Part shown: positions 1 through 64,000 of the stretch, piece by piece
Layout: the number at the start of each line of letters is the position of its first letter
Numbering within the stretch: the first letter of the stretch is position 1
DNA from: an uncultured Candidatus Saccharibacteria bacterium
GTDB lineage: Bacteria > Patescibacteriota > Minisyncoccia > Phycocordibacterales > UBA918
Assembly: GCA_964402035.1 (NCBI GenBank)
Contig: CAYOAM010000001.1
Coordinates: 96,679 to 160,678, forward strand
Direction of reading: 5' to 3'
Length of the DNA: 64,000 nt
Program-made: the position numbers and the translations under genes
Notes under the pieces: generated by a model
The model's input: only the letters and a program-made list of their open reading frames with translations
Told to the model about the DNA's origin: nothing
Database searches by the model: none

Positions 1-1
1 G

Positions 2-532
2 GTACAGCTGACTGTTACATCATTTCCTAATATGCAACCACTTGAAGCGTCGGTTGTCGAGATTAGCTCTTTACCCGATGAGAGCGGTGTTGCGCAGTAT
101 GGCGTGAAGGCGCTCATACATGCAGAGGGTGAGACACTACTATTGTTGCGAGAGGGTTTAATAGCGGACGTCCTCATTGTTAACGACGAAAAAAAGCAAG
201 CTCTTCGTGTTCCCGTTGCTGCACTTTCATATATCGATGGTACACCAAAAGTAACAGTCGTGGATGCGTTGACAGAGGAACAAAAAAAACAAGTAGCATC
301 GCAGGGTATTGTGCGTACTGATACTGCTGCGCTGGCAACGTATGTGACTCCAGTTGAACTCGGCATTATTGGAAAATTCTATGTGGAGATTATGAGTGGC
401 GTTACGGAGAATACATATTTACTCACTACTGGCACCGTGGGAACGAGTACAGGATCAGTTGTAGGTCAAGCAAATTTTGGGCCACCACGAGAGCGTACCT
501 CTTCTCCCCAAACTACGGGAGCGCGTAATTGA
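2..532 (+). CDS. C-terminal fragment of a probable periplasmic adaptor / membrane-fusion protein (MacA/HlyD-like), 5'-truncated by the window edge
   Basis: Frame is open from the window start. Gly/Thr-rich C-terminal region lies directly upstream of a MacB-type ABC ATPase and FtsX permease, the usual efflux-operon order. No diagnostic motif was seen, so the call rests on context. Confidence 0.35.
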   Translation, partial: VQLTVTSFPNMQPLEASVVEISSLPDESGVAQYGVKALIHAEGETLLLLREGLIADVLIVNDEKKQALRVPVAALSYIDGTPKVTVVDALTEEQKKQVASQGIVRTDTAALATYVTPVELGIIGKFYVEIMSGVTENTYLLTTGTVGTSTGSVVGQANFGPPRERTSSPQTTGARN

Positions 533-545
533 TCGCAGGGTCCTT

Positions 546-1262
546 ATGGAATCTAACAAAACACAGACTGACATTGTACGACTGCTTGATGTCTCAAAAA
601 GTTTTTATATGAGTGGTGGACTTGAGGTGCCGGTACTTCACCATATAAATCTCACCATACGTGATGGTGAGATGGTAGCAATTTTGGGTCAATCTGGTTC
701 AGGAAAATCTACATTAATGAACATCATTGGTGGACTTGATGTAGCAAGTCAGGGTGACTATTATTTTGCGGGAAAGCACGTCAATGGGATGTCCTCAAGT
801 GAACTGGCGGAGCTGCGCTCACGAGATATCAGTTTTGTATTCCAAGCGTTTCATTTGTTACCACAGAAAAATGTTTACCAAAATGTGCAGTTGCCACTTT
901 TATATCAGCGCGGATTTATTGGTGATGCAGATGAATACGTGACGCATGCCTTAAAGCGAGCGGCACTTGAAGAAGAGCACTGGTACAAGCGACCCAACCA
1001 GCTATCGGGTGGTCAGCGGCAGCGTGTAGCGATTGCTCGCGCACTAGTTGCAAGACCGAAGCTCTTGCTTGCGGATGAGCCCACAGGAAATCTTGATTCA
1101 AAAACCGGAGGCGCGATTATTGAGGCACTTAAATACCTCAACCAACACTACGGGACGACGATCGTCATTGTGACGCACGATGAGTCACTCTCGAGTATCG
1201 TCGATCGCGTGATCCACATCAAGGATGGAAATGTTGCAGAAGAACCTAAACGAACATCATGA
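546..1262 (+). CDS. ABC transporter ATP-binding protein, MacB/LolD-like
   Basis: Walker A GQSGSGKST, ABC signature LSGGQRQRVAIARAL, Walker B LLLADEPTGNLD, and H-loop VTHD. Start taken at MESNK rather than the upstream ATG, to avoid overlap with the preceding stop. Confidence 0.9.
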   Translation: MESNKTQTDIVRLLDVSKSFYMSGGLEVPVLHHINLTIRDGEMVAILGQSGSGKSTLMNIIGGLDVASQGDYYFAGKHVNGMSSSELAELRSRDISFVFQAFHLLPQKNVYQNVQLPLLYQRGFIGDADEYVTHALKRAALEEEHWYKRPNQLSGGQRQRVAIARALVARPKLLLADEPTGNLDSKTGGAIIEALKYLNQHYGTTIVIVTHDESLSSIVDRVIHIKDGNVAEEPKRTS

Positions 1263-2443
1263 AATTTAGATTTCTTTTACGAGAGTCAGTACAAGCTTTG
1301 CGTGGCAATATGCTGCGGTCATTGCTCACTATCGTAGGTATTGTGGTGGGTATTTTTTCTGTGACTGCCATGCTCGCACTAGGGCAGGGACTTTCAGGAA
1401 ACATTCTTGATAGGTTCAATTCCTTCACTGCAGGAGATATCACGGTCGCTGGTTCGCTGACGCAAACAGATCTTGCATGGATAAAAAACCAAAGCTATGT
1501 GTCTGCAGCGCTCGGTTCACAGAGTATCCAGAACGCCAAGGTCATTGCATTGGGTAGCGAGTTTTCACCAAGTATTCAAATGAGTTTGGGAGACTATACG
1601 TCGGTTAAAACTTTGACCATGGTCAGCGGTGCAATTTTTGATTTTAACGATGCTGCCTTCAAAGATCGAGTGGTACTCGTTGATCAAGGTTTTGTGGCGG
1701 CAGTACTGGCAGAGACGGGGCGCGATGTATCGACAGGGTCTATAACACTGAATGGCAAAGAATTTACCATAGTGGGAGTTTTTGAGGGTGGCGCTGGGGG
1801 ATTTGGGCGGCGTAATGACGGTACGGTGATTGTGCCGTATGCAGCTGCAGTCGGAGTACTGACCAACACAACAACATTTTCATCTATTGGTATTCGTCTC
1901 AAAGATACGCAATATTTTGAAGCTGCAGGTAAGCACATTTTGGAGTCACTCAATGTGTCACGCGCCGCAGAAAAGGATAGTGAAGATTATTTTAGCGTCA
2001 CCACAGCACAAGATGCGATAAAAACCGCACAAGAAACAACCTCCATGATTAGTATCTTTTTGGGTATTGTGGGTGGAATCGCGCTGTTTGTTGGTGGTAT
2101 TGGAACTATGAATATGATGCTGACGACCGTGACGGAACGCACAAGAGAAATTGGTCTTCGAAAAGCAATTGGTGCTCGGGATAGCGATATACTCCTCCAA
2201 ATACTTTTAGAAGCCGTGATGCTGACCATTATTGGAGGTGCTATTGGTATTATACTGACCTATGGTGCATCGAATATAGCGAATAGGATTTTAACAGCAG
2301 ACTCAATTATTAGTGTGGTTATGTCAGGCAGCGTTGTTGCGTATGCAACCGGTATTGCAATCGTAGTCGGCATCGTCTTTGGCCTGTATCCAGCTCAGAG
2401 AGCATCCAAGTTGCAGCCTGTCGATGCCCTTCGCGCAGAATAA
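1259..2443 (+). CDS. ABC transporter permease, FtsX/MacB-type, with a large periplasmic domain
   Basis: N-terminal TM helix, about 250-aa extracytoplasmic domain, then three C-terminal TM helices with the FtsX-like GxxxxxxxERxxEIGLxKAxGA motif (ERTREIGLRKAIGA). ATGA overlap with the upstream ATPase. Confidence 0.85.
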   Translation: MKFRFLLRESVQALRGNMLRSLLTIVGIVVGIFSVTAMLALGQGLSGNILDRFNSFTAGDITVAGSLTQTDLAWIKNQSYVSAALGSQSIQNAKVIALGSEFSPSIQMSLGDYTSVKTLTMVSGAIFDFNDAAFKDRVVLVDQGFVAAVLAETGRDVSTGSITLNGKEFTIVGVFEGGAGGFGRRNDGTVIVPYAAAVGVLTNTTTFSSIGIRLKDTQYFEAAGKHILESLNVSRAAEKDSEDYFSVTTAQDAIKTAQETTSMISIFLGIVGGIALFVGGIGTMNMMLTTVTERTREIGLRKAIGARDSDILLQILLEAVMLTIIGGAIGIILTYGASNIANRILTADSIISVVMSGSVVAYATGIAIVVGIVFGLYPAQRASKLQPVDALRAE

Positions 2444-2498
2444 GGGCTGTACAGGCGTTCAGTAAATCTTCAGCATCGTAGTGTACCCTTAAGACAAT

Positions 2499-3179
2499 AT
2501 GAAAGTAGTACTTGTTGAAGACAATAACGTTTTGCAGAAAAGTATCGAGAAGGTCTTAATACAGGAAGGGCATGCAGTCCGCTGTTTTTCTGATGGAGAA
2601 GAGGCGCTAACTTTTTTGTGTGAAGAAAAAGCAGCTGTCGATGTTGCCATCATTGATTACATGCTTCCTGGCATGGACGGCGTGACGCTGATTTCACACA
2701 TGCGGAAAGAGCATGTCGCTACACCGGTCTTAATGTTGACTGCTCGTAGCGAATTGAGTGATAAAGTGCATAGTCTTACGAGTGGAGCAGACTATTATCT
2801 TACGAAGCCTTTTGAATTTGATGAATTGTTGGCTTGTCTCACCGCACTCTATCGTCGACCAAAAAACTATCAACCACGCGTGGTAGACGTCGCTTCAGGA
2901 ATCTCATTTAATACAGATACTCGCGTGATTCGTGGAGAGAAGAAAAGTGTCTTATTGACGCCTGCAGAAGCGGGAATACTTGAGCATTTACTGCGAAATC
3001 GTGGTACAACTCTTTCGCAGCATGACCTCTATGAACATGTGTTTGATTTTGCAAAAGAAAATTGGAGTAATACGATTGAGGTCCATATCAAAAATCTACG
3101 CAAGAAATTAACACCTATAGCACATGAAAATCTTATCAAAACTGTTCGCGGTATCGGTTACCGAATGGAAATACAATGA
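2499..3179 (+). CDS. OmpR-family two-component response regulator
   Basis: Receiver-domain acidic pocket (VEDN, IIDYMLPGMDG, K at LTKP) and a C-terminal winged-helix trans_reg_C domain (TVRGIGYR). Confidence 0.9.
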   Translation: MKVVLVEDNNVLQKSIEKVLIQEGHAVRCFSDGEEALTFLCEEKAAVDVAIIDYMLPGMDGVTLISHMRKEHVATPVLMLTARSELSDKVHSLTSGADYYLTKPFEFDELLACLTALYRRPKNYQPRVVDVASGISFNTDTRVIRGEKKSVLLTPAEAGILEHLLRNRGTTLSQHDLYEHVFDFAKENWSNTIEVHIKNLRKKLTPIAHENLIKTVRGIGYRMEIQ

Positions 3180-4140
3180 ATTCTTTAAGGCCCGGGTGCA
3201 GCTGACGCTGCTGTACACGAGTATTCTCGCGGGTATACTTTTTTTGTTCTCCAGTTTTCTCTATATCACCGTTGATCGCAATTTTGAATCTGATGATAAA
3301 AATGTGGAAGAGGAGCACACTGAGTACCATGAGCAATTCGAACTGGAGTTTCTAGAGGAATTTTGGGAGAACCTCATTATCGCAAACATCATCTTGCTTG
3401 CACTCTCAACGATCCTCGGTTTCTTGTTGGCGGGAAAGACCCTTGCACCTATTCAGCGGAAAATGCGACAGCAGGAGCAGTTTAGCCAGGACGTAGCGCA
3501 TGAATTACGTACGCCACTTTCTGCACTTTATGCATCCGTTGGTGCTACCTTGCGTAACCCGTTGCTGCAGAGCGAGGCTCGAGAAACGTTTCAGGATGTG
3601 CAGCAGGAGACAAAACGCCTTATCGAACTATCAGAACGATTGCTTGCAAGTGCGCGTGGCGAACCCGCAGTGCAACATACGCTACCAGTATCGCTTGCTG
3701 ATGTAATTCGAAATGTACTAGTGAGACTAAAGGGTAGTATTGATGAAAAACAACTAACTATAGCGGCCGATTATTCACAGGATTTTGCTGTGTCGGGTGA
3801 TCCTGTACGGCTGGAAGAAATGTTTATCAATATTGTGCACAATGCGATAAAGTTTTCACATAGACGTGGGACAATTGAAATACAGATTCAAGCAGGTGGT
3901 GTTGTGGAAGTAACTGATCACGGTATGGGTATTACAAAAGAAAACCTCGATCGAGTATGGAATCGTTTTTTTACCACCAATACAGCGCGCGATGAGCGCG
4001 GCGTGCGCGGTGCTGGCCTTGGACTTGCTATTGTGCGTGAAATAGCAAAGGAGCATAGCGCGGAGATTTCACTTGATAGTGAGCTTGGCTCAGGGACAAC
4101 TATTCGAGTACATTTTTTGCAACTTGCAAAGACGATTTAA
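3124..4140 (+). CDS. Sensor histidine kinase
   Basis: TM helix, HisKA H-box HELRTPL, and HATPase_c N/G boxes (HNAIKFS, DHGMGI, GLGLAIV). Overlaps the response-regulator 3' end, typical of an operon. Confidence 0.85.
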   Translation: MKILSKLFAVSVTEWKYNEFFKARVQLTLLYTSILAGILFLFSSFLYITVDRNFESDDKNVEEEHTEYHEQFELEFLEEFWENLIIANIILLALSTILGFLLAGKTLAPIQRKMRQQEQFSQDVAHELRTPLSALYASVGATLRNPLLQSEARETFQDVQQETKRLIELSERLLASARGEPAVQHTLPVSLADVIRNVLVRLKGSIDEKQLTIAADYSQDFAVSGDPVRLEEMFINIVHNAIKFSHRRGTIEIQIQAGGVVEVTDHGMGITKENLDRVWNRFFTTNTARDERGVRGAGLGLAIVREIAKEHSAEISLDSELGSGTTIRVHFLQLAKTI

Positions 4141-4835
4141 TGGAATGCTTCGACAAAGAATGAACAATTGTGCGGGTTGTGCGTGCCAATTTTTTCTTGT
4201 AGCGCATCACAGGCTTTCACTTGGCCACACATATAAATATCTGCGTCACTAAAATCTAATGTTGATACATGATCCTGAATATAGCCTTTCCATGCATAGT
4301 CTTGCGCAATTGGATTTGATACTACATAGGTGGCGGTTACTTTTGGGTTCTTTGCGAGTAGTTCAAAGTACTCTTTGTAGATTATGTCATCTTCTGCTCT
4401 ACTGCCGGTCACGATGACTATTTTTTCAACAACCGGATTATCTATGGCGTATGCAGCGATTGATTTTATAACACCGGCACCAATTCCGAAACCAAAAAGG
4501 AATAGGTTGGGTTTACTGAGTTTGTCTCCAGTATTGCTTCCAAATGGACCCATAACAGTTACCGAATTTCCTAGTATCGAGTCTTTCCAAAATTGAGGGG
4601 TAACCTTTCCTGTTGGTGTCAGACGGACTGCTATCGTAATTGTTTTTTGTTCAACATTTGCAGAGACAACTGAATATGCTCGTCGTAGTGTCTCACCTTC
4701 AATCGATATAAATAGATTGATGAATGATCCAGGCGGGCACTCAAACAGAGACTCAAGCGAGATCGTCACTTCTTTTGCTGTGGGTGATAGTGGTGTGACA
4801 CGCGTGATGGTACCACTGCTTTTAAATATCTTCAT
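4137..4835 (-). CDS. FNR-like FAD/NAD(P)-binding oxidoreductase (ferredoxin-reductase-type)
   Basis: RAYS (RxYS) FAD-binding motif, glycine-rich GFGIGAGV nucleotide-binding loop, and C-terminal CG motif (MCGQ). ATGA-coupled to the upstream heme membrane protein. Confidence 0.6.
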   Translation of the reverse strand: MKIFKSSGTITRVTPLSPTAKEVTISLESLFECPPGSFINLFISIEGETLRRAYSVVSANVEQKTITIAVRLTPTGKVTPQFWKDSILGNSVTVMGPFGSNTGDKLSKPNLFLFGFGIGAGVIKSIAAYAIDNPVVEKIVIVTGSRAEDDIIYKEYFELLAKNPKVTATYVVSNPIAQDYAWKGYIQDHVSTLDFSDADIYMCGQVKACDALQEKIGTHNPHNCSFFVEAFH

Positions 4836-5452
4836 ATATGTTGGGTGTTATGTTCATACCGTTTTAAGGTATTGATAGTAAAAGCCAAGATGGTTAGTGA
4901 AGCCACAATGTACATGTAGTAGGCTACGGTCATATCGTGGTAGGCGAGGTAGACAAAGAGCGCGCTTGCAAAGAAATATACATAGGAAAGTCTCTGTATT
5001 CGTTTCCACCACTTTCCCAAGATTCTTTTAGAGAAATTATTTGATGTTATAAGCAGTAGTAGGGCACTTATGTCTGCAAGGTGTGCGAGCAGTGCATACC
5101 CTTCGAGTGACCAATAGTGCCATGCAAGGACGCTACCAAAAAATCCACTTGGATCAATGATTATTTTTGCAAAGGTGAACGATATAACGATTGATGCTGA
5201 AAGTACCCCAACTCCTTTTCGTAGTATAACGAGCGGACGCACGACAGGGATGCTCGGCAACATATCTGCAAGTGGACGAATGGTCATCACAAACAGTGCT
5301 GCAATGTGTGCAATGCTATAGAGAGCTGTCGCATAGCGGTTTACGGAATCTGGGTAGAATACAATTAAGACAGGCAGCGTGCCCATAATTGTAAGTGAAA
5401 TCGCTAGAAATATTTTTTGTAGATAGCGGATTATGGTGAGGTATATTTTCAT
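4832..5452 (-). CDS. Ferric-reductase-like transmembrane (di-heme b) component, MsrQ/YedZ-like
   Basis: Six predicted TM helices with paired His residues spaced for heme ligation (HIAALFVM..., HYWSLEGYALLAH). Gene order is ApbE, then TM, then FNR. Confidence 0.5.
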   Translation of the reverse strand: MKIYLTIIRYLQKIFLAISLTIMGTLPVLIVFYPDSVNRYATALYSIAHIAALFVMTIRPLADMLPSIPVVRPLVILRKGVGVLSASIVISFTFAKIIIDPSGFFGSVLAWHYWSLEGYALLAHLADISALLLLITSNNFSKRILGKWWKRIQRLSYVYFFASALFVYLAYHDMTVAYYMYIVASLTILAFTINTLKRYEHNTQHI

Positions 5453-6336
5453 ATATATGTATGTACCAATCCTGATTGAGTAATCGTGAATCCACGCACA
5501 TGTTCACCGACAGTTTTTTCAACCTCATCAATGGTGAGCGCCATCAATATCTTTGTGTACGCGTCTGATGGTGCGCCATGTTCGTGTATGACACTAGCTG
5601 AAACAATAGGTGTTGTTGGGTTATGTTGACCATTTTGATCAAGGATATGGTGTATGGTGTCACCGTCCGAAATCCAAGTCCGTTTGTATGTCCCACTTGT
5701 TGCAATACTTCTGTCGAGGAGCGGTATTGCTATGGTCTCAAGTGTTACCGGGTTCGCAATTTCAAATATAAATGGCTCGTTTACAGCGTCGACTCCGCGA
5801 GCGTGTATATCGCCACCAATATTTACTATGACTCCTTGGATTGTGGGGTGTGAATCTTGGATCCGTCGCGCCTCGATTTCAGCGAGATGTCCCTTTAAAA
5901 AACCTCCAAAATCGAGCTTCTGGTCTTCTATGAGTGTGACTGTGCGATTCTCAGTATCTACTTCTATATCATCAATACAAATATTGTAAGTACCTTGTTG
6001 TGACTTTTGTGCAGTACCCTTTATTTTGTCAAACGTAGCGGTGTATCCGAAACGCTCAATCTGAAAGAGCGGATTAAAGTACCCCCTTGTCTTCTTTGAA
6101 AGTGAAATCCCCAGCTGCAGTATTTCAAGGAATAGAGAGGTGACGCGGAGAGTTCTTTTTTGATTGAGTTGTGAGAGTTCACTTTGAGGATCAAAACGAG
6201 AAAATTGTTTTTCATACGCTTGCAGGTTTTTCCATGTCGCCTCGAAACATTGATCTGCTGTATGCTGATGTTCTGTCACGATAGATACCGACAAATCGGT
6301 ACCCATAATTTTTTTCTGAAACTCAAATTCTTGCAT
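5449..6336 (-). CDS. apbE: FAD:protein FMN transferase (ApbE family)
   Basis: ApbE-like motifs: SRFDPQSELSQLN, DFGGFLKG, NIGGDI, and a C-terminal Thr/Ser-rich FAD-binding region. No lipoprotein signal, so possibly cytoplasmic. Confidence 0.75.
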   Translation of the reverse strand: MQEFEFQKKIMGTDLSVSIVTEHQHTADQCFEATWKNLQAYEKQFSRFDPQSELSQLNQKRTLRVTSLFLEILQLGISLSKKTRGYFNPLFQIERFGYTATFDKIKGTAQKSQQGTYNICIDDIEVDTENRTVTLIEDQKLDFGGFLKGHLAEIEARRIQDSHPTIQGVIVNIGGDIHARGVDAVNEPFIFEIANPVTLETIAIPLLDRSIATSGTYKRTWISDGDTIHHILDQNGQHNPTTPIVSASVIHEHGAPSDAYTKILMALTIDEVEKTVGEHVRGFTITQSGLVHTYI

Positions 6337-6453
6337 TGCTCAAGTATCGTATAGATCGCTGAAGAAAGACTGAAGATTGGCCGTACTCAATCTTCAGACT
6401 TTCTTCAGTTGTGTCGGTCATACTGGCGTCATTATCTATTAATAGAAAACAAT

Positions 6454-6624
6454 ATGTCTCAATATGTATGTTTGGAGTGTGGATGGATCTACGACGAAGC
6501 TCTGGGTATGCCGGAGAGAGATATTGAGCCTGGAACGTTGTGGCATGAGCTACCTGATTCTTTCAAGTGTGGAGAATGTGAAGTATTGAAAGGTGAAACA
6601 CATAAATGGCAACGATTGGACTAA
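6454..6624 (+). CDS. Rubredoxin-like protein
   Basis: Two CxxC knuckles (CLECGWIY ... KCGEC) with the intervening rubredoxin-type G-P...W motif. Start chosen at MSQYVC. Confidence 0.7.
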   Translation: MSQYVCLECGWIYDEALGMPERDIEPGTLWHELPDSFKCGECEVLKGETHKWQRLD

Positions 6625-6659
6625 AGGTAATTATTTATTTTGATTAACATACATTACAT

Positions 6660-7184
6660 ATGAACACCGATCTCAGGAATGTACTGTTCTCATTTGGTGC
6701 AGTATTTCTGGTACTGTTTGGTACCAGCGATATCTATATGCGCACGCAGTTGCAGCAGGTCATATTGGAAAATGAGCAGATTCAAGAGGAACTTACAAAA
6801 CAAACTGAGCTCATCGAGCTTAATACAGATGATCCACTGGCTACCATGGACGACGTCAATGATGCTCTCACGGACACGCCAGTACCAGTGGTACAAAAAG
6901 CTCCTGACGTCGTAGTGCCAAGCAAAGATATCGTGGAAGTCTCAAAGAAGGCTAGCCTTCCTGCAGTACCGAAGCCTGTTTCTGTAGATACCACAGCAGC
7001 CGATGCCGCTTTAGTTGCACGTCTCAAGGCTGAAGCGCAATTGGCAGCAGAAAAGCAAAAGGCCATTGATGCGGCAAAAATAAAAGCTCAAGAATTGGCA
7101 AAATCTATCGCCGCAGAGAAGAAAAAGATAGACCAAGCTGCTGCAGCGAAAAAGAAGAAAAGTCGCCAGTCACGAGCGAGTTAG
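6660..7184 (+). CDS. Membrane-anchored coiled-coil protein, Ala/Lys-rich, hypothetical
   Basis: N-terminal TM helix followed by a low-complexity AEKQKAIDAAKIKAQE-type coiled coil. No catalytic motifs. Confidence 0.4.
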   Translation: MNTDLRNVLFSFGAVFLVLFGTSDIYMRTQLQQVILENEQIQEELTKQTELIELNTDDPLATMDDVNDALTDTPVPVVQKAPDVVVPSKDIVEVSKKASLPAVPKPVSVDTTAADAALVARLKAEAQLAAEKQKAIDAAKIKAQELAKSIAAEKKKIDQAAAAKKKKSRQSRAS

Positions 7185-7275
7185 TGCGAGATTATCGTAC
7201 TATGGCAGCACACTATGTATCCAAGATTCTTGCTATTGCATTTTTTTTAGAAAAGCTTAGTATGCTTTAAAAAAA

Positions 7276-8979
7276 ATGAAAAAAGTAGTTTTTAGTGTTG
7301 CCATTATTTGTCTCGTCCTGGTCCTTCCTAAATGCTCTATAGCTGCAGGGAATCTCATTGGTAACCCATCTGTTGAACAAAAGACAGGGCCCGGTCCCAC
7401 TGACTGGTTACGCACAAAAAAGGGTAATAACGTCTCTGTGTTTGCCTATAAAACAGATGGTTATGGGGGTGGTAAAAGCCTCTATATTAACGTCACAAAG
7501 TACATAACAGGGGAGTCATACTGGTACTTTAAGGATGTGCCAGTTGTACCGAATGCTACGTATACGTATAGCGAATATTACAAGTCTTCGATGTCAACGA
7601 AGCTGTATGCGCGAGTGCGTACAGCAGCAGGTGTCGAGACGACGATATTTTTGAAAGACGTACCTGCGGCGTCTGCGTGGACGGAAGTTTCTGCAGAAAT
7701 AGCAACACCATCAGACGCACAATTAATTACTGTATATCATGCTGCCAGCGCGCTCGGCTTTCTACAGACCGACAATTTTTCTCTTAATGAAAAGATCGTG
7801 GTGCCACAACCCGAGCCACCAATTGATCCGCCCCCACCGCAGGGTTCCCCTGACAATCCTATACCGAACCCTTCGGTTGAAGAAGTTTCAGATTCGGTAC
7901 CTACATTGCCGGCTCATTGGACGAAAGTAAAAACAGGAAACAACAATGCAGTGTTTACCTATCAAAACACCGGGCACACAGGAGAGCGGAGTTTGAAAGT
8001 GGCGATAACCCGGTATACGAGTGGGCTCGCGTATTTTGCATTTGATACGGCACCCGTCACTGGGGGTACAACATACGACTACTCTTTTTTCCAAAAGTCA
8101 GATGTGTATACAGAAGTTGATGCAGCGATCACGCTATCGAGCGGGGAAGTAGTATATCAATACCTCGGTGTTACATTTCCATCATCTGATTGGACAAAGT
8201 TTTCCACGAGGATTCGTATGCCCGAAGGGGCGGTACATGTCTCGATATACAACATGCTCTATTCAAAGGGGTATTTGGTGAGCGACGACTTTGCACTGAC
8301 TCCCGTACAGGTCGTACCTCTTGCACGACCACTCGTCTCGGTCACCTTCGATGACTTTTTTGATGCCCTCTACGACACGGTCTATCCCATGATGCAAGAA
8401 CATGGCTTTGCAGGGACGGCATACCTCCTGTCACAAGATCTCGGGAAGTCAGAAACGTTGACGCCAGACAAGATCATCGAAATGTCGCATCATGGTTTTG
8501 AGATTGGTGGTCATACCGTGACCCATGCACATTTACCATTTATCACTCCCCAAGAAGTCGACTATGAATTAGCACAATCAAAAACGGACATAGCAGCTTT
8601 TACTGGTATTACTCCAATAAACTTTGCTTCACCGTATGGTGAGTACAATGATGCAGTAAAAGAACAGATCAAACAGCAGTATCGCTCGCACCGGTCGGTT
8701 GATGTCGGCTATAACACCAAGGACAATTTTGATATGTACAACATCAAAGCAATGAGTACGATTAACACGACGACTCCTGAGACCGTGCTTGAGTGGGTGG
8801 ATGCTGCTATTGCGGATCGTGGGTGGCTTGTGCTCGTTTACCATGACATTATCGATAATGGGGCTACGTTTACCAATACTCCAGCACACCTTCAAGCTGT
8901 GCTCGACGGTATAGCTTCGCGCGGTGTTACGGTAAAGACCGTGGATAAAGCACTTGATGAGATTGTTCCGCAGATATAG
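7276..8979 (+). CDS. Secreted polysaccharide deacetylase (CE4/NodB domain) with two N-terminal beta-sandwich (CBM-like) repeats
   Basis: Signal peptide. Two about 170-aa repeats, each starting NLIGNPSVEQ / PNPSVEE. NodB motifs TFDD and HTVTHAHL in the C-terminal domain. Confidence 0.8.
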   Translation: MKKVVFSVAIICLVLVLPKCSIAAGNLIGNPSVEQKTGPGPTDWLRTKKGNNVSVFAYKTDGYGGGKSLYINVTKYITGESYWYFKDVPVVPNATYTYSEYYKSSMSTKLYARVRTAAGVETTIFLKDVPAASAWTEVSAEIATPSDAQLITVYHAASALGFLQTDNFSLNEKIVVPQPEPPIDPPPPQGSPDNPIPNPSVEEVSDSVPTLPAHWTKVKTGNNNAVFTYQNTGHTGERSLKVAITRYTSGLAYFAFDTAPVTGGTTYDYSFFQKSDVYTEVDAAITLSSGEVVYQYLGVTFPSSDWTKFSTRIRMPEGAVHVSIYNMLYSKGYLVSDDFALTPVQVVPLARPLVSVTFDDFFDALYDTVYPMMQEHGFAGTAYLLSQDLGKSETLTPDKIIEMSHHGFEIGGHTVTHAHLPFITPQEVDYELAQSKTDIAAFTGITPINFASPYGEYNDAVKEQIKQQYRSHRSVDVGYNTKDNFDMYNIKAMSTINTTTPETVLEWVDAAIADRGWLVLVYHDIIDNGATFTNTPAHLQAVLDGIASRGVTVKTVDKALDEIVPQI

Positions 8980-9019
8980 CTTTAGATCGTTTTCTGTATG
9001 TTTTAAGGTAGAATAGAGT

Positions 9020-9577
9020 ATGAAAAACATATTACTCATAGTTGTTCTTGTTGGATTAGGGGTCATTATTGGGTATCGCTATGGTGCGGGGCGAGGCGTA
9101 GCTGTGTCAGATACTCAACTTACTCCGGCCAATACTTCATCTGAAACTGCAACATCGACAACAAAACCACGACAGACCGTGACGACATCTGTCCCGATAG
9201 GTAAGGTACTCGATCTACATCAAAAGGGATTGACTATTGTGCCTGCCGATATTTTTAATAAAACAGATATAGAAGAGTTGGATTTATCGGACAATAACCT
9301 TTCTGGAACATTGCCTGCAGAAGTTCGTCATTTACAGAATCTCAAGGTCTTAGACCTGAGCAACAATAACTTCACTGGCGTGCCGGCTGAAGTGGGTCAG
9401 CTTAAAGACTTGCAGCTTTTGAATCTTGCAAACAATAAGATCACCGGTCTTCCGCATGAAATTGGAAATCTAAAAAAATTACAAGTTCTGGATCTCTCTG
9501 GCAATGAGTATTCTGTAGTAGATCTGGAGGTAATAAAGAAAGCTTTGCCACCTAATGTGCTCATAAAGACGCGATAA
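9020..9577 (+). CDS. Leucine-rich-repeat surface protein with N-terminal membrane anchor
   Basis: Signal-anchor helix, then four consecutive LxxLxLxxNxL repeats (LDLSDNNLSG, LDLSNNNFTG, LNLANNKITG, LDLSGNEY). Confidence 0.75.
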   Translation: MKNILLIVVLVGLGVIIGYRYGAGRGVAVSDTQLTPANTSSETATSTTKPRQTVTTSVPIGKVLDLHQKGLTIVPADIFNKTDIEELDLSDNNLSGTLPAEVRHLQNLKVLDLSNNNFTGVPAEVGQLKDLQLLNLANNKITGLPHEIGNLKKLQVLDLSGNEYSVVDLEVIKKALPPNVLIKTR

Positions 9578-9614
9578 AATAATCGCGGTACAGGGGTGAT
9601 ATACTTTTGTATAC

Positions 9615-10118
9615 ATGGATACACTTTCACATGGGCTCTATGGTGGTATCGCATTTGGTCGTACGTCGAAAATCCGCTATGGGATTGCATTTCTCTTTGG
9701 CATTATGCCGGACATGCTTTCGTTTGGGATACTGTTTGCTCTTACCATCCTTGGCTTTGTGTCAGGTCCAGAGTTTGCTTCGGGTCCGCCACCGATGTCA
9801 TCTATTCCCGAGTATGTACATCATCTCTACAACATCACGCATAGTTTTTTTGTCGCTGGGGCAGTCATCGCTCTTGTGTGGTGGTGGCATGAGGCACCGC
9901 TCATGGAAATGTTTGCGTGGCCACTCCATATACTGGTTGATATCCCAACGCATTCGACAAAATTTTTTGCGACACCATTTCTCTGGCCAGTGTCTGACTT
10001 TAAAATTGACGGCGTGAGTTGGAGTCATCCATATATTTTTATTCCGAATGTTATTTTTTTGTTAGGTCTCCACTTATGGTTTTATTTTAAACGTAGAGGA
10101 CGACAACGTAGCGTATGA
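9615..10118 (+). CDS. Membrane-bound metal-dependent hydrolase, DUF457/YdjM-like
   Basis: Polytopic membrane protein with His/Asp cluster HILVDIPTH and an N-terminal MDTLSHGL motif resembling the DUF457 family. Family-level only. Confidence 0.45.
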   Translation: MDTLSHGLYGGIAFGRTSKIRYGIAFLFGIMPDMLSFGILFALTILGFVSGPEFASGPPPMSSIPEYVHHLYNITHSFFVAGAVIALVWWWHEAPLMEMFAWPLHILVDIPTHSTKFFATPFLWPVSDFKIDGVSWSHPYIFIPNVIFLLGLHLWFYFKRRGRQRSV

Positions 10119-10139
10119 TGCCAAAAATCTAAAACTATT

Positions 10140-10508
10140 ATGAACATAAAAGAAATATTAAAACTTAGCAGCATTCCCGTTGTGCTCGCGTCGTTGTGCT
10201 GTCTCTCGCCAGTCATCCTTGTGCTCCTGGGTCTCGCTTCAGTGAGTTTTGCTTCCTCACTTGCAGATACGTTTTATGGGGAATACAAGTGGGTCTTTCG
10301 TATGGTGGGACTCATAGCCCTTTTAGGATCCCTCGCGTACTACTTACGCCGCACAAAAGGTATTTGCACGATCGATGATGTAAAGCGAAGACGAAATGAA
10401 ATATTAAACTACATTGCACTCACGGTCATTGCGGGGGTTGTGGGGTACATTTTTTTCCTCTATGTTGTGGTGCACTATGTAGGTGTGTGGCTAGAGATTT
10501 GGAAGTAG
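10140..10508 (+). CDS. Small MerT-like membrane protein with vicinal Cys pair in TM1
   Basis: LASLCCLSPVILVLLGLAS resembles the MerT TM1 CC motif. Three TM helices, 122 aa. The 3' end is duplicated as a 39-bp repeat at 11503-11541. Confidence 0.35.
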   Translation: MNIKEILKLSSIPVVLASLCCLSPVILVLLGLASVSFASSLADTFYGEYKWVFRMVGLIALLGSLAYYLRRTKGICTIDDVKRRRNEILNYIALTVIAGVVGYIFFLYVVVHYVGVWLEIWK

Positions 10509-10518
10509 TTGGTATTCT

Positions 10519-10821
10519 CTAACCCGTGACGTTAATATTTTGAGATGATGGGTGAGGTTTAGCTTTTGGATCCGATTGGTTTGCTGTGTTTATAGCATCC
10601 TTTATGATGGGTAAAAAGAAATAGATACTTGTCGCCATAGCAATGGAAGCGACAGTGAGAAGTAGATACGCTGCTTGCTTTTCATTTCCAACAATATGCT
10701 TCCTGACTAAAAATGCCGCCATGCCCCGTCGGAGACGTTGATGTTGTCCGTGTGAGACTTGTATATTTTCTTCTTGAAATGTGACTAATGTCATAAATGC
10801 TGGTCTAATTTTAACACACAC
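10519..10821 (-). CDS. Small membrane protein, hypothetical (pilin-module partner)
   Basis: Single TM helix. Positional paralog of 11633..11839, each lying immediately downstream of a pilin gene. Confidence 0.3.
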   Translation of the reverse strand: MCVKIRPAFMTLVTFQEENIQVSHGQHQRLRRGMAAFLVRKHIVGNEKQAAYLLLTVASIAMATSIYFFLPIIKDAINTANQSDPKAKPHPSSQNINVTG

Positions 10822-10872
10822 GGTATGCCTTTATATTAGGGAGTGAGATCTTGCTTTAGTACTGTACTACGG

Positions 10873-11475
10873 TCATGGTGACGAATATATGCACGCGCTA
10901 TCATCTGGTGCTCGGTTGAATACTACGTTGCCACCCCACGCCTCAATTCCACCAGGATCTATACCCCCGTCGTTCATGGTTGCATGGTATCTTTTACCCG
11001 CCCAACGGAATGTCATCCAGTATCCACCATCATAGACATGTACGCATCCAAGCCTCATGCCAGTGTATGCGTCGGTATAATTCATACCTATGTAGCTTGG
11101 TCCTATATGCTTTAGATATAAATAACCACTATATGCGCCTGGAAATGGGACTTGGGGGTAGTTCGGGTACGGTATATTAGCTAGATAGGGTAATAAAATG
11201 TTTCCAAGATCGTCCCACTCTGCCGGGTAGTAACTCTGACGTCTGAATGGTGCAATAGTGACAGGATAATATCCGTTTGTGTCATGATATAACTCCACAG
11301 CATTTTGTACGGCTCGCAGGTCAAGTGCTGCTTTTGCAATAGACGTCGCTTCACGCGACTTTGTAAGTGAAGCGAGTACCACACTTGCCAAAAGTGAAAT
11401 AATAGCAATGACTACCATAAGCTCAATAAGTGTAAAGCCGTAAACATGATTCAGCTTTTTCAGTAGTCTCTTCAT
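10873..11475 (-). CDS. Type IV pilin-like protein (prepilin-type N-terminal cleavage/methylation domain)
   Basis: MKRLLKKLNHVYG|FTLIELMVVIAII: short basic leader, G-1, F+1, E+5, hydrophobic helix. Start chosen at MKRLL. Confidence 0.8.
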   Translation of the reverse strand: MKRLLKKLNHVYGFTLIELMVVIAIISLLASVVLASLTKSREATSIAKAALDLRAVQNAVELYHDTNGYYPVTIAPFRRQSYYPAEWDDLGNILLPYLANIPYPNYPQVPFPGAYSGYLYLKHIGPSYIGMNYTDAYTGMRLGCVHVYDGGYWMTFRWAGKRYHATMNDGGIDPGGIEAWGGNVVFNRAPDDSACIYSSP

Positions 11476-11632
11476 GTGCATCATTATAGGATACAAAGTT
11501 CTTTCCTCTATGTTGTGGTGCACTATGTAGGTGTGTGGCTAACCATTTGGAGCTAGTCTCTAAAGGGTGGCATTGCTTTTCTGGAAGCATAATCCATCCC
11601 TATAATTCTCTTTTTGGGTCCTATTTCGTGTG

Positions 11633-11839
11633 TTATGTAGTCTTTATTTTAACAAAATTGGGATCGTCGGGGTGAAATAATCTGGGGGCAAACGTAGTGT
11701 ATAAAATATAGCCACTGAGAGCGAGGCAGAAAAAAATTACTACAAAAAACACTAGTATCTCTTTTTTTGAGTGTTGTGCTTTTGCCGATGTTCGGCGCAC
11801 TTTTGTAACACTCTCTTCTTGAAATTGAATAGTGCTCAC
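11633..11839 (-). CDS. Small membrane protein, hypothetical (pilin-module partner)
   Basis: Single TM helix ILVFFVVIFFCLALSGYILY. Paralogous position to 10519..10821. Confidence 0.3.
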   Translation of the reverse strand: MSTIQFQEESVTKVRRTSAKAQHSKKEILVFFVVIFFCLALSGYILYTTFAPRLFHPDDPNFVKIKTT

Positions 11840-11841
11840 AG

Positions 11842-12474
11842 TTAATTGTTTATGAATATGTGACCGGGGTGACAGCCGGTGGGATCTGAAACCATGTCTA
11901 CTGATCCTCCTGCCACCTCAAAGGCTTCTGGATCTGCACCACCATCATGTGTAGAGATATAAGATGGGCGATTTACCCACGCGCCATATAAATAATAGCC
12001 GTTTCTAATATAGACACACCCTACAGTGCCGGCGCTGATAGTACTTATGTTCAATGCTAGGTCTCCCATACCTGCAGACTGTTTGACATAATAATAGTGT
12101 GAGGTTGCTGTCGATGGATATGGGGGGTAGGGCATTGCCGATAAGTATGGTTGTAATAAGGTCCCAATACTATTTAGATACACATAACCCCAGAAATTGT
12201 AAATGACACCTAATTCAACGCGAGTCGAAGCGTCCCGTCTAGAGCTAATTGGTGGGTAATCGCCGTGGTCCTCTTTGTATTGTTCAAGTGCAAGCTGAAT
12301 ATTTTTTATATCTTGCATAACTTTTACCCACGTCGCTTTTTCTCTTGCCGAGCTTACTGAAGCAAGTACCGTACTTGAGAGTACTGAAATAATAGAAACC
12401 ACTACCATAAGCTCAATCAGCGTAAAACCATACGCATATTTGTACTTTTTAAGATGTTTCTTCATCTTCGTCAT
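11842..12474 (-). CDS. Type IV pilin-like protein, paralog of 10873..11475
   Basis: KKHLKKYKYAYG|FTLIELMVVVSII prepilin motif. C-terminal DGGADPEAFEVAGGSV region is similar to the first pilin. Alternative start at 12465. Confidence 0.8.
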   Translation of the reverse strand: MTKMKKHLKKYKYAYGFTLIELMVVVSIISVLSSTVLASVSSAREKATWVKVMQDIKNIQLALEQYKEDHGDYPPISSRRDASTRVELGVIYNFWGYVYLNSIGTLLQPYLSAMPYPPYPSTATSHYYYVKQSAGMGDLALNISTISAGTVGCVYIRNGYYLYGAWVNRPSYISTHDGGADPEAFEVAGGSVDMVSDPTGCHPGHIFINN

Positions 12475-12775
12475 TATATCTAACTATTAGGCGTTATCAA
12501 AGAAATAATTATTACCGTCTTTGCCCGGTATTTCTGTTATACTCTCTGTATGTTGATATCCTTATTGGTAGGAATTTTATTGATGTGTCTCTTCTACTTT
12601 GGGTACACCACAAATGTTAAGGATGCTACTACAGAGACACCTCCGTCAGTGACCATTGAAAATTATGATACCTTCATCGACAAGGCACATACAGCTACTG
12701 ATCAGATTGAATCGAAGGCTGATCGCATGGAGGAGGTAGAGTAGCACTCGATGTGCTAGGCTAGTCTGTATCCAT

Positions 12776-14029
12776 ATGAAAACGACTGCAGAAAAGCACT
12801 TTGATGTCATCGTCATTGGGGGAGGAGCGGCCGGGATGATGGCTGCCGGCCGCGCCTCTGAGCGCGGCCGGCGTGTGCTTCTGCTCGAAAAAAACAAAAA
12901 ACTCGGAGAGAAGTTGAGAATCTCTGGTGGTGGACGGTGCAATATCACCAATGCCGAGTTTGACGAACGAACACTTTTAAAAAACTACGGAGCAGGGGAG
13001 CAGTTTCTCTATTCACCCTTTTCACAATTTGGCGTACAGGATACCTTTGATTTTTTTGCATCGAGAGGGTTGTCGCTTGTCGTACAAGAAGGGAGACGTG
13101 CATTTCCACACACAGAAAAAGCAATTGATGTGTACACAGTACTTTATGACAATCTGGTAAAGACAGGAGTTGTAATCAAAACACATAGTCCCGTAACACA
13201 CATCGAGAAAAATGGAGATACTATAGTGTCGGTTAGTGTGGGTGAGGAAACCTATACTGCAGATTCCTACATCCTCGCAACTGGTGGAGTCTCGCATCCG
13301 GAAACAGGTTCAACGGGGGATGGCTTTGCGTGGCTTCGAGGGCTTGGACACACCGTTTCAAAACCAACACCAAGTGTGGTACCGCTGGCGGTTTCGGATT
13401 CATGGATACGGTCGCTCAGTGGAAAGTCACTGCCTGACGTCAAGATCACATTTTTTCAACATCAAAAAAAACAGTTTACAAAGACAGGGAAAATACTCTG
13501 TACGCATTTTGGCGTTTCAGGTCCTATGATTTTAAATAGTGCGCATTTAGTCGCTGATCTTTTGCATGGAGGTGTGGTCACGGCATCAGTCGATCTGTTT
13601 CCAAAAGTCGATATGGGTGAATTGGACAAAACGCTCATTGCGCAATTTGAAATACACAAAAATAAAGCATTCAAAAATGTATTGCGCGAACTAGTCCCAC
13701 CGGGGACAACATCAGGTATCATGATGGCTTTTTCTGATCGTATCGATCCGGAGATAAAAGTGCACAGCGTAACAAAAGAGCAGCGCAGGGCGGTCGCACA
13801 CCTGCTCAAGGCACTACCGCTCACGATCACGGGTCTTATGGGTTTTGATCGCGCGGTCGTCGCCGACGGTGGTGTGCCACTTTCAGAAATCGACACCCGT
13901 ACCATGTGTTCAAAAAAAATTAAAAATCTTTACATCATTGGCGACTTGCTTGATATCAACCGTCCCTCTGGTGGCTACTCACTCCAACTTTGTTGGACCA
14001 CTGGCTTTGTGGCAGGAGATCACGTGTAG
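12776..14029 (+). CDS. HI0933/BaiN-like NAD(P)/FAD-dependent flavoprotein oxidoreductase
   Basis: Rossmann motif DVIVIGGGAAGMMAA and the GGGRCNITN signature typical of the HI0933-like family. Confidence 0.85.
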   Translation: MKTTAEKHFDVIVIGGGAAGMMAAGRASERGRRVLLLEKNKKLGEKLRISGGGRCNITNAEFDERTLLKNYGAGEQFLYSPFSQFGVQDTFDFFASRGLSLVVQEGRRAFPHTEKAIDVYTVLYDNLVKTGVVIKTHSPVTHIEKNGDTIVSVSVGEETYTADSYILATGGVSHPETGSTGDGFAWLRGLGHTVSKPTPSVVPLAVSDSWIRSLSGKSLPDVKITFFQHQKKQFTKTGKILCTHFGVSGPMILNSAHLVADLLHGGVVTASVDLFPKVDMGELDKTLIAQFEIHKNKAFKNVLRELVPPGTTSGIMMAFSDRIDPEIKVHSVTKEQRRAVAHLLKALPLTITGLMGFDRAVVADGGVPLSEIDTRTMCSKKIKNLYIIGDLLDINRPSGGYSLQLCWTTGFVAGDHV

Positions 14030-14044
14030 GTTTCGAACACGAAC

Positions 14045-14104
14045 ACCACTTTGAAGTCCGGCTTCCAAGTTAGAAAATCTTACTCGGGAGTTCAACTCCC
14101 AAGT
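14045..14104. repeat. Short palindromic hairpin repeats (two adjacent copies) of a local REP-like family
   Basis: TTGAAG-TCCGG-CTTCCAAG and CTCGGGAG-TTCAA-CTCCCAAG. Family consensus (C)TTGGRAG-5nt-CTYCCAAG. Confidence 0.5.
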
Positions 14105-14145
14105 GAGCTTATTGTGCATATTTTTGGCGTGCTAATATATAGTGT

Positions 14146-14859
14146 ATGCATGCTCCAATATCTCCAAGAACATTACTTATCACGGGGCTTTTATTGGCTT
14201 TCTTCTCGGCGTTGCTCATGTTTGGGTATTCGTATCTGCTCAATTGTATCGTTACCTCGACAGATTTCTCTTTTGTAGATTACATGAGTTTTGTGTATGG
14301 GAAATCGATGCTCCCGCTTGCAATATTTATACTAATTGGAGTTATATGTGCGGTGGTGGGATACGTGTCGGGAGCATCAAATAAATGGCTCGCAGTTATG
14401 GTGGTGTTCTTAGCTATTTATCTAGTTTCTTCCATAACCTTATCTTTGCTTTCATTTTTTAGCCCACACAGTAGAGCGCCGACCGCAGCAATAAAAGCTG
14501 GTGTCTCTGCCCTTCGCGCACATGCAGAAGATTATTTTAATGTTCATGGAAACTATGGACCCTATGCGACGTCGTGCACACAATCCGGCTCTATGTTTGC
14601 AGAGACCGCTATGGTAGCAGGTATTACGAGAGCTGAGAAAAGTGCTAAGTTTAGCGCAGAGTGTTTTTCTGATGGAAAGACTTTTGCTGTCGCTGTCCCC
14701 ATTGCACCAGGACTTTATAAGGAACAAGGACTATTTTGTCCGCAAGTACCAGAAGTAGATCGTAGTGGTCTAGAACATTATTGTGTCGATAGCACAGGAT
14801 TCGCAGGTACTATCATGGGACCATTGACTTCGACGCAGTGTCCGGGAGTGCGACAGTGA
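14146..14859 (+). CDS. Polytopic membrane protein with a C-terminal pilin-like globular domain
   Basis: Four to five TM helices, then ...AIKAGVSALRAHAEDYF...HYCVDSTGFAG. The C-terminal CVDS motif is shared with the pilins at 29703 and 30573 (KWFCVDSTRNQ, RWCVDSKGNS). Confidence 0.5.
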   Translation: MHAPISPRTLLITGLLLAFFSALLMFGYSYLLNCIVTSTDFSFVDYMSFVYGKSMLPLAIFILIGVICAVVGYVSGASNKWLAVMVVFLAIYLVSSITLSLLSFFSPHSRAPTAAIKAGVSALRAHAEDYFNVHGNYGPYATSCTQSGSMFAETAMVAGITRAEKSAKFSAECFSDGKTFAVAVPIAPGLYKEQGLFCPQVPEVDRSGLEHYCVDSTGFAGTIMGPLTSTQCPGVRQ

Positions 14860-14865
14860 ATCACT

Positions 14866-14912
14866 TGGACTCAGAACTTGGAAGCCGGACTTCCAAGTGC
14901 TAGAAAATATTG
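14866..14912. repeat. Short palindromic hairpin repeat copy with TAGAAAAT tail
   Basis: TTGGAAG-CCGGA-CTTCCAAGTGCTAGAAAATAT. The CCAAGT..TAGAAAAT tail is a direct repeat of 14064-14082. Confidence 0.5.
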
Positions 14913-15370
14913 CGTACCACAACAAATAGTGCAGCAAGTTTTTCAGGCTTTAAGGTCATGAGCAGTGTGCCGCCGATGATCAGGATTGCACCCGAGAATT
15001 TTGCCCAGGTAAAGGATTCTCCCAGGAAAAAGATTGCCAGAAAAACAAGCATGATAAGCGAGAGTCGGTCGATGGCGTTTACCGCTGTGGCATCACCACC
15101 TGCTTTGAGTGCCATAAAGCCCCAGAGCCAGGAGAGACCTCCGGCAACACCCGTGAGGATGATAAAAACCCAGGTCTTTGTGGGTACTGAAGACATGCTG
15201 GAAAGTTTGCCGAGGATGATGCTTGCAAGTCCCATGAAGAGTGCAATCGAAAGTCCTCGCACGGCAGTCGCCAGTGTAGGATCGATGCCAGAGATGCCAA
15301 TTTTTGAAAATACACCGACAGCCGCAGCAGAAACGGCAGCGAGAAATGCGTAGATAATCCAGGGTTCCAT
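14900..15370 (-). CDS. Small DMT-superfamily (EamA-like) transporter
   Basis: About 156 aa, five TM helices, with the conserved glycine pattern of half-size EamA proteins. Start chosen at MEPWII. Confidence 0.55.
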   Translation of the reverse strand: MEPWIIYAFLAAVSAAAVGVFSKIGISGIDPTLATAVRGLSIALFMGLASIILGKLSSMSSVPTKTWVFIILTGVAGGLSWLWGFMALKAGGDATAVNAIDRLSLIMLVFLAIFFLGESFTWAKFSGAILIIGGTLLMTLKPEKLAALFVVVRNIF

Positions 15371-15416
15371 AATAGATGTATAATACCACGTACATAAAAG
15401 CGATAACAAAATACCT

Positions 15417-15824
15417 ATGAATCAACCAAAACGAGGATACATTGTTGCTATGGAAGATGAGACGAAAGCAAATACCGACTATCGTCGCGTGCTCTTTACG
15501 GCTCGCTACATGCAGCTAGTCCTCATGTCGATCGCGGCAGGGGATGACATTGGGGAAGAGACGCATACTCTTGATCAATTCATACGTATCGAGGATGGGG
15601 AAGCAAAAGTATATTTAAATGATGAAGAATTTCCACTGCATGATGATCATGCGGTTATCATTCCTGCGGGCACCAAACACAACATTGTAAACATTGGCAC
15701 AACACCACTCAAGCTTTATACATTGTACGCACCGCCAGAACACAAGGACGGCATTGTCGAAAAGACAAAGGCAGACGTGATCGAAGAACACTTTGATGGG
15801 ATGGTAAGTCCTGGCGCTGAATAA
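15417..15824 (+). CDS. Cupin-domain protein
   Basis: Cupin motif 2 PAGTKHNIVN, with an upstream His/Asp cluster (HDDHAV). Confidence 0.7.
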   Translation: MNQPKRGYIVAMEDETKANTDYRRVLFTARYMQLVLMSIAAGDDIGEETHTLDQFIRIEDGEAKVYLNDEEFPLHDDHAVIIPAGTKHNIVNIGTTPLKLYTLYAPPEHKDGIVEKTKADVIEEHFDGMVSPGAE

Positions 15825-15836
15825 TTTTAAAATTTA

Positions 15837-15865
15837 GCTACTTGGGAGTCCGACTCCCAAGTAGC
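15837..15865. repeat. Short palindromic hairpin repeat copy (12-bp perfect stem) at the 3' end of the cupin gene
   Basis: GCTACTTGGGAG-TCCGA-CTCCCAAGTAGC. Confidence 0.5.
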
Positions 15866-16004
15866 TGTGCACATGCGTTGTGACCGCACGTATTCTCTAG
15901 GTGATACAGTTGAAGTATTATCATCTTAGAAAAAATATATGGCCAAAGGAGTCACTCATAGAAAAGAAAAAAAGAAACCAAAAAAGAAGAAATAGTTAAA
16001 AGTA

Positions 16005-16040
16005 CAAACATAAAACCCCCGCGCATCGCGTGGGGGTTTT
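16005..16040. terminator. Bidirectional rho-independent terminator hairpin
   Basis: AAAACCCCCGCGCATCGCGTGGGGGTTTTATGTTTT: GC stem flanked by an A-run and a T-run. Confidence 0.6.
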
Positions 16041-16169
16041 ATGTTTTGAATTTCAAGAGAGACTATCTAGCAGGCTTGACCTTTTGTGTTTTGACATATA
16101 AAGATTTATATGGTTTGATGCTCGTGGCGAATCTGCCTATCGGTGGGTGCCATACGGAAGGAAGTTGTT

Positions 16170-16943
16170 ATGCGTTTCAGTGGAGAAACTACTGGCGAGA
16201 TGACTATCCGTCTTGTCTACAAGACCAAGGACGAGAAACCTTGGATTGACGGCAGCACACGTAGATTAACCTGCACGTACGAGAAGAAAGTTCCTTATAA
16301 ACATATTAAGCGGCGCAAAGACGCAATTCAGATGCTCCTTTCCCCGGATATGGAGAACGGAGGGCCGAATTTTCCCAAGATCTTTTCGAGGCAGTCTCCT
16401 TGGTGGGGGATTGCACTTGGTAATCTGACGCAAGTCTCTTGGCATCGTGAAGTCACTGATGCGATGGTTTACTCATATTTGAAGGAGATGGTGTACGAAG
16501 ATTCTGACGTCCAGGTGGATGATCGATTGCTCCACCGTCATACCGACCTCGAAGGAGAAACGGTTGACGGGGTGGAAATAGAGTCAGTCTGTGATCCTTT
16601 GATGTCGAGGGCAGGATTACTGGTTCCTGTGTGTCTCAAGGATGGGTCGTACAGGCTAATGTTCTATCGGCGGAAGGAAGGCTTCAAAGAGTTCCCCTAC
16701 TGCGATCTGAGTACTCATGGGGCTCGTGCTCAAGAAATCATCAATAGCGCCAATTGGGTTTCGCCGCTCATTGTGTGGCCACATTCGCATGGTGCAAAAG
16801 TGCTCATTGAGACGACTACAACAGGTAGGGAGGGTGAGGGTCATTTGATCACGCTTTGGTTCCATGATGGCGATGATTTTTCCAGGGAGGCGATCTGGAT
16901 TGATCGCATGATTCCTGAAGCCCGAGAGTCAGCGTCTCGATAG
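16170..16943 (+). CDS. Hypothetical protein, monocistronic, flanked by terminators
   Basis: RBS GGAAGGAAG lies 7 nt upstream of ATG 16170. No recognisable domain. Terminators at 16005-16040 and 16953-16991. Confidence 0.5.
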   Translation: MRFSGETTGEMTIRLVYKTKDEKPWIDGSTRRLTCTYEKKVPYKHIKRRKDAIQMLLSPDMENGGPNFPKIFSRQSPWWGIALGNLTQVSWHREVTDAMVYSYLKEMVYEDSDVQVDDRLLHRHTDLEGETVDGVEIESVCDPLMSRAGLLVPVCLKDGSYRLMFYRRKEGFKEFPYCDLSTHGARAQEIINSANWVSPLIVWPHSHGAKVLIETTTTGREGEGHLITLWFHDGDDFSREAIWIDRMIPEARESASR

Positions 16944-16952
16944 ATCGATTGG

Positions 16953-16991
16953 GCGCTTCCTTTTCCGAGGGGAAGCGCTTTTTTCTTTTTA
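16953..16991 (+). terminator. Rho-independent terminator
   Basis: GCGCTTCC-loop-GGAAGCGC followed by TTTTTTCTTTTT. Confidence 0.6.
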
Positions 16992-17016
16992 CTGGTAGGA
17001 GCTATACTATGCGCAT

Positions 17017-17502
17017 ATGCAAGAAAATAAACCAGACACTACTGTAGAAACAAAGACAGAAATACCAGAGATTATTAAAGAGACTGTTTCACCAATAGAT
17101 ACAGTGAAGGAAACGGCGATCGTAGCGCGAGCACAGAGTTTTGTGCATGCGGGGCGAGGGCTGAAGCTTTTTTTTAAGACAACACCCAATGCGCTTATAC
17201 ATCTCGCTATTTTTGTATCAGCACTGATGTTTGGTTTTGTATTCCATATTACCTACATCGAGTGGGTGCTGATTGTACTCGCCGCAGCACTTGTGTTTGT
17301 GGCAGAAGCGTTTAATACCGCTATCGAAATTGACATTGATCTCACGTCACCAGAATTTCACCCATACGCGCGCGACACCAAAGATGTAGCGGCAGGAGCG
17401 GTACTCCTCGCCTCGATATTTGCGGCCGTGGTGGGCTTAATTGTGTTTGGGCATCATTTATCGCTCTACTTTGGTATCAAGAGTATTGCTGCCTTATTTT
17501 AG
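17017..17502 (+). CDS. dgkA: Diacylglycerol/undecaprenol kinase (DgkA family)
   Basis: Three TM helices and the DgkA signature EAFNTAIEIDIDL. Confidence 0.75.
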   Translation: MQENKPDTTVETKTEIPEIIKETVSPIDTVKETAIVARAQSFVHAGRGLKLFFKTTPNALIHLAIFVSALMFGFVFHITYIEWVLIVLAAALVFVAEAFNTAIEIDIDLTSPEFHPYARDTKDVAAGAVLLASIFAAVVGLIVFGHHLSLYFGIKSIAALF

Positions 17503-17518
17503 GATTTAGAATAAGCTA

Positions 17519-17547
17519 TTGCCAAGGATAGCTTTCCATGCTATACT
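17519..17547 (+). promoter_or_regulatory. Sigma70-like promoter for the DEAD-box helicase gene (TTGCCA-17-TATACT), implying a roughly 310-nt leader
   Basis: -35 TTGCCA at 17519-17524, 17-nt spacer, -10 TATACT at 17542-17547. Confidence 0.4.
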
Positions 17548-17861
17548 CTTAGAGTAACTGTATCTCATAGGTTTTTGTCGGAGGAAATACCTCAGATTTG
17601 AAGAAGCCATTTTTGGCACTAAAAACTCGCGAGAACTGGTCAGTCTTTTATTTTAAAGACCAGAAAGAGTTATAAAAGCTTGCGAGAGCATGCCTAAAAT
17701 CCTCACCTACATCGTTGTCTTCGTCGTTCAAACAGAGGATTGAGAAATATGCCCCCGGCATATTTCTCTGCCTCGGATTTTCGCTCCAAGACGCCTCGTA
17801 ATTGAGTCTTTTTGACACGCTCTTTCTGAAGTGCACAGGGCTTTTTCAAATATAAACAATT

Positions 17862-19457
17862 ATGGAACAACGCAGATTTAGTAGTGCAAAAGGAAGAAGT
17901 TTCGGAGGTGCTCGAGGCGGTTCACGCTTTTCACGTCCGACACAAGGTGGATCACGAAGTGCGGCTCCTCGCGGAGACGGACATCGAAGTGCATCACATA
18001 CGGGCGGGGCGCAAAGTCCTCGTTCATACGGCCGCAGTGATAGTGCGCACGGATCACGAACGGGTGGTCATTCGTCATATCGAGGTAGCAATACCGGTAG
18101 TTTTAGTGCACGTAGCAGCTACAGCCCACGTCCAAGTACGGGCCATACTACTCATGGATCCGCTACTGGCGGAAGTTATCGCGGTGGTGATTCCCAGGGG
18201 GGTTACCGATCATCAGGATCACGCCCTACTTCCGGATATCGAGGTAGAAGTAGTTTTGGCTCACGACCAAGCTATAGCGCCAGTCGTGGCGGTTCACGCT
18301 TTGGCGGAGGACGCAGCGGTGGTGGTCGCCGAGGTGGCGGATCACGTGATGAGCGCATTGATGCATCACGCTTTATCAACAAAGCGGTCATCACGGAAGA
18401 GATTGAACACTTTACGCCAGAGCACGCATTCACCGATTTTAAAATCGGTGAGGGTTTGAAGAAAGCAATTACTGCCAAAGGATTCAAGAATCCAACACCG
18501 ATTCAGGATCGAAGTATTCCGCATATTTTGCAGGGCGCTGACGTTGTTGGTATCGCAAATACCGGTACCGGAAAAACAGGAGCATTTTTGATTCCTCTCA
18601 TTCATAAGGTGCTCGAAAATCCACGTGAGGGGGTGCTGGTGGTCGTGCCTACACGCGAACTTGCAATGCAAATTGATGAGGAGCTCCAGGGATTTGTTCG
18701 TGGTTTGCAGGTACGAAGTGTGTGTTGCTTTGGTGGCGCAAACATCAGTCGACAGATTGAAGCGTTGCGCCAACACCGACACTTTGTGATTGGTACACCA
18801 GGACGTCTCAAGGATCTTATTGAGCGCCGAAAGCTCAATCTCTCGGGCTACAAGACTGTGGTACTTGATGAGGCTGATCGTATGCTCGACATGGGATTTG
18901 TGCACGATATGCGTACCATCATGGCGCAGCTATCGAAAGAACGTCAGACATTATTTTTCTCAGCAACTCTTTCGCCTGATATTGAGAAATTGATTGGTGA
19001 GTTCTTGAAAGAGCCAGTACGGATTTCAGTAAAGACGCGTGACACATCAAAAAATATTGACCAAGATGTAGTTCGTGTACCACGTGGTGGATCGAAATTC
19101 GATATCTTGGTAGATCTACTCAAAAAGACTGATTTCACTCGTGTGCTTGTCTTTGGTCGCACAAAGCATGGCGTTGATAAACTGACAAAGTTGCTCTTAA
19201 AAGCAGGAGTGTCAGCAGAATCTATTCATGGTAATAAAAACAATGCGAAGCGTCAGCAGGCTTTGAAACTCTTTAAGGCTGGACGTATTCGCGTAATGGT
19301 TGCTACCGATGTTGCGGCTCGAGGTCTTGATATTGCTGACGTAAGTCACGTGATCAACTTTGACGTACCAGCAACCTACGATGATTATGTGCACCGTATT
19401 GGCCGCACAGGTCGTGGTGAAAAGAAGGGAACTGCACTTACTTTTATTGAAGAATAA
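17862..19457 (+). CDS. DEAD-box ATP-dependent RNA helicase with a 170-aa N-terminal RG/RS/GY-rich disordered extension
   Basis: Q-motif region; Walker A ANTGTGKTGAF; VLDEADRMLDMGF (DEAD); SAT; HRIGRTGRG. Residues 1-170 are low complexity (GGSRFS, SYRGG, GGRSGGGRRGGGSRDE). Confidence 0.9.
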   Translation: MEQRRFSSAKGRSFGGARGGSRFSRPTQGGSRSAAPRGDGHRSASHTGGAQSPRSYGRSDSAHGSRTGGHSSYRGSNTGSFSARSSYSPRPSTGHTTHGSATGGSYRGGDSQGGYRSSGSRPTSGYRGRSSFGSRPSYSASRGGSRFGGGRSGGGRRGGGSRDERIDASRFINKAVITEEIEHFTPEHAFTDFKIGEGLKKAITAKGFKNPTPIQDRSIPHILQGADVVGIANTGTGKTGAFLIPLIHKVLENPREGVLVVVPTRELAMQIDEELQGFVRGLQVRSVCCFGGANISRQIEALRQHRHFVIGTPGRLKDLIERRKLNLSGYKTVVLDEADRMLDMGFVHDMRTIMAQLSKERQTLFFSATLSPDIEKLIGEFLKEPVRISVKTRDTSKNIDQDVVRVPRGGSKFDILVDLLKKTDFTRVLVFGRTKHGVDKLTKLLLKAGVSAESIHGNKNNAKRQQALKLFKAGRIRVMVATDVAARGLDIADVSHVINFDVPATYDDYVHRIGRTGRGEKKGTALTFIEE

Positions 19458-19475
19458 AGTCTAAAAATAGACAGC

Positions 19476-19507
19476 AAAAATGCGCCGATGGCGCATTTTT
19501 GCTGTTT
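19476..19507. terminator. Bidirectional rho-independent terminator
   Basis: AAAAATGCGCC-GAT-GGCGCATTTTT: perfect 6-bp GC stem with A/T flanks. Confidence 0.65.
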
Positions 19508-19611
19508 TACGATGCACACCGTACCTCCTTGCCAAAAGTAAAGTAGAGGAGCATGATAAACGGCGGTGTCTCAAAGAGAGACGTCGCCGTTTTGCAAATG
19601 GGGAGAATGCA

Positions 19612-19788
19612 ATGAAAAGGGAACCCTGTACTCGTTGTGATCCAAAAAAAGGAAGCAATGACGAGAGGTGTAACTACTGCAAGGGTGCAGGTAAGGTGGA
19701 TCCTGTCCCAGGGACTCGCAAAATTCGCCCAGTGTTCAAATGCACAGGACCCAAGATGGCGAATCGATCTCCAAGACTTGTTCCTTAA
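19612..19788 (+). CDS. Small zinc-ribbon protein, hypothetical
   Basis: MKREPCTRCDPKKG...CNYCKGAGK: two CxxC pairs. The larger ORF start at 19480 lies inside the terminator hairpin and is rejected. Confidence 0.3.
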   Translation: MKREPCTRCDPKKGSNDERCNYCKGAGKVDPVPGTRKIRPVFKCTGPKMANRSPRLVP

Positions 19789-20072
19789 GGGGTGAAAATG
19801 AATTGAAGTGCGTGTTTCTTTTGGGAACCCATAGAGCGCAGTGTTTTTAGCGAACGGAGTACTTGTGCCATTTGTACCAGAGTATCACTGGGTCCTAGAT
19901 TCCATTGAGGCAAGAGCGTTGCACACAGATTTTTCTGCTGCTGCAGATGTAATGGAGAAATTTAACGGTCAACACTGAGCTCGTCCGACGATAATACCCG
20001 CGGTCGCTCTTTCTGGAGTGATCGTGGGTATTTTTATGCAAAAAAATAGAAATACGATACAATCAGCTGATT

Positions 20073-21059
20073 ATGGAAACGACTGCAAAAAAACCGCGAC
20101 TCTTTACCGGCATTAAGCCTACTGGTGACATTCATGTTGGCAACTACTTTGGCGTTATGCGCCAGCTGTTGGATATGCAGGATTCTTACGAATCCATTAT
20201 TTCAGTCGTTGACCTTCATGCATTAAACCAAGTGTGGAATGCGGAAGCACTTAACAGCCAGTCGCTTGATATTGCAAAAGCATATCTTGCGGTAGGCCTT
20301 GATCCAAAGAAAGTCACGCTCTTCCGTCAGTCAGATGTGCCTGAGCATGCGGAGCTCTGTTGGATTTTTAACACCATTACTCCCATGGCGACTTTGGAGC
20401 TCGCGCATGCATATAAGGACGCAATGGCAAATGGCAAACCAGCAAATGTAGGACTTTTTGACTATCCAGTCCTTATGGCGGCTGATATTCTGCTTTATGA
20501 TACACAGATCGTACCAGTAGGCAGCGACCAAAGACAGCACGTGGAGATTGCGCGAGAGGTTGCGCGAGATTTTAATCGCATATTTGGAGCGACGTTTGTA
20601 GAACCTAAAGAATTGATAAAAGATGACGTTGCGGTTGTGCCGGGTACTGATGGCAGAAAAATGAGTAAGAGTTATAAAAATGTGATTGGACTTTTTGATA
20701 CGCCAGAAGCCACAAGAAAGATGGCAATGTCAGTCGTTACCGACTCAAAGGGAGTATCAGAGCCAAAAGATCCAACAACCTGCAATGTTTTTGCGCTCCA
20801 TAAGCTCTTTAGTGGTGTGATGCTGCCGGATTTAGAAAAGCGATACCGAGAAGGAACTATTTCATACAAAGAGTCAAAAGAAATACTTGCTGAGAATATC
20901 AATAGTTTTCTCGCACCAATGCGTGAACGCAAAATTGCACTCGACCAAGATTCTGCATTTGTTGCATCGGTCCTCAAGGAGGGTAAAGAAAAAGCATCAG
21001 CGCTCGCAATGGCAAAAATGCAGGATGTGCGTTTACGATGCGGATTTAATACTCGCTAA
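20073..21059 (+). CDS. trpS: Tryptophan--tRNA ligase
   Basis: Class I HIGH-type motif TGDIHVGNYFG, KMSKS motif, and a TrpS-like length of 328 aa. Confidence 0.93.
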   Translation: METTAKKPRLFTGIKPTGDIHVGNYFGVMRQLLDMQDSYESIISVVDLHALNQVWNAEALNSQSLDIAKAYLAVGLDPKKVTLFRQSDVPEHAELCWIFNTITPMATLELAHAYKDAMANGKPANVGLFDYPVLMAADILLYDTQIVPVGSDQRQHVEIAREVARDFNRIFGATFVEPKELIKDDVAVVPGTDGRKMSKSYKNVIGLFDTPEATRKMAMSVVTDSKGVSEPKDPTTCNVFALHKLFSGVMLPDLEKRYREGTISYKESKEILAENINSFLAPMRERKIALDQDSAFVASVLKEGKEKASALAMAKMQDVRLRCGFNTR

Positions 21060-21555
21060 TTCCGCAGGCGTTATCCCCACTGCTCCAGAGTGGATGCGTT
21101 TAGGTTGATACACTAACTACGTGAGTCATTTCTATATAGGGTGGCAAGAGGCTACGCGTAATTCCATAGTGGCTTGTGTGATGTCGTTTGTGCTCCTTGC
21201 TTCTTTTGGATTGCATATGGTGGGTATACCACATGTGCATCATCATGGGAGCGACACTCATGCTGATTCAAGGGTTATGATTGCCGAATATGCGCATACG
21301 GCCGACAAGAAACTTTTTATATTTGCTCCGCTACTGGTATTCTTTTTCTTTAAAATACGGTTTGTTGCAGCTCAAGAAATACGTGCGGTTCTCTATGCTC
21401 GCTTCTATTTTTATCGTCAACGATGGTTCAACTTTTGTACGCGCTTGTCGCGGCTGTATTTAATCGGCAATGCTCATGTTCTGATCTTTGGATGAGGACT
21501 ATGATTCAGGGTGCGCAATGGATGCTTAATATTATTCTCAATAACATAGGTACAT

Positions 21556-21975
21556 ATGAAAAACCTTTTGACATTTATCGCAGTACTTTCTCTCGTAATT
21601 GTCATGCCGACGTCTGTTGCTTTAGCAAATCATAGCGGCGAGGAGACCGAAGAGGCGAGCCATGCAACAACTCATGATGATGAAGCGACTCATGACGATG
21701 ATACTACCCCTATTACCATCAGTGCAGTTTCTGGCGCCACCGAGGTACAGATCAAACAGCTGCAGACGCTTATCACGCTCTTGCGTCAGCTTTTGGAGCT
21801 CATGAATCACCAATCTGAACACGCAACGATAGAACATACTCACGATGCCGATGATGCTCATGACGATCATGATGATGATTCAAACGATGATGATAGTAAT
21901 GATGACGCAAACGATGATCACGATGATGATAGCAATGATGACCATGATGAAAGCAATGACGACGATGATGCATAA
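21556..21975 (+). CDS. Secreted His/Asp/Asn-rich acidic repeat protein, possible metal-binding
   Basis: Signal peptide; IKQLQTLITLLRQLLEL helix; HDDHDDDSNDDDSNDDAND repeats. Paralog of the N-terminus of 43236..44138. Confidence 0.55.
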   Translation: MKNLLTFIAVLSLVIVMPTSVALANHSGEETEEASHATTHDDEATHDDDTTPITISAVSGATEVQIKQLQTLITLLRQLLELMNHQSEHATIEHTHDADDAHDDHDDDSNDDDSNDDANDDHDDDSNDDHDESNDDDDA

Positions 21976-21977
21976 TT

Positions 21978-22709
21978 TTGGATTACGGTCTTATGAAATA
22001 TAATTTTTGGGCTTATGGTGCTATTGCAGTACTTGCTCTAGTAGGTATCGGGTCACCCGTCACATGGGTTTCGGCCCACGAGGAACACGCCTATGAAATA
22101 AAGGGTGTTCCTTATGAGATTATTGTAGGGTCGCTTGGTGAACCAGTGATTGTGGACGATAAAACAGGTGTTGATCTTGAAATTGTCCGGAAAGGTACGC
22201 CGCTTGTTGGAGCGAATAATACATTACAGGTGGAGCTGATCGCGGGAGACACAAAGCGCACGCTTTCCCTGAATCCTGTATGGGGAAGTGAGGGAAGATA
22301 CAAGGCAAACTTTATTACGACGGTTGCGACCACCATCTCGTATCGGTTCTTTGGAACGCTTGAGGGGGTGCCGATTGATCTTACGTATACCTGTAATCCC
22401 GCGGGACATCCGCAGTCAGAAGAAAACAAAGAGCGCGTCACGATATCACCGGACGTCGTTCAGACATTAAAAAGTGGAGCATTCGGTTGCCCGCAGTCAA
22501 AAGCTGCTTTTGGTTTTCCTGAACCAGCGTCAGAAATACATCTGTTAGCACAAGATGTAAAAGCACAAAGTGCCGAGGTTCCGGTCAATACAGCACCAGC
22601 AGCAGACGAGAGTAGTTCACTTATTACCACGCTCTTAGGATTTCTATCAGTCTCCGTGTTGGTACTGCTATTTCTAGTCGTACGACTCTACCGCAAGCCC
22701 ACGCTCTAG
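21978..22709 (+). CDS. YcnI-like (DUF1775) membrane-anchored copper-binding protein
   Basis: Signal peptide ending VSA, so the mature protein starts with His (His-brace style). Beta-rich domain and a C-terminal TM anchor. Immediately upstream of a CopC-CopD gene, as in the B. subtilis ycnI-ycnJ pair. Confidence 0.5.
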   Translation: MDYGLMKYNFWAYGAIAVLALVGIGSPVTWVSAHEEHAYEIKGVPYEIIVGSLGEPVIVDDKTGVDLEIVRKGTPLVGANNTLQVELIAGDTKRTLSLNPVWGSEGRYKANFITTVATTISYRFFGTLEGVPIDLTYTCNPAGHPQSEENKERVTISPDVVQTLKSGAFGCPQSKAAFGFPEPASEIHLLAQDVKAQSAEVPVNTAPAADESSSLITTLLGFLSVSVLVLLFLVVRLYRKPTL

Positions 22710-22744
22710 AACCTGTTCTAGCCTACGTTCTAATACACTAATAT

Positions 22745-24844
22745 ATGCGCTTTCTGGCAGGAATAGGGTTGATGATTGTTCTAAGCATGCTACCCATGCA
22801 GGTTTTTGCGCATGCAACACCTATAACCTATACTCCTGCCGCGGGCGCATCAGAAACAAGCACACCGCAGATGATAGCGATCTATTTCAGTGAACGTATT
22901 GAACCTGATGCAAGCAGCATAAAGGTCTTAGGCCCCGACGGAAAAAGCGTAGCATTGGGTGCTGCGACATTGGCAGAGGATGATCCGCGACGTTTTGTGG
23001 TTGCGGTGTCGAACGCAGGAGACGGAATATACACGGCTCTGTGGCAAGTGGTGTCCGTTGACGATGGACATTTTACGAAAGGATCCTTTTCTTTTCTGGT
23101 GAGTAGTAGCGGAGAGCAATTTACCGGGAATGCTGAGTCGGTGCAGGTGATCTACGTCACACGCATCTCCGAGGCATTCCTTCATACATTAGGATTGATT
23201 GGTGAAAGTATTTTTATCGGCGTGTTGCTTGTCTATGCATGGGTTATACGCCCCTATTTTAAAGGTGTACTGTCGCCAGCATACACGAGTGCTGCGCGCG
23301 CCACAGAAAACATCTTGGGGTATGTGATGCTTGGGGGTGGTTTTGTGTTTGTACTCTCGACTCTTGTTGTCTACATAAAAAAGAGCATTGAGCTTGGAGG
23401 TCTGCGTGATGATAGTTTTTTGACCGCCAGTGCGCTTTTTTTCTCATCTGCTAGTGGAGGCGCGATGGTTATAAAAATGATACTCGGACTGCTGATTGCG
23501 GGTATGTGGTACTTCTTCCGTCGTCGTATCTTTGCTGCTCCGCGTCTGTCGATAGTTGAAGGGATCTTATTTTGTTTTGTTGTCGTACTCATATTCTTGC
23601 AGTCATATGTGAGTCATGCCGCCGCATCCTTCTTCTACCCCATACTTAGTGTTGCTATTACGATCTTTCATCTTTTTTTCAAGGAGCTTCTCGTCGGGGG
23701 GATTTTTGTGCAGTTCTTGTTTTTTGGCGTACTGTATCGCTATGGACTGTTACATACTGCGCGCCGCGCATCACTTGCGTATGATCAGTTGGTTGCGTTG
23801 GCAATTTTTTGTGGCGGCACCTCGGGTGCGTACATCACATGGCTACACCTAAAGCGATTTGAAAATCTTTTTAGAACTGAGTGGGGAGAGCGTTTTGTTT
23901 TGCTCTTGATTTGGGGAGGCATTTTCTCCTGCTTCTTGTTGTTGCGCCAGTTTTATCTAACGCCACGACTCACACGCACTGGCACAACCTTTTCTTTGCT
24001 GCGTTTTTGTATGGTGATTGAGATAGCCTGTGGCATCATGCTACTTTTTTATTCTGCGTATATCTCCATTACGACACCACCGTTTTTGGTTGAGCAATTT
24101 GCGTATCACTCAGAGACTCGTGCTCAAGATTTGGTCGTGCATCTTGAGCAGCATCCACTTGAACGCGATATGCTACGCGTGCGCTTTGTTTCACTAAAAG
24201 GCGATCCCGTCCCGGCAGACTCGCTCACCGTTGTCTTGGGGAGCGGGGCGTATGGTATCGAAGGTAATGTCGTATCTCCGCAGGCGCGAGGGATAGGGAG
24301 TTATGTAATACCAAAATCTGCATTCACTCCCTCGGGTTCTTGGAATGTTGCTCTCACTGCCCAGCATGCACATGGGTATGATACGCGCGCCGCATTTACA
24401 CTCACCATGCCCGATGATGTTGTGGCGACTCGGTATTCTGATGAAGTGCGCAGCATGGATCGTTTTGCAAAAATCCTCATGCTTGTCGCGCTCGCGCTTG
24501 CGCTCGGGTCATGCGGACTTCTTCTCTATGCAAGCATGTTGAAGAAACGGGTACCGCAAGTATCCCAAGACCCATGTGTCGCGCAGACACCATTTCCGCT
24601 CATGGGTGTGTCGGTTGTCGCAGTATTTATTTTGGTGGCACTTGTCTTTGGTATACACGGCAGGCTTCTCACTTCATCGCTTGAGTCTGCGTGTCTCGCA
24701 CAAGGTTTTGCGTGGAAGCAGGCGTTACCGGCGCGTGATATGGAAGTAGTTTCACCAAATGCCACATTGGGATGCTTTATGCATGATGGACACTATCATC
24801 TCGCAGATCCAGCAGAATTTGATTTTGTGGTGCAGACATTTTGA
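22745..24844 (+). CDS. CopC-CopD fusion copper transport protein with C-terminal YtkA-like domain (YcnJ-like)
   Basis: Signal peptide plus CopC fold (HATPITYTPAAG...WQVVSVDDGHFTKGSFSFLV), eight TM helices (CopD), and a C-terminal beta domain. Confidence 0.8.
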   Translation: MRFLAGIGLMIVLSMLPMQVFAHATPITYTPAAGASETSTPQMIAIYFSERIEPDASSIKVLGPDGKSVALGAATLAEDDPRRFVVAVSNAGDGIYTALWQVVSVDDGHFTKGSFSFLVSSSGEQFTGNAESVQVIYVTRISEAFLHTLGLIGESIFIGVLLVYAWVIRPYFKGVLSPAYTSAARATENILGYVMLGGGFVFVLSTLVVYIKKSIELGGLRDDSFLTASALFFSSASGGAMVIKMILGLLIAGMWYFFRRRIFAAPRLSIVEGILFCFVVVLIFLQSYVSHAAASFFYPILSVAITIFHLFFKELLVGGIFVQFLFFGVLYRYGLLHTARRASLAYDQLVALAIFCGGTSGAYITWLHLKRFENLFRTEWGERFVLLLIWGGIFSCFLLLRQFYLTPRLTRTGTTFSLLRFCMVIEIACGIMLLFYSAYISITTPPFLVEQFAYHSETRAQDLVVHLEQHPLERDMLRVRFVSLKGDPVPADSLTVVLGSGAYGIEGNVVSPQARGIGSYVIPKSAFTPSGSWNVALTAQHAHGYDTRAAFTLTMPDDVVATRYSDEVRSMDRFAKILMLVALALALGSCGLLLYASMLKKRVPQVSQDPCVAQTPFPLMGVSVVAVFILVALVFGIHGRLLTSSLESACLAQGFAWKQALPARDMEVVSPNATLGCFMHDGHYHLADPAEFDFVVQTF

Positions 24845-24874
24845 TTTCCCGGCATTTCGCGTACAATCATCTCT

Positions 24875-26437
24875 ATGACACAGGCAGAAGCACTTACTAT
24901 ACTCAAAACCGGTGCGAATGTATTTCTGACAGGTGAGCCGGGCTCAGGAAAAACACATACGGTCAATCAGTACATTTCGTATCTTCGCGCGCATGAAGTC
25001 GAGCCATCCATCACCGCGTCGACTGGTATTGCCGCAACCCATGTTGGCGGCATGACGATACATTCATGGAGTGGTATTGGTATCAATCGCTCGCTCTCGC
25101 CATATGACCTTGACGCGCTCTCGGGGAAGGAGGCCTTGGTAAAACGTGTGACAAGTGCTCGGGTGCTGATTATTGATGAGATCTCGATGCTCGACGCCGC
25201 GGTTCTTAATTTGGTTGAAATGGTAGTTCGGACCTTGCGGCAGCGGCCCGAACCATTTGGTGGCCTACAAGTCATTTTTGTCGGAGATTTTTTTCAATTG
25301 CCGCCGATTGCTGAACGAGGGGGAGAACCAGCGCGATTCGCGTTCGAATCTGAAGCGTGGAGAAAACTCAACCCAATCGTCTGTTATCTCTCTGAACAAC
25401 ATCGCCAAGAAGATACAACATATCTGGGGGCACTCACTGCTATTCGCCACGGCGAAATCGAGGATTCTATTCACGAACTTTTGAAAACGCGTTTTGATGT
25501 TGAGATTACTGATGAAGAGGTCACGCGCCTCTACACTCACAATGCCGACGTTGATCGGATGAATACTGATGCACTCGCACGCATCAAGGGCGATGCACGA
25601 ACCTTTGTGATGGAAGGAGTGGGCAACGCTCGACTGCTCGAAGGGTTGCGCAAGAATTGTATTTCACCGGAAACGCTGACGCTCAAGATTGGTGCGACGG
25701 TGATGTTTACCAAAAACAATTTTGAGGCAGGGTACGTCAATGGGACATTGGGAATGGTGGTGAATTTTGACTCAATGTCGGGACGGCCTGTTGTGAAGAC
25801 GCGTAGTGGGCGAGTTGTTGGGGCGGAACCTATGGACTGGTCGGTCGAGGATTCGGGGAAAATTCTGGCGAAAATCACCCAGATACCATTGCGTCTTGCA
25901 TGGGCGATCACTGTGCATAAGAGTCAAGGTATGAGTCTTGATGCAGCACACATGGATCTTTCGCGCGCATTTGAATATGGACAGGGGTATGTGGCGCTTT
26001 CGCGCGTGCGCTCCCTTTCCGGTCTGTATCTTGGGGGCATCAATACGCGTGCACTTGAGGTACATCCACAGGTGCTCGCTACGGATACATCGCTTCGAGA
26101 AAAGTCTGAAGCTGCTGCAGAAAGTTTTGAAGAAATGGACGCTGCTGAGCTTTTAAAACTGCAGCGTGATGCATTGTTGTGGATGGGAGGAACGCTTGAA
26201 GAAAAAAAGAAGGTGATAAAAAGTGTTGTCGGAGCAGATGGGAAACCTAAAAAAACGATGGCGGACATTCGTCAAAAGTTCCCGAACGCCGGTCGGCCGT
26301 GGTCAGGCGACGATAGTGACGAAATGGTGCGACGTTTTGAGAAGGGAGAAAAAAAAGCTGCGATTGCAAAACACTTTGGACGCAAACCGTCCGCAATTCA
26401 TGCGCGACTTGTGCATCTTGGGATTATTGAGGAGTAG
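24875..26437 (+). CDS. Pif1/RecD-family SF1B DNA helicase with C-terminal HTH-like extension
   Basis: Walker A GEPGSGKTH; LIIDEISM; VGDFFQLPPI; SEQHRQ; AITVHKSQGMSLD. Roughly 100-aa C-terminal tail ending in the HTH-like AIAKHFGRKPSAIHARLVHLG. Confidence 0.8.
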   Translation: MTQAEALTILKTGANVFLTGEPGSGKTHTVNQYISYLRAHEVEPSITASTGIAATHVGGMTIHSWSGIGINRSLSPYDLDALSGKEALVKRVTSARVLIIDEISMLDAAVLNLVEMVVRTLRQRPEPFGGLQVIFVGDFFQLPPIAERGGEPARFAFESEAWRKLNPIVCYLSEQHRQEDTTYLGALTAIRHGEIEDSIHELLKTRFDVEITDEEVTRLYTHNADVDRMNTDALARIKGDARTFVMEGVGNARLLEGLRKNCISPETLTLKIGATVMFTKNNFEAGYVNGTLGMVVNFDSMSGRPVVKTRSGRVVGAEPMDWSVEDSGKILAKITQIPLRLAWAITVHKSQGMSLDAAHMDLSRAFEYGQGYVALSRVRSLSGLYLGGINTRALEVHPQVLATDTSLREKSEAAAESFEEMDAAELLKLQRDALLWMGGTLEEKKKVIKSVVGADGKPKKTMADIRQKFPNAGRPWSGDDSDEMVRRFEKGEKKAAIAKHFGRKPSAIHARLVHLGIIEE

Positions 26438-26501
26438 ACTTTTCACTCACGCAACTCTGTAACAACGCAAAAAAATGACCCACTCCTTTCTTGGTGGATA
26501 G

Positions 26502-27161
26502 CTAGTTAGCAGTGTTTTCTTTTTTTGCAAAATAGAGAAACAGTGCTCCACTTATGAGCATGACAGAACCTGCTATGGCGGGGATACCGATAGAAACCAG
26601 TAGTGACTTGTCTCCAAAATCAAAGCTCGCTCCAATAAGAACAAGTATTGATGAGGCTATCGCTGATAACGGCAAAAGAATACTGATAAAGGTGAGATAG
26701 GGAAGTTTTGTGAGTCCTGCGCCATATGAGAGGAGTTCGGGGACGGGGAAGAAGGTCATGCACGCAAAGAAAAATCCTTTTGGTGTGTTGATTTGCGCCA
26801 TAATTTTTGCGAGCATGCCGCCTTCCTTTTCTGCGATCATACGGAGGACTATTTTTTGTCCCAAAAATCTGCTCAACATAAATGCCGTCGTGTACCCGAC
26901 AAAATCAGCCAATACCACATAGAGGACACCGGGCCAAAATCCAAATACAATGCCAGCGAGCGGATATAGTGGTCCTCCAGAAATCGGTGCAATAACGATC
27001 GTGGAGACTTTGAGGAGGATAAATATAAGTGGTGCCCAAAAGCCTGCCTGCTCCACCCACGTTTTGAGCGCATTGATATCGATGATGAGTGACAGCAATA
27101 CGATAGCGACAATGGCGATACCGATGCCGAGTGGGTGGATTTCGGGAAGTTTTGGAAACAT
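26502..27161 (-). CDS. DedA/TVP38 family membrane protein
   Basis: Polytopic membrane protein with the DedA-type GYTTAFMLSRFLGQ motif. Start chosen at MFPKLPE. Confidence 0.65.
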   Translation of the reverse strand: MFPKLPEIHPLGIGIAIVAIVLLSLIIDINALKTWVEQAGFWAPLIFILLKVSTIVIAPISGGPLYPLAGIVFGFWPGVLYVVLADFVGYTTAFMLSRFLGQKIVLRMIAEKEGGMLAKIMAQINTPKGFFFACMTFFPVPELLSYGAGLTKLPYLTFISILLPLSAIASSILVLIGASFDFGDKSLLVSIGIPAIAGSVMLISGALFLYFAKKENTAN

Positions 27162-27206
27162 AGTGGCATTGTAGCAGTTTTTTAGAAGTACGGTATGTGG
27201 GCGTAA

Positions 27207-27420
27207 GGCAGAGGTTCTTTGTCTGCGGGAGACAGTGTAAGGACTTCCACTCCCACATGTTCCGAGCACCTACTTTTCTCTTTAGAAAAGTAGGTGCTCG
27301 GCCATTCCGCTCGAAAAACAATTTGTTTTGTGGAAAATATTATACAAAACAAATTGTTTTCCTGTGCGAGGGTCGTGAAAATCCTTACACTTTCTCCCTC
27401 CTACGCGGACGTCGCCAAAA
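27207..27420 (+). repeat. Structured intergenic repeat element, copy A (candidate ncRNA or MITE-like element)
   Basis: Closing stem GGGAGACAGTGTAAGG (27227-27242) pairs with CCTTACACTTTCTCCC (27383-27398). Internal perfect hairpins at 27264-27300 (15 bp) and 27315-27360 (17 bp). Conserved single-stranded blocks CTCCCACATGTTCC, GCCATTCCGCTCG and TCCTGTGCGAGGGTCG are shared with copy B. Confidence 0.55.
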
Positions 27421-27454
27421 AACACATCTCCCGTTCTGGGTGTAGAATACCCAT

Positions 27455-28600
27455 ATGGAACCACTAGCAAGTCGCATGCGGCCAACGTCACTTAAAGACT
27501 TTGTGGGGCAGGAGCATTTGGTGGGGGTGGGCAAACCACTCTTTGAAGCGATCAAAGGTAAGCATCTCTTTTCTTTTATCCTCTGGGGTCCTCCTGGTAC
27601 CGGGAAGACGACACTGGCACGTATTTATGCACAAGCGCTCAATGCTGAGTTTTATGAACTCTCGGCTGTGTCGGCAGGCAAGGAAGATGTTCGTGAGATT
27701 ATTAAAATGGGAACGTTGGGAAAACCGAAAGTATTATTTCTTGATGAGATCCATCGGTTTAATAAAGCACAGCAGGATTTCCTTTTACCTTATGTTGAGA
27801 TGGGTACACTCTCGCTCCTCGGTGCCACTACCGAAAATCCGTCTTTTGAAGTCATACCTGCACTACTTTCTCGTTGCAGGGTTTTTATTCTCAATTCTCT
27901 CACCGAGAAAAATATTCATACGATACTCAAGCGTACAAAGGTCAAGATTCCAAAAGATGCTGAGGCGTGGCTTACGCGTGTCGCTGATGGAGACGCACGC
28001 CAAGCACTCACGATTATAGACGCCGCACTTTCTCTCTATGGTGCCGTGACCTTAGAGACACTCAGGGAGGCAGTTCAATCGACACATATTCGGTACGATA
28101 AAAAAGGTGAGGAGCACTACAACACTATTTCTGCTTTTATAAAAAGCATGCGCGCAGGACACGCAGATGCTGCGCTCTACTATCTCGCACGAATGGTTGC
28201 CGCAGGCGGGGACCCCAAGTTTATTGCGCGTCGCATGGTCGTGTTTGCGAGCGAGGATGTGGGGCTTGCACAGCCGACAGCACTCGTAGTTGCAAACGAA
28301 GTTTTTCGAGCGGTCGAGATGATTGGGTATCCCGAATGTGCTATCAATCTTGCGCATGGTGTTGCGTATCTATCACAGTGTAAAAAAGATCGTTCCGCGT
28401 ATGATGCGTATCTTGCCGCGCGCGCAGATGTTGAGGCACATGGTGCGCTCCCCATACCAATGAAACTTCGCAACGCTCCAACAAAACTTATGAAAGTGGT
28501 GGGGTATGGTAAGGGATATGAAATGTATGATAGTGAGAGCTATCTACCAGAGAAATTGAAAGGGAAGAAGTATTTGCCACCGAAGGGATCGGGTGGCTGA
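27455..28600 (+). CDS. rarA: Replication-associated recombination protein A (RarA/MgsA AAA+ ATPase)
   Basis: Walker A GPPGTGKTT, Walker B FLDEIHRFNK, sensor and arginine-finger regions, and a C-terminal MgsA helical domain. Confidence 0.9.
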   Translation: MEPLASRMRPTSLKDFVGQEHLVGVGKPLFEAIKGKHLFSFILWGPPGTGKTTLARIYAQALNAEFYELSAVSAGKEDVREIIKMGTLGKPKVLFLDEIHRFNKAQQDFLLPYVEMGTLSLLGATTENPSFEVIPALLSRCRVFILNSLTEKNIHTILKRTKVKIPKDAEAWLTRVADGDARQALTIIDAALSLYGAVTLETLREAVQSTHIRYDKKGEEHYNTISAFIKSMRAGHADAALYYLARMVAAGGDPKFIARRMVVFASEDVGLAQPTALVVANEVFRAVEMIGYPECAINLAHGVAYLSQCKKDRSAYDAYLAARADVEAHGALPIPMKLRNAPTKLMKVVGYGKGYEMYDSESYLPEKLKGKKYLPPKGSGG

Positions 28601-28617
28601 TTCTGAGGAAGTAACAC

Positions 28618-28739
28618 GGCAGAGCTTTCTGCTCCCACATGTTCCCGGCCTTAAAAAAGTGCTGGGCCACTCCGCTCGGAAGGTAAAATTTTTAAAGAAA
28701 ATTTTACCTTCCTGTGAGAGGGTCGCCAAAAGCTCTGCC
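28618..28739 (+). repeat. Structured intergenic repeat element, copy B (same family as 27207-27420)
   Basis: Terminal inverted repeat GGCAGAGCTTT ... AAAGCTCTGCC. Internal 15-bp perfect hairpin GGAAGGTAAAATTTT/AAAATTTTACCTTCC. Same conserved blocks as copy A (CTCCCACATGTTCC, GCCACTCCGCTCG, TCCTGTGAGAGGGTCG), with different, compensatory stem sequences. Confidence 0.55.
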
Positions 28740-28820
28740 GCGCTACTTCTACTGTTACTTCTGGATTAGAAGCTTTACGCTTCTCCCGGCGATGGACATT
28801 TGGTGTATAATGAAACTTAT

Positions 28821-29558
28821 ATGGAACAGAATAAAAATAAAAAAGTGATGGTGGGGGTTGGGCTCGCAGTTGCATGTGTTGCGATTGCAGCATTTGTATA
28901 TTCGTCAAAAGTAGATGCTCCGACGGAGGTAATGGTTGATGGAACAGTGCAGGATCAGCGAGCTACCGCAAAAAAGGGCAACACACTTCGTGACCTTTTG
29001 GCGCTTGGTCAAAGTCAAAAGTGTACCTATAGCTCTACGATTGAAGGAACGACAAGCGATGGAACCATGTATATTTCAGGAGCAAAAATGCGCGGTGATT
29101 TTGCAACAAAGACAACCGTCAACGGTACGACCGTGTCGACTGAATCACACATGATCACCGATGGCAAAGAAATGCGTATGTGGACCGAGGGCGAGAGTAT
29201 GGGAATACTGATGGAAAATATCGACGCGCAAACGGATACCAAAAATCCAAATACGCCCGTGAAAAATGATATGGTCGACCTCGACACAGACATGAACTAC
29301 AACTGTGAGCCATGGACGGCACGCAGCTCGTTTTTTGAAGCACCAGGAACGGTGACGTTTCATTCAATGACCGATATGATGCAGATGAATATGCCGAAGA
29401 CAGCACCAGTCACGGATGTGGGTGGCGATGTAGGTATGGGAGCGGGGATGGAAGCGGGTGGAATGGCAGATATGAAAGCGATGCAGTGTCAGATGTGCGC
29501 TCAAGCTCCTGACGCAGCAAGTAAAGCGCAGTGTTTGAAAACCTTTGCGTGTGAATAA
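28821..29558 (+). CDS. Membrane-anchored hypothetical protein with Cys-rich C-terminus
   Basis: N-terminal TM helix and C-terminal MQCQMCAQAPDAASKAQCLKTFACE. No known domain. Confidence 0.4.
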   Translation: MEQNKNKKVMVGVGLAVACVAIAAFVYSSKVDAPTEVMVDGTVQDQRATAKKGNTLRDLLALGQSQKCTYSSTIEGTTSDGTMYISGAKMRGDFATKTTVNGTTVSTESHMITDGKEMRMWTEGESMGILMENIDAQTDTKNPNTPVKNDMVDLDTDMNYNCEPWTARSSFFEAPGTVTFHSMTDMMQMNMPKTAPVTDVGGDVGMGAGMEAGGMADMKAMQCQMCAQAPDAASKAQCLKTFACE

Positions 29559-29702
29559 ATACCCTGAAGTACAAGGGTGAGGTGCGATATCATGACGAGA
29601 AACAACATGCTCGGTAATTTTCTGTTCATATGAGTATGCTTGCTGTAAATAGAGAAGCCGGCTTTACTTTGGTTGGTATGTATGCAGTCCTGTTACAGCG
29701 CT

Positions 29703-30269
29703 ATGATAAAAACGCTTAGACAAAAGTTAGAAAAAGTCTTCGATAAAAAAAGCGAGGGGCAGGATGCTGGCTTCATGCTTACTGAGTTGTTGGTGGTGAT
29801 CGCGATTGTCACTATTTTGTCTTCAGTTGCGTATGCTGCGATTAGTGGTGCACGAGATAAGGTAAAGGATAAGGCGATTATGGCAACCATGCTGGGTATA
29901 CAACTTCGCGCCGCAGCGCTTTACGAAAAAAATGGATGTTACTTGACAACCAGCAGTTGTGCGCTTGTTTCGTCGGTAACATCAGTGGGATCGTATGCTG
30001 GTTTTCTTGATCGGTCTATATCAAAAGACCCAGATATAGCTAATGCGCTTATCTATGTTGATCAACAGACCAGGTTTTCGATGAGTGTACCGATTGTGGG
30101 TTTTTCTGGGGATTGGAAAAGATGGGTTGTGTCTGCTCCCTTAAGGAGTGATCGGACAAAATGGTTTTGCGTAGATAGTACCCGAAACCAACGAATCGTC
30201 AGCGTCCCACTAGGCTCTTTCCTAAATTATGGATTCAATACGATTTCTTTACGCTGTAGGGATTCATAA
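29703..30269 (+). CDS. Type IV pilin-like protein with long (about 23 aa) leader
   Basis: MIKTLRQKLEKVFDKKSEGQDAG|FMLTELLVVIAIV: G-1, F+1, E+5. C-terminal CVDS motif. Confidence 0.75.
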   Translation: MIKTLRQKLEKVFDKKSEGQDAGFMLTELLVVIAIVTILSSVAYAAISGARDKVKDKAIMATMLGIQLRAAALYEKNGCYLTTSSCALVSSVTSVGSYAGFLDRSISKDPDIANALIYVDQQTRFSMSVPIVGFSGDWKRWVVSAPLRSDRTKWFCVDSTRNQRIVSVPLGSFLNYGFNTISLRCRDS

Positions 30270-30572
30270 CCTACCGTCATTCGATGATTGTGAAAGTCCA
30301 AAGGTCAACTGCTGATAGCTATTAATTGAGTTGCGTTGATAGTCAGCACATTCAAGCAGAAGTTACTTTGTTTCGTTTCTGTCTAATCATAAACGTATGT
30401 TGGTATTTATAGAGTCAGCACAAGCTATTCAAGGATTGCTGCTTAAAGATTTTATGGAATATCATGTAGGTAATGATATTTCTTGAGGGGTAGTGTGTAC
30501 AGATCAAGTCTTTTTAGTTATTGCGTGCTAGTATTGAATTAGTAGGTTCGTATGCTGTCTTGGTACAGCGCT

Positions 30573-31223
30573 ATGATAAAAAAGATTAGACAAAAGTTAA
30601 AAAAATTATCAAAGAAAAAAGGTGAGGAGCAGGATACTGGCTTCACGCTTATTGAGATGTTGGTCGTGATCGCTATTATCGCTATCTTATCTTCGGTTGC
30701 GTATACTGCGGTTGGTAGCGCGCGTGCAAAAGCGACAGATAAGGCAATTATTGCGTCACTCGAAGGAATGAGACTGATAGCAAGATCAATATATGAAAAA
30801 AATGGGTGTTATGCCGCAAGCGTAGAAGCATGCACGGGCTTTTTGGAGCGTGGTGTACTTGTAACGATTGATGGACACGGAGCGTACGATTGTCGTAATG
30901 GCTCTACAATGTCGGCGTACGCAGGTACCCATTATTTTGATAGTGATCCAAAAATCAAAGCCGCATTAAGAGCAGTAGCAGATCATGTGGGCAATGTTCC
31001 GTATTCTGTGTCTTGCAAATCAAGCGTTGGTGGTGCAGATTGGGTTATTTCTGCTACTTTGAAATCTGATCCGTCTAAGCGATGGTGTGTGGATAGTAAA
31101 GGAAATAGCAGGCTCGTAACACCTGGTACGTTTGCTTATCCACCAATTCTTGCAATACCTCCTAGTGATTTTGGTTTTACAAATCCAGGGTTTGATGGAA
31201 TTTCGCATTGTAAAAGCAGTTAG
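30573..31223 (+). CDS. Type IV pilin-like protein, tandem paralog
   Basis: MIKKIRQKLKKLSKKKGEEQDTG|FTLIEMLVVIAII. Nucleotides around the start codon are near-identical to the upstream paralog. Confidence 0.75.
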   Translation: MIKKIRQKLKKLSKKKGEEQDTGFTLIEMLVVIAIIAILSSVAYTAVGSARAKATDKAIIASLEGMRLIARSIYEKNGCYAASVEACTGFLERGVLVTIDGHGAYDCRNGSTMSAYAGTHYFDSDPKIKAALRAVADHVGNVPYSVSCKSSVGGADWVISATLKSDPSKRWCVDSKGNSRLVTPGTFAYPPILAIPPSDFGFTNPGFDGISHCKSS

Positions 31224-31295
31224 TGTTTATCAAGCCCCGAGCATCTGTTCAGCTAGCTATTTTTTGATTTGTGTTGTAATATAGCCTCTATTCGG

Positions 31296-31320
31296 GGAGC
31301 CCGCGATGCGGGCGTTTTTA
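31296..31320 (+). terminator. Rho-independent terminator after pilin pair
   Basis: GCCCGC-GAT-GCGGGC followed by GTTTTTA. Confidence 0.5.
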
Positions 31321-31370
31321 GTCACTTTCGCCGATTTATTTGTTGTTTTTGTTTTATTACCTCAATTTTT

Positions 31371-33155
31371 ATGGAAATACGCAATATCGCTATTATCGCG
31401 CACGTGGACCACGGCAAGACCACCCTTACGGATGCCTTAATGCGTCAAACAGGTGCGGTCACCGATGCGTCAGTATCTATGGACTCAAACGCTCTTGAGC
31501 TTGAGCGCGGTATTACGATTTATGCGAAAAATGCGTCAGTAAACTACAAGGGTACAAAAATCAACATCGTTGATACTCCTGGTCACGCTGATTTTGGAAG
31601 TGAAGTTGAACGTGTGCTTCGATCCATTGATTCAGTGCTCCTTGTCGTCGATGCACAGGAAGGGCCCATGCCCCAGACACGCTTTGTACTCAAAAAGTCT
31701 CTTGAGCTCGGTCTCAAGCCAATTGTCGTCATCAACAAGATCGACAAACCTGCAGCAAATCCTGATCTTTGTGAAGAGCAGGTGCTTGAACTCTTTATTG
31801 AACTTGGGGCAAATGACGCACAGGCAGATTTCCCCGTGATCTATGCGATCGGCAGACAAGGGATTGCAAAAAAGAAGTTGACGGACGAATCAAAAGATCT
31901 CTCACCACTCCTTGATCTCGTTTTGGAGCACGTACCGCCTGCAGTCGTGTACAAAGACGGTGATCCATTGCGCATGCAGGTTTTTAATCTCGCATACGAC
32001 AACTTTGTGGGACGCCTTGCAGTTGCTCGCATCTATGAAGGGAAAATAAAACAAGGACAGTCGGTCTTTATACGCAAAGCTGATGGTACGGTACGTACGG
32101 GAAAAATCACCAAACTCCAAGCCTTTCAAGGGGTCACTCGCAGTGATGTAGCCGAGGCTACGGCTGGCGATATTGTGATGATCGCAGGTATTAGCGACAT
32201 TTATATCGGAGAAACGGTATCCGATAGTGCTGACGCAGCACCACTACCTACTATTGCTGTTGATGAGCCGACGATCGCACTCAATTTTGTGGTCAACAAT
32301 TCGCCTTTTGCCGGACGAGAAGGGAAATTTGTAACTTCAAGACAAATTCGTGATCGACTTGAGCGTGAGCTTGAAATCAATGTAGGGTTGCGTGTGACAT
32401 TTGGATCAGGAGATATTTTTAATGTATTGGGGCGCGGTGAACTCCATGTCGCTATTCTCCTCGAAAACATGCGCCGCGAAGGATATGAACTACAGGTCTC
32501 ACAGCCACAGGTTATTATCCGTGAAGAAAACGGTGTAAAGCTTGAGCCGTACGAAGAAGTAGTGATCGATACACCAAGCGAGTATCAGGGAACCATTATT
32601 GAGAGACTTGGTCAGCGTGCCTTTATCATGTCTGATATGCGTGTGCATGATAACTCCGTACGCATTGTTCTTAAGGGTCCAACGCGTGGACTTTTGGGAT
32701 ATAGAGGGCAGTTTGTGATTGATACAAAGGGTGAGGGGATCATGTCGTCACGAGTTCTTGGTTTTGAACCGTATGCAGGGGAGATAAAGAAGAAACAAAC
32801 AGGATCCATGATCTCGATGGCGACCGGAAAAGCGCTTGGTTTTGCACTATGGAATCTCCAAGATCGCGGTGTGCTCTATATCACTCCAGGAACTGAAGCG
32901 TATGAGGGAATGGTGATCGGAAACACATCAAAAGGTGAAGAAATGCCGGTAAATCCTACTAAAGGAAAGAATCTTACTAATGTGCGATCATCATCTTCTG
33001 ATGAAGCAATTACGCTCGTGCCACCATGGGAACTCACCATCGAACGTGGGCTTGAAATTATGGCAGGTGATGAATATCTCGAAATAACTCCAAAATCAGT
33101 GCGATTGCGTAAACAACACCTCACTGAGTCTGATCGCGCAAAATCTCGCCGCTAG
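31371..33155 (+). CDS. typA: Translational GTPase TypA/BipA
   Basis: G1 AHVDHGKTT, G3 DTPGHADF, G4 NKID, and an EF-G-like domain order ending in a BipA-type C-terminal domain. Start chosen at MEIRN. Confidence 0.93.
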   Translation: MEIRNIAIIAHVDHGKTTLTDALMRQTGAVTDASVSMDSNALELERGITIYAKNASVNYKGTKINIVDTPGHADFGSEVERVLRSIDSVLLVVDAQEGPMPQTRFVLKKSLELGLKPIVVINKIDKPAANPDLCEEQVLELFIELGANDAQADFPVIYAIGRQGIAKKKLTDESKDLSPLLDLVLEHVPPAVVYKDGDPLRMQVFNLAYDNFVGRLAVARIYEGKIKQGQSVFIRKADGTVRTGKITKLQAFQGVTRSDVAEATAGDIVMIAGISDIYIGETVSDSADAAPLPTIAVDEPTIALNFVVNNSPFAGREGKFVTSRQIRDRLERELEINVGLRVTFGSGDIFNVLGRGELHVAILLENMRREGYELQVSQPQVIIREENGVKLEPYEEVVIDTPSEYQGTIIERLGQRAFIMSDMRVHDNSVRIVLKGPTRGLLGYRGQFVIDTKGEGIMSSRVLGFEPYAGEIKKKQTGSMISMATGKALGFALWNLQDRGVLYITPGTEAYEGMVIGNTSKGEEMPVNPTKGKNLTNVRSSSSDEAITLVPPWELTIERGLEIMAGDEYLEITPKSVRLRKQHLTESDRAKSRR

Positions 33156-33281
33156 TAGCACATAAGCCAAACCGTTATCATCCAAGGTCCGGCCTTGGCT
33201 TGGATAGATGGCCTTGTGGCCTTGGATTTAGAATTTTGCTTTATGCTTTGCGTGAAAAGTCTTTGAAATTATTTCTAGTTT

Positions 33282-33312
33282 AAAAATGTCAAGGTTTAAC
33301 CTTGACATTTTT
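33282..33312. terminator. Bidirectional terminator-like perfect palindrome
   Basis: AAAAATGTCAAGGTT-T-AACCTTGACATTTTT: 15-bp perfect arms with A/T flanks. Confidence 0.5.
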
Positions 33313-33657
33313 AAAATGAAAATCGCATTGCGTGTTTTTATTTTTTGTTTTGGGGTAAAAATCAATATTGCATTTCTTTTATTTTATTTTCTGATGATGA
33401 AGAAGCGTAACTTCTGCACATAGTGTGCACAGTTTATGCAGTAGTTTTCCACACCACTTTTTTATATTTTCTGGCTTAGTTATTTACTAGGCTTAAAAGT
33501 TTTCCACAGAAATGTTTGTCAAGAACATATTTTTTGACAGTGTGACGATGTAATGGTTTTAGATTGTTGACGGTCTATGATGTATAGACGAATGCACTCG
33601 TCATGCATGAGAGCTTCGATCTTTATACATTTGTTATTAATAAGTTGTTCATTGAAA

Positions 33658-35088
33658 ATGAAAAGAATAATCACAAGTATCGGTATGATCGTCTTTGTTG
33701 GGGCGATGATATACGGAGGTACCGGCGCGTTTTTTAACGATACCGAGACCTCAGTCGGCAACGTCTTTACTGCGGGAGCTATTGACCTCAAGGTTGATAG
33801 CCAGCAGCATTACAACAACATGATCTGTGTTGAAAATCCGTCACCAGCTGAAGGAGACTACTACTGGCAGCCAGAAGTAGGATTTACTCCAGGTGTTGGA
33901 CATTACCCAGCGACGGGTACTGTTTGCGATGGTACCTGGACACTTACTGACCTTGGCGCAACAAACAAGTTTTTTAATTTTAGCGACGTAAAGCCAGGTG
34001 ATCAGGGCGAAAACACCGTTTCACTTCATATTGACAACAACCCAGCATGGGCATGTGTCAACATCAAGACGACTGCAAATGACGAAAACACTAATATTGA
34101 GCCTGAAGTAACTGCAGGTGATAACACCACTGGCCCAATCGGAAACGGTGAGCTTGCGGGAAATATTAATTTCCAAGTATGGCTTGACGATGGTGCTATC
34201 GATGGTTTTGGGGGTGAGGACGTAGGAGAAGGTGACAATATCTGGCAGGTAGGTGAACCGGCACTCGCAAGTGGCGCCATGAGCGACATTGTGGGAAATG
34301 GTCTTACGCTCACACTTGCTGATGGTGGTACTGGTAATCCTCTTCCTCCAACAGTAACCGACTATATTGGTATGTTCTGGTGCGCAGGTGATGTAACAGG
34401 TGGTGCAGGAAATCTCGGTTGCGACGGATCAACGATGGATAATACTTCACAGACAGACTCGGTGACCGCTGAAGTTACATTTATGGTTGAACAAGCTCGC
34501 AACAATGCAGCGTTCCGTTGTGTTCCACCGGTAGTTCCTCCAACGGCAACTACAACCATTACGGTTAATAAAGTAGTTGTTAACGACAACGGTGGTACTG
34601 CGGTAGTGGGAGATTTTGCTCTCACTGTGAGTGGTATCGGAGCGGTTGTTTCTGGAGCAGCAAATGTTGTTGCAACAGGTACCTATGATGTCAATGAGAC
34701 GGGAATTGGTGGATACGCAGCAACATTTGGTGGCGACTGTGATGTTGATGGAAACGTGACCGTTACGTCAGGGCAAAATGCTGTCTGTACTATTACCAAT
34801 AATGATATTCCAGCAAGCATCACGCTCAACAAGGTGGTCATCGGAGGTAATGCAACGACTACTGACTTTACACTCCGTGTAAATGGAAACGTAGTTCCAT
34901 CGGGCGGATCAGTGTCAGTCAATGGAAACAGTACACATACGATTAATGAAGATGCACTCGCAGGATACAACTTCACTTCAATAACAGGTGATGCGAAGTG
35001 TCCAGCAGTACTAGGCGGCGCAACATCGGTGTTGAATCTTGCAGAATCAATAACCTGCACGATCACAAACACAGCAGAAATATTCTAG
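33658..35088 (+). CDS. TasA/camelysin-like secreted protein with SipW-cognate signal peptide and C-terminal Ig-like (SpaA/Cna-B-like) repeats
   Basis: MKRIITSIGMIVFVGAMIYGGTGAFFNDTETSVGNVFTAGAIDLKVD matches the SipW-cognate (AFFSDTE...FTAGTLDL) class. Repeated VCTITNND / ITCTITNT beta-domains. Confidence 0.75.
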   Translation: MKRIITSIGMIVFVGAMIYGGTGAFFNDTETSVGNVFTAGAIDLKVDSQQHYNNMICVENPSPAEGDYYWQPEVGFTPGVGHYPATGTVCDGTWTLTDLGATNKFFNFSDVKPGDQGENTVSLHIDNNPAWACVNIKTTANDENTNIEPEVTAGDNTTGPIGNGELAGNINFQVWLDDGAIDGFGGEDVGEGDNIWQVGEPALASGAMSDIVGNGLTLTLADGGTGNPLPPTVTDYIGMFWCAGDVTGGAGNLGCDGSTMDNTSQTDSVTAEVTFMVEQARNNAAFRCVPPVVPPTATTTITVNKVVVNDNGGTAVVGDFALTVSGIGAVVSGAANVVATGTYDVNETGIGGYAATFGGDCDVDGNVTVTSGQNAVCTITNNDIPASITLNKVVIGGNATTTDFTLRVNGNVVPSGGSVSVNGNSTHTINEDALAGYNFTSITGDAKCPAVLGGATSVLNLAESITCTITNTAEIF

Positions 35089-35168
35089 TCCTCTCTAGCC
35101 GTTCAAAGCACCATTCGTGGTGCTTTGCGGGCTGCAGAGAACAGCACTTATATATTTAATAACTTTAT

Positions 35169-36920
35169 ATGCCGCGCATACTATTAAGCCTTGCTCTCAT
35201 CGCTCTTGTCGGTGGATCGCTCGTGTTTGGAGGCACGACTGCATTTTTTTCGGATACTGAATCGTCCGCAGCAAACGTCTTTACGGCGGGTGCTATCGAT
35301 CTTCAAATCGACAATGCGAGCTACTACAACGGTGTGTTTAATGAGGGGACATCGTGGGCGATGACGGATCTAACAGAGACTGAAAAGTTTTTTGATTTTG
35401 CTGACTTAAAACCTGACGACTACGGTGAAGACACCATATCGATTCATGTCGATAGCAATGATGCATATCTCTGCGCGGATGTGACCTTGACCACAAATGA
35501 TGACAATGGTCTCACGGAACCAGAAGTTGATGTTGATCCAAATGGTGACGGAGCTGGCAACGGTGAACTTGCGGATTTGGTGAATTTTATATGGTGGGCA
35601 GATGATGGGGACAATGTACTTGAGGACGATGAACATGCAATATCAAATGGACCATTGGGCGCCCTCGCACTCGGTGAGGTGAACACTATCCCACTTGCAG
35701 ATACGGAGAATAACATTTGGACCGGTACAGCGGGTCCTATCGCTGGTGGTGTAACTAAGTTTATTGGCAAGGCATGGTGCTTTGGTACGCTAGGAACTAC
35801 AACGATCATCGCTCAGGACGGCGTGGGAGATGTGCGCACACCAGCGGATGATAACAACGGAGACCTTGTTGCAGGTACCCCTGAGGATGGAGGTTATACC
35901 TGTGACGGCTCAACGTTAGGTAATGAAAGTCAGACAGATTCTTTGACGGCAGATATCAGTTTTGACGCCGTGCAGGCTCGACACAATCCAAATTTCACCT
36001 GTCTGGGGCCAACAGGCGGGTCAGTGACGACACTTACGTTGGTGAAACTTGTGATCAATGATGATGGTGGTACAGCGTCTTCATCAGCGTGGACGCTTCA
36101 AGCCGATGGTCCGACTGACATTTCAGGCACTTCAGGTAGTGTAAGTGTTACGAATGCACCGGTCGTACCCGGAGCATATACACTCTCTGAACTCAATGGA
36201 CCTGCGGGATATGTTGCTTCGCAATATAGTTGTATCGTAAACGGTGGAGCACCGGTAGTTGGGAATGCAATCAATATTGCGGAAGGAGAATCGGCGGTCT
36301 GTACTATCACAAATAACGATGAGAATGTGAGCTGTGAAATATCAGAAGTGCAGACCCTCATTCCTGACAGTGGCTTTGAAAACCCTGAAGTGACAGCGGG
36401 AGCGCAATGGGATGTCTTCAATTCTCCTGCGGGCGCATGGAACGTGTTATGGCGCGATGACATACCTGCAACCTTTGGATCACAAAATCGCCCAAATCCT
36501 GCACGTCTAGAGATCCATGAAGGTGTGCTTGGTGCCGCCTTTGAAGGAAATCAATACACCGAGCTTGATAGTGATTGGGGTGGACCATTGGATAGCGGTA
36601 ATGGCGAACCAGCATCCGTCACCATATATCAAGACATTCCGACAACACCAGGGAACACGTACAGAATCAAGTTTGCCTTTGCTCCTCGTCCAAATACCGT
36701 AGCGGCTGAAAATAAACTCGAAGTCCGTTGGGGAGGAGACCCTGTGTTTGATAGCGGTAATGTTGCTGATCCAAATGGAGGTATTGAGTGGCAGCCAATG
36801 ACCTTTGATGTCCTTGCTACGACAACAACAACACGACTTCAGTTTACGGATCTTGGCACTGCAAATTCGCTTGGTACATTCCTCGATGACATAAAGCTGT
36901 TTGGTGAAGTGTGCCAGTAG
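35169..36920 (+). CDS. TasA/camelysin-like secreted protein paralog with C-terminal DUF642-like beta-sandwich domain
   Basis: GGTTAFFSDTESSAANVFTAGAIDLQIDN. The C-terminus has GFENPEV...WDVFNS...NQYTELDSDWGGP, shared with 36955, 44488 (twice), and 7276-like modules. Confidence 0.75.
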   Translation: MPRILLSLALIALVGGSLVFGGTTAFFSDTESSAANVFTAGAIDLQIDNASYYNGVFNEGTSWAMTDLTETEKFFDFADLKPDDYGEDTISIHVDSNDAYLCADVTLTTNDDNGLTEPEVDVDPNGDGAGNGELADLVNFIWWADDGDNVLEDDEHAISNGPLGALALGEVNTIPLADTENNIWTGTAGPIAGGVTKFIGKAWCFGTLGTTTIIAQDGVGDVRTPADDNNGDLVAGTPEDGGYTCDGSTLGNESQTDSLTADISFDAVQARHNPNFTCLGPTGGSVTTLTLVKLVINDDGGTASSSAWTLQADGPTDISGTSGSVSVTNAPVVPGAYTLSELNGPAGYVASQYSCIVNGGAPVVGNAINIAEGESAVCTITNNDENVSCEISEVQTLIPDSGFENPEVTAGAQWDVFNSPAGAWNVLWRDDIPATFGSQNRPNPARLEIHEGVLGAAFEGNQYTELDSDWGGPLDSGNGEPASVTIYQDIPTTPGNTYRIKFAFAPRPNTVAAENKLEVRWGGDPVFDSGNVADPNGGIEWQPMTFDVLATTTTTRLQFTDLGTANSLGTFLDDIKLFGEVCQ

Positions 36921-36954
36921 ATGTCTTAAGTCCTCGTCGATCGCGAGTGCACAT

Positions 36955-38433
36955 ATGTCACGCACCTACATAAAAATAGGAGTACGCACAACCCTCATAG
37001 TGGGGGTTGTCGCGTTACTGGTGTATGCACTCGGTGTACGAGGATCTTCTGTTGGGGCAACATTTGCAACGGGGTCAGGCACCGGTGGTCTTGAGATGAA
37101 AATTGATAGTCGTACGATCTATAATGGCGTCTTGCAACCAGCGCTCTCGTGGGCACTCAAGGACCTCACTCCGTGGGCAGACCACTTCTTTAACTTCGGT
37201 GACGTAAAGCCCGGAGATCACGGTACCAACACGATCTCAATTCACATCAAAAAGAACCCAGCATGGGTATGCCTTGATTTTGTGAACCTCAAAGACAAAG
37301 AAAACGGCAAAAATGAACCAGAATCACAGGTTGATGGAACAAGTGATGGTGAGCTCTCACATGAGCTTGAGTTTTTCTCGTGGATGGATGATGGGGATAA
37401 TAAGTACGAAATAGGGGAGCGCGCCCTGTTTGGGACATCCACGCAATCTGCGTTTGAGGTGCTCAAAGGAAAGAGCTATGCACTCGCGGATGCACATACT
37501 GGCACAGCTTTTCCTGCGGGACAAACAAAGTATGTGGGTGTGGTGTGGTGTGCGGGTGATCTCAGTGTCAGTACGACGACGGCCTCTATAGCATGTAATG
37601 GTGAGGCGATGGGTAACGAGGCGCAAACTGACTCCATGAGCCTTGATGTGGCGCTCCGTGCAGTCTCATCAAAAGATCAAAAAAGGTTTTCGTGTACCAA
37701 CGATACACCTGAACCGGCGTTGTGTTTGGCGCGTGGCAACCTCCTCAAGAATGGTAGCTTTGAAAAACCAAAAGTGGGGAGAGCAAAGTGGGACGTATTC
37801 CCTTCAGTTGTGGGCGGACTCGAATGGACGGTCGCTTGGGTTACTCCTGCAACCAATTCTCCTACGGTACCACTCTTGGAATTGCAGCGAGGACTTCCTG
37901 CGTTCGAGGGCAAACAGTTTGCAGAACTCGATTCAGATTTCTATGGACCTCCGGGCGGCAACTATAAAGGCGAAAAAACGTCTGTCGCGATTTCGCAGCT
38001 TGTCGACACAACTCCCGGCGCTCGGTACACACTGACCTTTGCTTTCTCTCCATTGCCGAAAACAAATGCTGCGGACAATGCGGTGCAGGCAGTGATCGGT
38101 GGAGTAGCGCATGGCGCGCCAATCTCACGCAATGGTTCAGCGCTTACGACAACATCATGGACCGAACATACCTTCTCGTTTGTGGCGACGAGTACCAAGA
38201 CCCGGGTAGCGCTCGTTGATGTAGGCAAGACCACTTCGTTTGGAACACTCGTGGATGATGTCTGGTTCGGATGCAAGAATCAGCGAGAGGATGATGCAGA
38301 CGATCATAATGATCATAACGACGACTATGATACGCCGTGGCATGAGGAGCATACGCGTGGTGGCTGGACGTCTGTTGTTGGGTACTGCAAAGAACTTTGG
38401 GATGATATAAAAGGTAAGGGAAAACGCGTATGA
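36955..38433 (+). CDS. TasA/camelysin-like secreted protein, third paralog, with DUF642-like C-terminal domain
   Basis: N-terminal domain paralogous to the two above (FNFGDVKPGDHGTNTISIHIKKNPAWVC). C-terminal NGSFEKPKV...GKQFAELDSDFYGPPGG. The signal-region motif is degenerate. Confidence 0.65.
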   Translation: MSRTYIKIGVRTTLIVGVVALLVYALGVRGSSVGATFATGSGTGGLEMKIDSRTIYNGVLQPALSWALKDLTPWADHFFNFGDVKPGDHGTNTISIHIKKNPAWVCLDFVNLKDKENGKNEPESQVDGTSDGELSHELEFFSWMDDGDNKYEIGERALFGTSTQSAFEVLKGKSYALADAHTGTAFPAGQTKYVGVVWCAGDLSVSTTTASIACNGEAMGNEAQTDSMSLDVALRAVSSKDQKRFSCTNDTPEPALCLARGNLLKNGSFEKPKVGRAKWDVFPSVVGGLEWTVAWVTPATNSPTVPLLELQRGLPAFEGKQFAELDSDFYGPPGGNYKGEKTSVAISQLVDTTPGARYTLTFAFSPLPKTNAADNAVQAVIGGVAHGAPISRNGSALTTTSWTEHTFSFVATSTKTRVALVDVGKTTSFGTLVDDVWFGCKNQREDDADDHNDHNDDYDTPWHEEHTRGGWTSVVGYCKELWDDIKGKGKRV

Positions 38434-39995
38434 AAGTCTTCTACGCCTTATGCCGAGGTTTGTTTATATTCCTATTGCTCGGGGTTGCTGCACTCTTTTT
38501 GGTACCGGTACTTCCTATAACGGGTAATATTGATATCAAGATTGTGAAGTCAGGTTCTATGGAACCTGCGATTATGACCGGGGCGGTTGTTGTGGTACGG
38601 CCACAAGGGGACTATCATATTGGGGATGTGGTGACGTTTCAGAGCGCTTCAGCGGATATTCCGACTACGCACCGGATAGTGGAGCAGCGTGCAGAAGGAA
38701 ATGCGCTTTTTTATACAACCAAAGGAGATGCCAATGAAGAAGCTGATACAGAAGAGTCGCCAAAAACCGCGGTTATTGGAAAGGTTCTGTTTTCTATACC
38801 GTACGCAGGATATATTCTCGATTTTGCACGACAGCCATTGGGATTTATGGTCCTTATTGTACTCCCGGCGTTTTTGATAGTTTTTGATGAAATAGAAAAA
38901 ATCTGGCGAGAGTTTAAAAAATTGCGCAGCAAAAAAGAAATTGTCGGTGTTGCTGACCTAAATTCGAATAGCGCAGTATCACAAGAGACGGCAGTTGATA
39001 CGCGACCGCCGCTGCGTATGATGGAGATTAATGTGCCAGTGTATCCGCGGGGATACGGCAACAAAGCACTAAATGCCTATGGCCACACCGCTATCTTGTC
39101 CCTTCCACAAAAGCGCTCACTCCCTGCGTATGTTGAATGGTGTATGGCAGCATTGTTTTCTGTTGTTGTGTCCGTAGCACTCGTTGGTGTAGGTTCTGTC
39201 GGATCGACGGTCTCATATTTCAGTGACACCGAGGGGACTATTGCCAATGCACTCATGGCGCGTTTTCTAGATTTTACTGCTAGTGCGGATGCGCAAACAC
39301 TCACGTTTATTGGTACGGAACTTGCCGATAATAGTGCCGTCGCGTCAATGATTGTACCCTTGTCTGGGAGCGCTGATGTGCTCTACACCATGCACGTAGA
39401 AACGGCGACCGGTACTGATGCATTTTGTGGTGCGATTTTGACGCATCTTGATTCACCGATTAGCTATGATGGTCCACTTCGTGACCTTTCATTTGACGAA
39501 GCGCTATTGCTTGGTGACGATTGGCAAATGTTCCCGACACTTGCGCCCGATGCGGTCTTTGTCCCTGGGGAGATATGCGTGCTCGATATTGTCTATCAAG
39601 GGCGTGATAGTGATAGTCCGGTTGGTGGGTACAGTGATGAAGAACGGGTGAGTCTACAATTTACCGCACCTATCGATATTAGTGGCGCAATCGTAGAACC
39701 GTTTGCTGCACCAGCATTTCTGATATTTTCTGAACATGGAGAAGCTGAGTTACCTACTGAAGAAGCTACAACAACAGAAGATGAGCATGCGTCGTCAACT
39801 CCACCTAGTGAAGTCTTGGACATCGTGTCACCTGAGGCAGTGGTGCCAGAGGATATACCATCTGCGAATACGGTCGAAATTGAGGATGAGGAAGTGACGG
39901 AAGAAACGGAGGAAGTGGAACTCCCGATTGACGTGGAAGAGGAAACAATACAAGAAGAGACGGTAACTGAACCTGTCGTGACGGATACTGTATAA
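38430..39995 (+). CDS. sipW: SipW-type (S26B, archaeal/ER-type) signal peptidase I fused to a C-terminal TasA-like/acidic domain
   Basis: SGSMEP catalytic Ser motif, H at TTHRI, TKGDANEE box, and N- and C-terminal TM helices like B. subtilis SipW. Then about 330 extra aa carrying a second TM plus a SipW-cognate-like motif (VGSTVSYFSDTEGTIANALMA) and an acidic E/T/V-rich tail. Confidence 0.8.
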   Translation: MKVFYALCRGLFIFLLLGVAALFLVPVLPITGNIDIKIVKSGSMEPAIMTGAVVVVRPQGDYHIGDVVTFQSASADIPTTHRIVEQRAEGNALFYTTKGDANEEADTEESPKTAVIGKVLFSIPYAGYILDFARQPLGFMVLIVLPAFLIVFDEIEKIWREFKKLRSKKEIVGVADLNSNSAVSQETAVDTRPPLRMMEINVPVYPRGYGNKALNAYGHTAILSLPQKRSLPAYVEWCMAALFSVVVSVALVGVGSVGSTVSYFSDTEGTIANALMARFLDFTASADAQTLTFIGTELADNSAVASMIVPLSGSADVLYTMHVETATGTDAFCGAILTHLDSPISYDGPLRDLSFDEALLLGDDWQMFPTLAPDAVFVPGEICVLDIVYQGRDSDSPVGGYSDEERVSLQFTAPIDISGAIVEPFAAPAFLIFSEHGEAELPTEEATTTEDEHASSTPPSEVLDIVSPEAVVPEDIPSANTVEIEDEEVTEETEEVELPIDVEEETIQEETVTEPVVTDTV

Positions 39996-40027
39996 AAACG
40001 CCCACGAGTATTGCTCGCAGGCGCGTG

Positions 40028-40447
40028 TTAATGGAGTGTTCTGTACTCGAGGGGTTCCTCATCGTTGTTTTCGTTTGGTAGCTCCTCCTCCGTGATAATC
40101 TGCCACTTATGATTGATGTTTATTATATTTTCGAACGGTATCTGGTACGTTAGATGTGTTTCTATGCCGAGCATATTTTGGGTCAGTTCAAGGACACGCT
40201 CACATCCTTCTTCGTCAAGCTCATTTCCGTCGATGACGCCGGGAATTTTCTGGTCGAGCGCATGTTGCATCTGCATGTACAGTGTAAATACTCTTTTGAT
40301 ATCGTCCGTTGCTGGACCCCAGACGTACAATCCGTCTCCCTCAAGTTCAGGAGTAATGAATTCAGAAGGCACAAGTGCGCTCAGGTGAGACGCTATCATC
40401 GTGAGAAGGTCGGGGAGGCCTATGTGCTTGGACATCTTCTCCTCCAA
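40028..40447 (-). CDS. Hypothetical acidic protein
   Basis: ORF with a GGAGGA RBS upstream. No recognisable domain. Confidence 0.35.
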   Translation of the reverse strand: MEEKMSKHIGLPDLLTMIASHLSALVPSEFITPELEGDGLYVWGPATDDIKRVFTLYMQMQHALDQKIPGVIDGNELDEEGCERVLELTQNMLGIETHLTYQIPFENIININHKWQIITEEELPNENNDEEPLEYRTLH

Positions 40448-40635
40448 TAGGAACGGGAAACCTGCTGCATTTGTACCATGTTAGATTTTTGCCGGCAAAT
40501 GAGGCTGTGTACGGTGCGGTTGACTCTTTTTTGCATCTATGCTTGAATACTGGGTACCAAGGACACTAGCACTACAAGGTGGTCGGAGTTGCATAGGTTT
40601 CGTTGGTTTATTTAGTGGTTATCTTAAGAAAGTAC

Positions 40636-40833
40636 ATGAAGGGAACTATTGCACGTTTGACAGATCGAGGGTTCGGCTTTATCACTCCAGAGTCAGGGGA
40701 AAAGGATGTCTTTTTCCATGCTCGTGAGCTCCAGGGCGTTGCATACAACGACCTTAAGGAAGGTGATATGGTGACATTCGAAGTCTCAAACACCGATCGC
40801 GGACCTGCTGCAACAAACGTTGCACGCGCGTAA
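40636..40833 (+). CDS. cspA: Cold-shock protein (CspA family)
   Basis: MKGTIARLTDRGFGFITPE...DVFFHA: RNP1/RNP2 motifs. 65 aa. Confidence 0.9.
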   Translation: MKGTIARLTDRGFGFITPESGEKDVFFHARELQGVAYNDLKEGDMVTFEVSNTDRGPAATNVARA

Positions 40834-40840
40834 TCTAGAG

Positions 40841-40880
40841 AAAATAGCCCCGACCTCAATGAGGTCGGGGCTATTTTCGT
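40841..40880 (+). terminator. Rho-independent terminator after cspA
   Basis: AAAATAGCCCCGACCTC-AAT-GAGGTCGGGGCTATTTT: 17-bp perfect stem plus T-run. Confidence 0.75.
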
Positions 40881-40897
40881 GCCAGATACGGCACCAT

Positions 40898-41380
40898 CTA
40901 TAGAACGGTGTATCGTCGCATGACGAGATGAAATGCGAGACTGATCGCGATGCCAAGTGTGCTACCTGCAATCACATCAATTGGTTCGTGGACCTGCAAC
41001 ATCAGTCGGGTGTAGGAGACACCCGCAACGACACAGAGAGCCAGGAGCAACGATAGCACGCGTATTTTTTTTGATGCATAGTGTGTCCATACATACCAGA
41101 CGATAGTTGTTGCAGCTGCTGCAACAAGTGACGCATGCATACTCGGGAATCGATAGCCACTAATAGCTACTAGTGCATCCTGGGGTCGTGCGATATGGGT
41201 AAGTGATTTGATGATTTGGGTGATGCCTGCAGTCATACCCATGACCATGAGAAAAATGATGCCGTACTGCTTCTTTAGGAGGCTCAGTACTACGCTGCCA
41301 ACAGCAATGAGCACAACCATAAGCCATGGATTTTCAAATCGGTTGAGCAGTAGTGCTACAAAGTACAGAGACGTCTCCAT
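40898..41380 (-). CDS. PAP2-family phosphatase (undecaprenyl-diphosphatase-like)
   Basis: PAP2 motifs KSLTHIARP (KxxxxxxRP), PSMH (PSGH), YTRLMLQVHEPID (SRxxxxxHxxxD). Multiple TM helices. Confidence 0.75.
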   Translation of the reverse strand: METSLYFVALLLNRFENPWLMVVLIAVGSVVLSLLKKQYGIIFLMVMGMTAGITQIIKSLTHIARPQDALVAISGYRFPSMHASLVAAAATTIVWYVWTHYASKKIRVLSLLLALCVVAGVSYTRLMLQVHEPIDVIAGSTLGIAISLAFHLVMRRYTVL

Positions 41381-41385
41381 GATCG

Positions 41386-41937
41386 TCAGTTGGTTTCAGC
41401 AAGTCTCGACTTGAGGTCCCCAACTTCACTCGGATTCAATCTGAGCGGTTTTTTAAATCCCGGTCCTGAAAGCGGCAGATCTATTATGCGAAGTCGCGCC
41501 TCATCACTCTCTCGTGATCCAGCAAATGCAGTAAGCAGGGTAAAGGTTCGTCGTTCGCCTTTTGGAATACGGTATGCAGCACTAGTCGAACCATAATCAG
41601 GGATGATTATTGCTGCGGCAAATCCATCTGTAAGCACTTCTTTGTTTCGTGATTCGAAGAGATAACGGAGCGGGTAATTGATGATCACCGAGTCGTCGCG
41701 CTGTGCGATCCCCGGTATCAGCATGTCCGTTGTAAACGCTTCAAGCGAGAATGTAATGCCTAAAATAGTGATAGGTTTTCCGTTTGCATCCATGGTAATC
41801 GTCTCTGTCGTGTCTTCGAGCGTGATGCTGTTTATGGTATCAATCGTGCTTGGTGTGACCGTAGCTCCATAGCTGTACGAAACACCACCAAAGACGAGGG
41901 ACAACGCAATAACAAGCCGTAACATTGTAGTATACAT
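41386..41937 (-). CDS. Secreted hypothetical protein
   Basis: Signal peptide. No known motif. Confidence 0.4.
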   Translation of the reverse strand: MYTTMLRLVIALSLVFGGVSYSYGATVTPSTIDTINSITLEDTTETITMDANGKPITILGITFSLEAFTTDMLIPGIAQRDDSVIINYPLRYLFESRNKEVLTDGFAAAIIIPDYGSTSAAYRIPKGERRTFTLLTAFAGSRESDEARLRIIDLPLSGPGFKKPLRLNPSEVGDLKSRLAETN

Positions 41938-42067
41938 AAAATATAGTTAGTGAGTTATATTTTACACTATTATTGATAGATCAGGGGTGTGGATTTTGCG
42001 CAGTCCGCGGCATCATAGATATTTGTCTTTTGGCACGGTATACTCTCTTTATATGCAAACGGGAGAT

Positions 42068-43123
42068 ATGGAAACGCACGATGAGCTAGAGTTAGTTGAA
42101 GAGACACGCTTTCCAACGAAGGTCGTGGTATCTATTGTTGTGGGGTTATTGGTCATTTCGGGGCTCGTATTTTTCTATTTTGCGAACCAGGTCGGTACCA
42201 AAGCCAATGTTGAATGTGCCTATCGCGGTGGAACGTGGTTAGGTGACAAAGCGGAATGTATTTTTGATGATACGGCAGGGGGAAAGCAACAGCGTGTTGG
42301 TATGGTAGTTGCATCCATCGAGATTTTAGTACCAGAATCCAAAGAAACAGTAAGGTTTCTAAATGTTGAAATTGGAAAGGCAGGAGCCGCATCACAGACG
42401 TTTGCAATACCACAGGCTTCAAACGGCGTCATTTCAATCATTGATAAGCTGGGTCGGGTGCATACAGCGTCAGGAGACCTCGTATTGCCTTTTGTTGTGC
42501 AGTATGGTGGATCTGGAACATTTAACTATCTGGGGCTATTTGAAAAAATGGATCGCACGTATGTGTTGCGTGACTCACTACTTATTGGTGATAGGGTTGC
42601 GCCCGAAGCGCTCGTGATACTTGCTAATACTCAAGGGGAAGTAGGGGAATTCACTGCTCGTTTGTCGTACCGCGACCGCAAACTGGATGAGCCTATGTCG
42701 GCTATTCCTACGGAACCACGTACCATGTCTGTATCCGTAAAAAATCACCGGAGCGATAGCGTTGCTATCCTGTCTCGCGATGGGCATCATTATAAAGATC
42801 TGCTGATTGTGAAAACTCCACTTGTTGATGAAGCAATAGCTACACCACTCTCGGTTGTCGGTATGGCTCGTGGGTCGTGGTTTTTTGAGGGAAGTTTCCC
42901 TATCACTCTTGTTGATGCTGCAGGCAAGACGCTGGCAGATGGGCAGGCGACAGCATCGGGAGAATGGATGACTGCAGAGTACGTGCCTTTTTCGGCAACG
43001 CTTACGTTTACGTTGCCATCAAGTATGACTGAAAAGCGGGGGAGACTCATATTAAAAAAGGACAATCCTTCAGGTTTAAAGGAACATGATGATCAGTATG
43101 AAATCCCAATAACGTTTAAGTAG
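42068..43123 (+). CDS. Membrane-anchored hypothetical protein (extracytoplasmic beta-rich domain)
   Basis: GGGAGA RBS lies 7 nt upstream of METHD. One N-terminal TM helix. Confidence 0.4.
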   Translation: METHDELELVEETRFPTKVVVSIVVGLLVISGLVFFYFANQVGTKANVECAYRGGTWLGDKAECIFDDTAGGKQQRVGMVVASIEILVPESKETVRFLNVEIGKAGAASQTFAIPQASNGVISIIDKLGRVHTASGDLVLPFVVQYGGSGTFNYLGLFEKMDRTYVLRDSLLIGDRVAPEALVILANTQGEVGEFTARLSYRDRKLDEPMSAIPTEPRTMSVSVKNHRSDSVAILSRDGHHYKDLLIVKTPLVDEAIATPLSVVGMARGSWFFEGSFPITLVDAAGKTLADGQATASGEWMTAEYVPFSATLTFTLPSSMTEKRGRLILKKDNPSGLKEHDDQYEIPITFK

Positions 43124-43235
43124 TGTTTTTGAAACGAGTGTCTACTGATTATTGTTAGTGGTGCATACGGTTGCACATGCACATATAAAAAAGAGCCACG
43201 CGGGGCATCCCCGCGTGGCTCTTTTAACCGTCCTC

Positions 43236-44138
43236 TTAGTTACTTATCGTGATGTCAATAACTTCAGATACTTCATCTTCTGAAAGTCCAGTGCGATCGA
43301 CAATTTCAGCAATGATCTCATTTTCATCGGTGAGATCAAGAGTGAAACTCTGGTGAGAGTCATCCTCGTAACTGATTCGAACGCTTGCTTCACCATCTTC
43401 TATTTCAACTTCAATCTCGAGCTCTCCGTCTTCAAAGCTGATAAGGTCCCGTACGGTATCTTCATCAATATCAAGCTCTTCGGCAATACCCTCAATGACT
43501 TCGTTGTGTTTGGTGGTATCAAGTGAGAAAGAATCCTCCGTTCCGTCAGCAAATTCAACCGTAACCTCAGAATCTCCCCCATCAAATTCGACGCTAATAT
43601 CTTCCACTTCATCTGCTAGGTCAACAAATTCGATCAGGTCATCGACATCTTCGCGGTCCATGTTTAGCTCGTCCGCAAGCTCGTCTATGATGTCATTTCT
43701 ATCGGTGGTATCGAAACTAAATGTCTCGGTGTCACCATCTTCGAACGTGACCACTGCTTCGGCTTCGTCTTCCTCCTCGTTCAGCGTCACTTCAACCTCA
43801 TCTACTTCTTCGGAATCTTCATCGTCGTTTGAATCGTCGTGATCATCATTTGACTCATCTTCATCATGATTTGCGTCGTCATGGTCGTCATTTGATGCAT
43901 CATCATGACTGTGACCTCCTTGCTGTTGCAGTATGCTGAGGAGCTGTCTCAAAAGTGTTATCAGTGCCTGCATCTGCTTTATTTGAGCAGATTCAGCGGT
44001 ACCAAGTGTAACAGTAGCAGAGTGGGTTTTTGCGTGACTTGCTTCACCTTCATCTATGCTGTGGTCGGCGGCCACTCTTCCGAGCGGGAGAGCAATAAAT
44101 GCAAGGATGACCAACAATGTTAACGATGTTTTTTTCAT
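43236..44138 (-). CDS. Secreted acidic repeat protein (paralog of 21556..21975) with three 45-aa internal repeats
   Basis: Signal peptide; IKQMQALITLLRQLLSIL; HDDASNDDHDDANHDEDESNDDHDD; three repeats of FSxDTTxxNxxIxExAxEL..D.EDV.DLIxF. Confidence 0.6.
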   Translation of the reverse strand: MKKTSLTLLVILAFIALPLGRVAADHSIDEGEASHAKTHSATVTLGTAESAQIKQMQALITLLRQLLSILQQQGGHSHDDASNDDHDDANHDEDESNDDHDDSNDDEDSEEVDEVEVTLNEEEDEAEAVVTFEDGDTETFSFDTTDRNDIIDELADELNMDREDVDDLIEFVDLADEVEDISVEFDGGDSEVTVEFADGTEDSFSLDTTKHNEVIEGIAEELDIDEDTVRDLISFEDGELEIEVEIEDGEASVRISYEDDSHQSFTLDLTDENEIIAEIVDRTGLSEDEVSEVIDITISN

Positions 44139-44487
44139 ACGATTAAGTTCAAGTTAAGCGGCCAAAAGGTCCCATAGCTAATAATAGAGTACTACACAAG
44201 AATCCGCATAAAACTCCACACGACGTTGGAGTACTGGGTCCTTATGGATACAGTATACGGACAAAAGCACTTTGAAGCGTGCTTTTGTCCACAGCATGGA
44301 GACTTCTTTTTTGAAGTATTTGTTTCTGAAATATGGGAACATATATACCATCGATATAGGGTGTTGTTAGGGGGGTGCCCTTTACAGACCCTAGTATGTC
44401 CTGTATGATTTTTTTAAACTTTGTCGTCCACGAAGAAGGGTCCGATTTCTCGGTATTTTATTGATATAACACGTTTTAGATAAACCT

Positions 44488-47400
44488 ATGAATAGCCTCA
44501 CAAAATTGGGCTTTGCGGTAGAAAAAACACTTGCTGTGCTGCTGCTTTTGAGTATGGTATTTGGGCAGTATGCATTGGTATTTGCTGAAATTGAAGGGGA
44601 GACTATTCCCCCTGTAGAAGAGGTTGTCAATGAACCGGATACACTAGGCGATGCTCCGGTTTCAAATGAAGAGACAGCGACCGATGAGGAGACACCTCCA
44701 CCCGTGCCTGCGGACGAGTCGTTTAAAGAAGAGACTGAAGAATCGTCCCTTGCACCTGCTACTTTCGCTGCAGTGGTGCCACTCTCTACGATATCCGGGT
44801 TCAAATTTGATGATGTTGATGCTGACGGTGTGTGGGATGCATCTGAAGCTGGTCTTCCTGGTTGGACGATTGAATTGCTTGATACAGACAGCGAAGTAGT
44901 GGGCTCGGATGTCACAGACACAACAGGGCAGTACTCATTTGATGTCGCTCCTGGCATTTTTACCGTTCGTGAGGTCGCACAATCTGGATATATACAGACT
45001 GCACCCGCGGATCATACTTGTTTTTTTAACGTAGAAGAGGATCCGGTTTTGGATCAAAATGAAGGCGCAAAATTTGCTGCAGCACCACATGGTTATATCT
45101 GTAATTTTGGTAATCACCAGATTGAGGTCCCGGACGACACCATGGGGCAATGTATTGGTGAAAATTTGCTTGCAAACGGCAGTTTTGAGAATCCTGATGT
45201 TGTCGATGGTGCTGGGTGGGATATCTTTACTTCCGGAACTTCGGGCCTTGCGTGGGTTGTTTCGTGGGTCAGTGCATTTGTCGGGGCACCGTCTGTAGCA
45301 AATATTGAGTTTCATGGAGGAGTTAATGGCTGGTTGGCAGAAGATGGAAGCCAATATGCTGAATTAGATTCCGATTGGGCGGGGCCAACCAGTAATCAGG
45401 CTGGTGAACAGGCATCATCACGCATTAGTCAAACAGTCCCAACTATTCTTGGGGGAACATACCAACTTACCTTTGATTTTTCTGCGCGTCCTAACTATGG
45501 AACAAGCGAAAATCGCGCTGGTGTGTACATTGATGGCGTACTTACCGATACAGTGTCTGCAAACGGTACCGCTCTTTCAAATACAAGCTGGACCGAGCAC
45601 AGCTACTCATTTATCGCGGATACCTCAACGGAGATTGCGCTTGCTGACGCTGGTACACCAAACTCAGTCGGTTCATTTGTGGATAATGTCTCACTATGCC
45701 TCATTGAGCGGCCAGTAGTACCACAGTGTGCACCGGAACTAAATGGTGGATGGGCAGATCATGTTGTGGGGACACCATCTCAGGGCGATAGAAAAGACGG
45801 ATCCGATGTCTTGGGGTCCCGTTCTGACGCCACCGATGCACTTGATGCTTCAGATTGGGAGCCAGGAGATACTGATGGCTTTTATAGCCTCGGTTTTGGT
45901 GGATCGATCGTAGTGTCTTTTGACAGTTTTGTGCCAGATATCGCTGGAAACGATATCTCGATCCATGAGGCAACAAACGGAGCATTTCCAGCTGGATACC
46001 CTGAAGAAAAGGCATTGATAGAGGTAAGTCAAAATGGTACCAATTGGTTTGCCGTTGGCACTGCAACAAATCTTGTTGCCGCTGATCGTGTGAGTTATTT
46101 TGATGTTGCAAGCACAGGACTCTCGTGGATCAAATTTGTACGTATAACAGATACGTCAGACACGGCACTATACGCTCAATATCCTGACGCTGACGGTTTT
46201 GATCTTGATGCTGTTGATGCAACACAAACCGTGTGCGATGAGCCTGAAGACCACGAACATGACACCGCGACGCTCTATGGATATAAATGGAATGACCTAA
46301 ATAACAATGGTGTAGAGGATGAAGGTGAGCCAAAACTTTCAGGATGGACCATTACCGCCACCGTTGGAACCACAACGTATGTTGATGTGACTGACGCACA
46401 AGGTGCGTATAGTTTAGAGGTGCCGGCAGGGTCAGTGGGTAGTGTGGATGAGACTGCACAGGCAGGATGGTTGCAGACGTATCCACTTGAAAGTGGTGTA
46501 TGCAATTTTGAAGTTGGTGAAGGGGCAGAATTTTTCTGTAAATTTGGAAATTACCATCTTCCCACACAGACTACCTGCGATGCCGAGGTAAATCTCTTGG
46601 GTAATGGAAGTTTTGAAGCACCCGCCGTTGGTGAGGCGCTGTGGGATGTATTTCCTTCTGAGCTGGATGGACTGGTGTGGACTGTTGCATGGCTCGATAC
46701 GACCGGAGCGCCAGAAGTACCACTCCTTGAATTGCAAAGTGGGCGTACGCCAGCAGATGGGTTGCAGTTTGCAGAACTTGACTCAGACTTTTATGGTCCG
46801 CCCGGTGGCCCATACAGTGGAGAGCATACCTCAGTGAAAATATCACAAGCCGTATCCACTATCCCAGGATATCTATACAAGCTTTCATTCCAGTTTTCTG
46901 CGCTGCCATACTCAGCCTCGTCTGATAATGCAGTAGCGGTTAGATTGGGAGGGGTTCAGCAGGGGGCACCGGTCACTAGTGATGGTTCCTTAAGTCCTGA
47001 TACCGTATGGTCAACCTATACCTATAACTATGTTGCTACAGGGTCTACGACAGAAGTTTCTCTTGCTGATGCAGGATTAACAAATTCGTTCGGTACATTG
47101 GTAGATGATGTCGCCTTTACATGTCTGGGCGCGAATCAGGGCGATGGACCAGAGGGAAGTGGTGATAATCCGAACCCTGACAATACCGACAATGGTGGAG
47201 GCGGTGGCGGAGGTGGCGGTGGTAGCCGTATAAGTCTCTCGGGAGGAGGAGGTTCGTCACAAGGTGGAAATAATAATAGTTCTGACGGGGAAGTGCTTGG
47301 CGACAGTGACCACAAATCTGTACCTGAAGTTGCTGGCGCTCAGACCGCCATCTTGCCTACCGGCGCTCCTAATACTGGTTTTGGTGGTACATCTGACGCA

Positions 47401-47490
47401 GCAACAACTACGGCACTTGAAATAATTGCCTTTATGTCGTTTCTTCTTATGCTCGGGGGTATTGTCGTGTTGCGACGCATGGACGCATAA
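44488..47490 (+). CDS. Giant cell-surface protein: signal peptide, 2x SdrD/Cna-B-like domains, 2x DUF642-like domains, Gly-rich linker, C-terminal LPXTG-like sorting signal
   Basis: GFKFDDVDADGVWD...VREVAQSGY (Cna-B-type) twice. NGSFENP...AELDSDWAGP twice. G10 linker. C-terminus ILPTGAPNTGFGG + hydrophobic helix + RRMDA. Confidence 0.8.
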   Translation: MNSLTKLGFAVEKTLAVLLLLSMVFGQYALVFAEIEGETIPPVEEVVNEPDTLGDAPVSNEETATDEETPPPVPADESFKEETEESSLAPATFAAVVPLSTISGFKFDDVDADGVWDASEAGLPGWTIELLDTDSEVVGSDVTDTTGQYSFDVAPGIFTVREVAQSGYIQTAPADHTCFFNVEEDPVLDQNEGAKFAAAPHGYICNFGNHQIEVPDDTMGQCIGENLLANGSFENPDVVDGAGWDIFTSGTSGLAWVVSWVSAFVGAPSVANIEFHGGVNGWLAEDGSQYAELDSDWAGPTSNQAGEQASSRISQTVPTILGGTYQLTFDFSARPNYGTSENRAGVYIDGVLTDTVSANGTALSNTSWTEHSYSFIADTSTEIALADAGTPNSVGSFVDNVSLCLIERPVVPQCAPELNGGWADHVVGTPSQGDRKDGSDVLGSRSDATDALDASDWEPGDTDGFYSLGFGGSIVVSFDSFVPDIAGNDISIHEATNGAFPAGYPEEKALIEVSQNGTNWFAVGTATNLVAADRVSYFDVASTGLSWIKFVRITDTSDTALYAQYPDADGFDLDAVDATQTVCDEPEDHEHDTATLYGYKWNDLNNNGVEDEGEPKLSGWTITATVGTTTYVDVTDAQGAYSLEVPAGSVGSVDETAQAGWLQTYPLESGVCNFEVGEGAEFFCKFGNYHLPTQTTCDAEVNLLGNGSFEAPAVGEALWDVFPSELDGLVWTVAWLDTTGAPEVPLLELQSGRTPADGLQFAELDSDFYGPPGGPYSGEHTSVKISQAVSTIPGYLYKLSFQFSALPYSASSDNAVAVRLGGVQQGAPVTSDGSLSPDTVWSTYTYNYVATGSTTEVSLADAGLTNSFGTLVDDVAFTCLGANQGDGPEGSGDNPNPDNTDNGGGGGGGGGGSRISLSGGGGSSQGGNNNSSDGEVLGDSDHKSVPEVAGAQTAILPTGAPNTGFGGTSDAATTTALEIIAFMSFLLMLGGIVVLRRMDA

Positions 47491-48162
47491 ATGAACCCAC
47501 AGCAAAAAAAAGAAAACATAGGTCGCCACCGTCGTGTGGCGACCTATGTTGTAATGGGGCTTGCATGCATAGTGTATCTAAGCGCAAGTTACCTTTTGTG
47601 GAAACAGCGGGCTCCTCTGGCCGAAACCATCGTACAAGAATCAATACCCACAGCAACAACATCGCTTGGAATATCTTTGCCTCGTGCAATACCAATACGT
47701 CTTCATATACCGAAAATAGGGATTGATGTACCATTTGCGGCTCCGCTTGGTGTAAAAGAGAACGGGGAAGTTGAAGTGCCGAAAACATATGATGAAGTTG
47801 GGTGGTATCAACATGGTCCAACGCCGGGTGAGCGAGGTCCATCGGTCATCTTTGGCCATGTTGATTCGAAAGCAGGACCTGCAGTGTTTTATTCGCTAGG
47901 ACAGGTTGCTCCAGGTGATGAGGTGGTCGTCGATCGCATCGATGGGACGAGTGCAACATTCATCATTCATAAACTGGAACGGGTTCCTCAAGGTTCGTTT
48001 CCTACTGAATCGGTGTACGGAGACGTCGATCAATCTGAATTGCGACTCATAACATGTACTGGTACGTATGATCGCGGAGTATTGCGCTATAGTCACAATC
48101 TTATTGTATACGCAACGCTTGCAGGCAATATTTCTGCAACGACGTCACCGGTTAGTTTCTAG
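47491..48162 (+). CDS. Sortase (class E/F-like transpeptidase)
   Basis: N-terminal TM anchor; His motif VIFGHVD; catalytic LRLITCTG (TLxTC); downstream conserved Arg (RGVLRYS). Starts one nt after the stop of the sorting-signal protein. Confidence 0.8.
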   Translation: MNPQQKKENIGRHRRVATYVVMGLACIVYLSASYLLWKQRAPLAETIVQESIPTATTSLGISLPRAIPIRLHIPKIGIDVPFAAPLGVKENGEVEVPKTYDEVGWYQHGPTPGERGPSVIFGHVDSKAGPAVFYSLGQVAPGDEVVVDRIDGTSATFIIHKLERVPQGSFPTESVYGDVDQSELRLITCTGTYDRGVLRYSHNLIVYATLAGNISATTSPVSF

Positions 48163-48225
48163 TTTCGTACACCTATAGCGCGGGTGGAATCTATGTGTCG
48201 TCAAGGTTATACTATTCATTAATAT

Positions 48226-49419
48226 ATGATGAAGTTTCTTGGAAAGCTGTTTATCCCACAAGAGTCGAATAACTATCAACCTACTATTCTGGAGAAGGCT
48301 GCTGCTCTAGGTATACTCTTGTTGATTTTTCTGAGTTTTACGGTCGTCAATATCCAGTCATTGGTCTTGGTGAGTTCTGATTGGTTTGCTTCGGCTATTC
48401 TCCCGTCTGTGCTTATTGATCTCACCAATGATTCAAGAAAGGACGAAAAGATGTCGTTTTTAACTCGAAGTGCCGTCTTGGACGAAGCGGCATCACTCAA
48501 AGCGCGAGATATGGCAGAGCATGAGTATTTTGCTCATGATAGTCCGCTTGGCATAACACCGTGGTATTGGTTCGAGCGAGCAGGTTATGACTATGTTTAT
48601 GCGGGTGAAAACCTTGCAGTACATTTTACTGATTCTGACCAGGTCGTGGATGCGTGGATGAAGTCGCCCGGGCATCGAGCAAATATTTTGAATGAACATT
48701 ATACCGAAATTGGCATAGGTACTGCGCGTGGTACCTATAAAGGTGCACCCACTATTTTTGTGGTGCAACTTTTTGGGCATCCTATGACTGAAGCGGAGAA
48801 AAGTCGCGTTGCAGCTCTTACAAGAGCACCTAAACAGGCTGCGACCATTGTCGCATCATCTACGACAATCCCCAAAGCTTCTTCAAGCGCATCAGTTCTT
48901 GATGCGCAGGATGAGCAAGCGGTGCCTGTTGAAGAGGTTCAGATAACAACGGTTGCCGGTACAACATCACCAAAGATTACTCGCATGGAGCCAATTCAGG
49001 ATAACGTTCCCACTACTACACAGGCGACTGCAACGAGGCCTGAGCTTGCTAGTGTTAAGGATACATCACCGACGATTTCTCAAACGCAAACGTTCATGAC
49101 ACTTTCTGATGTTGCAACAATCTCCCCGTTCGTCGGGCGCGGCATCTTATCGTCAGACATTGGTGAAACGAGTGGAAATACAGCAGAAATACGCCAAAGT
49201 ACACCGCTCTATGCTGCGGCTACGCGACCACACCTGGTGTTATCAATCATATACTCACTTCTCGCACTCTTTGTCTTTTGCTCGCTAGTACTTTCGATTA
49301 TTGTGGAATGGCGTCGTCAACATCCTACACAACTTATGTATGGTATTGGACTTATGGTTGCTCTCTGGATTGCACTTTACGTGCACTCTGCACTAGTTTC
49401 AGGTGTACTCATTGTCTAA
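48226..49419 (+). CDS. CAP/SCP (PR-1-like) domain membrane protein with Thr/Ser-rich linker and C-terminal TM
   Basis: CAP motifs HEYFAHDSP and GHRANILNEHYTEIGIG. N- and C-terminal TM helices. Confidence 0.7.
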   Translation: MMKFLGKLFIPQESNNYQPTILEKAAALGILLLIFLSFTVVNIQSLVLVSSDWFASAILPSVLIDLTNDSRKDEKMSFLTRSAVLDEAASLKARDMAEHEYFAHDSPLGITPWYWFERAGYDYVYAGENLAVHFTDSDQVVDAWMKSPGHRANILNEHYTEIGIGTARGTYKGAPTIFVVQLFGHPMTEAEKSRVAALTRAPKQAATIVASSTTIPKASSSASVLDAQDEQAVPVEEVQITTVAGTTSPKITRMEPIQDNVPTTTQATATRPELASVKDTSPTISQTQTFMTLSDVATISPFVGRGILSSDIGETSGNTAEIRQSTPLYAAATRPHLVLSIIYSLLALFVFCSLVLSIIVEWRRQHPTQLMYGIGLMVALWIALYVHSALVSGVLIV

Positions 49420-49764
49420 ATTGCACATGACGTCACGTTCTTTAAGACATTTTTTCATATGTCGCATATATTTTCTAACGGTCGCTAATTATGTCCGTAA
49501 GAAACTTTTTGCTTGTGAGATTTGTTTGACAGTTATCAACACATAGTGTCACACAAAAAGTCAATGTCCTTGTACAATAGATATTGGGTCGGTCGAAGTG
49601 GGTACTGGTATTGTCCTTGATTAAAACGGCTGCATCATATTTTGATGCGTATCGAGAACGATATCTCTCCACACACCTTGCTTCGGTCCGGACTACAAAA
49701 CAAAAATATAAAAACAAAAAAATGTTTTGTATGTATAGTTATTTAAAAATAATATTAAAAGTAC

Positions 49765-50919
49765 ATGTACGTTCTACACAACAAAGAAGCGCATAACGCG
49801 CTCCGAGCAATCGCGATGCTCGTTGTGGTAACACTGATGCTCTGGATCGTTGGTGCGAGCCCCTTCTCCCAGAAGGCGGACGCGTCTAACGTGACAAGCT
49901 TCAGTGATACACTCAGTGATTCTGACATGAATGTGGGATCAGACCACACAATCAGATTCACGTTGCCAAACGGAGCGGTAGCAGGTGCATCCATTACTGT
50001 TACATTTCCTGCAGGTTTCAGTCTTGGCACAAATACCGCCACCGGTCTTGACTTCAATGATATGGATCTCAAAGATGACGGAGTAAACCTTACATTGGAC
50101 TCGTCCCCGGCAGGTGCAACATGGGGTGTTGCAACCACAACGTCAACTATTACATTTACGAGCGGTACCGATGTTATTGCATCGAGCTCCGTGGTTCAAA
50201 TATTGGTCGGAACGCATGCATCTTCAGGTTCAACGGGAGATACACGAATCATTAACCCAAACAATGCTGGGTCATATGAAATAAACATTTCGGGTGGTAC
50301 GATTCAGGATTCTGGTGCAACAAACGTAGCAATTCTGGATAACGTTGTTGTAACAGCATCTGTTGATACTAGTTTCACCTTTACGGTGAACGGTATTGCA
50401 ACGAGTAGCGCCGTAAACGGTACGACGACGACTCGCACGGCAACAGCAAGCACAATTCCTTTCGGTCTCTTGACTAACAGCGTCATACAGACACTAGGTC
50501 AGCAGTTGCACGTCTTGACGAACGCCGCACAAGGATTTACGGTAACAGTGTACCAAGACCAAAATCTTCTATCGTCAACAGGAGCCGACATTGATGGTTT
50601 TGCAAACGGAAACTACTTGGATACACCTGGTGCTTGGTCTCATCCAACCAACAGTATTTCGGATGAAAAGACATGGGGCCACTGGGGTCTTACGACGGAG
50701 GACGATGTAGTTGCAGGTGGTGGTGCATTCGGCTCAAATCAATGGATTTCAGCAAGTACGACACCACGCGCCATCTTCCATCACAGCGGTCCTGCCGATG
50801 GTACGACTGCAGACATTGGATCAACAACGGTTGGTTATCAGGTAGAAATAACCTCCCTCCAGGAAGCTGCTGACGACTATACGACGACACTTACATACAT
50901 TGCAACTCCTATTTTCTAG
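49765..50919 (+). CDS. Secreted Thr/Ser-rich surface protein (N-terminal module paralogous to 54234..56117)
   Basis: Signal anchor. NVTSFSDTLSDSDMNVGSDHTIRFTLP aligns with NITTFSDTLTDSAPGEYSNHTIEFQLD in the dockerin protein. Confidence 0.5.
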   Translation: MYVLHNKEAHNALRAIAMLVVVTLMLWIVGASPFSQKADASNVTSFSDTLSDSDMNVGSDHTIRFTLPNGAVAGASITVTFPAGFSLGTNTATGLDFNDMDLKDDGVNLTLDSSPAGATWGVATTTSTITFTSGTDVIASSSVVQILVGTHASSGSTGDTRIINPNNAGSYEINISGGTIQDSGATNVAILDNVVVTASVDTSFTFTVNGIATSSAVNGTTTTRTATASTIPFGLLTNSVIQTLGQQLHVLTNAAQGFTVTVYQDQNLLSSTGADIDGFANGNYLDTPGAWSHPTNSISDEKTWGHWGLTTEDDVVAGGGAFGSNQWISASTTPRAIFHHSGPADGTTADIGSTTVGYQVEITSLQEAADDYTTTLTYIATPIF

Positions 50920-51036
50920 GACACGCGATATGTTCAAAAAAACTCCCAGACGGGGAGTTTTTTTGTTGATTAGTTTTATTTTATTGTACCGCTTAATGTT
51001 ATGATAGATGGGTTATTTATTCGTAGTATTTTATAC

Positions 51037-52101
51037 ATGCGTCGCATAGCATTTTTTTTAATTCTATTTGTCTGTGTTGTTTTTTTTCAGATTCATGATG
51101 TGTATGCACAAGAGTCTGCTGGTGTTGAACTCAAACCTTCGACGATTGAGCGCGGAGCCAATCCAGGAGAAGTTTTTGAAGAGATGCTCACCGTTACAAA
51201 CATCAGCGATCTTGAGCAGACGTATTTTCTTCTGAGTAAAGACATTAGTGGTGTAACGGATACCGGTGCCCCTATTTTTGCTGACGCAGGAGCAGAAGTG
51301 ACGGGTTTTGAATTGAGTACGTGGTTGTCGTACTCAAGTGAAGGCATTGTATTGCCTCCTCGGGCCTCGGTGCAGGTGCCACTAAAGGTGACGGTACCAG
51401 AAAATGCTTCACCAGGTAGTCATTTTGGAGGAATTTTTATAACGGTACAACCACCGAAGTTGCGTGAACTTGGTGCTGGAGTAAGCTACCAAGTAGGAGC
51501 TATTGTAAGTATTCGTATTGCGGGCGATGTCATTGAATCAGCACGCATCAGAGAGTTTTCAACGGAAAAATTGGTCTATAGTGAACCTCGTGTGACATTT
51601 CTTGCACGAGTAGAGAATCCAGGAAATGTACTCATTCGCCCTCGAGGACCGCTTGAAATAAATAACATGTTGGGTAAACGCGCTGGGTATGTCTCCGTAA
51701 ACGATCAGAAGTCAGGTGTCTTTCCTGGTACAACACGGGCGTTCGATATTAAGTGGGAAGGGACAGGACTTGCTTTTGGTCGCTACCAAGCGATCATTGG
51801 GCTTGTCTATGGTGAGTCGGGACGACAATCTACCGTATCGGGTACCGTTTCGTTTTGGATATTACCAATAAAAATAATTTTGCCGGTACTTGGAGTACTG
51901 TCACTCGCTGTACTCGTCGTCTACCTCGGTATCAAGTTGTATATACGCCGTACACTGGATCAATTGTCTACTACGCAGGGTAAGCGCATGGTCGTTCGAC
52001 GCCGCCGCGATGCGCAAATGTCTCGACTTATGGTTACTGCAGTGACCTTACTCATCGTAACCACACTGTTCCTCATCGGTCTATTGTTCTTGTTCGCATA
52101 A
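51037..52101 (+). CDS. Cell-surface protein with Ig-like extracytoplasmic domains and two C-terminal TM segments
   Basis: Signal peptide; beta-rich domains; TM; RRTLDQ...RRRRD; second TM. Confidence 0.45.
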   Translation: MRRIAFFLILFVCVVFFQIHDVYAQESAGVELKPSTIERGANPGEVFEEMLTVTNISDLEQTYFLLSKDISGVTDTGAPIFADAGAEVTGFELSTWLSYSSEGIVLPPRASVQVPLKVTVPENASPGSHFGGIFITVQPPKLRELGAGVSYQVGAIVSIRIAGDVIESARIREFSTEKLVYSEPRVTFLARVENPGNVLIRPRGPLEINNMLGKRAGYVSVNDQKSGVFPGTTRAFDIKWEGTGLAFGRYQAIIGLVYGESGRQSTVSGTVSFWILPIKIILPVLGVLSLAVLVVYLGIKLYIRRTLDQLSTTQGKRMVVRRRRDAQMSRLMVTAVTLLIVTTLFLIGLLFLFA

Positions 52102-52528
52102 ATATCTATTGCTAACAGTATAGCTACGCAGTAGGATTAGGGTATGTACAGCGACTCTCTCTACCATAAATGTTTGCGTGCGTCCGCACTCGTTGTTGCT
52201 TTTCTGCTCACGATGCAGAGTGGGATTATTGTCCCAGAAACGACGTTATTCACCATGCAGGCACGTATGTATATGGCAAACGTGATAGGTATCACCGCCT
52301 CAGTGGTGCCAAATGAAATAAATACTTTAACGGGTGAACTTACAAAGAGGCAAAAAGAGCTTGATGAACGTGAACGTCTTATTGATGCGCGAGTGCGCGA
52401 CAGCGAACTACAGTCATTTCGTTTTTCAGACTATATATTGAGTAGCATACTACTGCTGCTCCTCATACTCATCACAACAAATTATTTCCTTGATTATATG
52501 CGTGCTCGTAAAAATGAGCGGTTAGACT

Positions 52529-53362
52529 ATGCGGCGACATCTTAAAGCTGGTCTTATTGGTCTTTCTGCTGTGATACTCACAACGTTGGGTATCTCTGCG
52601 TCCGATACCCTCGAAGGCGTTTCGGGCTCACTCCTAAGCATGGCATTAAAAAGTGAGGAGATTAGAACAGGGTGCCCGTCTGATATGGCTGAGGTGACGG
52701 TTGGCTCTCGAAGAATATGTGTTGATGTGTTTGAGGAGAGCGCGGCACCGGTGTGTCCGCATCGTGACCCACAAAATGTACAGGAAACAGAACGAAATAT
52801 TGGTGGTGCGGGGTGTATTCCTGAAGCAAAAAAGGACACTAAGCCGTGGAGATTTATAAGTATGAGTCAAGCGCAACGCGCATGTGCGAGCGCTGGTAAG
52901 CGTTTGCCAACCAACGAAGAATGGTATCGTGCGGCGCTCGGTACGCCTACAAATAACGACAGGTTATGCAATCTCCATACACCACAGACGCAAGAGCCTC
53001 GAAATGCTTCGGAAACTGCTTGCAAATCAACCGTCGGGACATACGATATGATTGGCAACGTATGGGAATGGGTTGATGAATCTGTTACGGAGGGTTCGTA
53101 CAGAAACCGTCAAATACCGCAAACAGGGTACGTGTCCGGTGTTGATGCAGACGGTGTTGCATTGCTTTCGGCGACGGTAGAGGACGCACTGTATGGTAAT
53201 GATTATGCATGGTCTACTCCTACAGGGGTACGCGGTATGATACGTGGCGGCTTTTATGGTAGTGGTGAAGACGGTGGTCTCTATACATTGAATGCATCGA
53301 TTGATCTTGCTTTTAGCAGTACTGGTGTCGGTTTTCGCTGTGTACGAGATTACGAAAAATAA
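52529..53362 (+). CDS. Membrane-anchored FGE-sulfatase (SUMF1/DUF323) domain protein
   Basis: N-terminal TM; NVWEWVDES; RGGFYGSG; GFRCVRD: hallmarks of the formylglycine-generating-enzyme fold. Confidence 0.7.
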   Translation: MRRHLKAGLIGLSAVILTTLGISASDTLEGVSGSLLSMALKSEEIRTGCPSDMAEVTVGSRRICVDVFEESAAPVCPHRDPQNVQETERNIGGAGCIPEAKKDTKPWRFISMSQAQRACASAGKRLPTNEEWYRAALGTPTNNDRLCNLHTPQTQEPRNASETACKSTVGTYDMIGNVWEWVDESVTEGSYRNRQIPQTGYVSGVDADGVALLSATVEDALYGNDYAWSTPTGVRGMIRGGFYGSGEDGGLYTLNASIDLAFSSTGVGFRCVRDYEK

Positions 53363-53389
53363 AGCGAGTATCAGCTATACTATAAGGTA

Positions 53390-54232
53390 ATGAAACGCGT
53401 CATGAAAAGTGCGCGGTGGATTTTTGTCACCGTTGGTGTCATTGCTCTTACGAGTATCACGGTAGATGCTACCTTGAGTGGACATTCGCTATCACAATCT
53501 GCTCTAGGAATATTAGCGACATCGGTAACGGAGACCAATACTGGCTGTAGTGATGGTATGGCGCTCATTGGCGGTGATTTTAATGCCGTGTGTGTAGACA
53601 TATATGAGGCGTCGCCAGGCGCAACCTGTCCAAGCAAGGAGGTAGCGAATGTAAACGATACACGTACCAACATAAACACAGGCAGTTGTCTCCCGGCATC
53701 AACAGCCTCTGCAAAACCGTGGACGTATGTGACGTTGAATCAAGCGCAAGAACTCTGTGGTAGGGCAGGTAAGCGACTGTTAAGTAATGCAGAATGGTAC
53801 CGCGCGTCGTTAGGTTCTCCCGATATCGGAGGAGAAGTAGCATGTAATATTAGAACAGATGGCGCTATGCAGACGGGCAAGTACCCACAATGCGTCTCAG
53901 GTATGGGTGCTTTCGATATGATAGGGAACGTATGGGAATGGGTTGATGGGTCGGTAGAAGAAGGAAAGTATCGGGATCGTATGCTACCGACAAGTGGGTA
54001 TGTTATTGAAACCGATGCTGATGGTGTTGTTACGAAGACACAGGGGTCCGCTTCGTCCGATTTTCATGAAGATTATTTCTGGTCTGAAGCTTCTGGTGTG
54101 TATGGTATGCTGCGCGGCGGGTTTTATGGGAGCGGAAGTGATGCAGGGGTGTATAGTCTCCATGCAAAAACAGCAACATCGTTTGCAGGCGCCGCAATCG
54201 GTTTTCGCTGCGCACTTGATTTGAAACGTTAA
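53390..54232 (+). CDS. Membrane-anchored FGE-sulfatase domain protein, tandem paralog
   Basis: NVWEWVDGS; RGGFYGSG; GFRCALD. Same architecture as the upstream gene. Confidence 0.7.
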   Translation: MKRVMKSARWIFVTVGVIALTSITVDATLSGHSLSQSALGILATSVTETNTGCSDGMALIGGDFNAVCVDIYEASPGATCPSKEVANVNDTRTNINTGSCLPASTASAKPWTYVTLNQAQELCGRAGKRLLSNAEWYRASLGSPDIGGEVACNIRTDGAMQTGKYPQCVSGMGAFDMIGNVWEWVDGSVEEGKYRDRMLPTSGYVIETDADGVVTKTQGSASSDFHEDYFWSEASGVYGMLRGGFYGSGSDAGVYSLHAKTATSFAGAAIGFRCALDLKR

Positions 54233-54233
54233 T

Positions 54234-56117
54234 ATGCAGTATTTTGCACTTTTACGCACAACAATGTTCGCACGTATGAGATTTGGTATCTCTACTGCTC
54301 TCGTGTACGGCGTTTTTTTCTTGCTTGGGATCTCTATCATTAGCGGTTTCTTATTTATATACAACAATCAATCACAAGCACGCAATATCACGACCTTTAG
54401 TGATACCTTGACTGATTCGGCGCCGGGTGAGTACTCAAATCATACGATTGAATTTCAGCTGGATGTTGCTGTCCCAGCAGGCGGATATATTCGTATTACA
54501 CCCGAAGATGGAGCCTTTACCATCCCGGCCGTCGATTTTGACATTGATCAAGTTGAACTTTTCGTTGCCCCACCATCCTTGGGCTATACCGTACGAGCCG
54601 CATCAAGTACTGCTGACGCTACGTATGATGGTATTGCTATAACAACCGGTACATCGGGCAATGTGCTCTATACATTGAATGCATCCGCAGGTATTAGTGC
54701 AGGAAGCGACGTGCGAATAAAGATAGGTACACACACCACAAACTCCACTACCACGGATGTTGGTGTGTTGAATCCTGTAGCAACAGGCACGCGTCAAATA
54801 CTCATAGAAGCTGGCGGTGGTGCGAGTGATGCAACAGCTCGAGCTCTTGTTGCAATTATTGATTCAGTTGGTGTTGGCCCAGTGGATACGACAGAAGAGA
54901 TACCGCCTGTGCGCTTCAATGGAGCGCCAACGGGGACGCTGTCAGGAACTGTAACCGGCGTTGAGATTTCCCTTGAAACAGATGAATTTGCACGCTGTAG
55001 ATTCTCTACTGCTTCAGGGACGCCCTTTTTGTCCATGACCGATGAGTTTACCGTGACGGGGTCTATTTTTCATTCCTTGGTGCGAACTGGGTTATCTGCA
55101 GATACTACGTATACATTTTTTGTGCGTTGTATAGATGATGAGAACAACTACAATATCGATGACTACGAGATAACGTTTACCATTCCACCACCTCCCGAAG
55201 GAACCCCAGGTGATGGAGATGATGGGAGTGATGGCGAAGACGATGGTTCAGGTTCTGGTGATGATGGTTCGGGGGATGGTACGACAGGTGGCGATGAAGA
55301 TAGCGATGAAAGTGGTGGTGGAACACGAGGCGGCGGCGGCGGTGGTGGTGGAACAAACAGCGATGATGATGTGTACGAAAGTGGTGACGCAACTGTCATT
55401 ATAAGCGGTTATTCATTTCCAAGTAGCAAGGTGTCGATTTTAGTCGATGGCGATATTGCAGATACAGTGACCGCAAATAGTGCAGGTGTGTTTTCTGTCA
55501 CGCTTGATGCCATAGCGAGGGGTGTCTACAGCTTTGGTGCATACGCTACCGATCGCAGCAATGTTAAATCTTCGACTTTTTCAACGACATTTACGGTTAC
55601 CGGTTCTCGTGTCTCTACACTCTCGAATATTAATCTCATGCCGTCGATATCTGTTGCTCCAAATCCCGTTGATGTCGGAGCGACAGTCACATTTTCTGGC
55701 TATGCAATAGCAAATAGCACCATCACGATTGAAACACAGCAGGACAAGAATGGTACGTCCCCAAAAACGCTTACCGCAACGTCAGATGGTATCGGTAAAT
55801 GGTCTGCAACGCAGTCCACGGCAGGTTTTGCCAAGGATAAGTGGAAGGTGCGCGCTAAGTCCGCGCAAATTGAGGGCAGTATATCTACAAATTTTTCGCA
55901 GTACACATACTATGCTGTGGGTACTGCAGCGGTGCCACCAACGGGTAACAATTCTGACCTAAATCGTGATGGAAAAGTAAATTTGATTGACTTTTCCATC
56001 CTGCTTTTCCATTGGAACACGAATGGTGGTGCGTCTGACCCTCCTGCGGACATCAATCGCGATGGTCGTGTTAGTTTGACTGACTTTTCGATCATGATCT
56101 TCAACTGGACCGGCTAA
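54234..56117 (+). CDS. Surface protein with Ig-like domains, Gly/Asp-rich linker and C-terminal dockerin-like Ca-binding repeat pair
   Basis: C-terminus DLNRDGKVNLIDFSILLFHW and DINRDGRVSLTDFSIMIFNW: two DxNxDGxVxxxD F-hand segments, 31 aa apart. Confidence 0.6.
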   Translation: MQYFALLRTTMFARMRFGISTALVYGVFFLLGISIISGFLFIYNNQSQARNITTFSDTLTDSAPGEYSNHTIEFQLDVAVPAGGYIRITPEDGAFTIPAVDFDIDQVELFVAPPSLGYTVRAASSTADATYDGIAITTGTSGNVLYTLNASAGISAGSDVRIKIGTHTTNSTTTDVGVLNPVATGTRQILIEAGGGASDATARALVAIIDSVGVGPVDTTEEIPPVRFNGAPTGTLSGTVTGVEISLETDEFARCRFSTASGTPFLSMTDEFTVTGSIFHSLVRTGLSADTTYTFFVRCIDDENNYNIDDYEITFTIPPPPEGTPGDGDDGSDGEDDGSGSGDDGSGDGTTGGDEDSDESGGGTRGGGGGGGGTNSDDDVYESGDATVIISGYSFPSSKVSILVDGDIADTVTANSAGVFSVTLDAIARGVYSFGAYATDRSNVKSSTFSTTFTVTGSRVSTLSNINLMPSISVAPNPVDVGATVTFSGYAIANSTITIETQQDKNGTSPKTLTATSDGIGKWSATQSTAGFAKDKWKVRAKSAQIEGSISTNFSQYTYYAVGTAAVPPTGNNSDLNRDGKVNLIDFSILLFHWNTNGGASDPPADINRDGRVSLTDFSIMIFNWTG

Positions 56118-56188
56118 TGATGTGGGTAAATCATGGCAGACGTTATGCGTTTGTATCGTATAATGGTGCTATGTAGTTTCGGCACTAT

Positions 56189-56650
56189 ATGTCCTTTCTT
56201 CAACGTCTAAAAGGTAAAGGGGTCCACGCGCAGAAATTGCAATCTGCCGAGGAGGAAACTGCACTTGATAAAATAGTGCAGCTGGATGTTGATGTATTTC
56301 AGACCGATGACACGATCGTCGTGTATGCACAGGCAGCTGGAGCCGAGCTTGCGGATATTAAGGTTTCAATTGAAGGGGATGCTGATATTGTGCTTATAGA
56401 AGGAAAACGTTTACGTCCTGATCGCATAGCATTTCCTAAAATAAAACCTGAAGGCGCTTTTTTTACGGAAGAGTGTATTTGGGGAGATTTTTACCGACGG
56501 ATCATTTTGCCAGAAGGTGTTGACATAGCACATGCTGAAGCAAAGGTAAAAAATGGTGTTTTGATACTCATTTTGCCACTCCTGCGGTCAGAAGAACGTG
56601 AGAAGGTGCAGCTGCATGTAAAAAATGCCGAAAAAGGTCGCAAATCATAA
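56189..56650 (+). CDS. Hsp20/alpha-crystallin small heat-shock protein
   Basis: ACD motifs: VDVFQTDDTIVVYAQAAG, GEF.RRIILPEGVD, AKVKNGVLILILP. Confidence 0.8.
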   Translation: MSFLQRLKGKGVHAQKLQSAEEETALDKIVQLDVDVFQTDDTIVVYAQAAGAELADIKVSIEGDADIVLIEGKRLRPDRIAFPKIKPEGAFFTEECIWGDFYRRIILPEGVDIAHAEAKVKNGVLILILPLLRSEEREKVQLHVKNAEKGRKS

Positions 56651-56651
56651 T

Positions 56652-58172
56652 ATGGCGTCACGTATTAAGTTAAAACTACTACTGGCAAGCCTCGGCTTCG
56701 TCGTCTTTAGTTTTTTTGGTTTTATGACGACCACGTACGCAGCGGAGGTTCTGATTGCACCAGCGTCAGGAACCTATACTGCAGGGCAGACATTTACAGC
56801 AGCTATACGTGTCAATCCACAGGGCAAAAGTGTCAACGCCGTGGAATCAAAACTTGCATTTGATACTTCAAAACTATCGGTGGTGAGCTTAAGTAAAACA
56901 GGGTCCGTCTTTTCACTATGGACAACAGAACCGACTTTTTCTAATAGCGCAGGTACTATCGAGTTTGGCGGAGGGAGTCCTACACCTTTTACCTCACAGT
57001 CGACATTGGTGACGGTGACCTTCAGGGCTGTTGCTGAAGGTTCAGTTACGGTTGATTTTAAAAATGCATCGGTGCTCGCTGCTGACGGCCTTGGAACAGA
57101 CGTTTTTTCAGCATCAGTGAAGGGTGCGTATATCATTACTGCGGCTGCTACTCCTACGACACCAACTGAAACACCAACAGATGAAACGCCAAAACCTGAG
57201 CAAGAGGAGGAGAACAACGATGCAGCGATAACCTTTGGTGATCCTCCATTGCCACCTGAAGTAGGTTCCAAGGTATTTCTTGATTCGGATCTTTGGTATG
57301 CAACATCAACAGGACTCTTTACCTGGGAGATACCATTTGATGTGAATGGACTGGCGGTTGATGTATCAACGTCTTCGGATTTTGCACCGGTAACCAAAAT
57401 CGATCCTCCTGTGGCGGAGATGCTCTTGACGGAGAAGGAATTGATGGACGGTGTTCAGTACCTAAACGTACAGTTTAAAAACCAAGTGGGTTGGGGAGGC
57501 ATCACGCACCGTCTCATAAAGATAGACACGACTCCTCCTGAGCAATTTACGATAAATGTACGCGCTGGTAATACCCCAAAAACATTTCCGATATTGATTT
57601 TTGAAGCAAAAGACCCAACCTCAGGGGTCCAGAAGTATGAGTTATTTATCGCTGATCGTGAGCCAGTTACCGTCACACCAGATGAGGCACGCTTGGGCTA
57701 TTTGCTCACTGACCTCGTCGATGGCACGTATACCGTCAAGGTTATCGCCCATGACAATGCGGGCAATATCCGAGAATCATCAACACCACTCCTTATTACC
57801 GCAGGCTGGCAGCCGAAGGCTGCCGAAGACAAAGGTTCTGCATTGTGGGCTCTCTTTACATTTACCAACGTATTTATACTTCTACTCATAGCGCTCATTG
57901 TTGCTCTTACGGCATATATTTTCTACGAACGAAAGCAGTTTGGACGCAAAGAAACAAAATTGCGCAAGGAAACCAAGGAAATTCAAGATCAAATGGAGAA
58001 AATATTTTCGGCCCTACGTGACGAGATCCAAGATCAAATTAAGTCTATTACCAAGAAGCCGCGACTCTCAAGAAGTGAACGCGAAGCGGTTGAAAATCTC
58101 GGAAATGCACTCGAAGTATCTGAAACCTTGATCGAAAAAGAGATTGTAGACGTACAAAAAATACTTAAATAG
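56652..58172 (+). CDS. Cohesin-domain surface protein with C-terminal TM and coiled coil
   Basis: Signal anchor. The cohesin-like beta-sandwich pattern is PASGTYTAGQTFTAAIRVNPQGKSVNAVESKLAFDTSKLSVVSLSKTGSVFSLW...GTIEFGGG...TLVTVTFRAVAEGSVTVDF. C-terminal TM plus KQFGRKETKLRKETKEIQDQMEK coil. Confidence 0.55.
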   Translation: MASRIKLKLLLASLGFVVFSFFGFMTTTYAAEVLIAPASGTYTAGQTFTAAIRVNPQGKSVNAVESKLAFDTSKLSVVSLSKTGSVFSLWTTEPTFSNSAGTIEFGGGSPTPFTSQSTLVTVTFRAVAEGSVTVDFKNASVLAADGLGTDVFSASVKGAYIITAAATPTTPTETPTDETPKPEQEEENNDAAITFGDPPLPPEVGSKVFLDSDLWYATSTGLFTWEIPFDVNGLAVDVSTSSDFAPVTKIDPPVAEMLLTEKELMDGVQYLNVQFKNQVGWGGITHRLIKIDTTPPEQFTINVRAGNTPKTFPILIFEAKDPTSGVQKYELFIADREPVTVTPDEARLGYLLTDLVDGTYTVKVIAHDNAGNIRESSTPLLITAGWQPKAAEDKGSALWALFTFTNVFILLLIALIVALTAYIFYERKQFGRKETKLRKETKEIQDQMEKIFSALRDEIQDQIKSITKKPRLSRSEREAVENLGNALEVSETLIEKEIVDVQKILK

Positions 58173-58268
58173 GCAGGTAGTGGTTCATATACACATCTGT
58201 CATACGATGACTGATGGAAGGGTAGGCTATAATTTATAATAGCCCCAATTTTAACCAATTTTTGGGGC

Positions 58269-61200
58269 GTGGTTTTGACGTATATAGTGCCATACATTAA
58301 TTTTCTCAAACGCCATACCGTGGTTCTGCTACTCTGCGTGAGTGTAGTTGTTTTGGTATGTGTCTCTGTGGTCCATGGTGATGAAACTCCATATTCACTT
58401 CGAACGCTCTACGTCTTTCCAAGCTCCGTCACCACGACGTCGTGGGTTGGAGTCGAGAAGATATATTCGCAAGAATATGACGATCATGCGTTGTACCAAG
58501 ATTTTAGAAAAAGTGGTGCTGCGTATCTTGATACAACACCGGTGTATGTCGTGCCCGCTCCCGTCCCGGAATCAACGACTGATACTGTAGGTACCGATCG
58601 AACGGACGCGGTTTCCGACCCAGAGACATCTTCGACCGATGCTATAGATATTCAGGCTCCATCATCAGATAGCGAAATTAGTGACGCTCCTATTGATGCC
58701 GAGGTCGATGCTCCGGTCGCGCCACCGGTTGCACCCCCATCCACTTCAGAAGATGAGACATCGACGCCCGAACCTTTACCGGAAGCAGCAACAGAACCTG
58801 CCGCTCAAACCGAGTCGAGCGAACCTCCCGCTGTCGAGCCTCTAACAAAAGCTGAAGGGAAGTGGTCCTTGGTATTTGCGCAAGTATTTGAGCGCGCATT
58901 GTCGGTATTTGCAAGCACAGAAACTGAAATTACGTCTTCAACGAGTGATCCTACGCAAGGAAGTGCAAACGTCGCTCTACCGCAAGATGAACCAACGTCA
59001 GATATACCCACAGTAGTGGAGAATGAACTACCTGTGGTGCCGGAGAATGTACCCGACCTGAGTCCAATCGCAACGTCAACATCGGATGTTCAGACGGATG
59101 CTGTTGAGTCAGACAGTCAAACTGCTGAACCGTCGAATGACCTAGCAGAAAGTGTGTCACCGTATTTTTGCGAGGGACAGGAAGGTTGTGCGGTGTCACC
59201 GATCGTATTTGATGGATTTGCATTACCTGAGCTTGGCTCTGGTGAGTTTATTGAAGATGCGCAGTTGCGACTTTCGTTTGCGGGTAAACCAAAGAAAGAT
59301 TTTGCAGGAGAAGATCAGGGACTCGTGATTGAATATATGTTGGACGGAGCGTGGAATGAAGCGGGTACGGTACCACTCAATGAAGAGGTGTCAAATGCTA
59401 TTAATGGTGGATACTATCTTTTTGCATTACCAGCCATCGATAGTGTCGCACGACTCAGTAATCTCCATGTGCGTGTTACCTACTATGGCAATCCAGAAAA
59501 CCTAGAAGGAATCTATGTCGATAGTTTGTGGCTGGAGCTTGGAGTGCAGTCAATAGATGAAGCATCACTTCGTGCCCATGTATTACCAGACGCCCTGGAA
59601 GAGCTAAAAAAACCTGCTGAGCATGAGTTGTTGAGCACTGAGCTTGATTTCACGCTTGATGAATTGCCGAATTTTACGCTCAAATACATCGAGCAGCGTA
59701 ATGCCATCATTCAGTTTTTCCGCAGTATTTTTGCGGACAAAATAGCTGAAGTAACGCACGTGATATTGGTACATGAGGACTTTGGTGATGTGGGTGTAGA
59801 GCCAGAACTCTTTATGACCGATGAAGGCTTGTGGACCATCAAGATTCCTGAAAGTGAACGAGAAAAAATGCGTCCAGGTCTCTACAGTTTGCAGATTGAG
59901 GTTGCAGAAGGCAACGCGCTCTATCGAGACTCATTTGAATTCCAATGGGGACTTTTGGCACTCAATGTAAACAAAAGTGAATATGTAGTCGGGGAAACAG
60001 CGCGTATTTCGCTTGCTGCACTTTCTCAAAATGGAAATACGATTTGTGATGCGAGTCTGTCACTGTATGTTATTGCTCCCGATAATTTTATACAGAAAGT
60101 GCCGGTTGTGGAGTCTGGTCTATGTAAAGGAAACAACGTAGTCGATGTTCCTGACTATGCGGGCACCTTTGTGACATCCTTGCCCGGCACCCATACATTT
60201 TATGTAGAACGACTGGATCCTTCTGGCGATGTTATTGCGCACACCGAAGACACATTTGAGGTGGTTTCTGATGCGCCTATTTCGATTGAACGATCGGGAC
60301 CAACGCGTATTTATCCTGTTGCTCCGTACACCATGTCAGTAACCGTTTCTGCACGAGCAGCGTTTACGGGCACATTTGTAGATATTGCACCACATGACTA
60401 TGAGATTAGTAATACTGATGCGATTATCACTGTTGAGGACGATAAGAAAAAATTGACATGGGACATTGCACTTTTGGCAGGTGAATCAAAAACATTTACG
60501 TACACATTTGATTCCCCAGACATAAGTCCCTATCTCTACATGCTAGGGCCGGCGTCAGTTTTGCTTGATGGAGATATTTCAACAATGTCAGAAGCGACAC
60601 CGACAGATAGAGTGGAGCCGCAGATGACCGAAGAGATTCCAATATTCGATGATGTAGCAAGTACATCTGCACTCGATAGTGTGGTACCGGTGGAGCCACT
60701 CGCTGAACCAACGCCTGTCGAGCAGTCAAATGCTGAAAACGTAGACGTCCCCGTCACTCCTCTTGAGCCGACGTTGTCTGTGCCTACTGAAAGTGAAAAT
60801 ACCGTCGTAGCGCCAAGTGCGGAAACAGATACCACTCCAGAATCTGCTCCACTGGAAGCTGAGGTCATACCCGAAGATGCGAGTTTATCAGAGACCCCGC
60901 CACTTATATTGCCTTCTGATACTGAGACATTGTTCCAAAGTACCTACGTTGAAGAGATGGGAAGTACGACCGGAGCACTCGTCGATGCTGTAGATACCGG
61001 TAGAGATGCTGTGGCTGTTGTTCGGTCATTTACGGAACATCGCCGCTGGCAAATAGCGTCAGATGCCACCGGGAGCATGATTGTACTCTGGACTGACGGC
61101 GCTAGTATTCCATCGGGGTGGACCTGTATTTCATGTAATGCTACGCAGACGGCATTTCAGCGTTTTCCAAAAGGTGGAGCAACGTATGGTACAACGGGTG

Positions 61201-64000
61201 GCGTTTCGACAAGTACGCATACGGCAAGTGGTACCGTAGCCGCTTCCGCAGCGGTTTCATCAGAAAACAGAGCTGGTACCGAGGTAGCAATTAGTTCGCA
61301 TGCCCACACGTACGATCCCGTGATTGTGGCGACTTCAACATTACCTGGATATCGCCAATTGCGACTCATACAAAACAATAGTGCGGGTCAACCGGCATCT
61401 CTTCCTGCAGGTGTTGTCTTGATGTTTGACTCAACGGTACCTTCTGGGTGGGCACGGTACTCGCAACTTGATGATCGTTTCCCCTATGGAGAAAATACTA
61501 TATTGACCGCTGGAACGAGCACACATAGACACAGCGTAATAGGTACTACTACGGGTGCCAGTGGATCAACAGTTGATGGTCGTACCTTAGGTACGCAGGT
61601 AAAAAGTGCTTTAGCTGGTCACCAGCATATCGTCAATGGTACGACGACTGCATCGAGCAATGAACCTCCTTTTATTACGGTAATTTATGGCACAACCACC
61701 GTTGCAACGACGACACCCGTGAATGCCATCACGATGTGGACCGATACACCACCTGCGGGCTGGCTCAATCGTTCAGCGACGGCTGGTGATCCGTTCTATG
61801 ATGTGTACCCTAAAGGTTCTGCTTCCTACGGTTCAACGGGGGGGTCGTTGACACATAGTCATAGTGATCTTGTTATAACTTCCAGCACATCGACCGAAGG
61901 CTCTGTCTCGCGTGTCGGTACTGCTGGAACTCCTGCCACAAGTACACATGATGTAACGATCAGTAATATTGCGTACACAGACCACCAACCGCCATACGTA
62001 ACCGCTATTTTTGCAAAATATTTAGGCGCAAATCCAACATATACGCAACTCGCATACCGATGGTTTGCAAATCTGGCAACATCCACAACACCAACGGATG
62101 CTTGGCCTGCTGGGTCTGAAGACTTGATTACCAATGAACAAATTGGTGCAACAAATACACCGGTAAAGAGCGGTGATGTGGTGAGGTTGCGCATGCAAGT
62201 AGGCGTCTCGGTGTCAACATCGACGGCTGTTGCGTTTAAATTACAATTTGGTTCAACGACCGCAGAATGTAGCGCAATTACAACATGGACTGATGTGGGT
62301 GCTTCAACATCAACGGTGGAATGGCGTGGTTATGACAATGGTTCACTCTCAGATGGCGCCGTACTTTCTTCTTCAACAATACTTGGCACCGATACTCTAG
62401 AGTCCTATGAGGAAAATAATCCCTCGACTACGACTCCAAATGATATTGGTATTGGTGAAGAAGGGGAGTGGGATTTTGTATTAGAGCAAAACGGAGCATA
62501 TGAAGGTTCCACGTACTGTTTCCGTATGGTGAAATCAGATGGCACTGTATTTTTTGCCTATGACAATTATCCAAGTCTATGGACGAATGAGGCACCAGAT
62601 CTGCCGACTCAAGCAGTGCCATTTAATAATGAAAAAGTTTCATCAACGACCCCTCTCTTTGAGTTTTCTGGGGGTGACACGGAAAGTGACACACTCACGT
62701 ATCAGATACAGGTCGATGATGATTATGCTTTTACATCAGTCACAGTAGATAGGAATAGTGTTTCTCATGGATCCCAATTTGAAGACCTGACCTTGAGTTC
62801 AAATAAGGATCCGTTTCCTGCTGGGGATGATATTGAATTTCATCTGACGTCAGCACTAACTAACGGGACCACATATTACTGGCGCGTGCGTGCGAAAGAT
62901 CCTACAGGGTCAAATCAATGGGGAAGCTGGTCGACGATTCGCAGTTTTACCATCGACACGACCGTCACTATTTCAACCTGGCATCAGACCATGGAGGAGC
63001 AATTTGATACTGACACGCTCTATGGAACAGACGCTCTAGCGGCGGATACTGTAGAGCTTATTGTCGGATCAACAACAGGAACAACGACTTCCTCGGCCAT
63101 CACCTTCTCTGAAGGCTCGATCGGTAATGCGTGGGGGTCTCTTTCATTCAATGATACTGAAGCGACCGGTGATATAAAATATCATATTGAGTATTTTGAT
63201 AGTACGACGGCTACCTGGCAGTTGGTGCCTGATGGATCACTCTCGGGAAATGCCGCGGGCTTTGATGCAACACCCGTGAGTCTGTTAGGAGTTGATGTTG
63301 AGACGTACCCCATTATTCGGGTTGCTGCTGATTTTACCAATATTGCTGGAACACCCACATTGTCAGACTGGACCGTCGCATGGGGGTATCGTGTGGAAAC
63401 TCCAACAATAAACTCACTCTTTTCCCATGAAAAAACGGCTACGACGACACCAACATTTGAGTTTTACACAACCGATCCTCAGAATGACGATTTGCAGTAT
63501 GAATTTCAATGGTCAACAACGTCAGCTTTTACGTCATCAACGACGCGTACATCAGGTGTTGATTCAGGGTTTGTCAATATAACGACGGCGACAGATACAT
63601 CATCATTTATTTCTGGGGACATCATCCAGTTTACTATTCAACCAGCTGACGCACTCCAAAACAATCAAACATATTGGTGGCGCGTGCGCGCACGTGATCC
63701 TGCACCAGGAGCCAATGTGTATTCATTTTATACCGACGCTCGGAGTGTTACTGCTTCAACATCGGTCACGGTCTCGACATGGTTTCAGACAACAGTCGAA
63801 CAGTTTAGTGTCAATACCAATGTCGGTATTGGGTCAGTCAGTACCACAACCGCCACCGTTTCTACGACGACTGATGATGCCCTCGTTGCATATGCGGAGG
63901 GCGCTGTTACCACACCTCGCTATCGCACATGGGACGGGACGACATGGTCGGCCGAAGGTACCGCTGTTGATGTGGGAGCTACGATAAACTGGGTCGTGAC
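58269..64000 (+). CDS. Giant cell-surface protein (over 1900 aa within the window), 3'-truncated by the window edge
   Basis: By manual translation, one frame is open from 58233 to the window end (no + ORF with a stop is listed there). Signal anchor VVLLLCVSVVVLVCVSVVHG; Pro/Glu/Thr-rich spacer; beta-rich domains; triplicated His-motif repeat; two FN3-like repeats with YYWRVRAKDP / YWWRVRARDP. Start is ambiguous (GTG 58269, TTG 58275 or GTG 58287). Confidence 0.7.
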   Translation, partial: MVLTYIVPYINFLKRHTVVLLLCVSVVVLVCVSVVHGDETPYSLRTLYVFPSSVTTTSWVGVEKIYSQEYDDHALYQDFRKSGAAYLDTTPVYVVPAPVPESTTDTVGTDRTDAVSDPETSSTDAIDIQAPSSDSEISDAPIDAEVDAPVAPPVAPPSTSEDETSTPEPLPEAATEPAAQTESSEPPAVEPLTKAEGKWSLVFAQVFERALSVFASTETEITSSTSDPTQGSANVALPQDEPTSDIPTVVENELPVVPENVPDLSPIATSTSDVQTDAVESDSQTAEPSNDLAESVSPYFCEGQEGCAVSPIVFDGFALPELGSGEFIEDAQLRLSFAGKPKKDFAGEDQGLVIEYMLDGAWNEAGTVPLNEEVSNAINGGYYLFALPAIDSVARLSNLHVRVTYYGNPENLEGIYVDSLWLELGVQSIDEASLRAHVLPDALEELKKPAEHELLSTELDFTLDELPNFTLKYIEQRNAIIQFFRSIFADKIAEVTHVILVHEDFGDVGVEPELFMTDEGLWTIKIPESEREKMRPGLYSLQIEVAEGNALYRDSFEFQWGLLALNVNKSEYVVGETARISLAALSQNGNTICDASLSLYVIAPDNFIQKVPVVESGLCKGNNVVDVPDYAGTFVTSLPGTHTFYVERLDPSGDVIAHTEDTFEVVSDAPISIERSGPTRIYPVAPYTMSVTVSARAAFTGTFVDIAPHDYEISNTDAIITVEDDKKKLTWDIALLAGESKTFTYTFDSPDISPYLYMLGPASVLLDGDISTMSEATPTDRVEPQMTEEIPIFDDVASTSALDSVVPVEPLAEPTPVEQSNAENVDVPVTPLEPTLSVPTESENTVVAPSAETDTTPESAPLEAEVIPEDASLSETPPLILPSDTETLFQSTYVEEMGSTTGALVDAVDTGRDAVAVVRSFTEHRRWQIASDATGSMIVLWTDGASIPSGWTCISCNATQTAFQRFPKGGATYGTTGGVSTSTHTASGTVAASAAVSSENRAGTEVAISSHAHTYDPVIVATSTLPGYRQLRLIQNNSAGQPASLPAGVVLMFDSTVPSGWARYSQLDDRFPYGENTILTAGTSTHRHSVIGTTTGASGSTVDGRTLGTQVKSALAGHQHIVNGTTTASSNEPPFITVIYGTTTVATTTPVNAITMWTDTPPAGWLNRSATAGDPFYDVYPKGSASYGSTGGSLTHSHSDLVITSSTSTEGSVSRVGTAGTPATSTHDVTISNIAYTDHQPPYVTAIFAKYLGANPTYTQLAYRWFANLATSTTPTDAWPAGSEDLITNEQIGATNTPVKSGDVVRLRMQVGVSVSTSTAVAFKLQFGSTTAECSAITTWTDVGASTSTVEWRGYDNGSLSDGAVLSSSTILGTDTLESYEENNPSTTTPNDIGIGEEGEWDFVLEQNGAYEGSTYCFRMVKSDGTVFFAYDNYPSLWTNEAPDLPTQAVPFNNEKVSSTTPLFEFSGGDTESDTLTYQIQVDDDYAFTSVTVDRNSVSHGSQFEDLTLSSNKDPFPAGDDIEFHLTSALTNGTTYYWRVRAKDPTGSNQWGSWSTIRSFTIDTTVTISTWHQTMEEQFDTDTLYGTDALAADTVELIVGSTTGTTTSSAITFSEGSIGNAWGSLSFNDTEATGDIKYHIEYFDSTTATWQLVPDGSLSGNAAGFDATPVSLLGVDVETYPIIRVAADFTNIAGTPTLSDWTVAWGYRVETPTINSLFSHEKTATTTPTFEFYTTDPQNDDLQYEFQWSTTSAFTSSTTRTSGVDSGFVNITTATDTSSFISGDIIQFTIQPADALQNNQTYWWRVRARDPAPGANVYSFYTDARSVTASTSVTVSTWFQTTVEQFSVNTNVGIGSVSTTTATVSTTTDDALVAYAEGAVTTPRYRTWDGTTWSAEGTAVDVGATINWVV

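Follow-up and report, generated by a model that had tools for sequence, protein, structure and literature searches.

The following features were found around an apbE gene in the 64-kb window, by which we mean the whole stretch of DNA analysed.

2499..3179, plus strand: OmpR-family response regulator (Pfam Response_reg 95.8 bits, Trans_reg_C 75.5 bits)
3124..4140, plus strand: sensor histidine kinase (Pfam HisKA 46 bits, HATPase_c 85.8 bits)
4137..4835, minus strand: soluble FNR-family NAD(P)H reductase (PF00970 39.8 bits, PF00175 39.9 bits)
4832..5452, minus strand: six-helix FRD-fold (MsrQ/STEAP-like) membrane protein, with the flavin site kept and the canonical heme ligands absent
5449..6336, minus strand: ApbE-family FAD:protein FMN transferase (PF02424 142 bits), without signal peptide or lipobox
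6359..6408, no strand: 21-nt inverted repeat in the divergent intergenic region between apbE and rubredoxin
6451..6624, plus strand: rubredoxin, Fe(Cys)4 (PF00301 59.8 bits)
6660..7184, plus strand: tail protein, a candidate ApbE acceptor, downstream of rubredoxin and belonging to a conserved family
7161..7181, plus strand: putative degenerate flavinylation site S-R-Q-S-R-A-S, the seven C-terminal codons of the tail protein, with Ser174 as the proposed acceptor

The three minus-strand genes encode proteins of 232, 206 and 295 aa in the order listed. The rubredoxin lies in the open reading frame 6409-6624, within which the ATG at 6451 is the more likely start. The first-pass annotation named an ApbE, an FNR-like reductase, a six-helix FRD-fold membrane protein and a divergent rubredoxin, and all four are real. 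It also described the minus-strand genes as translationally coupled, and the ATGA overlaps are indeed seen in the DNA at 4832-4835 and 5449-5452. The 4-nt overlap is conserved among loci, being kept at 36 of 56 junctions between apbE and the membrane-protein gene, and at 31 of 56 for the other junction. Among 80 genome loci, 58 from several classes of Patescibacteria have the order ApbE>FRD>FNR, which is far beyond chance, and rubredoxin accompanies the triad in 53 of these 58. ApbE keeps the company of the FRD gene even where the other parts have been fused or reordered.

The feature is larger than was first annotated, since the response regulator and kinase (2499-4140) and the tail protein (6660-7184) lie within the conserved neighbourhood. 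Nine loci are arranged as Rub>tail>ApbE>FRD>FNR, and in these the tail stop codon lies a few nucleotides before the apbE start. The two-component pair adjoins the triad in 35 of 58 loci, and additionally in L089, L106, L107 and L111; in most relatives the response regulator is placed between rubredoxin and apbE. The kinase has two transmembrane helices and a short extracytoplasmic loop, which is acidic in 35/35 orthologues and variable in sequence. The response regulator shares 33% identity with HprR of E. coli, which is encoded by a gene pair divergent from msrPQ. A two-component system in this position may control expression of the module.

The ApbE protein carries the conserved catalytic residues of the ApbE/Ftp flavin transferases (K148, G174-G175-D176, S214, R219, H230 and an acidic residue at 258, together with the aromatic F48), and to judge from these it looks catalytically intact. 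Among them are the catalytic His, the GGD motif and an acidic ligand for Mg. Its start is bounded by an in-frame TGA two codons upstream of the ATG, all 57 of 57 orthologues begin M-x-E-[FY]...MGT, and no signal peptide is found in any locus.

The membrane protein matches PF01794 and the NCBIfam MsrQ model weakly, in both cases under the curated cut-off (17.3 against 28, and 23.2 against 130), and its similarity to MsrQ is marginal (hhalign E 0.011). The loops at 59-79 and 137-155 are positively charged, so both termini are predicted to be cytoplasmic. This agrees with the redox domains found fused at either end of the FRD in relatives. The MsrQ residues R77, R78, L131, S135, W147 and H151, whose roles in the flavin site have been described (PMC12525009), correspond to R78, K79, L133, S137, W149 and Q153, all invariant. 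The register is the same in two independent alignments, and the residues hold in all sub-clades. The alignments thus point to a conserved flavin pocket of the MsrQ/STEAP type on the cytoplasmic face.

The heme ligands are a different matter. The positions of MsrQ H91 and H164 are taken by F92/I88 and F/Y166, and the alignments show no histidine in helices 3 and 5, although more distant relatives retain the MsrQ-type pair there. The first-pass annotation had called this a di-heme protein, a description that does not survive the loss of the bis-His pattern. The same annotation had named the absence of that pattern beforehand as a refutation. A different, co-varying pair (H49/H124) is present in most members of the clade, including the protein in the window, and the protein could bind one heme at most through these non-canonical residues. 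Nine module-bearing relatives have neither H49 nor H124, so a heme relay cannot be general.

These results bear on the suggestion that the locus encodes a two-heme cytochrome of the NOX/ferric-reductase type, split from its dehydrogenase and passing electrons to O2 or Fe(III), or else a repair system of the MsrPQ type that supplies a methionine-sulfoxide reductase in the periplasm. The weak profile matches would fit, as would the JGI label of the relatives ('YedYZ heme-binding membrane subunit') and the divergent OmpR-type two-component system, which mirrors E. coli hprRS-msrPQ. However, with helices 3 and 5 devoid of histidine, four-His or canonical two-His ligation is impossible; the scores lie under both cut-offs; there is no MsrP-like molybdoenzyme among the conserved neighbours; and a rubredoxin or ferredoxin is obligatory here, while NOX and MsrQ/Fre systems have none. 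We regard this suggestion as very improbable, and the alignments already largely refute it.

The FNR-like protein consists of FAD-binding and NAD-binding domains with no Fe-S domain. It matches BenC (81 bits) and Fre PRK08051 (53 bits) over its full length but below threshold, and its RxYS motif is RAYS (52-55). The rubredoxin CxxC...CxxC pattern is invariant in 54 orthologues. We propose that rubredoxin is the cytoplasmic one-electron carrier of the module. Natural fusions join the same parts in single polypeptides: FRD-Rubredoxin-FNR (P0222, P0231, P0245), FRD-Fd-FNR (P0240), FRD-Fd (P0193, P0216, P0232) and Fd-FNR-FRD (L081-L083, L087-L089, L096, L097), a 4Fe-4S ferredoxin domain substituting for rubredoxin in the last three. 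The earlier description of a split NOX/Fre-type unit with its own flavinylation enzyme fits these fusions.

The target of that enzyme is less obvious. As had been remarked from the first, there is no evident SGAT-motif substrate: [ST]GA[ST] is absent from ApbE, FRD, FNR and rubredoxin, and D..[ST]GA[ST] from every open reading frame of at least 100 aa in the window, which covers about 6% of a roughly 1-Mb genome. In several sister modules, by comparison, an exported FMN_bind protein adjoins ApbE (L088, L082, L096, L097 and L105). The L088 protein (33.5 bits) has TGAS and SLH domains, and that of L105 the motif DTISGAS. The ApbE of these modules likewise has no signal sequence, and the family therefore evidently serves an exported acceptor. 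D183 is the sole ApbE position separating enzymes of tail-type loci from those of FMN_bind-type loci, a point against the tail acceptor discussed below.

The limited reach of the window leaves room for an ApbE with no substrate in the module, acting as an FAD-binding or FAD-hydrolysing helper that supplies FMN, or as a housekeeping enzyme with substrates elsewhere that sits in the operon for co-regulation. CPR bacteria depend generally on scavenged cofactors, which would suit such a role. Some ApbE/Ftp proteins do hydrolyse FAD to FMN (PMC4436053). The aromatic residue at the FAD-stacking position, however, decides between transferase and pyrophosphatase behaviour, and T. pallidum Ftp owes its pyrophosphatase activity to Asn55 (PMC4436053); the corresponding position here is the invariant F48, the state tied solely to FAD binding and transfer. 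Gene order and 4-nt overlaps maintained over 58 loci in several classes of Patescibacteria, the persistence of ApbE beside FRD, and relatives with a cognate acceptor next to ApbE also speak against this explanation, which we consider unlikely.

A better candidate is the tail protein. A membrane helix at its N-terminus is followed by a low-complexity linker (Ala/Gln/Lys/Glu), and its extreme C-terminus is conserved. Pfam gives no match, a single-sequence search with the protein returned nothing beyond itself, and in the AF2 single-sequence model a helix at the N-terminus precedes a disordered middle part and an end of low confidence. The family nevertheless comprises 62 distinct sequences from 63 loci (variants included). 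Its genes always adjoin rubredoxin or ApbE, and among the loci examined it occurs only where ApbE is present. The consensus is S-R-x-[ST]-x-A-S-COOH, with Ser(0), Ala(-1) and Ser/Thr(-3) in 62/62 sequences and Arg(-5) in 61/62; position -2, equivalent to the canonical Gly of the ApbE motif D-x-x-[S/T]-G-A-[S/T], is variable. The two motifs thus coincide at [S/T], A and the acceptor. The tail codons use all synonymous families, so that selection is on the peptide, and the background frequency of [ST]xAS termini is 9 in 5635 open reading frames. A strict [ST]RAS tail is found in 46 loci, every one with ApbE, and in 0 of 20 FRD loci lacking ApbE; in the loci examined it never occurs together with an FMN_bind acceptor. 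It extends to distant lineages (...RRTRAS in L077 and ...VTRAS in L089).

Known ApbE enzymes need just a linear 7-mer, work best at termini, and tolerate D->A and G->A (PMC12052999), and unstructured C-terminal extensions of FMN_red proteins have been shown to be flavinylated (PMC11334425). The tail protein is the strongest candidate for the flavinylation target that had seemed to be 'missing'. Against this, the canonical Asp is absent, Ser-Arg taking the place of Asp-x, and there is usually Arg at the expected Gly. The motif is at the literal C-terminus, and no flavin-binding domain accompanies it as one does in known ApbE substrates. To our knowledge all proven sites contain [S/T]-G-A-[S/T], and we know of no ApbE shown to accept a site of the tail type. 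If true, it would represent a previously unrecognised kind of ApbE target, seven residues at the end of a membrane-tethered protein.

Judged by the positive-inside rule, by AxA-like cleavage sites that one sub-clade has, and by L084, in which a TM-plus-coiled-coil segment is naturally fused behind FRD helix 6, the tail protein is predicted to be N-in/C-out. Since ApbE has no signal peptide, enzyme and proposed site are apparently on opposite sides of the membrane, unlike known ApbE/substrate pairs. The bona fide FMN_bind substrates of the sister modules present the same paradox, which therefore does not single out the tail.

The paradox disappears if the cytoplasmic ApbE covalently modifies the membrane protein itself, with FMN on a non-canonical Ser/Thr in or close to its flavin pocket, or else the FNR-like protein. 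A loosely bound MsrQ-type FMN would thereby become a permanent cofactor, and the function of the tail protein would be a separate one, in structure, docking or regulation. ApbE, flavin pocket, FNR and rubredoxin would then all be cytoplasmic, the pocket is fully conserved, and apbE is coupled to the membrane-protein gene at the majority of junctions noted above. Engineered ApbE 'flavin-fixing' of non-covalent flavoproteins works with the motif near the FMN phosphate (PMC12052999), and it has been suggested that flavinylation evolved naturally at sites where flavin is bound non-covalently (PMC11334425). However, neither membrane protein nor FNR has a [ST]GA[ST]- or [ST]xA[ST]-like sequence beside the pocket. 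The conserved Ser/Thr residues of the membrane protein (S85, S87, S115, T136, S137, S141) are all kept to the same degree in 13 stand-alone relatives with no ApbE nearby, and the signal-less ApbE of sister modules has a clear exported substrate beside it. We therefore find this proposal doubtful, if less so than a substrate-free ApbE.

On the basis of these observations, the most likely function of this conserved CPR/Patescibacteria module is to move electrons taken from NAD(P)H across the membrane. More specifically, we tentatively hypothesise, at a little under even odds, that the region is a CPR-specific, split, rubredoxin-containing variant of the 'MsrQ-like' flavinylation-associated electron-transfer systems, with the tail as ApbE acceptor. 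The evidence for this is all computational. We infer that NAD(P)H would reduce the soluble FNR-like flavoprotein (4137-4835), which would pass electrons to rubredoxin (6451-6624), and this in turn would deliver them singly to the cytoplasmic face of the FRD-fold protein (4832-5452). The transmembrane step may in this organism use one heme on H49/H124. Electrons would then arrive at an extracytoplasmic flavin, namely FMN that ApbE (5449-6336) would have joined, as a phosphoester, to the terminal serine of the tail protein. The N-terminal helix would anchor that protein in the membrane, and on its long, flexible linker the flavin would be able to move back and forth from the membrane protein to an acceptor outside, for which Fe(III) or O2 is probable. 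The simplest route from a signal-less ApbE to an exported substrate would be modification of the unfolded precursor before Sec export. Cytosolic ApbE is known from Klebsiella.

The 'MsrQ-like' systems are bioinformatically defined and mainly from Actinobacteria (Meheust et al. 2021, eLife, PMC8238504; Huang et al. 2024, mSystems, PMC11334425). They share with this module an FRD-family membrane protein, an NAD-binding reductase module and apbE in one cluster, a proposed flow from cytosolic NAD(P)H to an extracytosolic flavinylated acceptor, and, in the five sister modules, an exported FMN_bind protein. They differ in that the reductase here is separate (and where fused in relatives, often N-terminal to FRD), that rubredoxin or a 4Fe-4S ferredoxin is an added obligatory carrier, that the membrane protein is sub-threshold for PF01794 and lacks the conserved histidines, that ApbE has no signal peptide, and that a tail-bearing tether replaces FMN_bind, DUF2271 or DUF3570 proteins. 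E. coli MsrQ (YedZ) and the flavin reductase Fre form a two-component NOX-like system (Carpentier et al. 2025, PMC12525009). MsrQ is also a six-helix FRD-fold protein of about 210 aa, with an FMN pocket on the cytoplasmic face made from the same residues (R77/R78, L131, S135, W147), supplied by a separate soluble FNR-family reductase (about 232 aa), and with an OmpR-type two-component system adjoining divergently. Unlike the present module, it ligates one heme with H91 and H164, has MsrP as partner, has His151 in the pocket where Gln153 is found here, and holds its FMN non-covalently with no involvement of ApbE or rubredoxin. NOX/DUOX/SpNOX proteins bind two hemes on four His of helices 3 and 5, and STEAP one heme on His of the same helices; in both the dehydrogenase is fused, with no Fe-S or rubredoxin intermediate and no flavinylation enzyme.

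We found no catalogue of ApbE clusters in Patescibacteria in the literature. CPR bacteria are strikingly under-represented in the main survey of flavinylation, whose filters (signal peptide, PF01794 match) would miss the cluster described here. VIT1 is occasionally co-located with 'MsrQ-like' systems; VIT1 and AhpC are neighbours in only 5-6 related loci, and neither is a neighbour in the window. Finally, the arms of the inverted repeat (6359-6379 and 6388-6408) were found by repeat search to be 95% complementary, with an 8-nt spacer. In 56 other loci the region upstream of apbE showed no similar element; the repeat is thus no conserved part of the module, and may be a lineage-specific operator or a 5'-UTR hairpin.

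The genes concerned are as follows, those of the minus strand being taken from the ORF list and the DNA.

4137-4835, minus strand: FNR-like protein, 232 aa
4832-5452, minus strand: ferric-reductase-fold (FRD) membrane protein, 206 aa
5449-6336, minus strand: ApbE, 295 aa
6451-6624, plus strand, divergent from the other three: rubredoxin, listed from TTG 6409; the conserved protein begins at ATG 6451
6660-7184, plus strand, directly downstream of the rubredoxin gene: tail protein, 174 aa, with no Pfam match; found to be conserved by de novo clustering of neighbours

The first-pass annotation had described three ATGA-coupled genes on the minus strand with a divergent rubredoxin, and the ORF list and the DNA both bear this out, the start and stop codons overlapping at 5449-5452 and 4832-4835. 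None of the module components in the window has a signal peptide. Homologues of the membrane protein form more than 420 clusters at 90% identity, and those that are named come from Candidatus Parcubacteria, Nomurabacteria, Paceibacterota and Pacebacteria. The survey of loci, taking one genome per species, yielded 80 loci. In 58 of them ApbE, membrane protein and FNR-like protein are encoded on one strand and in one order, with rubredoxin no more than 3 kb away in 53 of the 58, and an OmpR-type response regulator (RR) and histidine kinase (HK) adjoining the triad in 35. The most frequent layout (33 loci) is Rub< HK< RR< followed by ApbE> FRD> FNR>. The window differs, in that its two-component genes (2499-4140) lie at the opposite end and converge on the FNR gene. 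Of the 56 junctions of each kind, 36 (ApbE>FRD) and 31 (FRD>FNR) keep the 4-nt overlap. The same order across 58 loci and the conservation of the overlap itself show the triad to be a conserved operon, not genes placed together by chance. The module ranges over Paceibacteria, Nomurabacteria, Kaiserbacteria, Gracilibacteria, Peregrinibacteria and relatives. The original observation is therefore confirmed, and it extends beyond the genes first noted to the tail protein and to the two-component system of the conserved neighbourhood.

The membrane protein has the six transmembrane helices of the FRD fold. It scores 17.3 bits against PF01794 (Ferric_reduct), below the gathering score of 28, and the precomputed Pfam field is blank for all 120 homologues listed; distant relatives with fused domains do exceed the cut-off (P0216, 35.4; P0240, 32.2). 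Orthology to MsrQ is not supported (equivalog NF003831, 23.2 bits against a cut-off of 130). A profile search of PDB sequences gave no match, and Foldseek gave weak matches. The family is small: from 1.84 billion clusters, an exhaustive profile search recovered 249 FRD-family representatives (E<=1e-3). The abundance of Arg and Lys in loops 59-79 and 137-155 assigns these loops and both termini to the cytoplasm.

In E. coli MsrQ the heme ligands are His91 and His164, the FMN site needs Arg77 and Arg78, and the flavin pocket is lined by Leu131, Ser135, Trp147 and His151 (Carpentier et al. 2025, PMC12525009). The MsrQ sequence was aligned by hhalign and with an HMM of 70 family members, and the two concur on the C-terminal (helix 4-5) register. 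Both alignments match Leu131, Ser135, Trp147 and His151 to Leu133, Ser137, Trp149 and Gln153, and the hhalign alignment matches Arg77 and Arg78 to Arg78 and Lys79. Five of the six residues of the predicted pocket are thus identical or conservative, with His151 replaced by Gln, and all six positions (R78, K79, L133, S137, W149, Q153) are invariant across the family, including sub-clades without ApbE. The protein is accordingly predicted to have an MsrQ-type FMN pocket on its cytoplasmic face.

The heme ligands are a different matter. The earlier interpretation combined an electron-transfer architecture, which stands, with a di-heme membrane protein, which does not: the bis-His pattern on which it depended is absent from the alignment. 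His91 and His164 of MsrQ align to Ile88/Phe92 and Phe166, and neither helix 3 (residues 74-99) nor helix 5 (147-171) contains a His, whichever alignment is used. On these two helices NOX has two His pairs and STEAP and MsrQ one each, whereas the window protein has none. Distant FRD members fused to ferredoxin or rubredoxin keep His at both canonical positions; both are gone in the window clade and in the ferredoxin-FNR-FRD fusions. Since the distant fused members still have them, the loss of the canonical ligands is a derived state. The idea that a covalent flavin replaced the heme was rejected, as linkage to ApbE does not track the loss (in loci L106 and L108 the pair is kept and ApbE adjoins). 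A flavinylation site within the membrane protein was also rejected, as no conserved Ser or Thr separates ApbE-linked from ApbE-less members.

An alternative pair, His49 (helix 2) and His124 (helix 4), is found in 47 of 57 window-clade proteins, including that of the window. From their positions along the helices, the two are about equally deep in the outer leaflet. Both have been lost together (Leu49/Pro124) in nine clade proteins, which retain the whole module. This co-variation suggests a joint role for the two residues, possibly as ligands of one heme in the same cavity; given the nine module-bearing proteins that lack both, such a heme is not a general requirement of the module. The sub-clade without the pair (L053, L055, L056 and L059-L064; FRD genes near 6001-6600) still has one operon of ApbE, FNR, rubredoxin and tail protein, with an ECF-sigma-like gene and a 245-aa membrane protein replacing the two-component system. 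Stand-alone relatives have Phe49/His124 in place of the His pair. In these Moranbacteria-type loci (L065-L076; e.g. L068, 2524-8715) the membrane protein occurs alone, with no redox partner nearby, always preceded by a GH1 glycosidase and a 564-aa membrane glycosyltransferase-like protein and followed by RecG.

The rubredoxin matches PF00301 with 59.8 bits (cut-off 23), and its CxxC pairs (CLEC and CGEC) are invariant in 54 orthologues. The FNR-like protein passes both FAD_binding_6 (39.8 bits) and NAD_binding_1 (39.9 bits), and is thus a member of the FNR family, though an orthologue of neither Fre (PRK08051, 53 against 230) nor BenC (81 against 430). NCBIfam assigns no module protein as an orthologue of any named enzyme. 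Fusions were read from Pfam on distant family members and on the fetched loci.

Natural fusions of FRD with redox domains (P, distant FRD-family proteins; L, loci)
FRD-Rubredoxin-FNR: P0222, P0231, P0245
FRD-ferredoxin-FNR: P0240
FRD-ferredoxin: P0193, P0216, P0232
ferredoxin-FNR-FRD: L081-L083, L087-L089, L096, L097
FMN_red-FRD: P0182

Cytoplasmic redox domains are fused at either terminus of FRD, which fits the cytoplasmic location of both termini, and in the FRD-first fusions it is the small iron protein that adjoins the membrane domain. Together with the co-occurrence of rubredoxin and triad, the fusions settle the predicted place of rubredoxin in the electron chain. The simplest path would run from NAD(P)H through the FNR-like flavoprotein and rubredoxin to the membrane protein, and then outward to an extracytoplasmic flavin. 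We commit to this function for the module, namely that it carries electrons outward, from NAD(P)H to a flavin on the extracytoplasmic side. Its likely purpose, the weakest part of our account, is to provide an electron sink and/or to reduce Fe(III) or defend against oxygen.

ApbE looks intact. It scores 142 bits against PF02424 (cut-off 25.6) and 58 against the equivalog PRK10461 (498), a score so far below the cut-off that it marks a family member and not the orthologue of E. coli ApbE. Residues were mapped by alignment to solved ApbE structures (reference residues Tp K165, S240, R245, D284 and T288, and the aromatic position Tp N55 / Se Y78) and by conservation in the family. Lys148, the GGD motif, Ser214, Arg219 and His230 are invariant, and His230 is the counterpart of the general base (V. 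cholerae His257, T. pallidum His256). At position 258 all 57 orthologues have an acidic residue, which in the window is Asp. The second Mg ligand (Tp T288) is not matched, its counterpart in most members being K262. The position that stacks on the isoalloxazine ring is always occupied by Phe (Phe48). T. pallidum Ftp has Asn55 there, and its change to Tyr ends FAD pyrophosphatase activity and leaves the transferase (PMC4436053). An aromatic residue at this position argues for a transferase rather than a flavin-hydrolysing helper. No residue set specific to the ApbE of tail-type modules emerged: D183 alone stands out, and the outgroups are too few.

ApbE starts nine residues ahead of a conserved MGT, and two codons before this start there is a stop codon. 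The N-terminus is not hydrophobic, and all 57 orthologues begin alike. There is no signal peptide or lipobox, and none of the 57 orthologues or of 8 fusion-type relatives can be extended to one; a signal peptide hidden by an alternative start was rejected, as neither a start codon further upstream nor a hydrophobic extension is present. All the sequence criteria available predict that ApbE stays in the cytoplasm.

What, then, would ApbE modify? No obvious substrate had been recognised, and the motif check agrees: [ST]GA[ST] is absent from the four module proteins, D..[ST]GA[ST] is absent from the window ORFs of at least 100 aa, and the four window ORFs with a bare [ST]GA[ST] do not belong to flavin-acceptor families. 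The nearest thing to the motif in the window is the C-terminal S-R-Q-S-R-A-S of the tail protein (AAKKKKSRQSRAS; a canonical tag is GVDGLSGATLTS). This protein has an N-terminal hydrophobic helix ('MKKDLxNVxITF...') and a low-complexity linker, very variable in length and composition (Ala/Gln/Lys/Glu-rich or Pro/Val/Thr-rich), so that total length varies from 79 to 257 aa. The C-terminus is S-R-x-[S/T]-x-A-S (62 distinct sequences from 63 loci).

Conservation of the tail, numbered back from the C-terminal residue (0)
Position 0: Ser, 62/62
Position -1: Ala, 62/62
Position -2: variable; Arg 46, also Lys, Ser, Gln, Ala, Asn, His
Position -3: Ser/Thr, 62/62
Position -5: Arg, 61/62

The Arg, Ala and Ser codons of the tail use all synonymous families, which points to selection on the peptide itself and rules out a DNA or RNA element. 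Among 5635 other ORFs in the same loci, 9 end in [ST]xAS, and in the window the tail protein is the only ORF ending in R-[AG]-[ST]. A single-sequence search with the tail protein found itself only, and a profile search gave 9 hits, low-complexity words saturating the candidate list. Directly after the gene for this basic tail, some loci encode another small protein with a membrane anchor, whose C-terminus is strongly acidic (e.g. ...EDEDEDERDDD; L009 2436-2816, L031 2292-2750, L041 2461-2772, L109 2060-2422 and about four others); it is absent from the window.

The tail can be set beside what is known of ApbE substrates. In the motif D-x-x-[S/T]-G-A-[S/T], FMN is joined to the last residue; a linear 7-mer is enough, tags work best at a terminus, changing Asp to Ala has minor effects, and Gly to Ala still gives about half-maximal flavinylation (review, PMC12052999). 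The tail is 7 residues long, is conserved at the [S/T], Ala and acceptor positions, and varies at that of the tolerant Gly. Flavinylation of unstructured C-terminal extensions has been shown for FMN_red proteins (Huang et al. 2024, PMC11334425); these have the canonical motif and an adjoining flavin-binding domain, unlike the tail protein, and are a precedent for a site in a tail.

Genomic context gives a similar picture. All 46 loci with the strict [ST]RAS tail also have ApbE, and none of the 20 FRD loci that lack ApbE has such a tail. Nine loci have the order Rub> tail> ApbE> FRD> FNR, the tail stop codon lying a few nt before the apbE start, and two more contexts reached by the profile search show the same module again. 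The tail is also present in two distant lineages of differing architecture: L077 has ferredoxin> FNR> tail protein (...ARRTRAS)> TM protein> FRD> ApbE with overlapping junctions, and L089 has RR> HK> secreted low-complexity protein (...THAVTRAS)> Fd-FNR-FRD> ...> ApbE. Sister modules that lack the tail protein have instead, beside ApbE and directly upstream of it, an exported FMN_bind protein with a recognisable site.

Acceptors in sister modules
L088, 2915-5994: signal peptide, FMN_bind (33.5 bits) with NTVTGAS, three SLH domains; stop codon overlaps apbE start
L082, 6468-7740: FMN_bind lipoprotein
L096, 4742-6010: FMN_bind lipoprotein
L097, 4674-5990: FMN_bind lipoprotein
L105, 3932-5863: lipoprotein with DTISGAS, directly upstream of FRD-Rd-FNR

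The sites in the L082, L096 and L097 lipoproteins are SGAS, AGGS or AGAS. The L088 protein also ends in TAAS; this follows a poly-Ala run, is probably compositional, and is not counted as evidence. In the loci compared, the tail protein and an FMN_bind acceptor never occur together, and the tail protein thus fills the genomic and, by inference, the functional slot of the flavinylated acceptor.

The location of the two proteins presents a difficulty. The N-terminal flank of the tail-protein helix is more positive than the C-terminal flank, one sub-clade has AxA-like signal-peptidase sites, and in L084 a TM-plus-coiled-coil segment is fused past FRD helix 6, which forces the segment outside. On these grounds the tail protein is predicted to be N-in/C-out, and with ApbE predicted to be cytoplasmic, enzyme and site are seemingly across the membrane from each other. 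The ApbEs of the sister modules likewise have no possible signal peptide, though their substrates have lipoboxes or SLH domains. Since unambiguous FMN_bind substrates show the same mismatch, a signal-less ApbE with an exported substrate is a trait of these systems and no specific objection to the tail. Export of the tail protein by Tat would be compatible with cytoplasmic flavinylation, and was rejected because the N-termini (MKKDLRNV...) have no twin-arginine motif. As ApbE requires just a linear motif, the simplest reconciliation, which is speculation, would be that the precursor is flavinylated in the cytoplasm while still unfolded and is then exported by Sec, the C-terminal site crossing the translocon last. 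We know of no description of this mode of flavoprotein biogenesis.

From motif logic and comparative genomics, flavinylation of the tail, taken alone, is a tentative proposal that we rate as somewhat less likely than not. Much the same, or slightly lower, is our rating of the wider claim that the tail protein would be an ApbE substrate of a novel class, or 'flavin tag' of natural origin, carrying FMN on its C-terminal Ser with no flavin-binding domain, flavinylated on the cytoplasmic precursor before Sec export and serving as a swinging-arm flavin outside the cell. The full mechanism, in which a membrane-anchored, low-complexity tether would hold a flavin arm fed by an FRD protein without canonical heme ligands, we consider nearly evenly balanced, leaning slightly towards doubt.

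The closest kind of system described is the 'MsrQ-like' one, whose architecture works alike: an FRD membrane protein, often with an NAD-binding domain, apbE, an extracytosolic FMN-binding protein and sometimes VIT1, for which transfer of electrons from NAD(P)H to the outside has been proposed (Meheust et al. 2021, PMC8238504). It was defined by a PF01794 gene no more than 5 genes from apbE, FMN_bind, DUF2271 or DUF3570, at least one of these having a signal peptide or lipidation site (PMC8238504). The window module falls outside this definition, with PF01794 below threshold, a signal-less ApbE and no FMN_bind or DUF protein; L088 and L105 come closer to it. It differs further in that the reductase is a separate protein, the rubredoxin step appears obligatory, the canonical heme ligands are missing and the putative acceptor is of another kind. 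Judged by its predicted components, the module is a flavinylation-associated electron-transfer variant not previously captured under that definition. The same survey found CPR (Patescibacteria) to be 'strikingly underrepresented' in protein flavinylation (Meheust et al. 2021, PMC8238504), and its filters account for its having missed the module. A full-text literature search found no paper linking ApbE with Patescibacteria, Parcubacteria or CPR.

The module also resembles E. coli MsrQ/Fre, down to the divergent OmpR-type two-component system (hprRS). However, it is without MsrP (no MsrP-like molybdoenzyme is among the conserved neighbours at the 58 loci) and the sequence similarity is marginal. 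NOX, STEAP and MsrQ/Fre have no obligatory iron-protein step, while the window family appears to have one.

The CPR are thought to be fermentative, cofactor-poor and without respiratory chains. The module suggests that they do have a pathway dedicated to carrying electrons from NAD(P)H out of the cell, which bears on their redox balance, iron acquisition and oxygen tolerance on hosts. If the wider claim about the tail protein is true, flavin-based extracytosolic electron transfer would be common in CPR, against the current survey. If ApbE does accept an [S/T]-x-A-S C-terminus, this would be a new substrate class and a naturally evolved minimal flavin tag, maybe useful for labelling.

The neighbours offer few clues to function. 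The extracytoplasmic loop of the HK is acidic, and a PmrB-like Fe(III)-sensing ExxE loop was rejected because the sequence is not conserved. VIT1 is near the module in 6 related loci (L011, L015, L017, L018, L021, L111) and AhpC in 5 (L011, L017, L021, L039, L111); neither is in the window, and with so few loci, all related, they were set aside as a functional clue. The region between the divergent apbE and rubredoxin starts contains one further feature.

6359-6408: inverted repeat of 21 nt, 95% complementary, 8-nt spacer

As the equivalent region of 56 other loci has no such repeat, the idea that it is an operator shared by the family was rejected. It may be an operator particular to this lineage, or a 5'-UTR hairpin, gained when the two-component genes left this position. 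The window RR and HK genes overlap by 56 nt and adjoin a MacB-type ABC pair (ATPase 477-1262, FtsX/MacB_PCD 1259-2443; region 477-4140); in L107 (773-8471), FRD-Fd comes before RR, HK, the gene of a YknX-like protein and a further MacB-type ABC pair. From this adjacency, the two-component system may also control the ABC transporter.

Further along the window, a multi-pass membrane protein of 167 aa (9615-10118), which matches no family, lies upstream of a 122-aa membrane protein (10140-10508) with an N-terminal 'LCCLSP' Cys pair and a MerT score of 29 bits, against a cut-off of 32.9. Two type-IV-pilin-like genes (10873-11523 and 11842-12474; N_methyl prepilin motif in the source annotation), with small ORFs between them, form a pair typical of CPR surface-appendage loci. 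Finally, an ORF of more than 1922 aa (58233-64000), which runs past the window end and has a weak Ig-like domain as its sole match, probably encodes a giant surface protein.

Follow-up and report, generated by a model that had tools for sequence, protein, structure and literature searches.

In Neisseria, antigenic variation at pilE/pilS proceeds by gene conversion, with promoterless, 5'-truncated silent copies donating segments to the expression locus. Direct homology repeats flank the inserted or duplicated DNA in the scars of Campbell-type single-crossover integration and of tandem segmental duplication, and recombination between them can reverse the event. Rhs genes comprise identical core fragments with dissimilar tips, which result from insertion and displacement (Jackson et al. 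2009, PMC2935791), and the effector-immunity arrays of the T6SS of V. cholerae are built by homology-facilitated illegitimate recombination (HFIR; Kirchberger et al. 2017, PMC5361080). In such Rhs/CDI/T6SS arrays, new DNA enters via a conserved segment and the old end is pushed downstream; recombination between the repeats can then delete a tip or re-attach it (PMC2935791, PMC5361080). In P. aeruginosa, the pilin-accessory cassettes (groups I-V, TfpO/W/X/Y/Z; PMC11841053) consist of a diverged pilin gene directly followed by a small partner gene, the pair being placed like a cassette between conserved flanks. As for Patescibacteria, cultivated members use type IV pili for host-cell attachment (PMC11623550), and natural transformation with recombination of homologous DNA occurs in these bacteria (PMC10633639).

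Here we describe a patescibacterial locus in which two pilin cassettes lie next to a duplicated gene end; the window refers to the whole 64-kb stretch of DNA analysed. The locus begins with the gene of a MerT-like small membrane protein of 122 residues (10140..10508, + strand), an ORF with a CC motif in its first TM helix and whose 3' end is duplicated. The protein scores 29 bits against Pfam MerT (PF02411), under the gathering cut-off of 32.9, and a precomputed PF02411 match is present on many of its homologues, of which there are >1000 in Patescibacteria at about 80% identity. MerT mercuric ion transporters are typically encoded in mer operons (MerR, MerP, MerA) and have a second Cys pair on the cytoplasmic side. 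No mer genes were found near the MerT-like gene, and besides C20-C21 the family has only one more invariant Cys (C76). In 25 of 46 relatives' loci, the gene is preceded by an Msr gene.

Two modules follow in tandem on the minus strand, each composed of a type IV pilin-like gene and a gene for a small single-pass membrane protein. This gene layout around the repeat copies is as given in the first-pass annotation (pilin 10873-11475/11481, small membrane protein 10519-10794/10821, second module 11633-12474). Pilin 1 is 202 residues long as called (10873..11481, - strand, with alternative starts at 11475 and 11484), and its partner, small protein 1, is 91 residues long as called (10519..10794, - strand, the ORF reaching 10821). 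The latter aligns with small protein 2, the partner of pilin 2, and with the 85-residue partner of a relative of these pilins (P0122), whose contig stops before any flank. The second module codes for pilin 2 (210 residues, 11842..12474, - strand) and for small protein 2 (68 residues, 11633..11839, - strand), identified as an ORF and by alignment. Both pilins are recognised by Pfam N_methyl (32.4 and 30.9 bits for pilins 1 and 2, respectively, with a cut-off of 21.2), have the G/FTLIE motif within a shared YGFTLIELMVV sequence and conserve a Cys pair. The AlphaFold model of pilin 1 (pLDDT 77) has a long N-terminal helix (residues 16-67) and a beta sheet of at least six strands; the top three PDB matches of this model in Foldseek are type IV pilins, at non-significant scores (E-values 0.28-0.94, TM-scores about 0.3). 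The partner proteins match no Pfam family. The gap between pilin and partner genes is 2 nt in module 2 and at least 51 nt in module 1, and we found a third instance of such a pair in another Patescibacterium (locus L078). The GC content of both cassettes is similarly low, by ~1.4-2.2 SD; thus, neither looks foreign. No genes for a prepilin peptidase or for an assembly ATPase or platform were found among the ORFs scanned within the window. The only other pilin-like gene of the window, at 30552, is complete and unrelated to the two pilins.

The first-pass annotation had reported a perfect 39-nt direct repeat corresponding to the duplicated 3' end of the MerT-like gene. This 39-mer has exactly two occurrences on one and the same strand (10455-10493 and 11503-11541), where none is expected by chance. 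The exact match is in fact one nucleotide longer (40 nt; 10454..10493 and 11502..11541, + strand), and the full repeat spans 59 nt at 90% identity (10451-10509 and 11499-11557), including the stop codon of the MerT-like gene. It is the sole direct repeat of at least 30 nt in the window. Copy 1 encodes (F)FLYVVVHYVGVWL, which is the best-conserved motif at the C-terminus in this family, and is followed by the present end of the gene (tail 1; 10494..10508, + strand; GAG ATT TGG AAG TAG, i.e. E-I-W-K-stop). Copy 2 lies between the start of pilin 1 and the stop of small protein 2. As first annotated, this DNA is non-coding; the sole called ORF there is an overlapping minus-strand ORF of 55 residues that we take as spurious. 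The reading frame and stop codon of copy 2 are nevertheless intact (…VWLTIWS-stop), its in-frame tail 2 (11542..11556, + strand; ACC ATT TGG AGC TAG, i.e. T-I-W-S-stop) being the probable relic of a former gene end. A spacer (11557..11632), whose initial ~35 nt are ~55-65% identical to the region past the MerT-like stop, separates this relic from the stop of small protein 2. That the repeat reaches the stop codon, that copy 2 has an intact, family-like gene end and that it replaces the -35 region of pilin 1 are all new with respect to the first-pass annotation. Sensitive blastn and tblastn searches revealed no further gene-end relics in the whole window.

A collapsed or misjoined assembly was the circumstance that the annotation had named as fatal to its proposal, and this objection fails. 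The same layout is found in three SPAdes assemblies from different samples, with 0-2 SNPs; those with the tandem order include a 452,957-bp contig at 20x coverage and a 1.7-kb contig that spans both copies. In addition, Logan k=31 contigs from a single sample break off at 10483, 10464/11531 and 11512, precisely 30 nt (k-1) into the repeat. This agreement between assemblies, together with the contig breaks k-1 nt inside the repeat, indicates that the repeat is not an assembly artefact. The upstream region of pilin 1 is joined to at least 30 nt of the repeat inside a single Logan contig; thus, the junction exists in the reads. The repeat is fixed in the population. The locus does form a loop in the k=31 graph, so that k-mers alone leave the number and order of traversals unfixed, all data come from assemblies (ERZ34305xx) and runs (SRR73699xx, among them SRR7369907, SRR7369912 and SRR7369924) that we take to be one sample series, and a genuine chimera generated via pilin k-mers is present in the same data (L082). 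One could hence imagine that two strain alleles, or a chromosome and a 1048-bp circle, were joined through a shared k-mer, which we consider extremely improbable: the tandem order is repeated in the three SPAdes assemblies, the default k-mers of SPAdes exceed 40 nt, and the alternative junction product, e.g. a MerT-like protein ending in TIWS, was never assembled.

We compared the divergence of the modules with that of the repeat. The two pilins share 35% amino acid identity over their full length and the small proteins about 24%, while unit-wide nucleotide identity between the modules is 30-50% outside of the pilin N-terminus. Synonymous sites between the two pilin genes are near saturation. 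By these measures, the two modules are best described as old paralogues. In contrast, identical degenerate codons are used at 12/12 positions in the repeat versus 30/72 at conserved residues of the pilins (Fisher p=1e-4), and the edge of identity is sharp, with 40/40 matching positions and then five differences in 15 nt (clustering p=0.004). The repeat is thus much younger, or much more recently recombined, than the modules that it accompanies. This is the contrast that the first-pass annotation had put forward, and an event of the insertion or gene-conversion type is the right class of explanation. Across 42 orthologues, the repeat stretch has a mean DNA identity of 74%, the best match being 33/39 and the longest uninterrupted one 17 nt; hence, there is no general constraint at the DNA level, and copy 2 derives from this lineage. 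The coding region for the pilin N-terminus (121 nt) is only 76% identical between modules, with a longest exact run of 17 nt as read off the alignments, and thus shows no sign of general gene conversion between them.

The tails of the two copies are informative as to the nature of copy 2. They differ at 5/15 nucleotides and 2/4 residues, and these differences are confined to the two variable codons of the family (p≈0.002), although this gene has a variable tip of only four codons, which limits the tail statistics to 15 nt. Tail 2 retains the constrained I-W-stop codons, and a T at the first tail position is common in the family (17/113). With its frame and stop kept and changes only in variable codons, copy 2 appears to have been a working gene end until recently. 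The divergence of tail 2 is accordingly of the type that arises under coding constraint, rather than by non-coding decay.

This pattern bears on two alternative origins. In one, an old in situ tandem duplication of the gene end, small protein and pilin was followed by a recent, short conversion tract from the live gene, which homogenised the non-coding copy. It dispenses with a donor, and it agrees with the homology of the modules over their whole length in the same order and with the weak homology (~55-65%) that persists ~35-50 nt past the core. We regard it as decidedly unlikely, because the nine constrained positions (ATT TGG TAG), the frame and the stop would hardly have survived a long non-coding state in which the variable codons became saturated (p about 1e-3 or less). 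Moreover, 40 nt bordered by sequence of ~60% identity would presumably offer conversion a poor substrate, and the longer homology of the pilin N-terminal region shows no conversion. In the other, the old tandem duplication covered the entire unit and gave rise to a second, full-length MerT-like gene; gene conversion would have kept these long, highly constrained paralogues near-identical except for their tails, at the very end of the homology, and a recent deletion would have removed most of the second gene and the -35 region of pilin 1, leaving 59 nt. The coding-type divergence of tail 2, the perfect core and the truncated promoter of pilin 1 are all accounted for in this manner, and the rarity of the adjacency of MerT-like and pilin genes is explained within a single lineage, with no external donor. 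However, three separate processes are required, namely duplication, long-term concerted evolution and recent deletion; none of >140 fetched loci contains two MerT-like genes or C-terminal motifs, and the adjoining pilin N-terminal region was not homogenised (76% identity). We consider this origin unlikely.

The promoter regions of the two modules differ. Pilin 2 is preceded by a near-consensus, sigma-70-type promoter (12473..12500, - strand; TTGATA-16-TATAAT, 11/12 matches), identified by sequence match. For pilin 1, a TATAAT -10 box is kept upstream of or overlapping its start (11483..11488, - strand), and homology between the modules stops at 11488. The promoter of pilin 1 is severed between its -10 and -35 boxes, copy 2 lying 14 nt upstream of the -10 box and occupying the expected site of the -35 box. 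The junction between the 5' region of pilin 1 and copy 2 is a 13-nt sequence (GGATACAAAGTTC; 11489..11501) with no clear homology to either parent sequence. An extension of the repeat homology leftwards into 11480-11501 was considered and rejected, as 5/13 ungapped matches is the chance level. No terminator was predicted between small protein 2 and pilin 1, nor was an attenuating one between pilin and partner gene. The pilin 2 promoter thus located probably serves the whole four-gene minus-strand unit.

The position of copy 2, 14 nt upstream of the -10 box of pilin 1, might suggest that its identity is maintained by function, as a promoter or regulatory element of pilin 1. Alternatively, the transcript of the pilin operon could contain it as a 40-nt antisense segment that base-pairs with the MerT-like mRNA at its 3' end: as read from the sequence, a read-through transcript from pilin 2 would carry a perfect 40-nt complement of that mRNA end. 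Such roles are very improbable. Copy 2 has no -35-like hexamer, and the search for an RNA element in the intergenic region gave no Rfam match and no significant fold (z=-1.5). Orthologues differ freely at the synonymous sites of the repeat stretch, the arrangement is confined to this lineage, and neither a promoter nor an antisense element needs perfect identity.

Two types of mobile systems were also considered and rejected. A shufflon or site-specific cassette does not fit, as the repeat is direct and no integrase or recombinase is present among the genes called within ~6 kb to the left and right, nor among the scanned ORFs. Target-site duplications of transposons are exact and usually of 2-14 bp. 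Here, the repeat is exact over 40 nt and imperfect up to 59 nt, and there is neither a transposase nor terminal inverted repeats at the ends of the unit.

Our best reading, which we propose tentatively and would rate somewhat short of even, is that a diverged pilin cassette bringing its own version of the gene end recombined into the locus via the most conserved stretch, displacing the old end and the old cassette downstream. Copy 2 would then represent the earlier 3' end of the MerT-like gene, now displaced. The ancestral locus would have had a single module, i.e. the MerT-like gene (...VWL-TIWS-stop) followed by the convergent small protein 2 and pilin 2 genes with their promoter. As a donor, we envisage DNA of a close relative with a long-diverged allele of the locus (...VWL-EIWK-stop, small protein 1, pilin 1), broken inside the pilin promoter. 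Recombination would have occurred at the sole stretch still identical, the 40 nt coding for the conserved C-terminal motif, possibly by a single crossover of a circularised fragment or by homology-facilitated illegitimate recombination. The new cassette would thereby complete the gene, while the old end and the old cassette would be moved 1048 nt downstream, the 40-nt anchor being left as a direct repeat. The -35 box of pilin 1 would have been lost, and its transcription would probably depend on read-through from the promoter of pilin 2. If the two repeats recombined with each other, cassette 1 would be removed and the gene would again be intact, with the ending TIWS. Two features are as expected for displacement: no part of the gene end is better conserved than the anchor, the place where recombination between diverged alleles should occur, and the break in the pilin 1 promoter, between the -10 and -35 boxes, is what an inserted fragment should show at its illegitimate end. 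The reverse polarity, with cassette 2 arriving through homology in the right flank, could also be envisaged. The 13-nt junction has no identifiable origin and neither cassette looks foreign by its GC content, which does not favour displacement.

We searched for relatives of the locus. No relative with or without the 1-kb segment was found in public data. Look-ups of the exact MerT-like, pilin 1, pilin 2, 64-residue right-flank and 167-residue left-flank proteins returned only contigs of the same layout, and a search of the JGI metagenomes for the exact 40-mer gave no match. In 64 species-representative MerT-like loci, there is no common gene order, no second copy of the gene end and no adjacency of MerT-like and pilin genes; a single one of them (L040) has a nearby pilin, which is unrelated and not adjacent. 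The three closest MerT-like homologues (82-85% identical) follow Msr genes and have no pilins. Similarly, 80 metagenome loci retrieved via the right-flank flavoprotein, with identities of no more than 62%, contain no common gene order and no pilins. The nearest relatives of the two pilins are only 38-40% identical to them, and one of these (P0242) is in an unrelated context. The adjacency of MerT-like and pilin genes thus appears to be essentially unique to this lineage. That no donor-like or single-cassette relative is found among the 64 loci and the three closest homologues argues against displacement, as does the missing JGI match of the 40-mer; the absence of the adjacency there implies that the postulated allele pool is unsampled. 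The contig L082 was considered as a strain with a different pilin allele and dismissed, since it most probably is a low-coverage chimera whose parts were joined via k-mers that code for GFTLIEL.

The first-pass annotation had described the event as pilin cassette shuffling. As a continuing process, such shuffling is not borne out: we came upon no strain or relative in which the cassettes differ in number or order, the protein expected from a deletion is absent from 15 billion sequences, the window holds no other remnants, and the gene adjacency is essentially restricted to this lineage. A more general hypothesis, which we regard as quite improbable, is that pilin cassettes are captured recurrently at the conserved end of the MerT-like gene in this clade of Patescibacteria. 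Cassettes with their partner genes would come from DNA taken up, possibly via the pili, and be added at the 40-nt anchor, older ones being pushed downstream. If this were true, the direct repeats would let the cell lose or regain a cassette with the anchor gene always restored intact, and the mechanism of displacement arrays, until now known from toxin genes, would extend to surface-filament variation in host-dependent, ultrasmall bacteria. The evidence comes from one locus of one population, and such a scar is an ordinary by-product of recombination. Nevertheless, it represents a clean, datable case in which a very different second pilin cassette was apparently added through a 40-nt stretch of a conserved neighbour gene. 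If displacement is confirmed, a relic gene end beside pilin genes would be a simple signature with which to search metagenomes for cassette exchange.

How does this locus compare with the known systems? It resembles Campbell-type integrations and tandem duplications in having a direct repeat around a segment, with possible reversal by recombination between the repeats. However, the stretch of homology measures no more than 40 nt, and the modules that it flanks diverged long ago; hence, it is not a simple recent duplication. As in pilE/pilS, several pilin sequences are present at one locus, with recombination at short conserved segments. In contrast with that system, both pilin genes are complete ORFs with start codons and signal peptides, there are no 5'-truncated silent copies, the repeat is in a neighbouring gene rather than in a pilin gene, and the pilin genes show no mosaicism. 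The likeness to the P. aeruginosa cassettes lies in a diverged pilin gene with a small gene directly downstream, the two being co-inherited, as the same pair at L078 attests. Unlike in P. aeruginosa, which has one cassette per strain, two are arranged in tandem in one genome, the small proteins have no detectable sequence family, and no attenuating terminator is predicted.

The closest parallel is with the displacement arrays of Rhs, CDI and T6SS loci. Here as there, a short piece of a conserved core is directly repeated downstream, identical to the live gene (40/40), and each copy is followed by a dissimilar tip (5/15 nt and 2/4 residues differing) and by linked genes. In contrast with those arrays, the anchor is the gene of a small, housekeeping-type membrane protein (122 residues) rather than a toxin gene, its variable tip is only four codons, and the cargo is an opposite-strand operon of pilin and small-protein genes in place of an immunity gene. 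Furthermore, there is one displaced end instead of an array, and displacement is read from one layout. As it has no toxin or immunity gene, the locus would work like a displacement array without being a member of that family. If sister genomes confirm this, the insertion-and-displacement logic of Rhs/CDI/T6SS loci reaches pilus genes.

The 39-mer reported in the first-pass annotation does occur twice on the same strand of the window (10455-10493 and 11503-11541), where none would be expected by chance. The exact match extends one base further, to 40 nt (copy 1, 10454-10493; copy 2, 11502-11541), and an imperfect repeat of 59 nt with 90% identity (10451-10509 and 11499-11557) ends on the stop codon of the gene for a 122-residue MerT-like protein (10140-10508). 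No other direct repeat in the 64 kb reaches 30 nt. Exact repeats of at least 20 nt are otherwise limited to a perfect palindrome (CACCGATTTTAAAATCGGTG, 18430-18451) within a DEAD-box helicase gene (17862-19457), and two pairs at 53-54.7 kb (53057/53927 and 53279/54666) in three tandem paralogous genes (52529-56117, plus strand); one of these repeats spans a 'GNVWEWVD'-coding motif.

The window belongs to the ENA contig ERZ3430527 NODE_5 (452,957 bp, ~20x coverage), and the same layout is present in two more assemblies from other samples. ERZ3430525 NODE_7292 (6,888 bp) has two SNPs, both outside the locus, and ERZ3430528 NODE_42683 (1,734 bp), which covers 10144-11877 including both copies, also has two SNPs. 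One of the Logan contigs of run SRR7369912 (k=31) ends at 10483, another corresponds to 10464-11531 and a third starts at 11512. Each of these ends is exactly 30 nt (k-1) into the 40-nt repeat, which is the pattern that a true two-copy repeat would produce, and thus all four junctions are present in the reads. The tandem order is backed by the SPAdes contigs; the default k-mers of SPAdes are longer than 40 nt. An assembly artefact, the refutation that the first-pass annotation had named, is therefore highly improbable.

Along the minus strand, the locus starts with a promoter (TTGATA-16-TATAAT, 11/12 consensus positions, 12500->12473), followed by the genes of pilin 2 (12474-11842) and small membrane protein 2 (11839-11633), which form module 2. 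A 76-nt spacer separates them from repeat copy 2 and its tail (11557-11499). A 13-nt junction then leads to a surviving TATAAT box (11488-11483) and to module 1, i.e. pilin 1 (11481/11475-10873) and small membrane protein 1 (10794-10519), and after a 10-nt gap comes the convergent end of the MerT-like gene, which holds copy 1. For each pilin, the TATAAT box and the first in-frame ATG overlap (TATAATGA...; 11475-11488 and 12465-12478, minus strand), and a second ATG follows 7-9 nt downstream; hence, the mRNAs may be leaderless and start at MKR/MKK. As no terminator was predicted between the two pilin genes, pilin 1 is probably transcribed by read-through from the pilin 2 promoter. Both cassettes (10509-12500) are AT-richer than the genome, with GC contents of 42.7% and 40.7% vs 46.0 +/- 2.4% in 1-kb windows and GC3 values of 0.33-0.39 vs 0.41-0.51 in neighbouring genes, and the trinucleotide distance of cassette 2 exceeds the 95th percentile.

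Both pilins harbour the prepilin motif (Pfam N_methyl, 32.4 and 30.9 bits; cut-off 21.2). They are homologous over their full lengths (35% identity, E=1e-31) and have a conserved Cys pair in common, and their nearest database relatives are only 38-40% identical. The AlphaFold model of pilin 1 (pLDDT 77) comprises a helix (residues 16-67) and a beta sheet; type IV pilins rank first among its PDB matches, with scores that are not significant. BLASTP gave no match between small proteins 1 and 2, yet the two can be aligned, and both have a single membrane helix and, at the N-terminus, an M-x-x-x-x-F/Y-x-E-E motif. They are also alignable with an 85-residue protein encoded directly after P0122, a related pilin from another Patescibacterium; thus, the pilin and the small membrane protein form a conserved gene pair.

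Other pilin-like or putative surface proteins are encoded in the window. A third, unrelated pilin-like gene (30552-31223, plus strand; N_methyl 35.6 bits, GFTLIEM motif) has no adjacent small partner noted, and none of the neighbouring ORFs codes for pilus machinery. Two large paralogues (33577-39995, plus strand) combine a camelysin (Peptidase_M73)-like N-terminus with a SpaA_2 prealbumin-fold domain; the genes after them encode a DUF642 protein and one that weakly matches S24 peptidases. The cluster may specify a surface fibre that is TasA/SipW-like or sortase-pilus-like. The contig L082 1-60 (ERZ3430528 NODE_117605, 1.5x coverage) matches 12388-13316 with 7 mismatches in 929 nt. It is identical over the promoter and first ~22 codons of pilin 2 and then switches to '...LLVVIAIIGVLVGLLLPAVQ', an N-terminus that we take to be typical of DUF1559-type proteins of Planctomycetes. 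L082 is probably an inter-genome assembly chimera formed via GFTLIEL-coding k-mers.

Global alignment of the two 1-kb units gave 97-100% identity in the repeat, about 52-60% in the 35-50 nt beyond it and 17-60% in the rest, mostly 30-50%, which is near background. The region of the pilin N-terminal helix reaches 62-87% per 40-nt window and 76% across 121 nt. Only 30/72 degenerate codons are identical among pilin-conserved residues, and synonymous sites of the pilins are therefore near saturation, vs 12/12 identical codons in the repeat (Fisher p=1e-4). Within the 59-nt repeat, the six mismatches cluster together (p=0.004). Across 42 orthologues of other species, the repeat stretch is 56-85% identical to that of the window (mean 74%); the best of them matches at 33/39 positions, and the longest exact run is 17. 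The stretch is thus free of general DNA-level constraint. The two copies therefore have very recent common ancestry within this lineage, whereas the accompanying modules split long ago. The earlier claim that the modules are far more diverged than the repeat is borne out.

The 40-nt core codes for FLYVVVHYVGVWL, the most conserved C-terminal motif of the MerT-like family, in which the last four residues are x-[LI]-W-x with variable first and last positions. Copy 2 reads in frame FLYVVVHYVGVWL-T-I-W-S-stop. Its tail (ACC ATT TGG AGC TAG) differs from that of the live gene (GAG ATT TGG AAG TAG) at five positions, all within the two variable codons; the ATT, TGG and TAG codons are the same in both tails. 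The chance of this distribution is 6/3003 = 0.002. In the family, T is common at the first tail position (17/113). The divergence of this tail is of the coding-gene-end type, unlike the decay of non-coding DNA. Copy 2 would have been a working MerT-like gene end for most of the time since the tails split, and its loss of that role seems recent. We found no support for a functional RNA (fold z=-1.5, no Rfam match) or promoter role (no -35 box) of copy 2.

The MerT-like family is very conserved in Patescibacteria (>1000 homologues at ~80% identity). Among relatives (loci L007-L058 and L074-L076), 25/46 have the gene immediately after, and on the same strand as, a methionine-sulfoxide reductase (Msr) gene (PMSR+SelR, in many cases with DM13). 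The 64-kb window contains no Msr gene, and the MerT-like gene is here uncoupled from it. Its product is below the Pfam MerT threshold, with no mer genes nearby, and mercury transport is a less likely role for it than that of a membrane thiol-redox partner of Msr. Adjacency to pilin genes is essentially confined to this lineage, being absent in 64 species-representative loci and in the three closest homologues on informative contigs. The pilin found within 0.5 kb of the MerT-like gene in locus L040 is unrelated and separated from it by another gene. No relative of the right-flank flavoprotein above ~62% identity shares the gene order, and the 40-mer does not occur in JGI metagenomes.

Three histories are compatible with a relic gene end that recently shared sequence with the live gene. 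We tentatively favour insertion and displacement. DNA of a close relative with a long-diverged allele of the same locus would have provided a fragment that carried the gene end EIWK-stop, small protein 1 and pilin 1 and had its break within the pilin promoter. Entering by recombination through the only still-identical stretch, it would have displaced the old end (TIWS-stop) and old cassette 1048 nt downstream and duplicated the 40-nt anchor. This history accounts for the sharp boundary and the coding-type tail. It also explains the use of the most conserved segment as anchor, the lost -35 box of pilin 1, whose place copy 2 now occupies, and the lack of homogenisation in the pilin N-terminal region, where the homology is longer. 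Such a relic would also be left by an old duplication of the entire unit, with a complete second MerT-like gene that gene conversion kept similar to the first and that was recently mostly deleted; we consider this unlikely. Slightly less likely still is an old duplication with a non-coding copy, patch-converted later, which fits the tail pattern poorly. In the favoured insertion, either cassette may be the newcomer.

If the direct repeats recombined with each other, small protein 1 and pilin 1 would be lost and an intact MerT-like gene with a TIWS end restored. The MerT-like protein, pilin 1 and pilin 2 are each the only sequence in their 90%-identity cluster; thus, this deletion product, in which the same protein would end in TIWS, has not turned up in any assembly. 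The first-pass annotation had proposed a recent insertion, duplication or gene conversion, i.e. pilin cassette shuffling. This interpretation is supported in part: its view of a repeat far younger than the modules holds, but contigs with the flanking genes and another set of cassettes are absent from ENA, JGI, NCBI and Logan. We see only a slim chance that the MerT-like gene end is a recurrent capture site with reversible loss and gain of pilin cassettes.

The defining features of pilE/pilS systems, shufflons and transposons were looked for and not found at the locus. Patescibacteria have been shown to undergo natural transformation and homologous recombination (PMC10633639). Insertion and displacement is formally the same as the 'C-terminal displacement' model of Rhs (PMC2935791) and agrees with the HFIR model, which was put forward for the T6SS effector-immunity arrays of V. 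cholerae (PMC5361080). The locus works like a displacement array, yet lies outside the Rhs/CDI/T6SS families: it has no toxin or immunity gene, its tip is only four codons and its cargo is on the other strand. By gene arrangement, the pilin and small-protein pair resembles P. aeruginosa pilin-accessory cassettes (PMC11841053). We file the locus as the recombination scar of a cassette addition at a variable surface-protein locus, a known kind of event.

Follow-up and report, generated by a model that had tools for sequence, protein, structure and literature searches.

The intergenic DNA before rarA and before the next gene carried two diverged copies of one module, roughly 220-260 bp long, in the 64,000-nucleotide stretch of DNA that was analysed (the window). 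Each copy consisted of a three-way-junction hairpin element, a TCTCCCG box, a -10 box (GGTGTAKAAT) and a leaderless start (ATATGGAAC). The 43-nt core of the element was 95% identical between the copies, and the neutral parts had diverged beyond alignment, with several indels. The fold appears to be maintained on the + strand, because the core was kept and the three helices pair through two-sided changes. We tentatively read the element as a selectively maintained folded structure that most plausibly marks a transcription boundary ahead of a leaderless promoter, and place the probability of this reading below even.

Two copies of an intergenic module around rarA

The sequence-only reading had placed two same-orientation copies with three shared blocks around rarA, and this was borne out by their exact positions. 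Blocks b1, b2 and b3 (14, 13 and 16 nt) followed each other in the same order on the + strand, from 27250 to 27375 in copy A and from 28632 to 28725 in copy B, and nowhere else in the window. Between the copies, 41 of the 43 block positions were identical, with no indel. Block b1 (CTCCCACATGTTCC) was found exactly at 27250 and 28632, b2 (GCCAYTCCGCTCG) at 27301 and 28666, and b3 (TCCTGTGMGAGGGTCG) at 27360 and 28710, all on the + strand. Independent assemblies from other samples were identical over the region apart from one SNP at 28604, outside the element, so the element region is not an assembly artefact. The extent first given for the repeat was too short: homology continued via TCTCCCG, GGTGTAKAAT (27439 and 28802) and ATATGGAAC (27453 and 28819). 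The features of both modules and their neighbours were as follows.

26502-27162, - strand: dedA/VTT-domain gene, divergent from rarA
27168-27176, - strand: dedA -10 box, TGCTACAAT as read on the - strand, 6 nt before the ATG
27203-27461, + strand: module A, whole (structured element, TCTCCCG box, rarA -10 box, ATGGAAC)
27207-27226, + strand: outer 5' flank of A, GGCAGAGGTTCTTTGTCTGC; its suggested counterpart is the 5' arm of the B closing stem plus CTGC (p about 0.1)
27227-27242, + strand: inner closing stem P1' of A, 5' arm GGGAGACAGTGTAAGG, pairing with 27383-27398 (15 of 16)
27250-27263, + strand: block b1, copy A, CTCCCACATGTTCC
27262-27301, + strand: hp1, copy A, 18 bp, perfect, loop CTTT
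27301-27313, + strand: block b2, copy A, GCCATTCCGCTCG
27314-27361, + strand: hp2, copy A, 17-18 bp, perfect, A/T-rich
27360-27375, + strand: block b3, copy A, TCCTGTGCGAGGGTCG, the continuous 3' strand of the junction
27383-27398, + strand: inner closing stem P1' of A, 3' arm CCTTACACTTTCTCCC
27411-27433, + strand: tail of A, GTCGCCAAAAAACACATCTCCCG, matching GTCGCCAAAA of B (28722) and the TCTCCCG box
27439-27448, + strand: rarA -10 region, GGTGTAGAAT, 6 nt before the ATG, leaderless
27455-28600, + strand: rarA (381 aa)
28611-28828, + strand: module B, whole (structured element, TCTCCCG box, -10 box, ATGGAAC of the next gene)
28618-28628, + strand: closing stem of B, 5' arm GGCAGAGCTTT, pairing with 28729-28739
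Extension of the B closing stem to 28608, + strand: pairing to 28749, two A.C mismatches
28632-28645, + strand: block b1, copy B
28644-28666, + strand: hp1, copy B, 9 bp, one G.U pair and one bulged U, base homologous to hp1 of A
28666-28678, + strand: block b2, copy B, GCCACTCCGCTCG
28678-28712, + strand: hp2, copy B, 15-16 bp, perfect
28710-28725, + strand: block b3, copy B, TCCTGTGAGAGGGTCG
28729-28749, + strand: closing stem of B, 3' arm AAAGCTCTGCC(GCGCTACTTC)
28782-28788, + strand: TCTCCCG box of module B, with its counterpart in A at 27427
28802-28811, + strand: -10 region of the next gene, GGTGTATAAT, a copy of that of rarA
28822-29558, + strand: downstream gene, ortholog of the 229-aa gene behind rarA in locus L008

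The downstream gene likely starts at the ATGGAAC at 28822, rather than at the called 28848. Protein coding by blocks b1-b3 was rejected: the reading frames differed between A and B, and in copy B a stop followed after 15 codons. A LexA/Cheo box in the element was likewise rejected, with a half-site only.

Homology extends into promoters and start codons

After both elements, ACRCWTCTCCCG, GGTGTAKAAT and ATATGGAAC followed in the same order, and the downstream flanks aligned (shuffle test, p = 0.004). GGTGTAnAAT and ATATGGAAC each occurred only at these two sites in about 106 kb (the window and loci L014, L015 and L021). Outside the promoter boxes, the flanks of A and B were no longer alignable. 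Homology ran on into unstructured flanks in the same order, as it does in a segmental duplication. Since it reaches the start codons of rarA and of the next gene, the repeat is a copied upstream module and not a transposed MITE. Segmental duplication is preferred over transposition because the second copy carries rarA's own promoter and start codon. As in other duplicated promoter and upstream regions, the -10 box, the ATG spacing and the first codons were copied with the upstream DNA. Ordinary duplicated spacers decay uniformly, whereas here the folded part kept its pairing and the 43-nt core, and the rest decayed.

Compared with the orthologous spacers, A and B are both insertions; they lie in intergenic DNA outside transcription units and contain nested palindromes, and the outer flanks of A resemble the ends of a B-like copy. 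Two independent intergenic insertions of a MITE- or REP-like non-autonomous mobile element would explain these features. However, about 106 kb of the same contig held two copies only, which are adjacent, the ends (the outermost stems) were the least conserved parts, and no target-site duplication or flanking direct repeat was found. No transposase, RAYT or Y1 transposase was present in the called genes of L004, L014, L015 and L021 or in extra open reading frames of the window. The rarA promoter and start codon in copy B are unexpected cargo for a transposing element. REP/REPIN elements are high-copy palindromes of 20-40 nt with a RAYT, whereas here the hairpins differ and there are two copies. 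We therefore consider a mobile origin quite unlikely; the MITE alternative of the sequence-only reading fails on copy number, terminal repeats, target duplication and the promoter carried along.

Among structured intergenic repeats of bacteria, the ERIC/IRU, BOX, bcr1-type and RPE families comprise tens to hundreds of copies that lie dispersed and resemble one another from end to end. They share with the module a size of 100-250 bp, an intergenic position, nested inverted repeats and a strong predicted fold; they too are lineage-specific, with copies that differ by internal insertions. In contrast, the module has two adjacent copies, only its junction core is conserved, and it includes a gene promoter and start.

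The same reading had noted that direct repeats around a single gene would fit recombination sites. Sites of this kind, attC-like or otherwise folded, would make rarA an excisable cassette. The repeats do bracket one gene, and the + strand is the probable lagging-strand template, judging by GC skew and gene orientation, where such sites fold. Integron attC sites are also folded single-strand sites that keep structure more than sequence, and their same-orientation copies bracket one gene. However, rarA is in its ancestral syntenic position with its own ancestral promoter, and the blocks lack a GTTRRRY/RYYYAAC core of the attC type: there are no R''/R' GTTRRRY boxes, only GTTCC with no complementary RYYYAAC. 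No IntI, other integrase or tyrosine recombinase was found in about 85 kb, and the fold is a three-way junction, in contrast to the bulged hairpin of attC. The direct-repeat arrangement is already accounted for by the segmental duplication, and recombination sites are highly improbable.

A TAnnnT box preceded the start codon by 4-12 nt in 27 of 65 genes, and a Shine-Dalgarno-like sequence was present in 4 of the 65. The genes of this genome appear to be largely leaderless, with transcription starts inferred from the -10 boxes. Those of rarA and the next gene lay 6-10 nt before the ATGs. As the genes here appear leaderless, neither copy would lie in a 5' UTR; the elements are upstream of the inferred transcription starts, which does not fit a riboswitch or 5' UTR leader. 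No promoter was recognisable for copy A itself. Consensus scans gave no promoter-like box common to the upstream regions of both copies on either strand, and no T-tract terminator. A - strand promoter common to both copies was rejected, being predicted in B only.

Relatives and origin

At the orthologous sites of seven related loci (L007, L008, L010, L016, L019, L022 and L023) the element was absent. These loci represent five distinct relatives, since L022 and L023 hardly differ from L008. The dedA-rarA spacer was 73 nt in L019, and the spacer from rarA to the next gene was 23 nt in L008, where the downstream gene is orthologous. Because the relatives' spacers are this short, the module is lineage-specific. 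The position of rarA was syntenic in the five distinct relatives sampled. Its -10 box is ancestral, the rarA promoter and ATGGAACC occurring in relatives without the element. A hairpin in L008 has the basal 10 bp of hp1, CCGAGCACCT; this likeness is possibly coincidental, as the surrounding similarity was not significant.

The origin can be traced partly from these comparisons and partly by inference. A single event in this lineage would have given rise to the module, within the spacer of roughly 70 nt that separates the divergent promoters of dedA and rarA. Thereafter, a unit with rarA's ancestral promoter and first two codons would have been copied to the far side of rarA, into the short spacer there. 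This may have happened by a tandem duplication of module and rarA with loss of the second rarA, or by a copy-paste of the module alone. The copied module would now provide the next gene with its promoter and start; local duplication can hand a gene its neighbour's promoter and start codon.

Search for further copies

About 106 kb of this genome contained no third copy, nor did the seven related loci. A fuzzy block search, blastn-short and a covariance model (R1) were run on the window, both contig extensions, a 21-kb locus 250 kb away and all related loci. They matched the two copies and plain hairpins that scored equally on both strands. Exact-block scans of GTDB representative genomes (blocks 1 and 2), JGI metagenomes (blocks 2 and 3) and IMG/VR (three patterns) gave chance matches in coding sequences only; the source genome is in none of these collections, hence there was no positive control, and exact patterns miss diverged cores. 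Comparison of both copies with plasmids and phages by blastn returned nothing relevant. The sequence-only reading had proposed looking for more copies across the genome and metagenomes; there were none beyond A and B in the collections searched, and consequently there is no RNA family to model.

Rfam 15 gave 0 matches in the whole window at the gathering threshold. At E <= 10, the region 27100-28900 gave miRNA-type hairpin noise only, well below threshold. A tRNA- or tmRNA-like fold was rejected, with 0 ARAGORN genes in the window. The element stands as a novel orphan known from just two sequences.

A common fold with changed helices

Copies A and B folded much more stably than shuffled sequences, with z = -12.2 and -8.4 as RNA, and -14.4 and -7.8 as DNA. 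A common three-way-junction fold fitted both, at 0.8 and 0.5 kcal/mol from the respective minimum free energy. The closing stem leads into helix Pc and from there into the junction, which consists of the strand ACAUGUU, hp1, the strand CCAY, and helix Pb' stacked on hp2; both strands are unpaired. Helix Pc is formed by C.CCC of b1 with GGG..G of b3, and Pb' by UCCGC of b2 with GUG.GA of b3, including a conserved G.U pair. A further helix, Pa (b1 CTCCCACA with b3 TGTGMGAG), was rejected, since in A as well as in B it was less favourable than the alternatives by about 6 kcal/mol. In the preferred common fold, the one variable base of b2 lies unpaired in the junction; in an extended b2-b3 helix, one candidate pairing, it would turn C-G into U.G. 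The one variable base of b3 is a bulge.

In the structural alignment of A and B, 98.6% of cells were paired; over the shared columns, 8 pairs had changed on both sides and 0 were broken. RNAalifold independently gave 10 pairs with changes on both sides. These counts (8-10, 0 broken) are descriptive: with only two sequences they are anecdotal and not a statistical test of covariation. The structure was, moreover, partly derived from the same two sequences. Hairpin hp2 was perfect in both copies despite at least three double changes. A compensatory pair lay just outside the blocks, A-U at 27249-27376 in copy A and G-C at 28631-28726 in copy B.

The three helices had been described as perfect and entirely different in sequence. 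Pairing was indeed perfect in both hairpins of A and in hp2 of B, but the closing stem of A paired at 15 of 16 positions (one C.T mismatch). The hairpins of A were 18 bp and 17-18 bp, where 15 and 17 bp had been given. The 15 bp given for B agrees with its second hairpin (15-16 bp), but not with its first, which has 9 bp, one of them G.U, and a single bulge. The long hairpins do differ in sequence and yet pair, whereas the base of hp1 is homologous, with CCGAGCACCT/AGGTGCTCGG in A and CCCGGC-CTT/AAGTGCTGGG in B. The closing stem of B, GGCAGAGCTTT, resembles the outer flank of A, GGCAGAGGTTCTTTG, at 27207, and GTCGCCAAAA is common to both (27411 and 28722). This similarity of the element flanks is suggestive (p about 0.1 and 0.025).

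The + and - strands of both copies folded about equally well. Strand evidence was mixed: the G.U pairs of Pb' and of hp1 in B favour the + strand, and the two A.C mismatches of the outer stem in B favour the - strand. Conserved loops with covarying stems had been taken as the signature of a selected RNA structure. The pattern is present, with 8-10 double changes and a common fold, but the conclusion is weakened by two sequences, no further copy, no 5' UTR position and equal folding of both strands.

Possible functions

Copy B lies directly after the rarA stop codon and the stems are strong, as in ordinary intrinsic terminators that are compound by chance. Nevertheless, neither element is followed by a T-run (the tails read CTCCCTCCTACG and GCCGCGCTACTT), the + strand scan listed no site at A or B, and copy A is behind no + strand gene. 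Nor do terminators have a conserved core of 43 nt outside their stems. Other intergenic hairpins here are single stem-loops, those at 15996-16056 and 40840-40878 with classic A/T-tract flanks. Ordinary terminators are therefore very unlikely, and the earlier distinction from a simple terminator holds, given the lack of a T-run, the compound fold and the conserved core.

A novel structured ncRNA with an active junction core, be it a self-cleaving ribozyme, a protein-binding RNA or a sibling sRNA, is unlikely but deserves weight; copy B would then be processed from the rarA 3' UTR. In its favour, the core has been kept and the stems have changed without losing their pairing, Pb' has its conserved + strand G.U pair, both copies are oriented as the genes are, and copy B is by position co-transcribed with rarA. 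Small ribozymes show junction-centred conservation and often flank genes, which also counts for an ncRNA. On the other hand, no Rfam family was found even at E <= 10, copy A is promoterless, a T-tract terminator is missing, the copies lie outside 5' UTRs, and no relative occurred in any searched collection. RNAs with catalytic or ligand-binding roles do not typically have such long perfect stems. Hammerhead, twister-sister, TPP and purine RNAs likewise have three helices around a sequence-conserved junction, with helices that vary in sequence and length. They differ from the element, in which junction strands of 7, 4 and 0 nt and two invariant helices fit no known core or Rfam model and the stems are perfect over 15-18 bp; the element also lies ahead of the inferred transcription start.

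The module may also have no function, which we judge improbable though by no means negligible. After the duplication, the hairpins would have been turned over by palindrome dynamics at the DNA level (template switching, slippage, deletions between short direct repeats), and the blocks would be the slow-changing non-palindromic parts. The unit was copied as a segment with its promoter, and the extra arms of A relative to B are bounded by the short direct repeats TTCCAC/TCCCAC and GGGTCG/GGACGTCG. Stems are near-perfect on both strands, and such processes keep arms complementary. The template-switch mechanism is documented, and through it perfect long stems can arise and persist during replication without selection (PMC8794818). 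However, the flanks are unalignable outside the promoter boxes and yet the core is identical at 41 of 43 positions and free of indels, which argues for constraint on the core, and hp2 stayed perfect through its double changes.

In the boundary reading that we prefer, the element would act as a folded single strand whose sequence-specific core is recognised by some factor. Copy B could stop or process the rarA transcript ahead of the next promoter, and copy A could shield the rarA promoter from transcription on the dedA side. An RNA role for copy A is unsupported, because it has no + strand gene upstream and no recognisable promoter. Against the boundary reading, no core-binding factor was identified, and no homolog turned up in the collections searched, which is unusual for a functional element. 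More speculatively, and with rather little confidence, the two copies might be the first members of a class of structured nucleic acids in Patescibacteria that is new. Such a class would have a three-way junction with a 43-nt invariant core, acting as + strand RNA or as lagging-template ssDNA and coupled to leaderless promoters, a candidate ribozyme, processing signal or protein-bound switch.

Should the fold truly be under selection, the module would provide a rare case of a structured element with a regulatory or boundary role in an ultra-small genome with leaderless mRNAs and without Shine-Dalgarno sequences; such genomes have no 5' UTRs to house riboswitch-type control. Without such selection, the module would be a clean natural case of palindromes staying perfect during sequence turnover, and would caution that conserved loops and covarying stems shared by two paralogs do not prove an RNA.

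Two copies of a structured element flank rarA

The sequence-only reading had described shared blocks in two copies of an element, copy A just upstream and copy B just downstream of rarA. This was borne out: blocks b1, b2 and b3 were exact and co-linear only at the sites beginning at 27250 and 28632, and no other site had even two blocks together, with 3 mismatches allowed per block. A 43-nt core was 95% identical between the copies, without indels.

Conserved blocks, stems and parts of the common fold
b1, CTCCCACATGTTCC: 27250 (A) and 28632 (B), exact match
b2, GCCAYTCCGCTCG: 27301 (A) and 28666 (B), exact match
b3, TCCTGTGMGAGGGTCG: 27360 (A) and 28710 (B), exact match
Closing stem: part of the common fold; 15/16 paired in A
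Hairpins of A: 18 bp and 17-18 bp
First hairpin (hp1) of B: 9 bp, one G.U pair, one bulge
Second hairpin (hp2) of B: 15-16 bp
Helix Pc: b1 C.CCC with b3 GGG..G
Three-way junction: unpaired strand ACAUGUU, then hp1, then unpaired strand CCAY
Helix Pb': b2 UCCGC with b3 GUG.GA, stacked on hp2

The stems needed revision. They were not all perfect, as seen in the closing stem of A and in hp1 of B, and the hairpins of A, previously given as 15 and 17 bp, came to 18 and 17-18 bp. In B, the 15-bp hairpin stood as hp2, with hp1 present in addition. Nor were the helices entirely different in sequence: the base of hp1 is homologous between the copies. The first 7 aligned pairs of hp2 are common to both.

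Each copy gave a fold far more stable than those of its shuffles, whether treated as RNA (z = -12.2 for A, -8.4 for B) or as DNA (z = -14.4 and -7.8), and their reverse strands folded equally well. RNAalifold on the two copies, checked by constrained folding, predicted one fold common to both, 0.8 kcal/mol or less from the MFE in A and 0.5 kcal/mol or less in B; under DNA parameters it was the MFE of B. Pc and Pb' both use b3, which would thus run through the junction as its continuous strand. The sole variable base of b3 is a bulge, and that of b2 is in keeping with C-G becoming U.G if Pb' is extended in an alternative way. Both copies have a G.U pair within Pb', and the pair immediately flanking the blocks, A-U in A, is G-C in B.

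The proposed pattern of a conserved core with stems that change yet stay paired was recovered. In the column-consistent structure 98.6% of cells were paired, with 8 pairs changed on both sides and none broken (10 double changes in the RNAalifold tally); these counts are descriptive, coming from two sequences from which the structure was itself partly derived. Counted columns of hp1 held one clear compensatory pair, one wobble and one bulge, plus a second compensatory pair if the bulge is allowed; hp2 had 3 double changes, mostly transition-type. We infer that core and pairing are under constraint. A main rival is a functionless relic, as template switching can keep palindromes perfect (PMC8794818).

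Duplication of the module with its promoter

Both copies are followed by ACRCWTCTCCCG, then GGTGTAKAAT (27439, 28802), then ATATGGAAC (27453, 28819). The flank alignment score was exceeded by only 0.4% of shuffles. With both strands of the window and 42 kb more of the genome scanned, GGTGTAnAAT and ATATGGAAC each occurred at just these two places. Between the promoter boxes, the spacers of the two units could no longer be aligned.

The promoter and start of rarA itself are GGTGTAGAAT, then ATGGAACC. Two relatives without the element carry GGTGTAGAAT...ATGGAACC (L010) and AGTGTAGAAT...ATGGAACC (L016). Since promoter and start thus also occur in element-less relatives, unit A, including the rarA promoter and first two codons, appears to have been copied behind rarA. 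Next comes a gene orthologous to the one that follows rarA in a third relative, L008 (E = 1e-34), where the spacer between the two genes is only 23 nt. In the window, the copied ATGGAAC at 28822 now probably serves as start of this gene; the called start, 28848, is probably wrong. In the L008 clade, RarA is annotated with 403 aa from 4882; a likelier start is at about 4936, at ATGGAACC 7 nt after a TACAAT box.

Because promoter and start were copied along with the element, the pair bracketing rarA reads as the trace of a segmental duplication that copied the upstream module locally, not of the two transpositions that a MITE-like repeat would imply. Neither the ~85 kb surrounding the locus nor L021, another locus of this genome, encoded a recombinase, transposase or reverse transcriptase. 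A low-copy mobile repeat is still a main rival; recombination sites, also proposed from the direct-repeat placement, are unlikely, as duplication explains the arrangement and the surveyed DNA has no recombinase. Copy A has an extra inner stem relative to B, both arms bounded by short direct repeats. Its outer flanks, GGCAGAGG... (27207) and GTCGCCAAAA... (27411), resemble the closing stem and tail of B, which is suggestive only.

Transcription context

Across the window and loci L004, L014 and L021 of the source genome, a TAnnnT box lay 4-12 nt before the start codon in 27/65 genes, and a Shine-Dalgarno-like sequence occurred in only 4/65. This near lack of Shine-Dalgarno sequences suggests widespread leaderless mRNAs. 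The TAnnnT pattern precedes dedA, rarA and the gene after rarA. As the mRNAs are probably leaderless, neither copy would lie within a 5' UTR. Copy A occupies the gap that separates the dedA promoter from the divergent promoter of rarA. Copy B comes after the rarA stop codon and before the next promoter, and so should be transcribed as the 3' end of rarA. The plus (gene) strand is taken as the working strand; uniformly positive GC skew makes it probably the lagging-strand template.

Other hairpins of the genome are single stem-loops, and those at 15996-16056 and 40840-40878 are flanked by A/T tracts in the manner of a classic terminator. Plain terminators are an unlikely account of the two copies: no T-run comes after either, and a plus-strand terminator scan listed nothing there. 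The element may instead serve as a boundary, or in processing, ahead of a leaderless promoter; a genuinely new ncRNA or ribozyme is a main rival to this reading. That it represents a new structured class tied to such promoters we consider improbable.

Lineage specificity and authenticity

The synteny Pif1/dedA-rarA-(next gene)-BipA is common to five distinct relatives, and the element was found in 0/5; in one (L019), dedA and rarA are only 73 nt apart. Judged by these relatives, the module is lineage-specific. Covariance model R1, applied to the window (filters off), the related loci, the contig extensions on both sides and 21 kb farther along the contig (375-397 kb), matched only the two copies and simple hairpins with the same score on either strand. 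Fuzzy-block scans likewise gave no further copy, either in the surveyed same-genome DNA, about 106 kb in all, or in the related loci.

Exact-block scans of 185,579 GTDB species representatives, JGI metagenome contigs and IMG/VR gave only chance coding-sequence matches in unrelated high-GC organisms; such scans miss diverged cores, and these collections lack the source genome. BLAST of the copies against plasmids and phages gave no relevant match. No tRNA, rRNA or Rfam family was found in the 64 kb, and none matched either copy. The element appears to be an orphan pair without known relative in the collections scanned.

The window corresponds to positions 118,481-182,480 of the 452,957-bp metagenomic contig ENA ERZ3430527 NODE_5. 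An assembly of another run held the same 11 kb at 100% identity, and a third differed by one SNP, at 28604; the pair is therefore a genuine feature, not an assembly artefact. The host is a Patescibacteria/Parcubacteria-type bacterium. Its closest RarA proteins are 79-82% identical, the named ones from Patescibacteria, Parcubacteria or Paceibacterota.

Other elements in the window and in relatives

The Pif1/dedA-rarA spacer is a hot spot of lineage-specific content.

Spacer upstream of rarA in relatives
L007: sRNA-like units and MazE
L008: small ORF and hairpins
L010: ~600 nt
L016: 73-aa membrane ORF
L019: empty, 73 nt

The two units of L007 (GCA_039740995.1; 8850-9230 and 9650-9960) surround a MazE-like gene. 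Each has a promoter-like head common to both, AAAAAASCCTTATTTTTCAACGTATTTT...CTTGACAAAA, then 200-300 nt of non-coding sequence and, last, a strong terminator with a T-tract. The two resemble paralogous sRNA genes, with no Rfam match at E <= 0.1. In L008 (and identically in L022 and L023), a hairpin at 4519-4549, CCGAGCACCTTCCTT/AAGGAAGGTGCTCGG, lies between Pif1 and rarA, where it serves a small minus-strand ORF as T-tract terminator. In hp1 of copy A the basal 10 bp are the same; similarity beyond them is not significant. At L008 8759-8871, between BipA and a cold-shock gene, an A/T-rich element of 113 nt is closed by a perfect ~30 bp inverted repeat (GTACTGAGAAGTTATAAATTTTTCAAAAAAG...); its sequence shows no relation to the elements at rarA.

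Within the window, a second gene lies between copies of an intergenic hairpin module: two 25-nt hairpins (ACTTGGAAGCCGGACTTCCAAGT-like; 14047-14078 and 14875-14907), 96% complementary to each other and each followed by TAGAAAAT, bracket a 237-aa ORF (14146-14859) without Pfam match. A 216-nt direct repeat, 79% identical (29669-29884 and 30539-30754), spans the 5' parts of two adjacent paralogous genes; the first (29673-30269) has no Pfam match on record, and the second (30552-31223) has an N_methyl pilin-type signal. A giant DUF2341 gene, 5,621 codons long, extends from ~58290 off the end of the window, beyond 64000 (L015, from 11663 onward).
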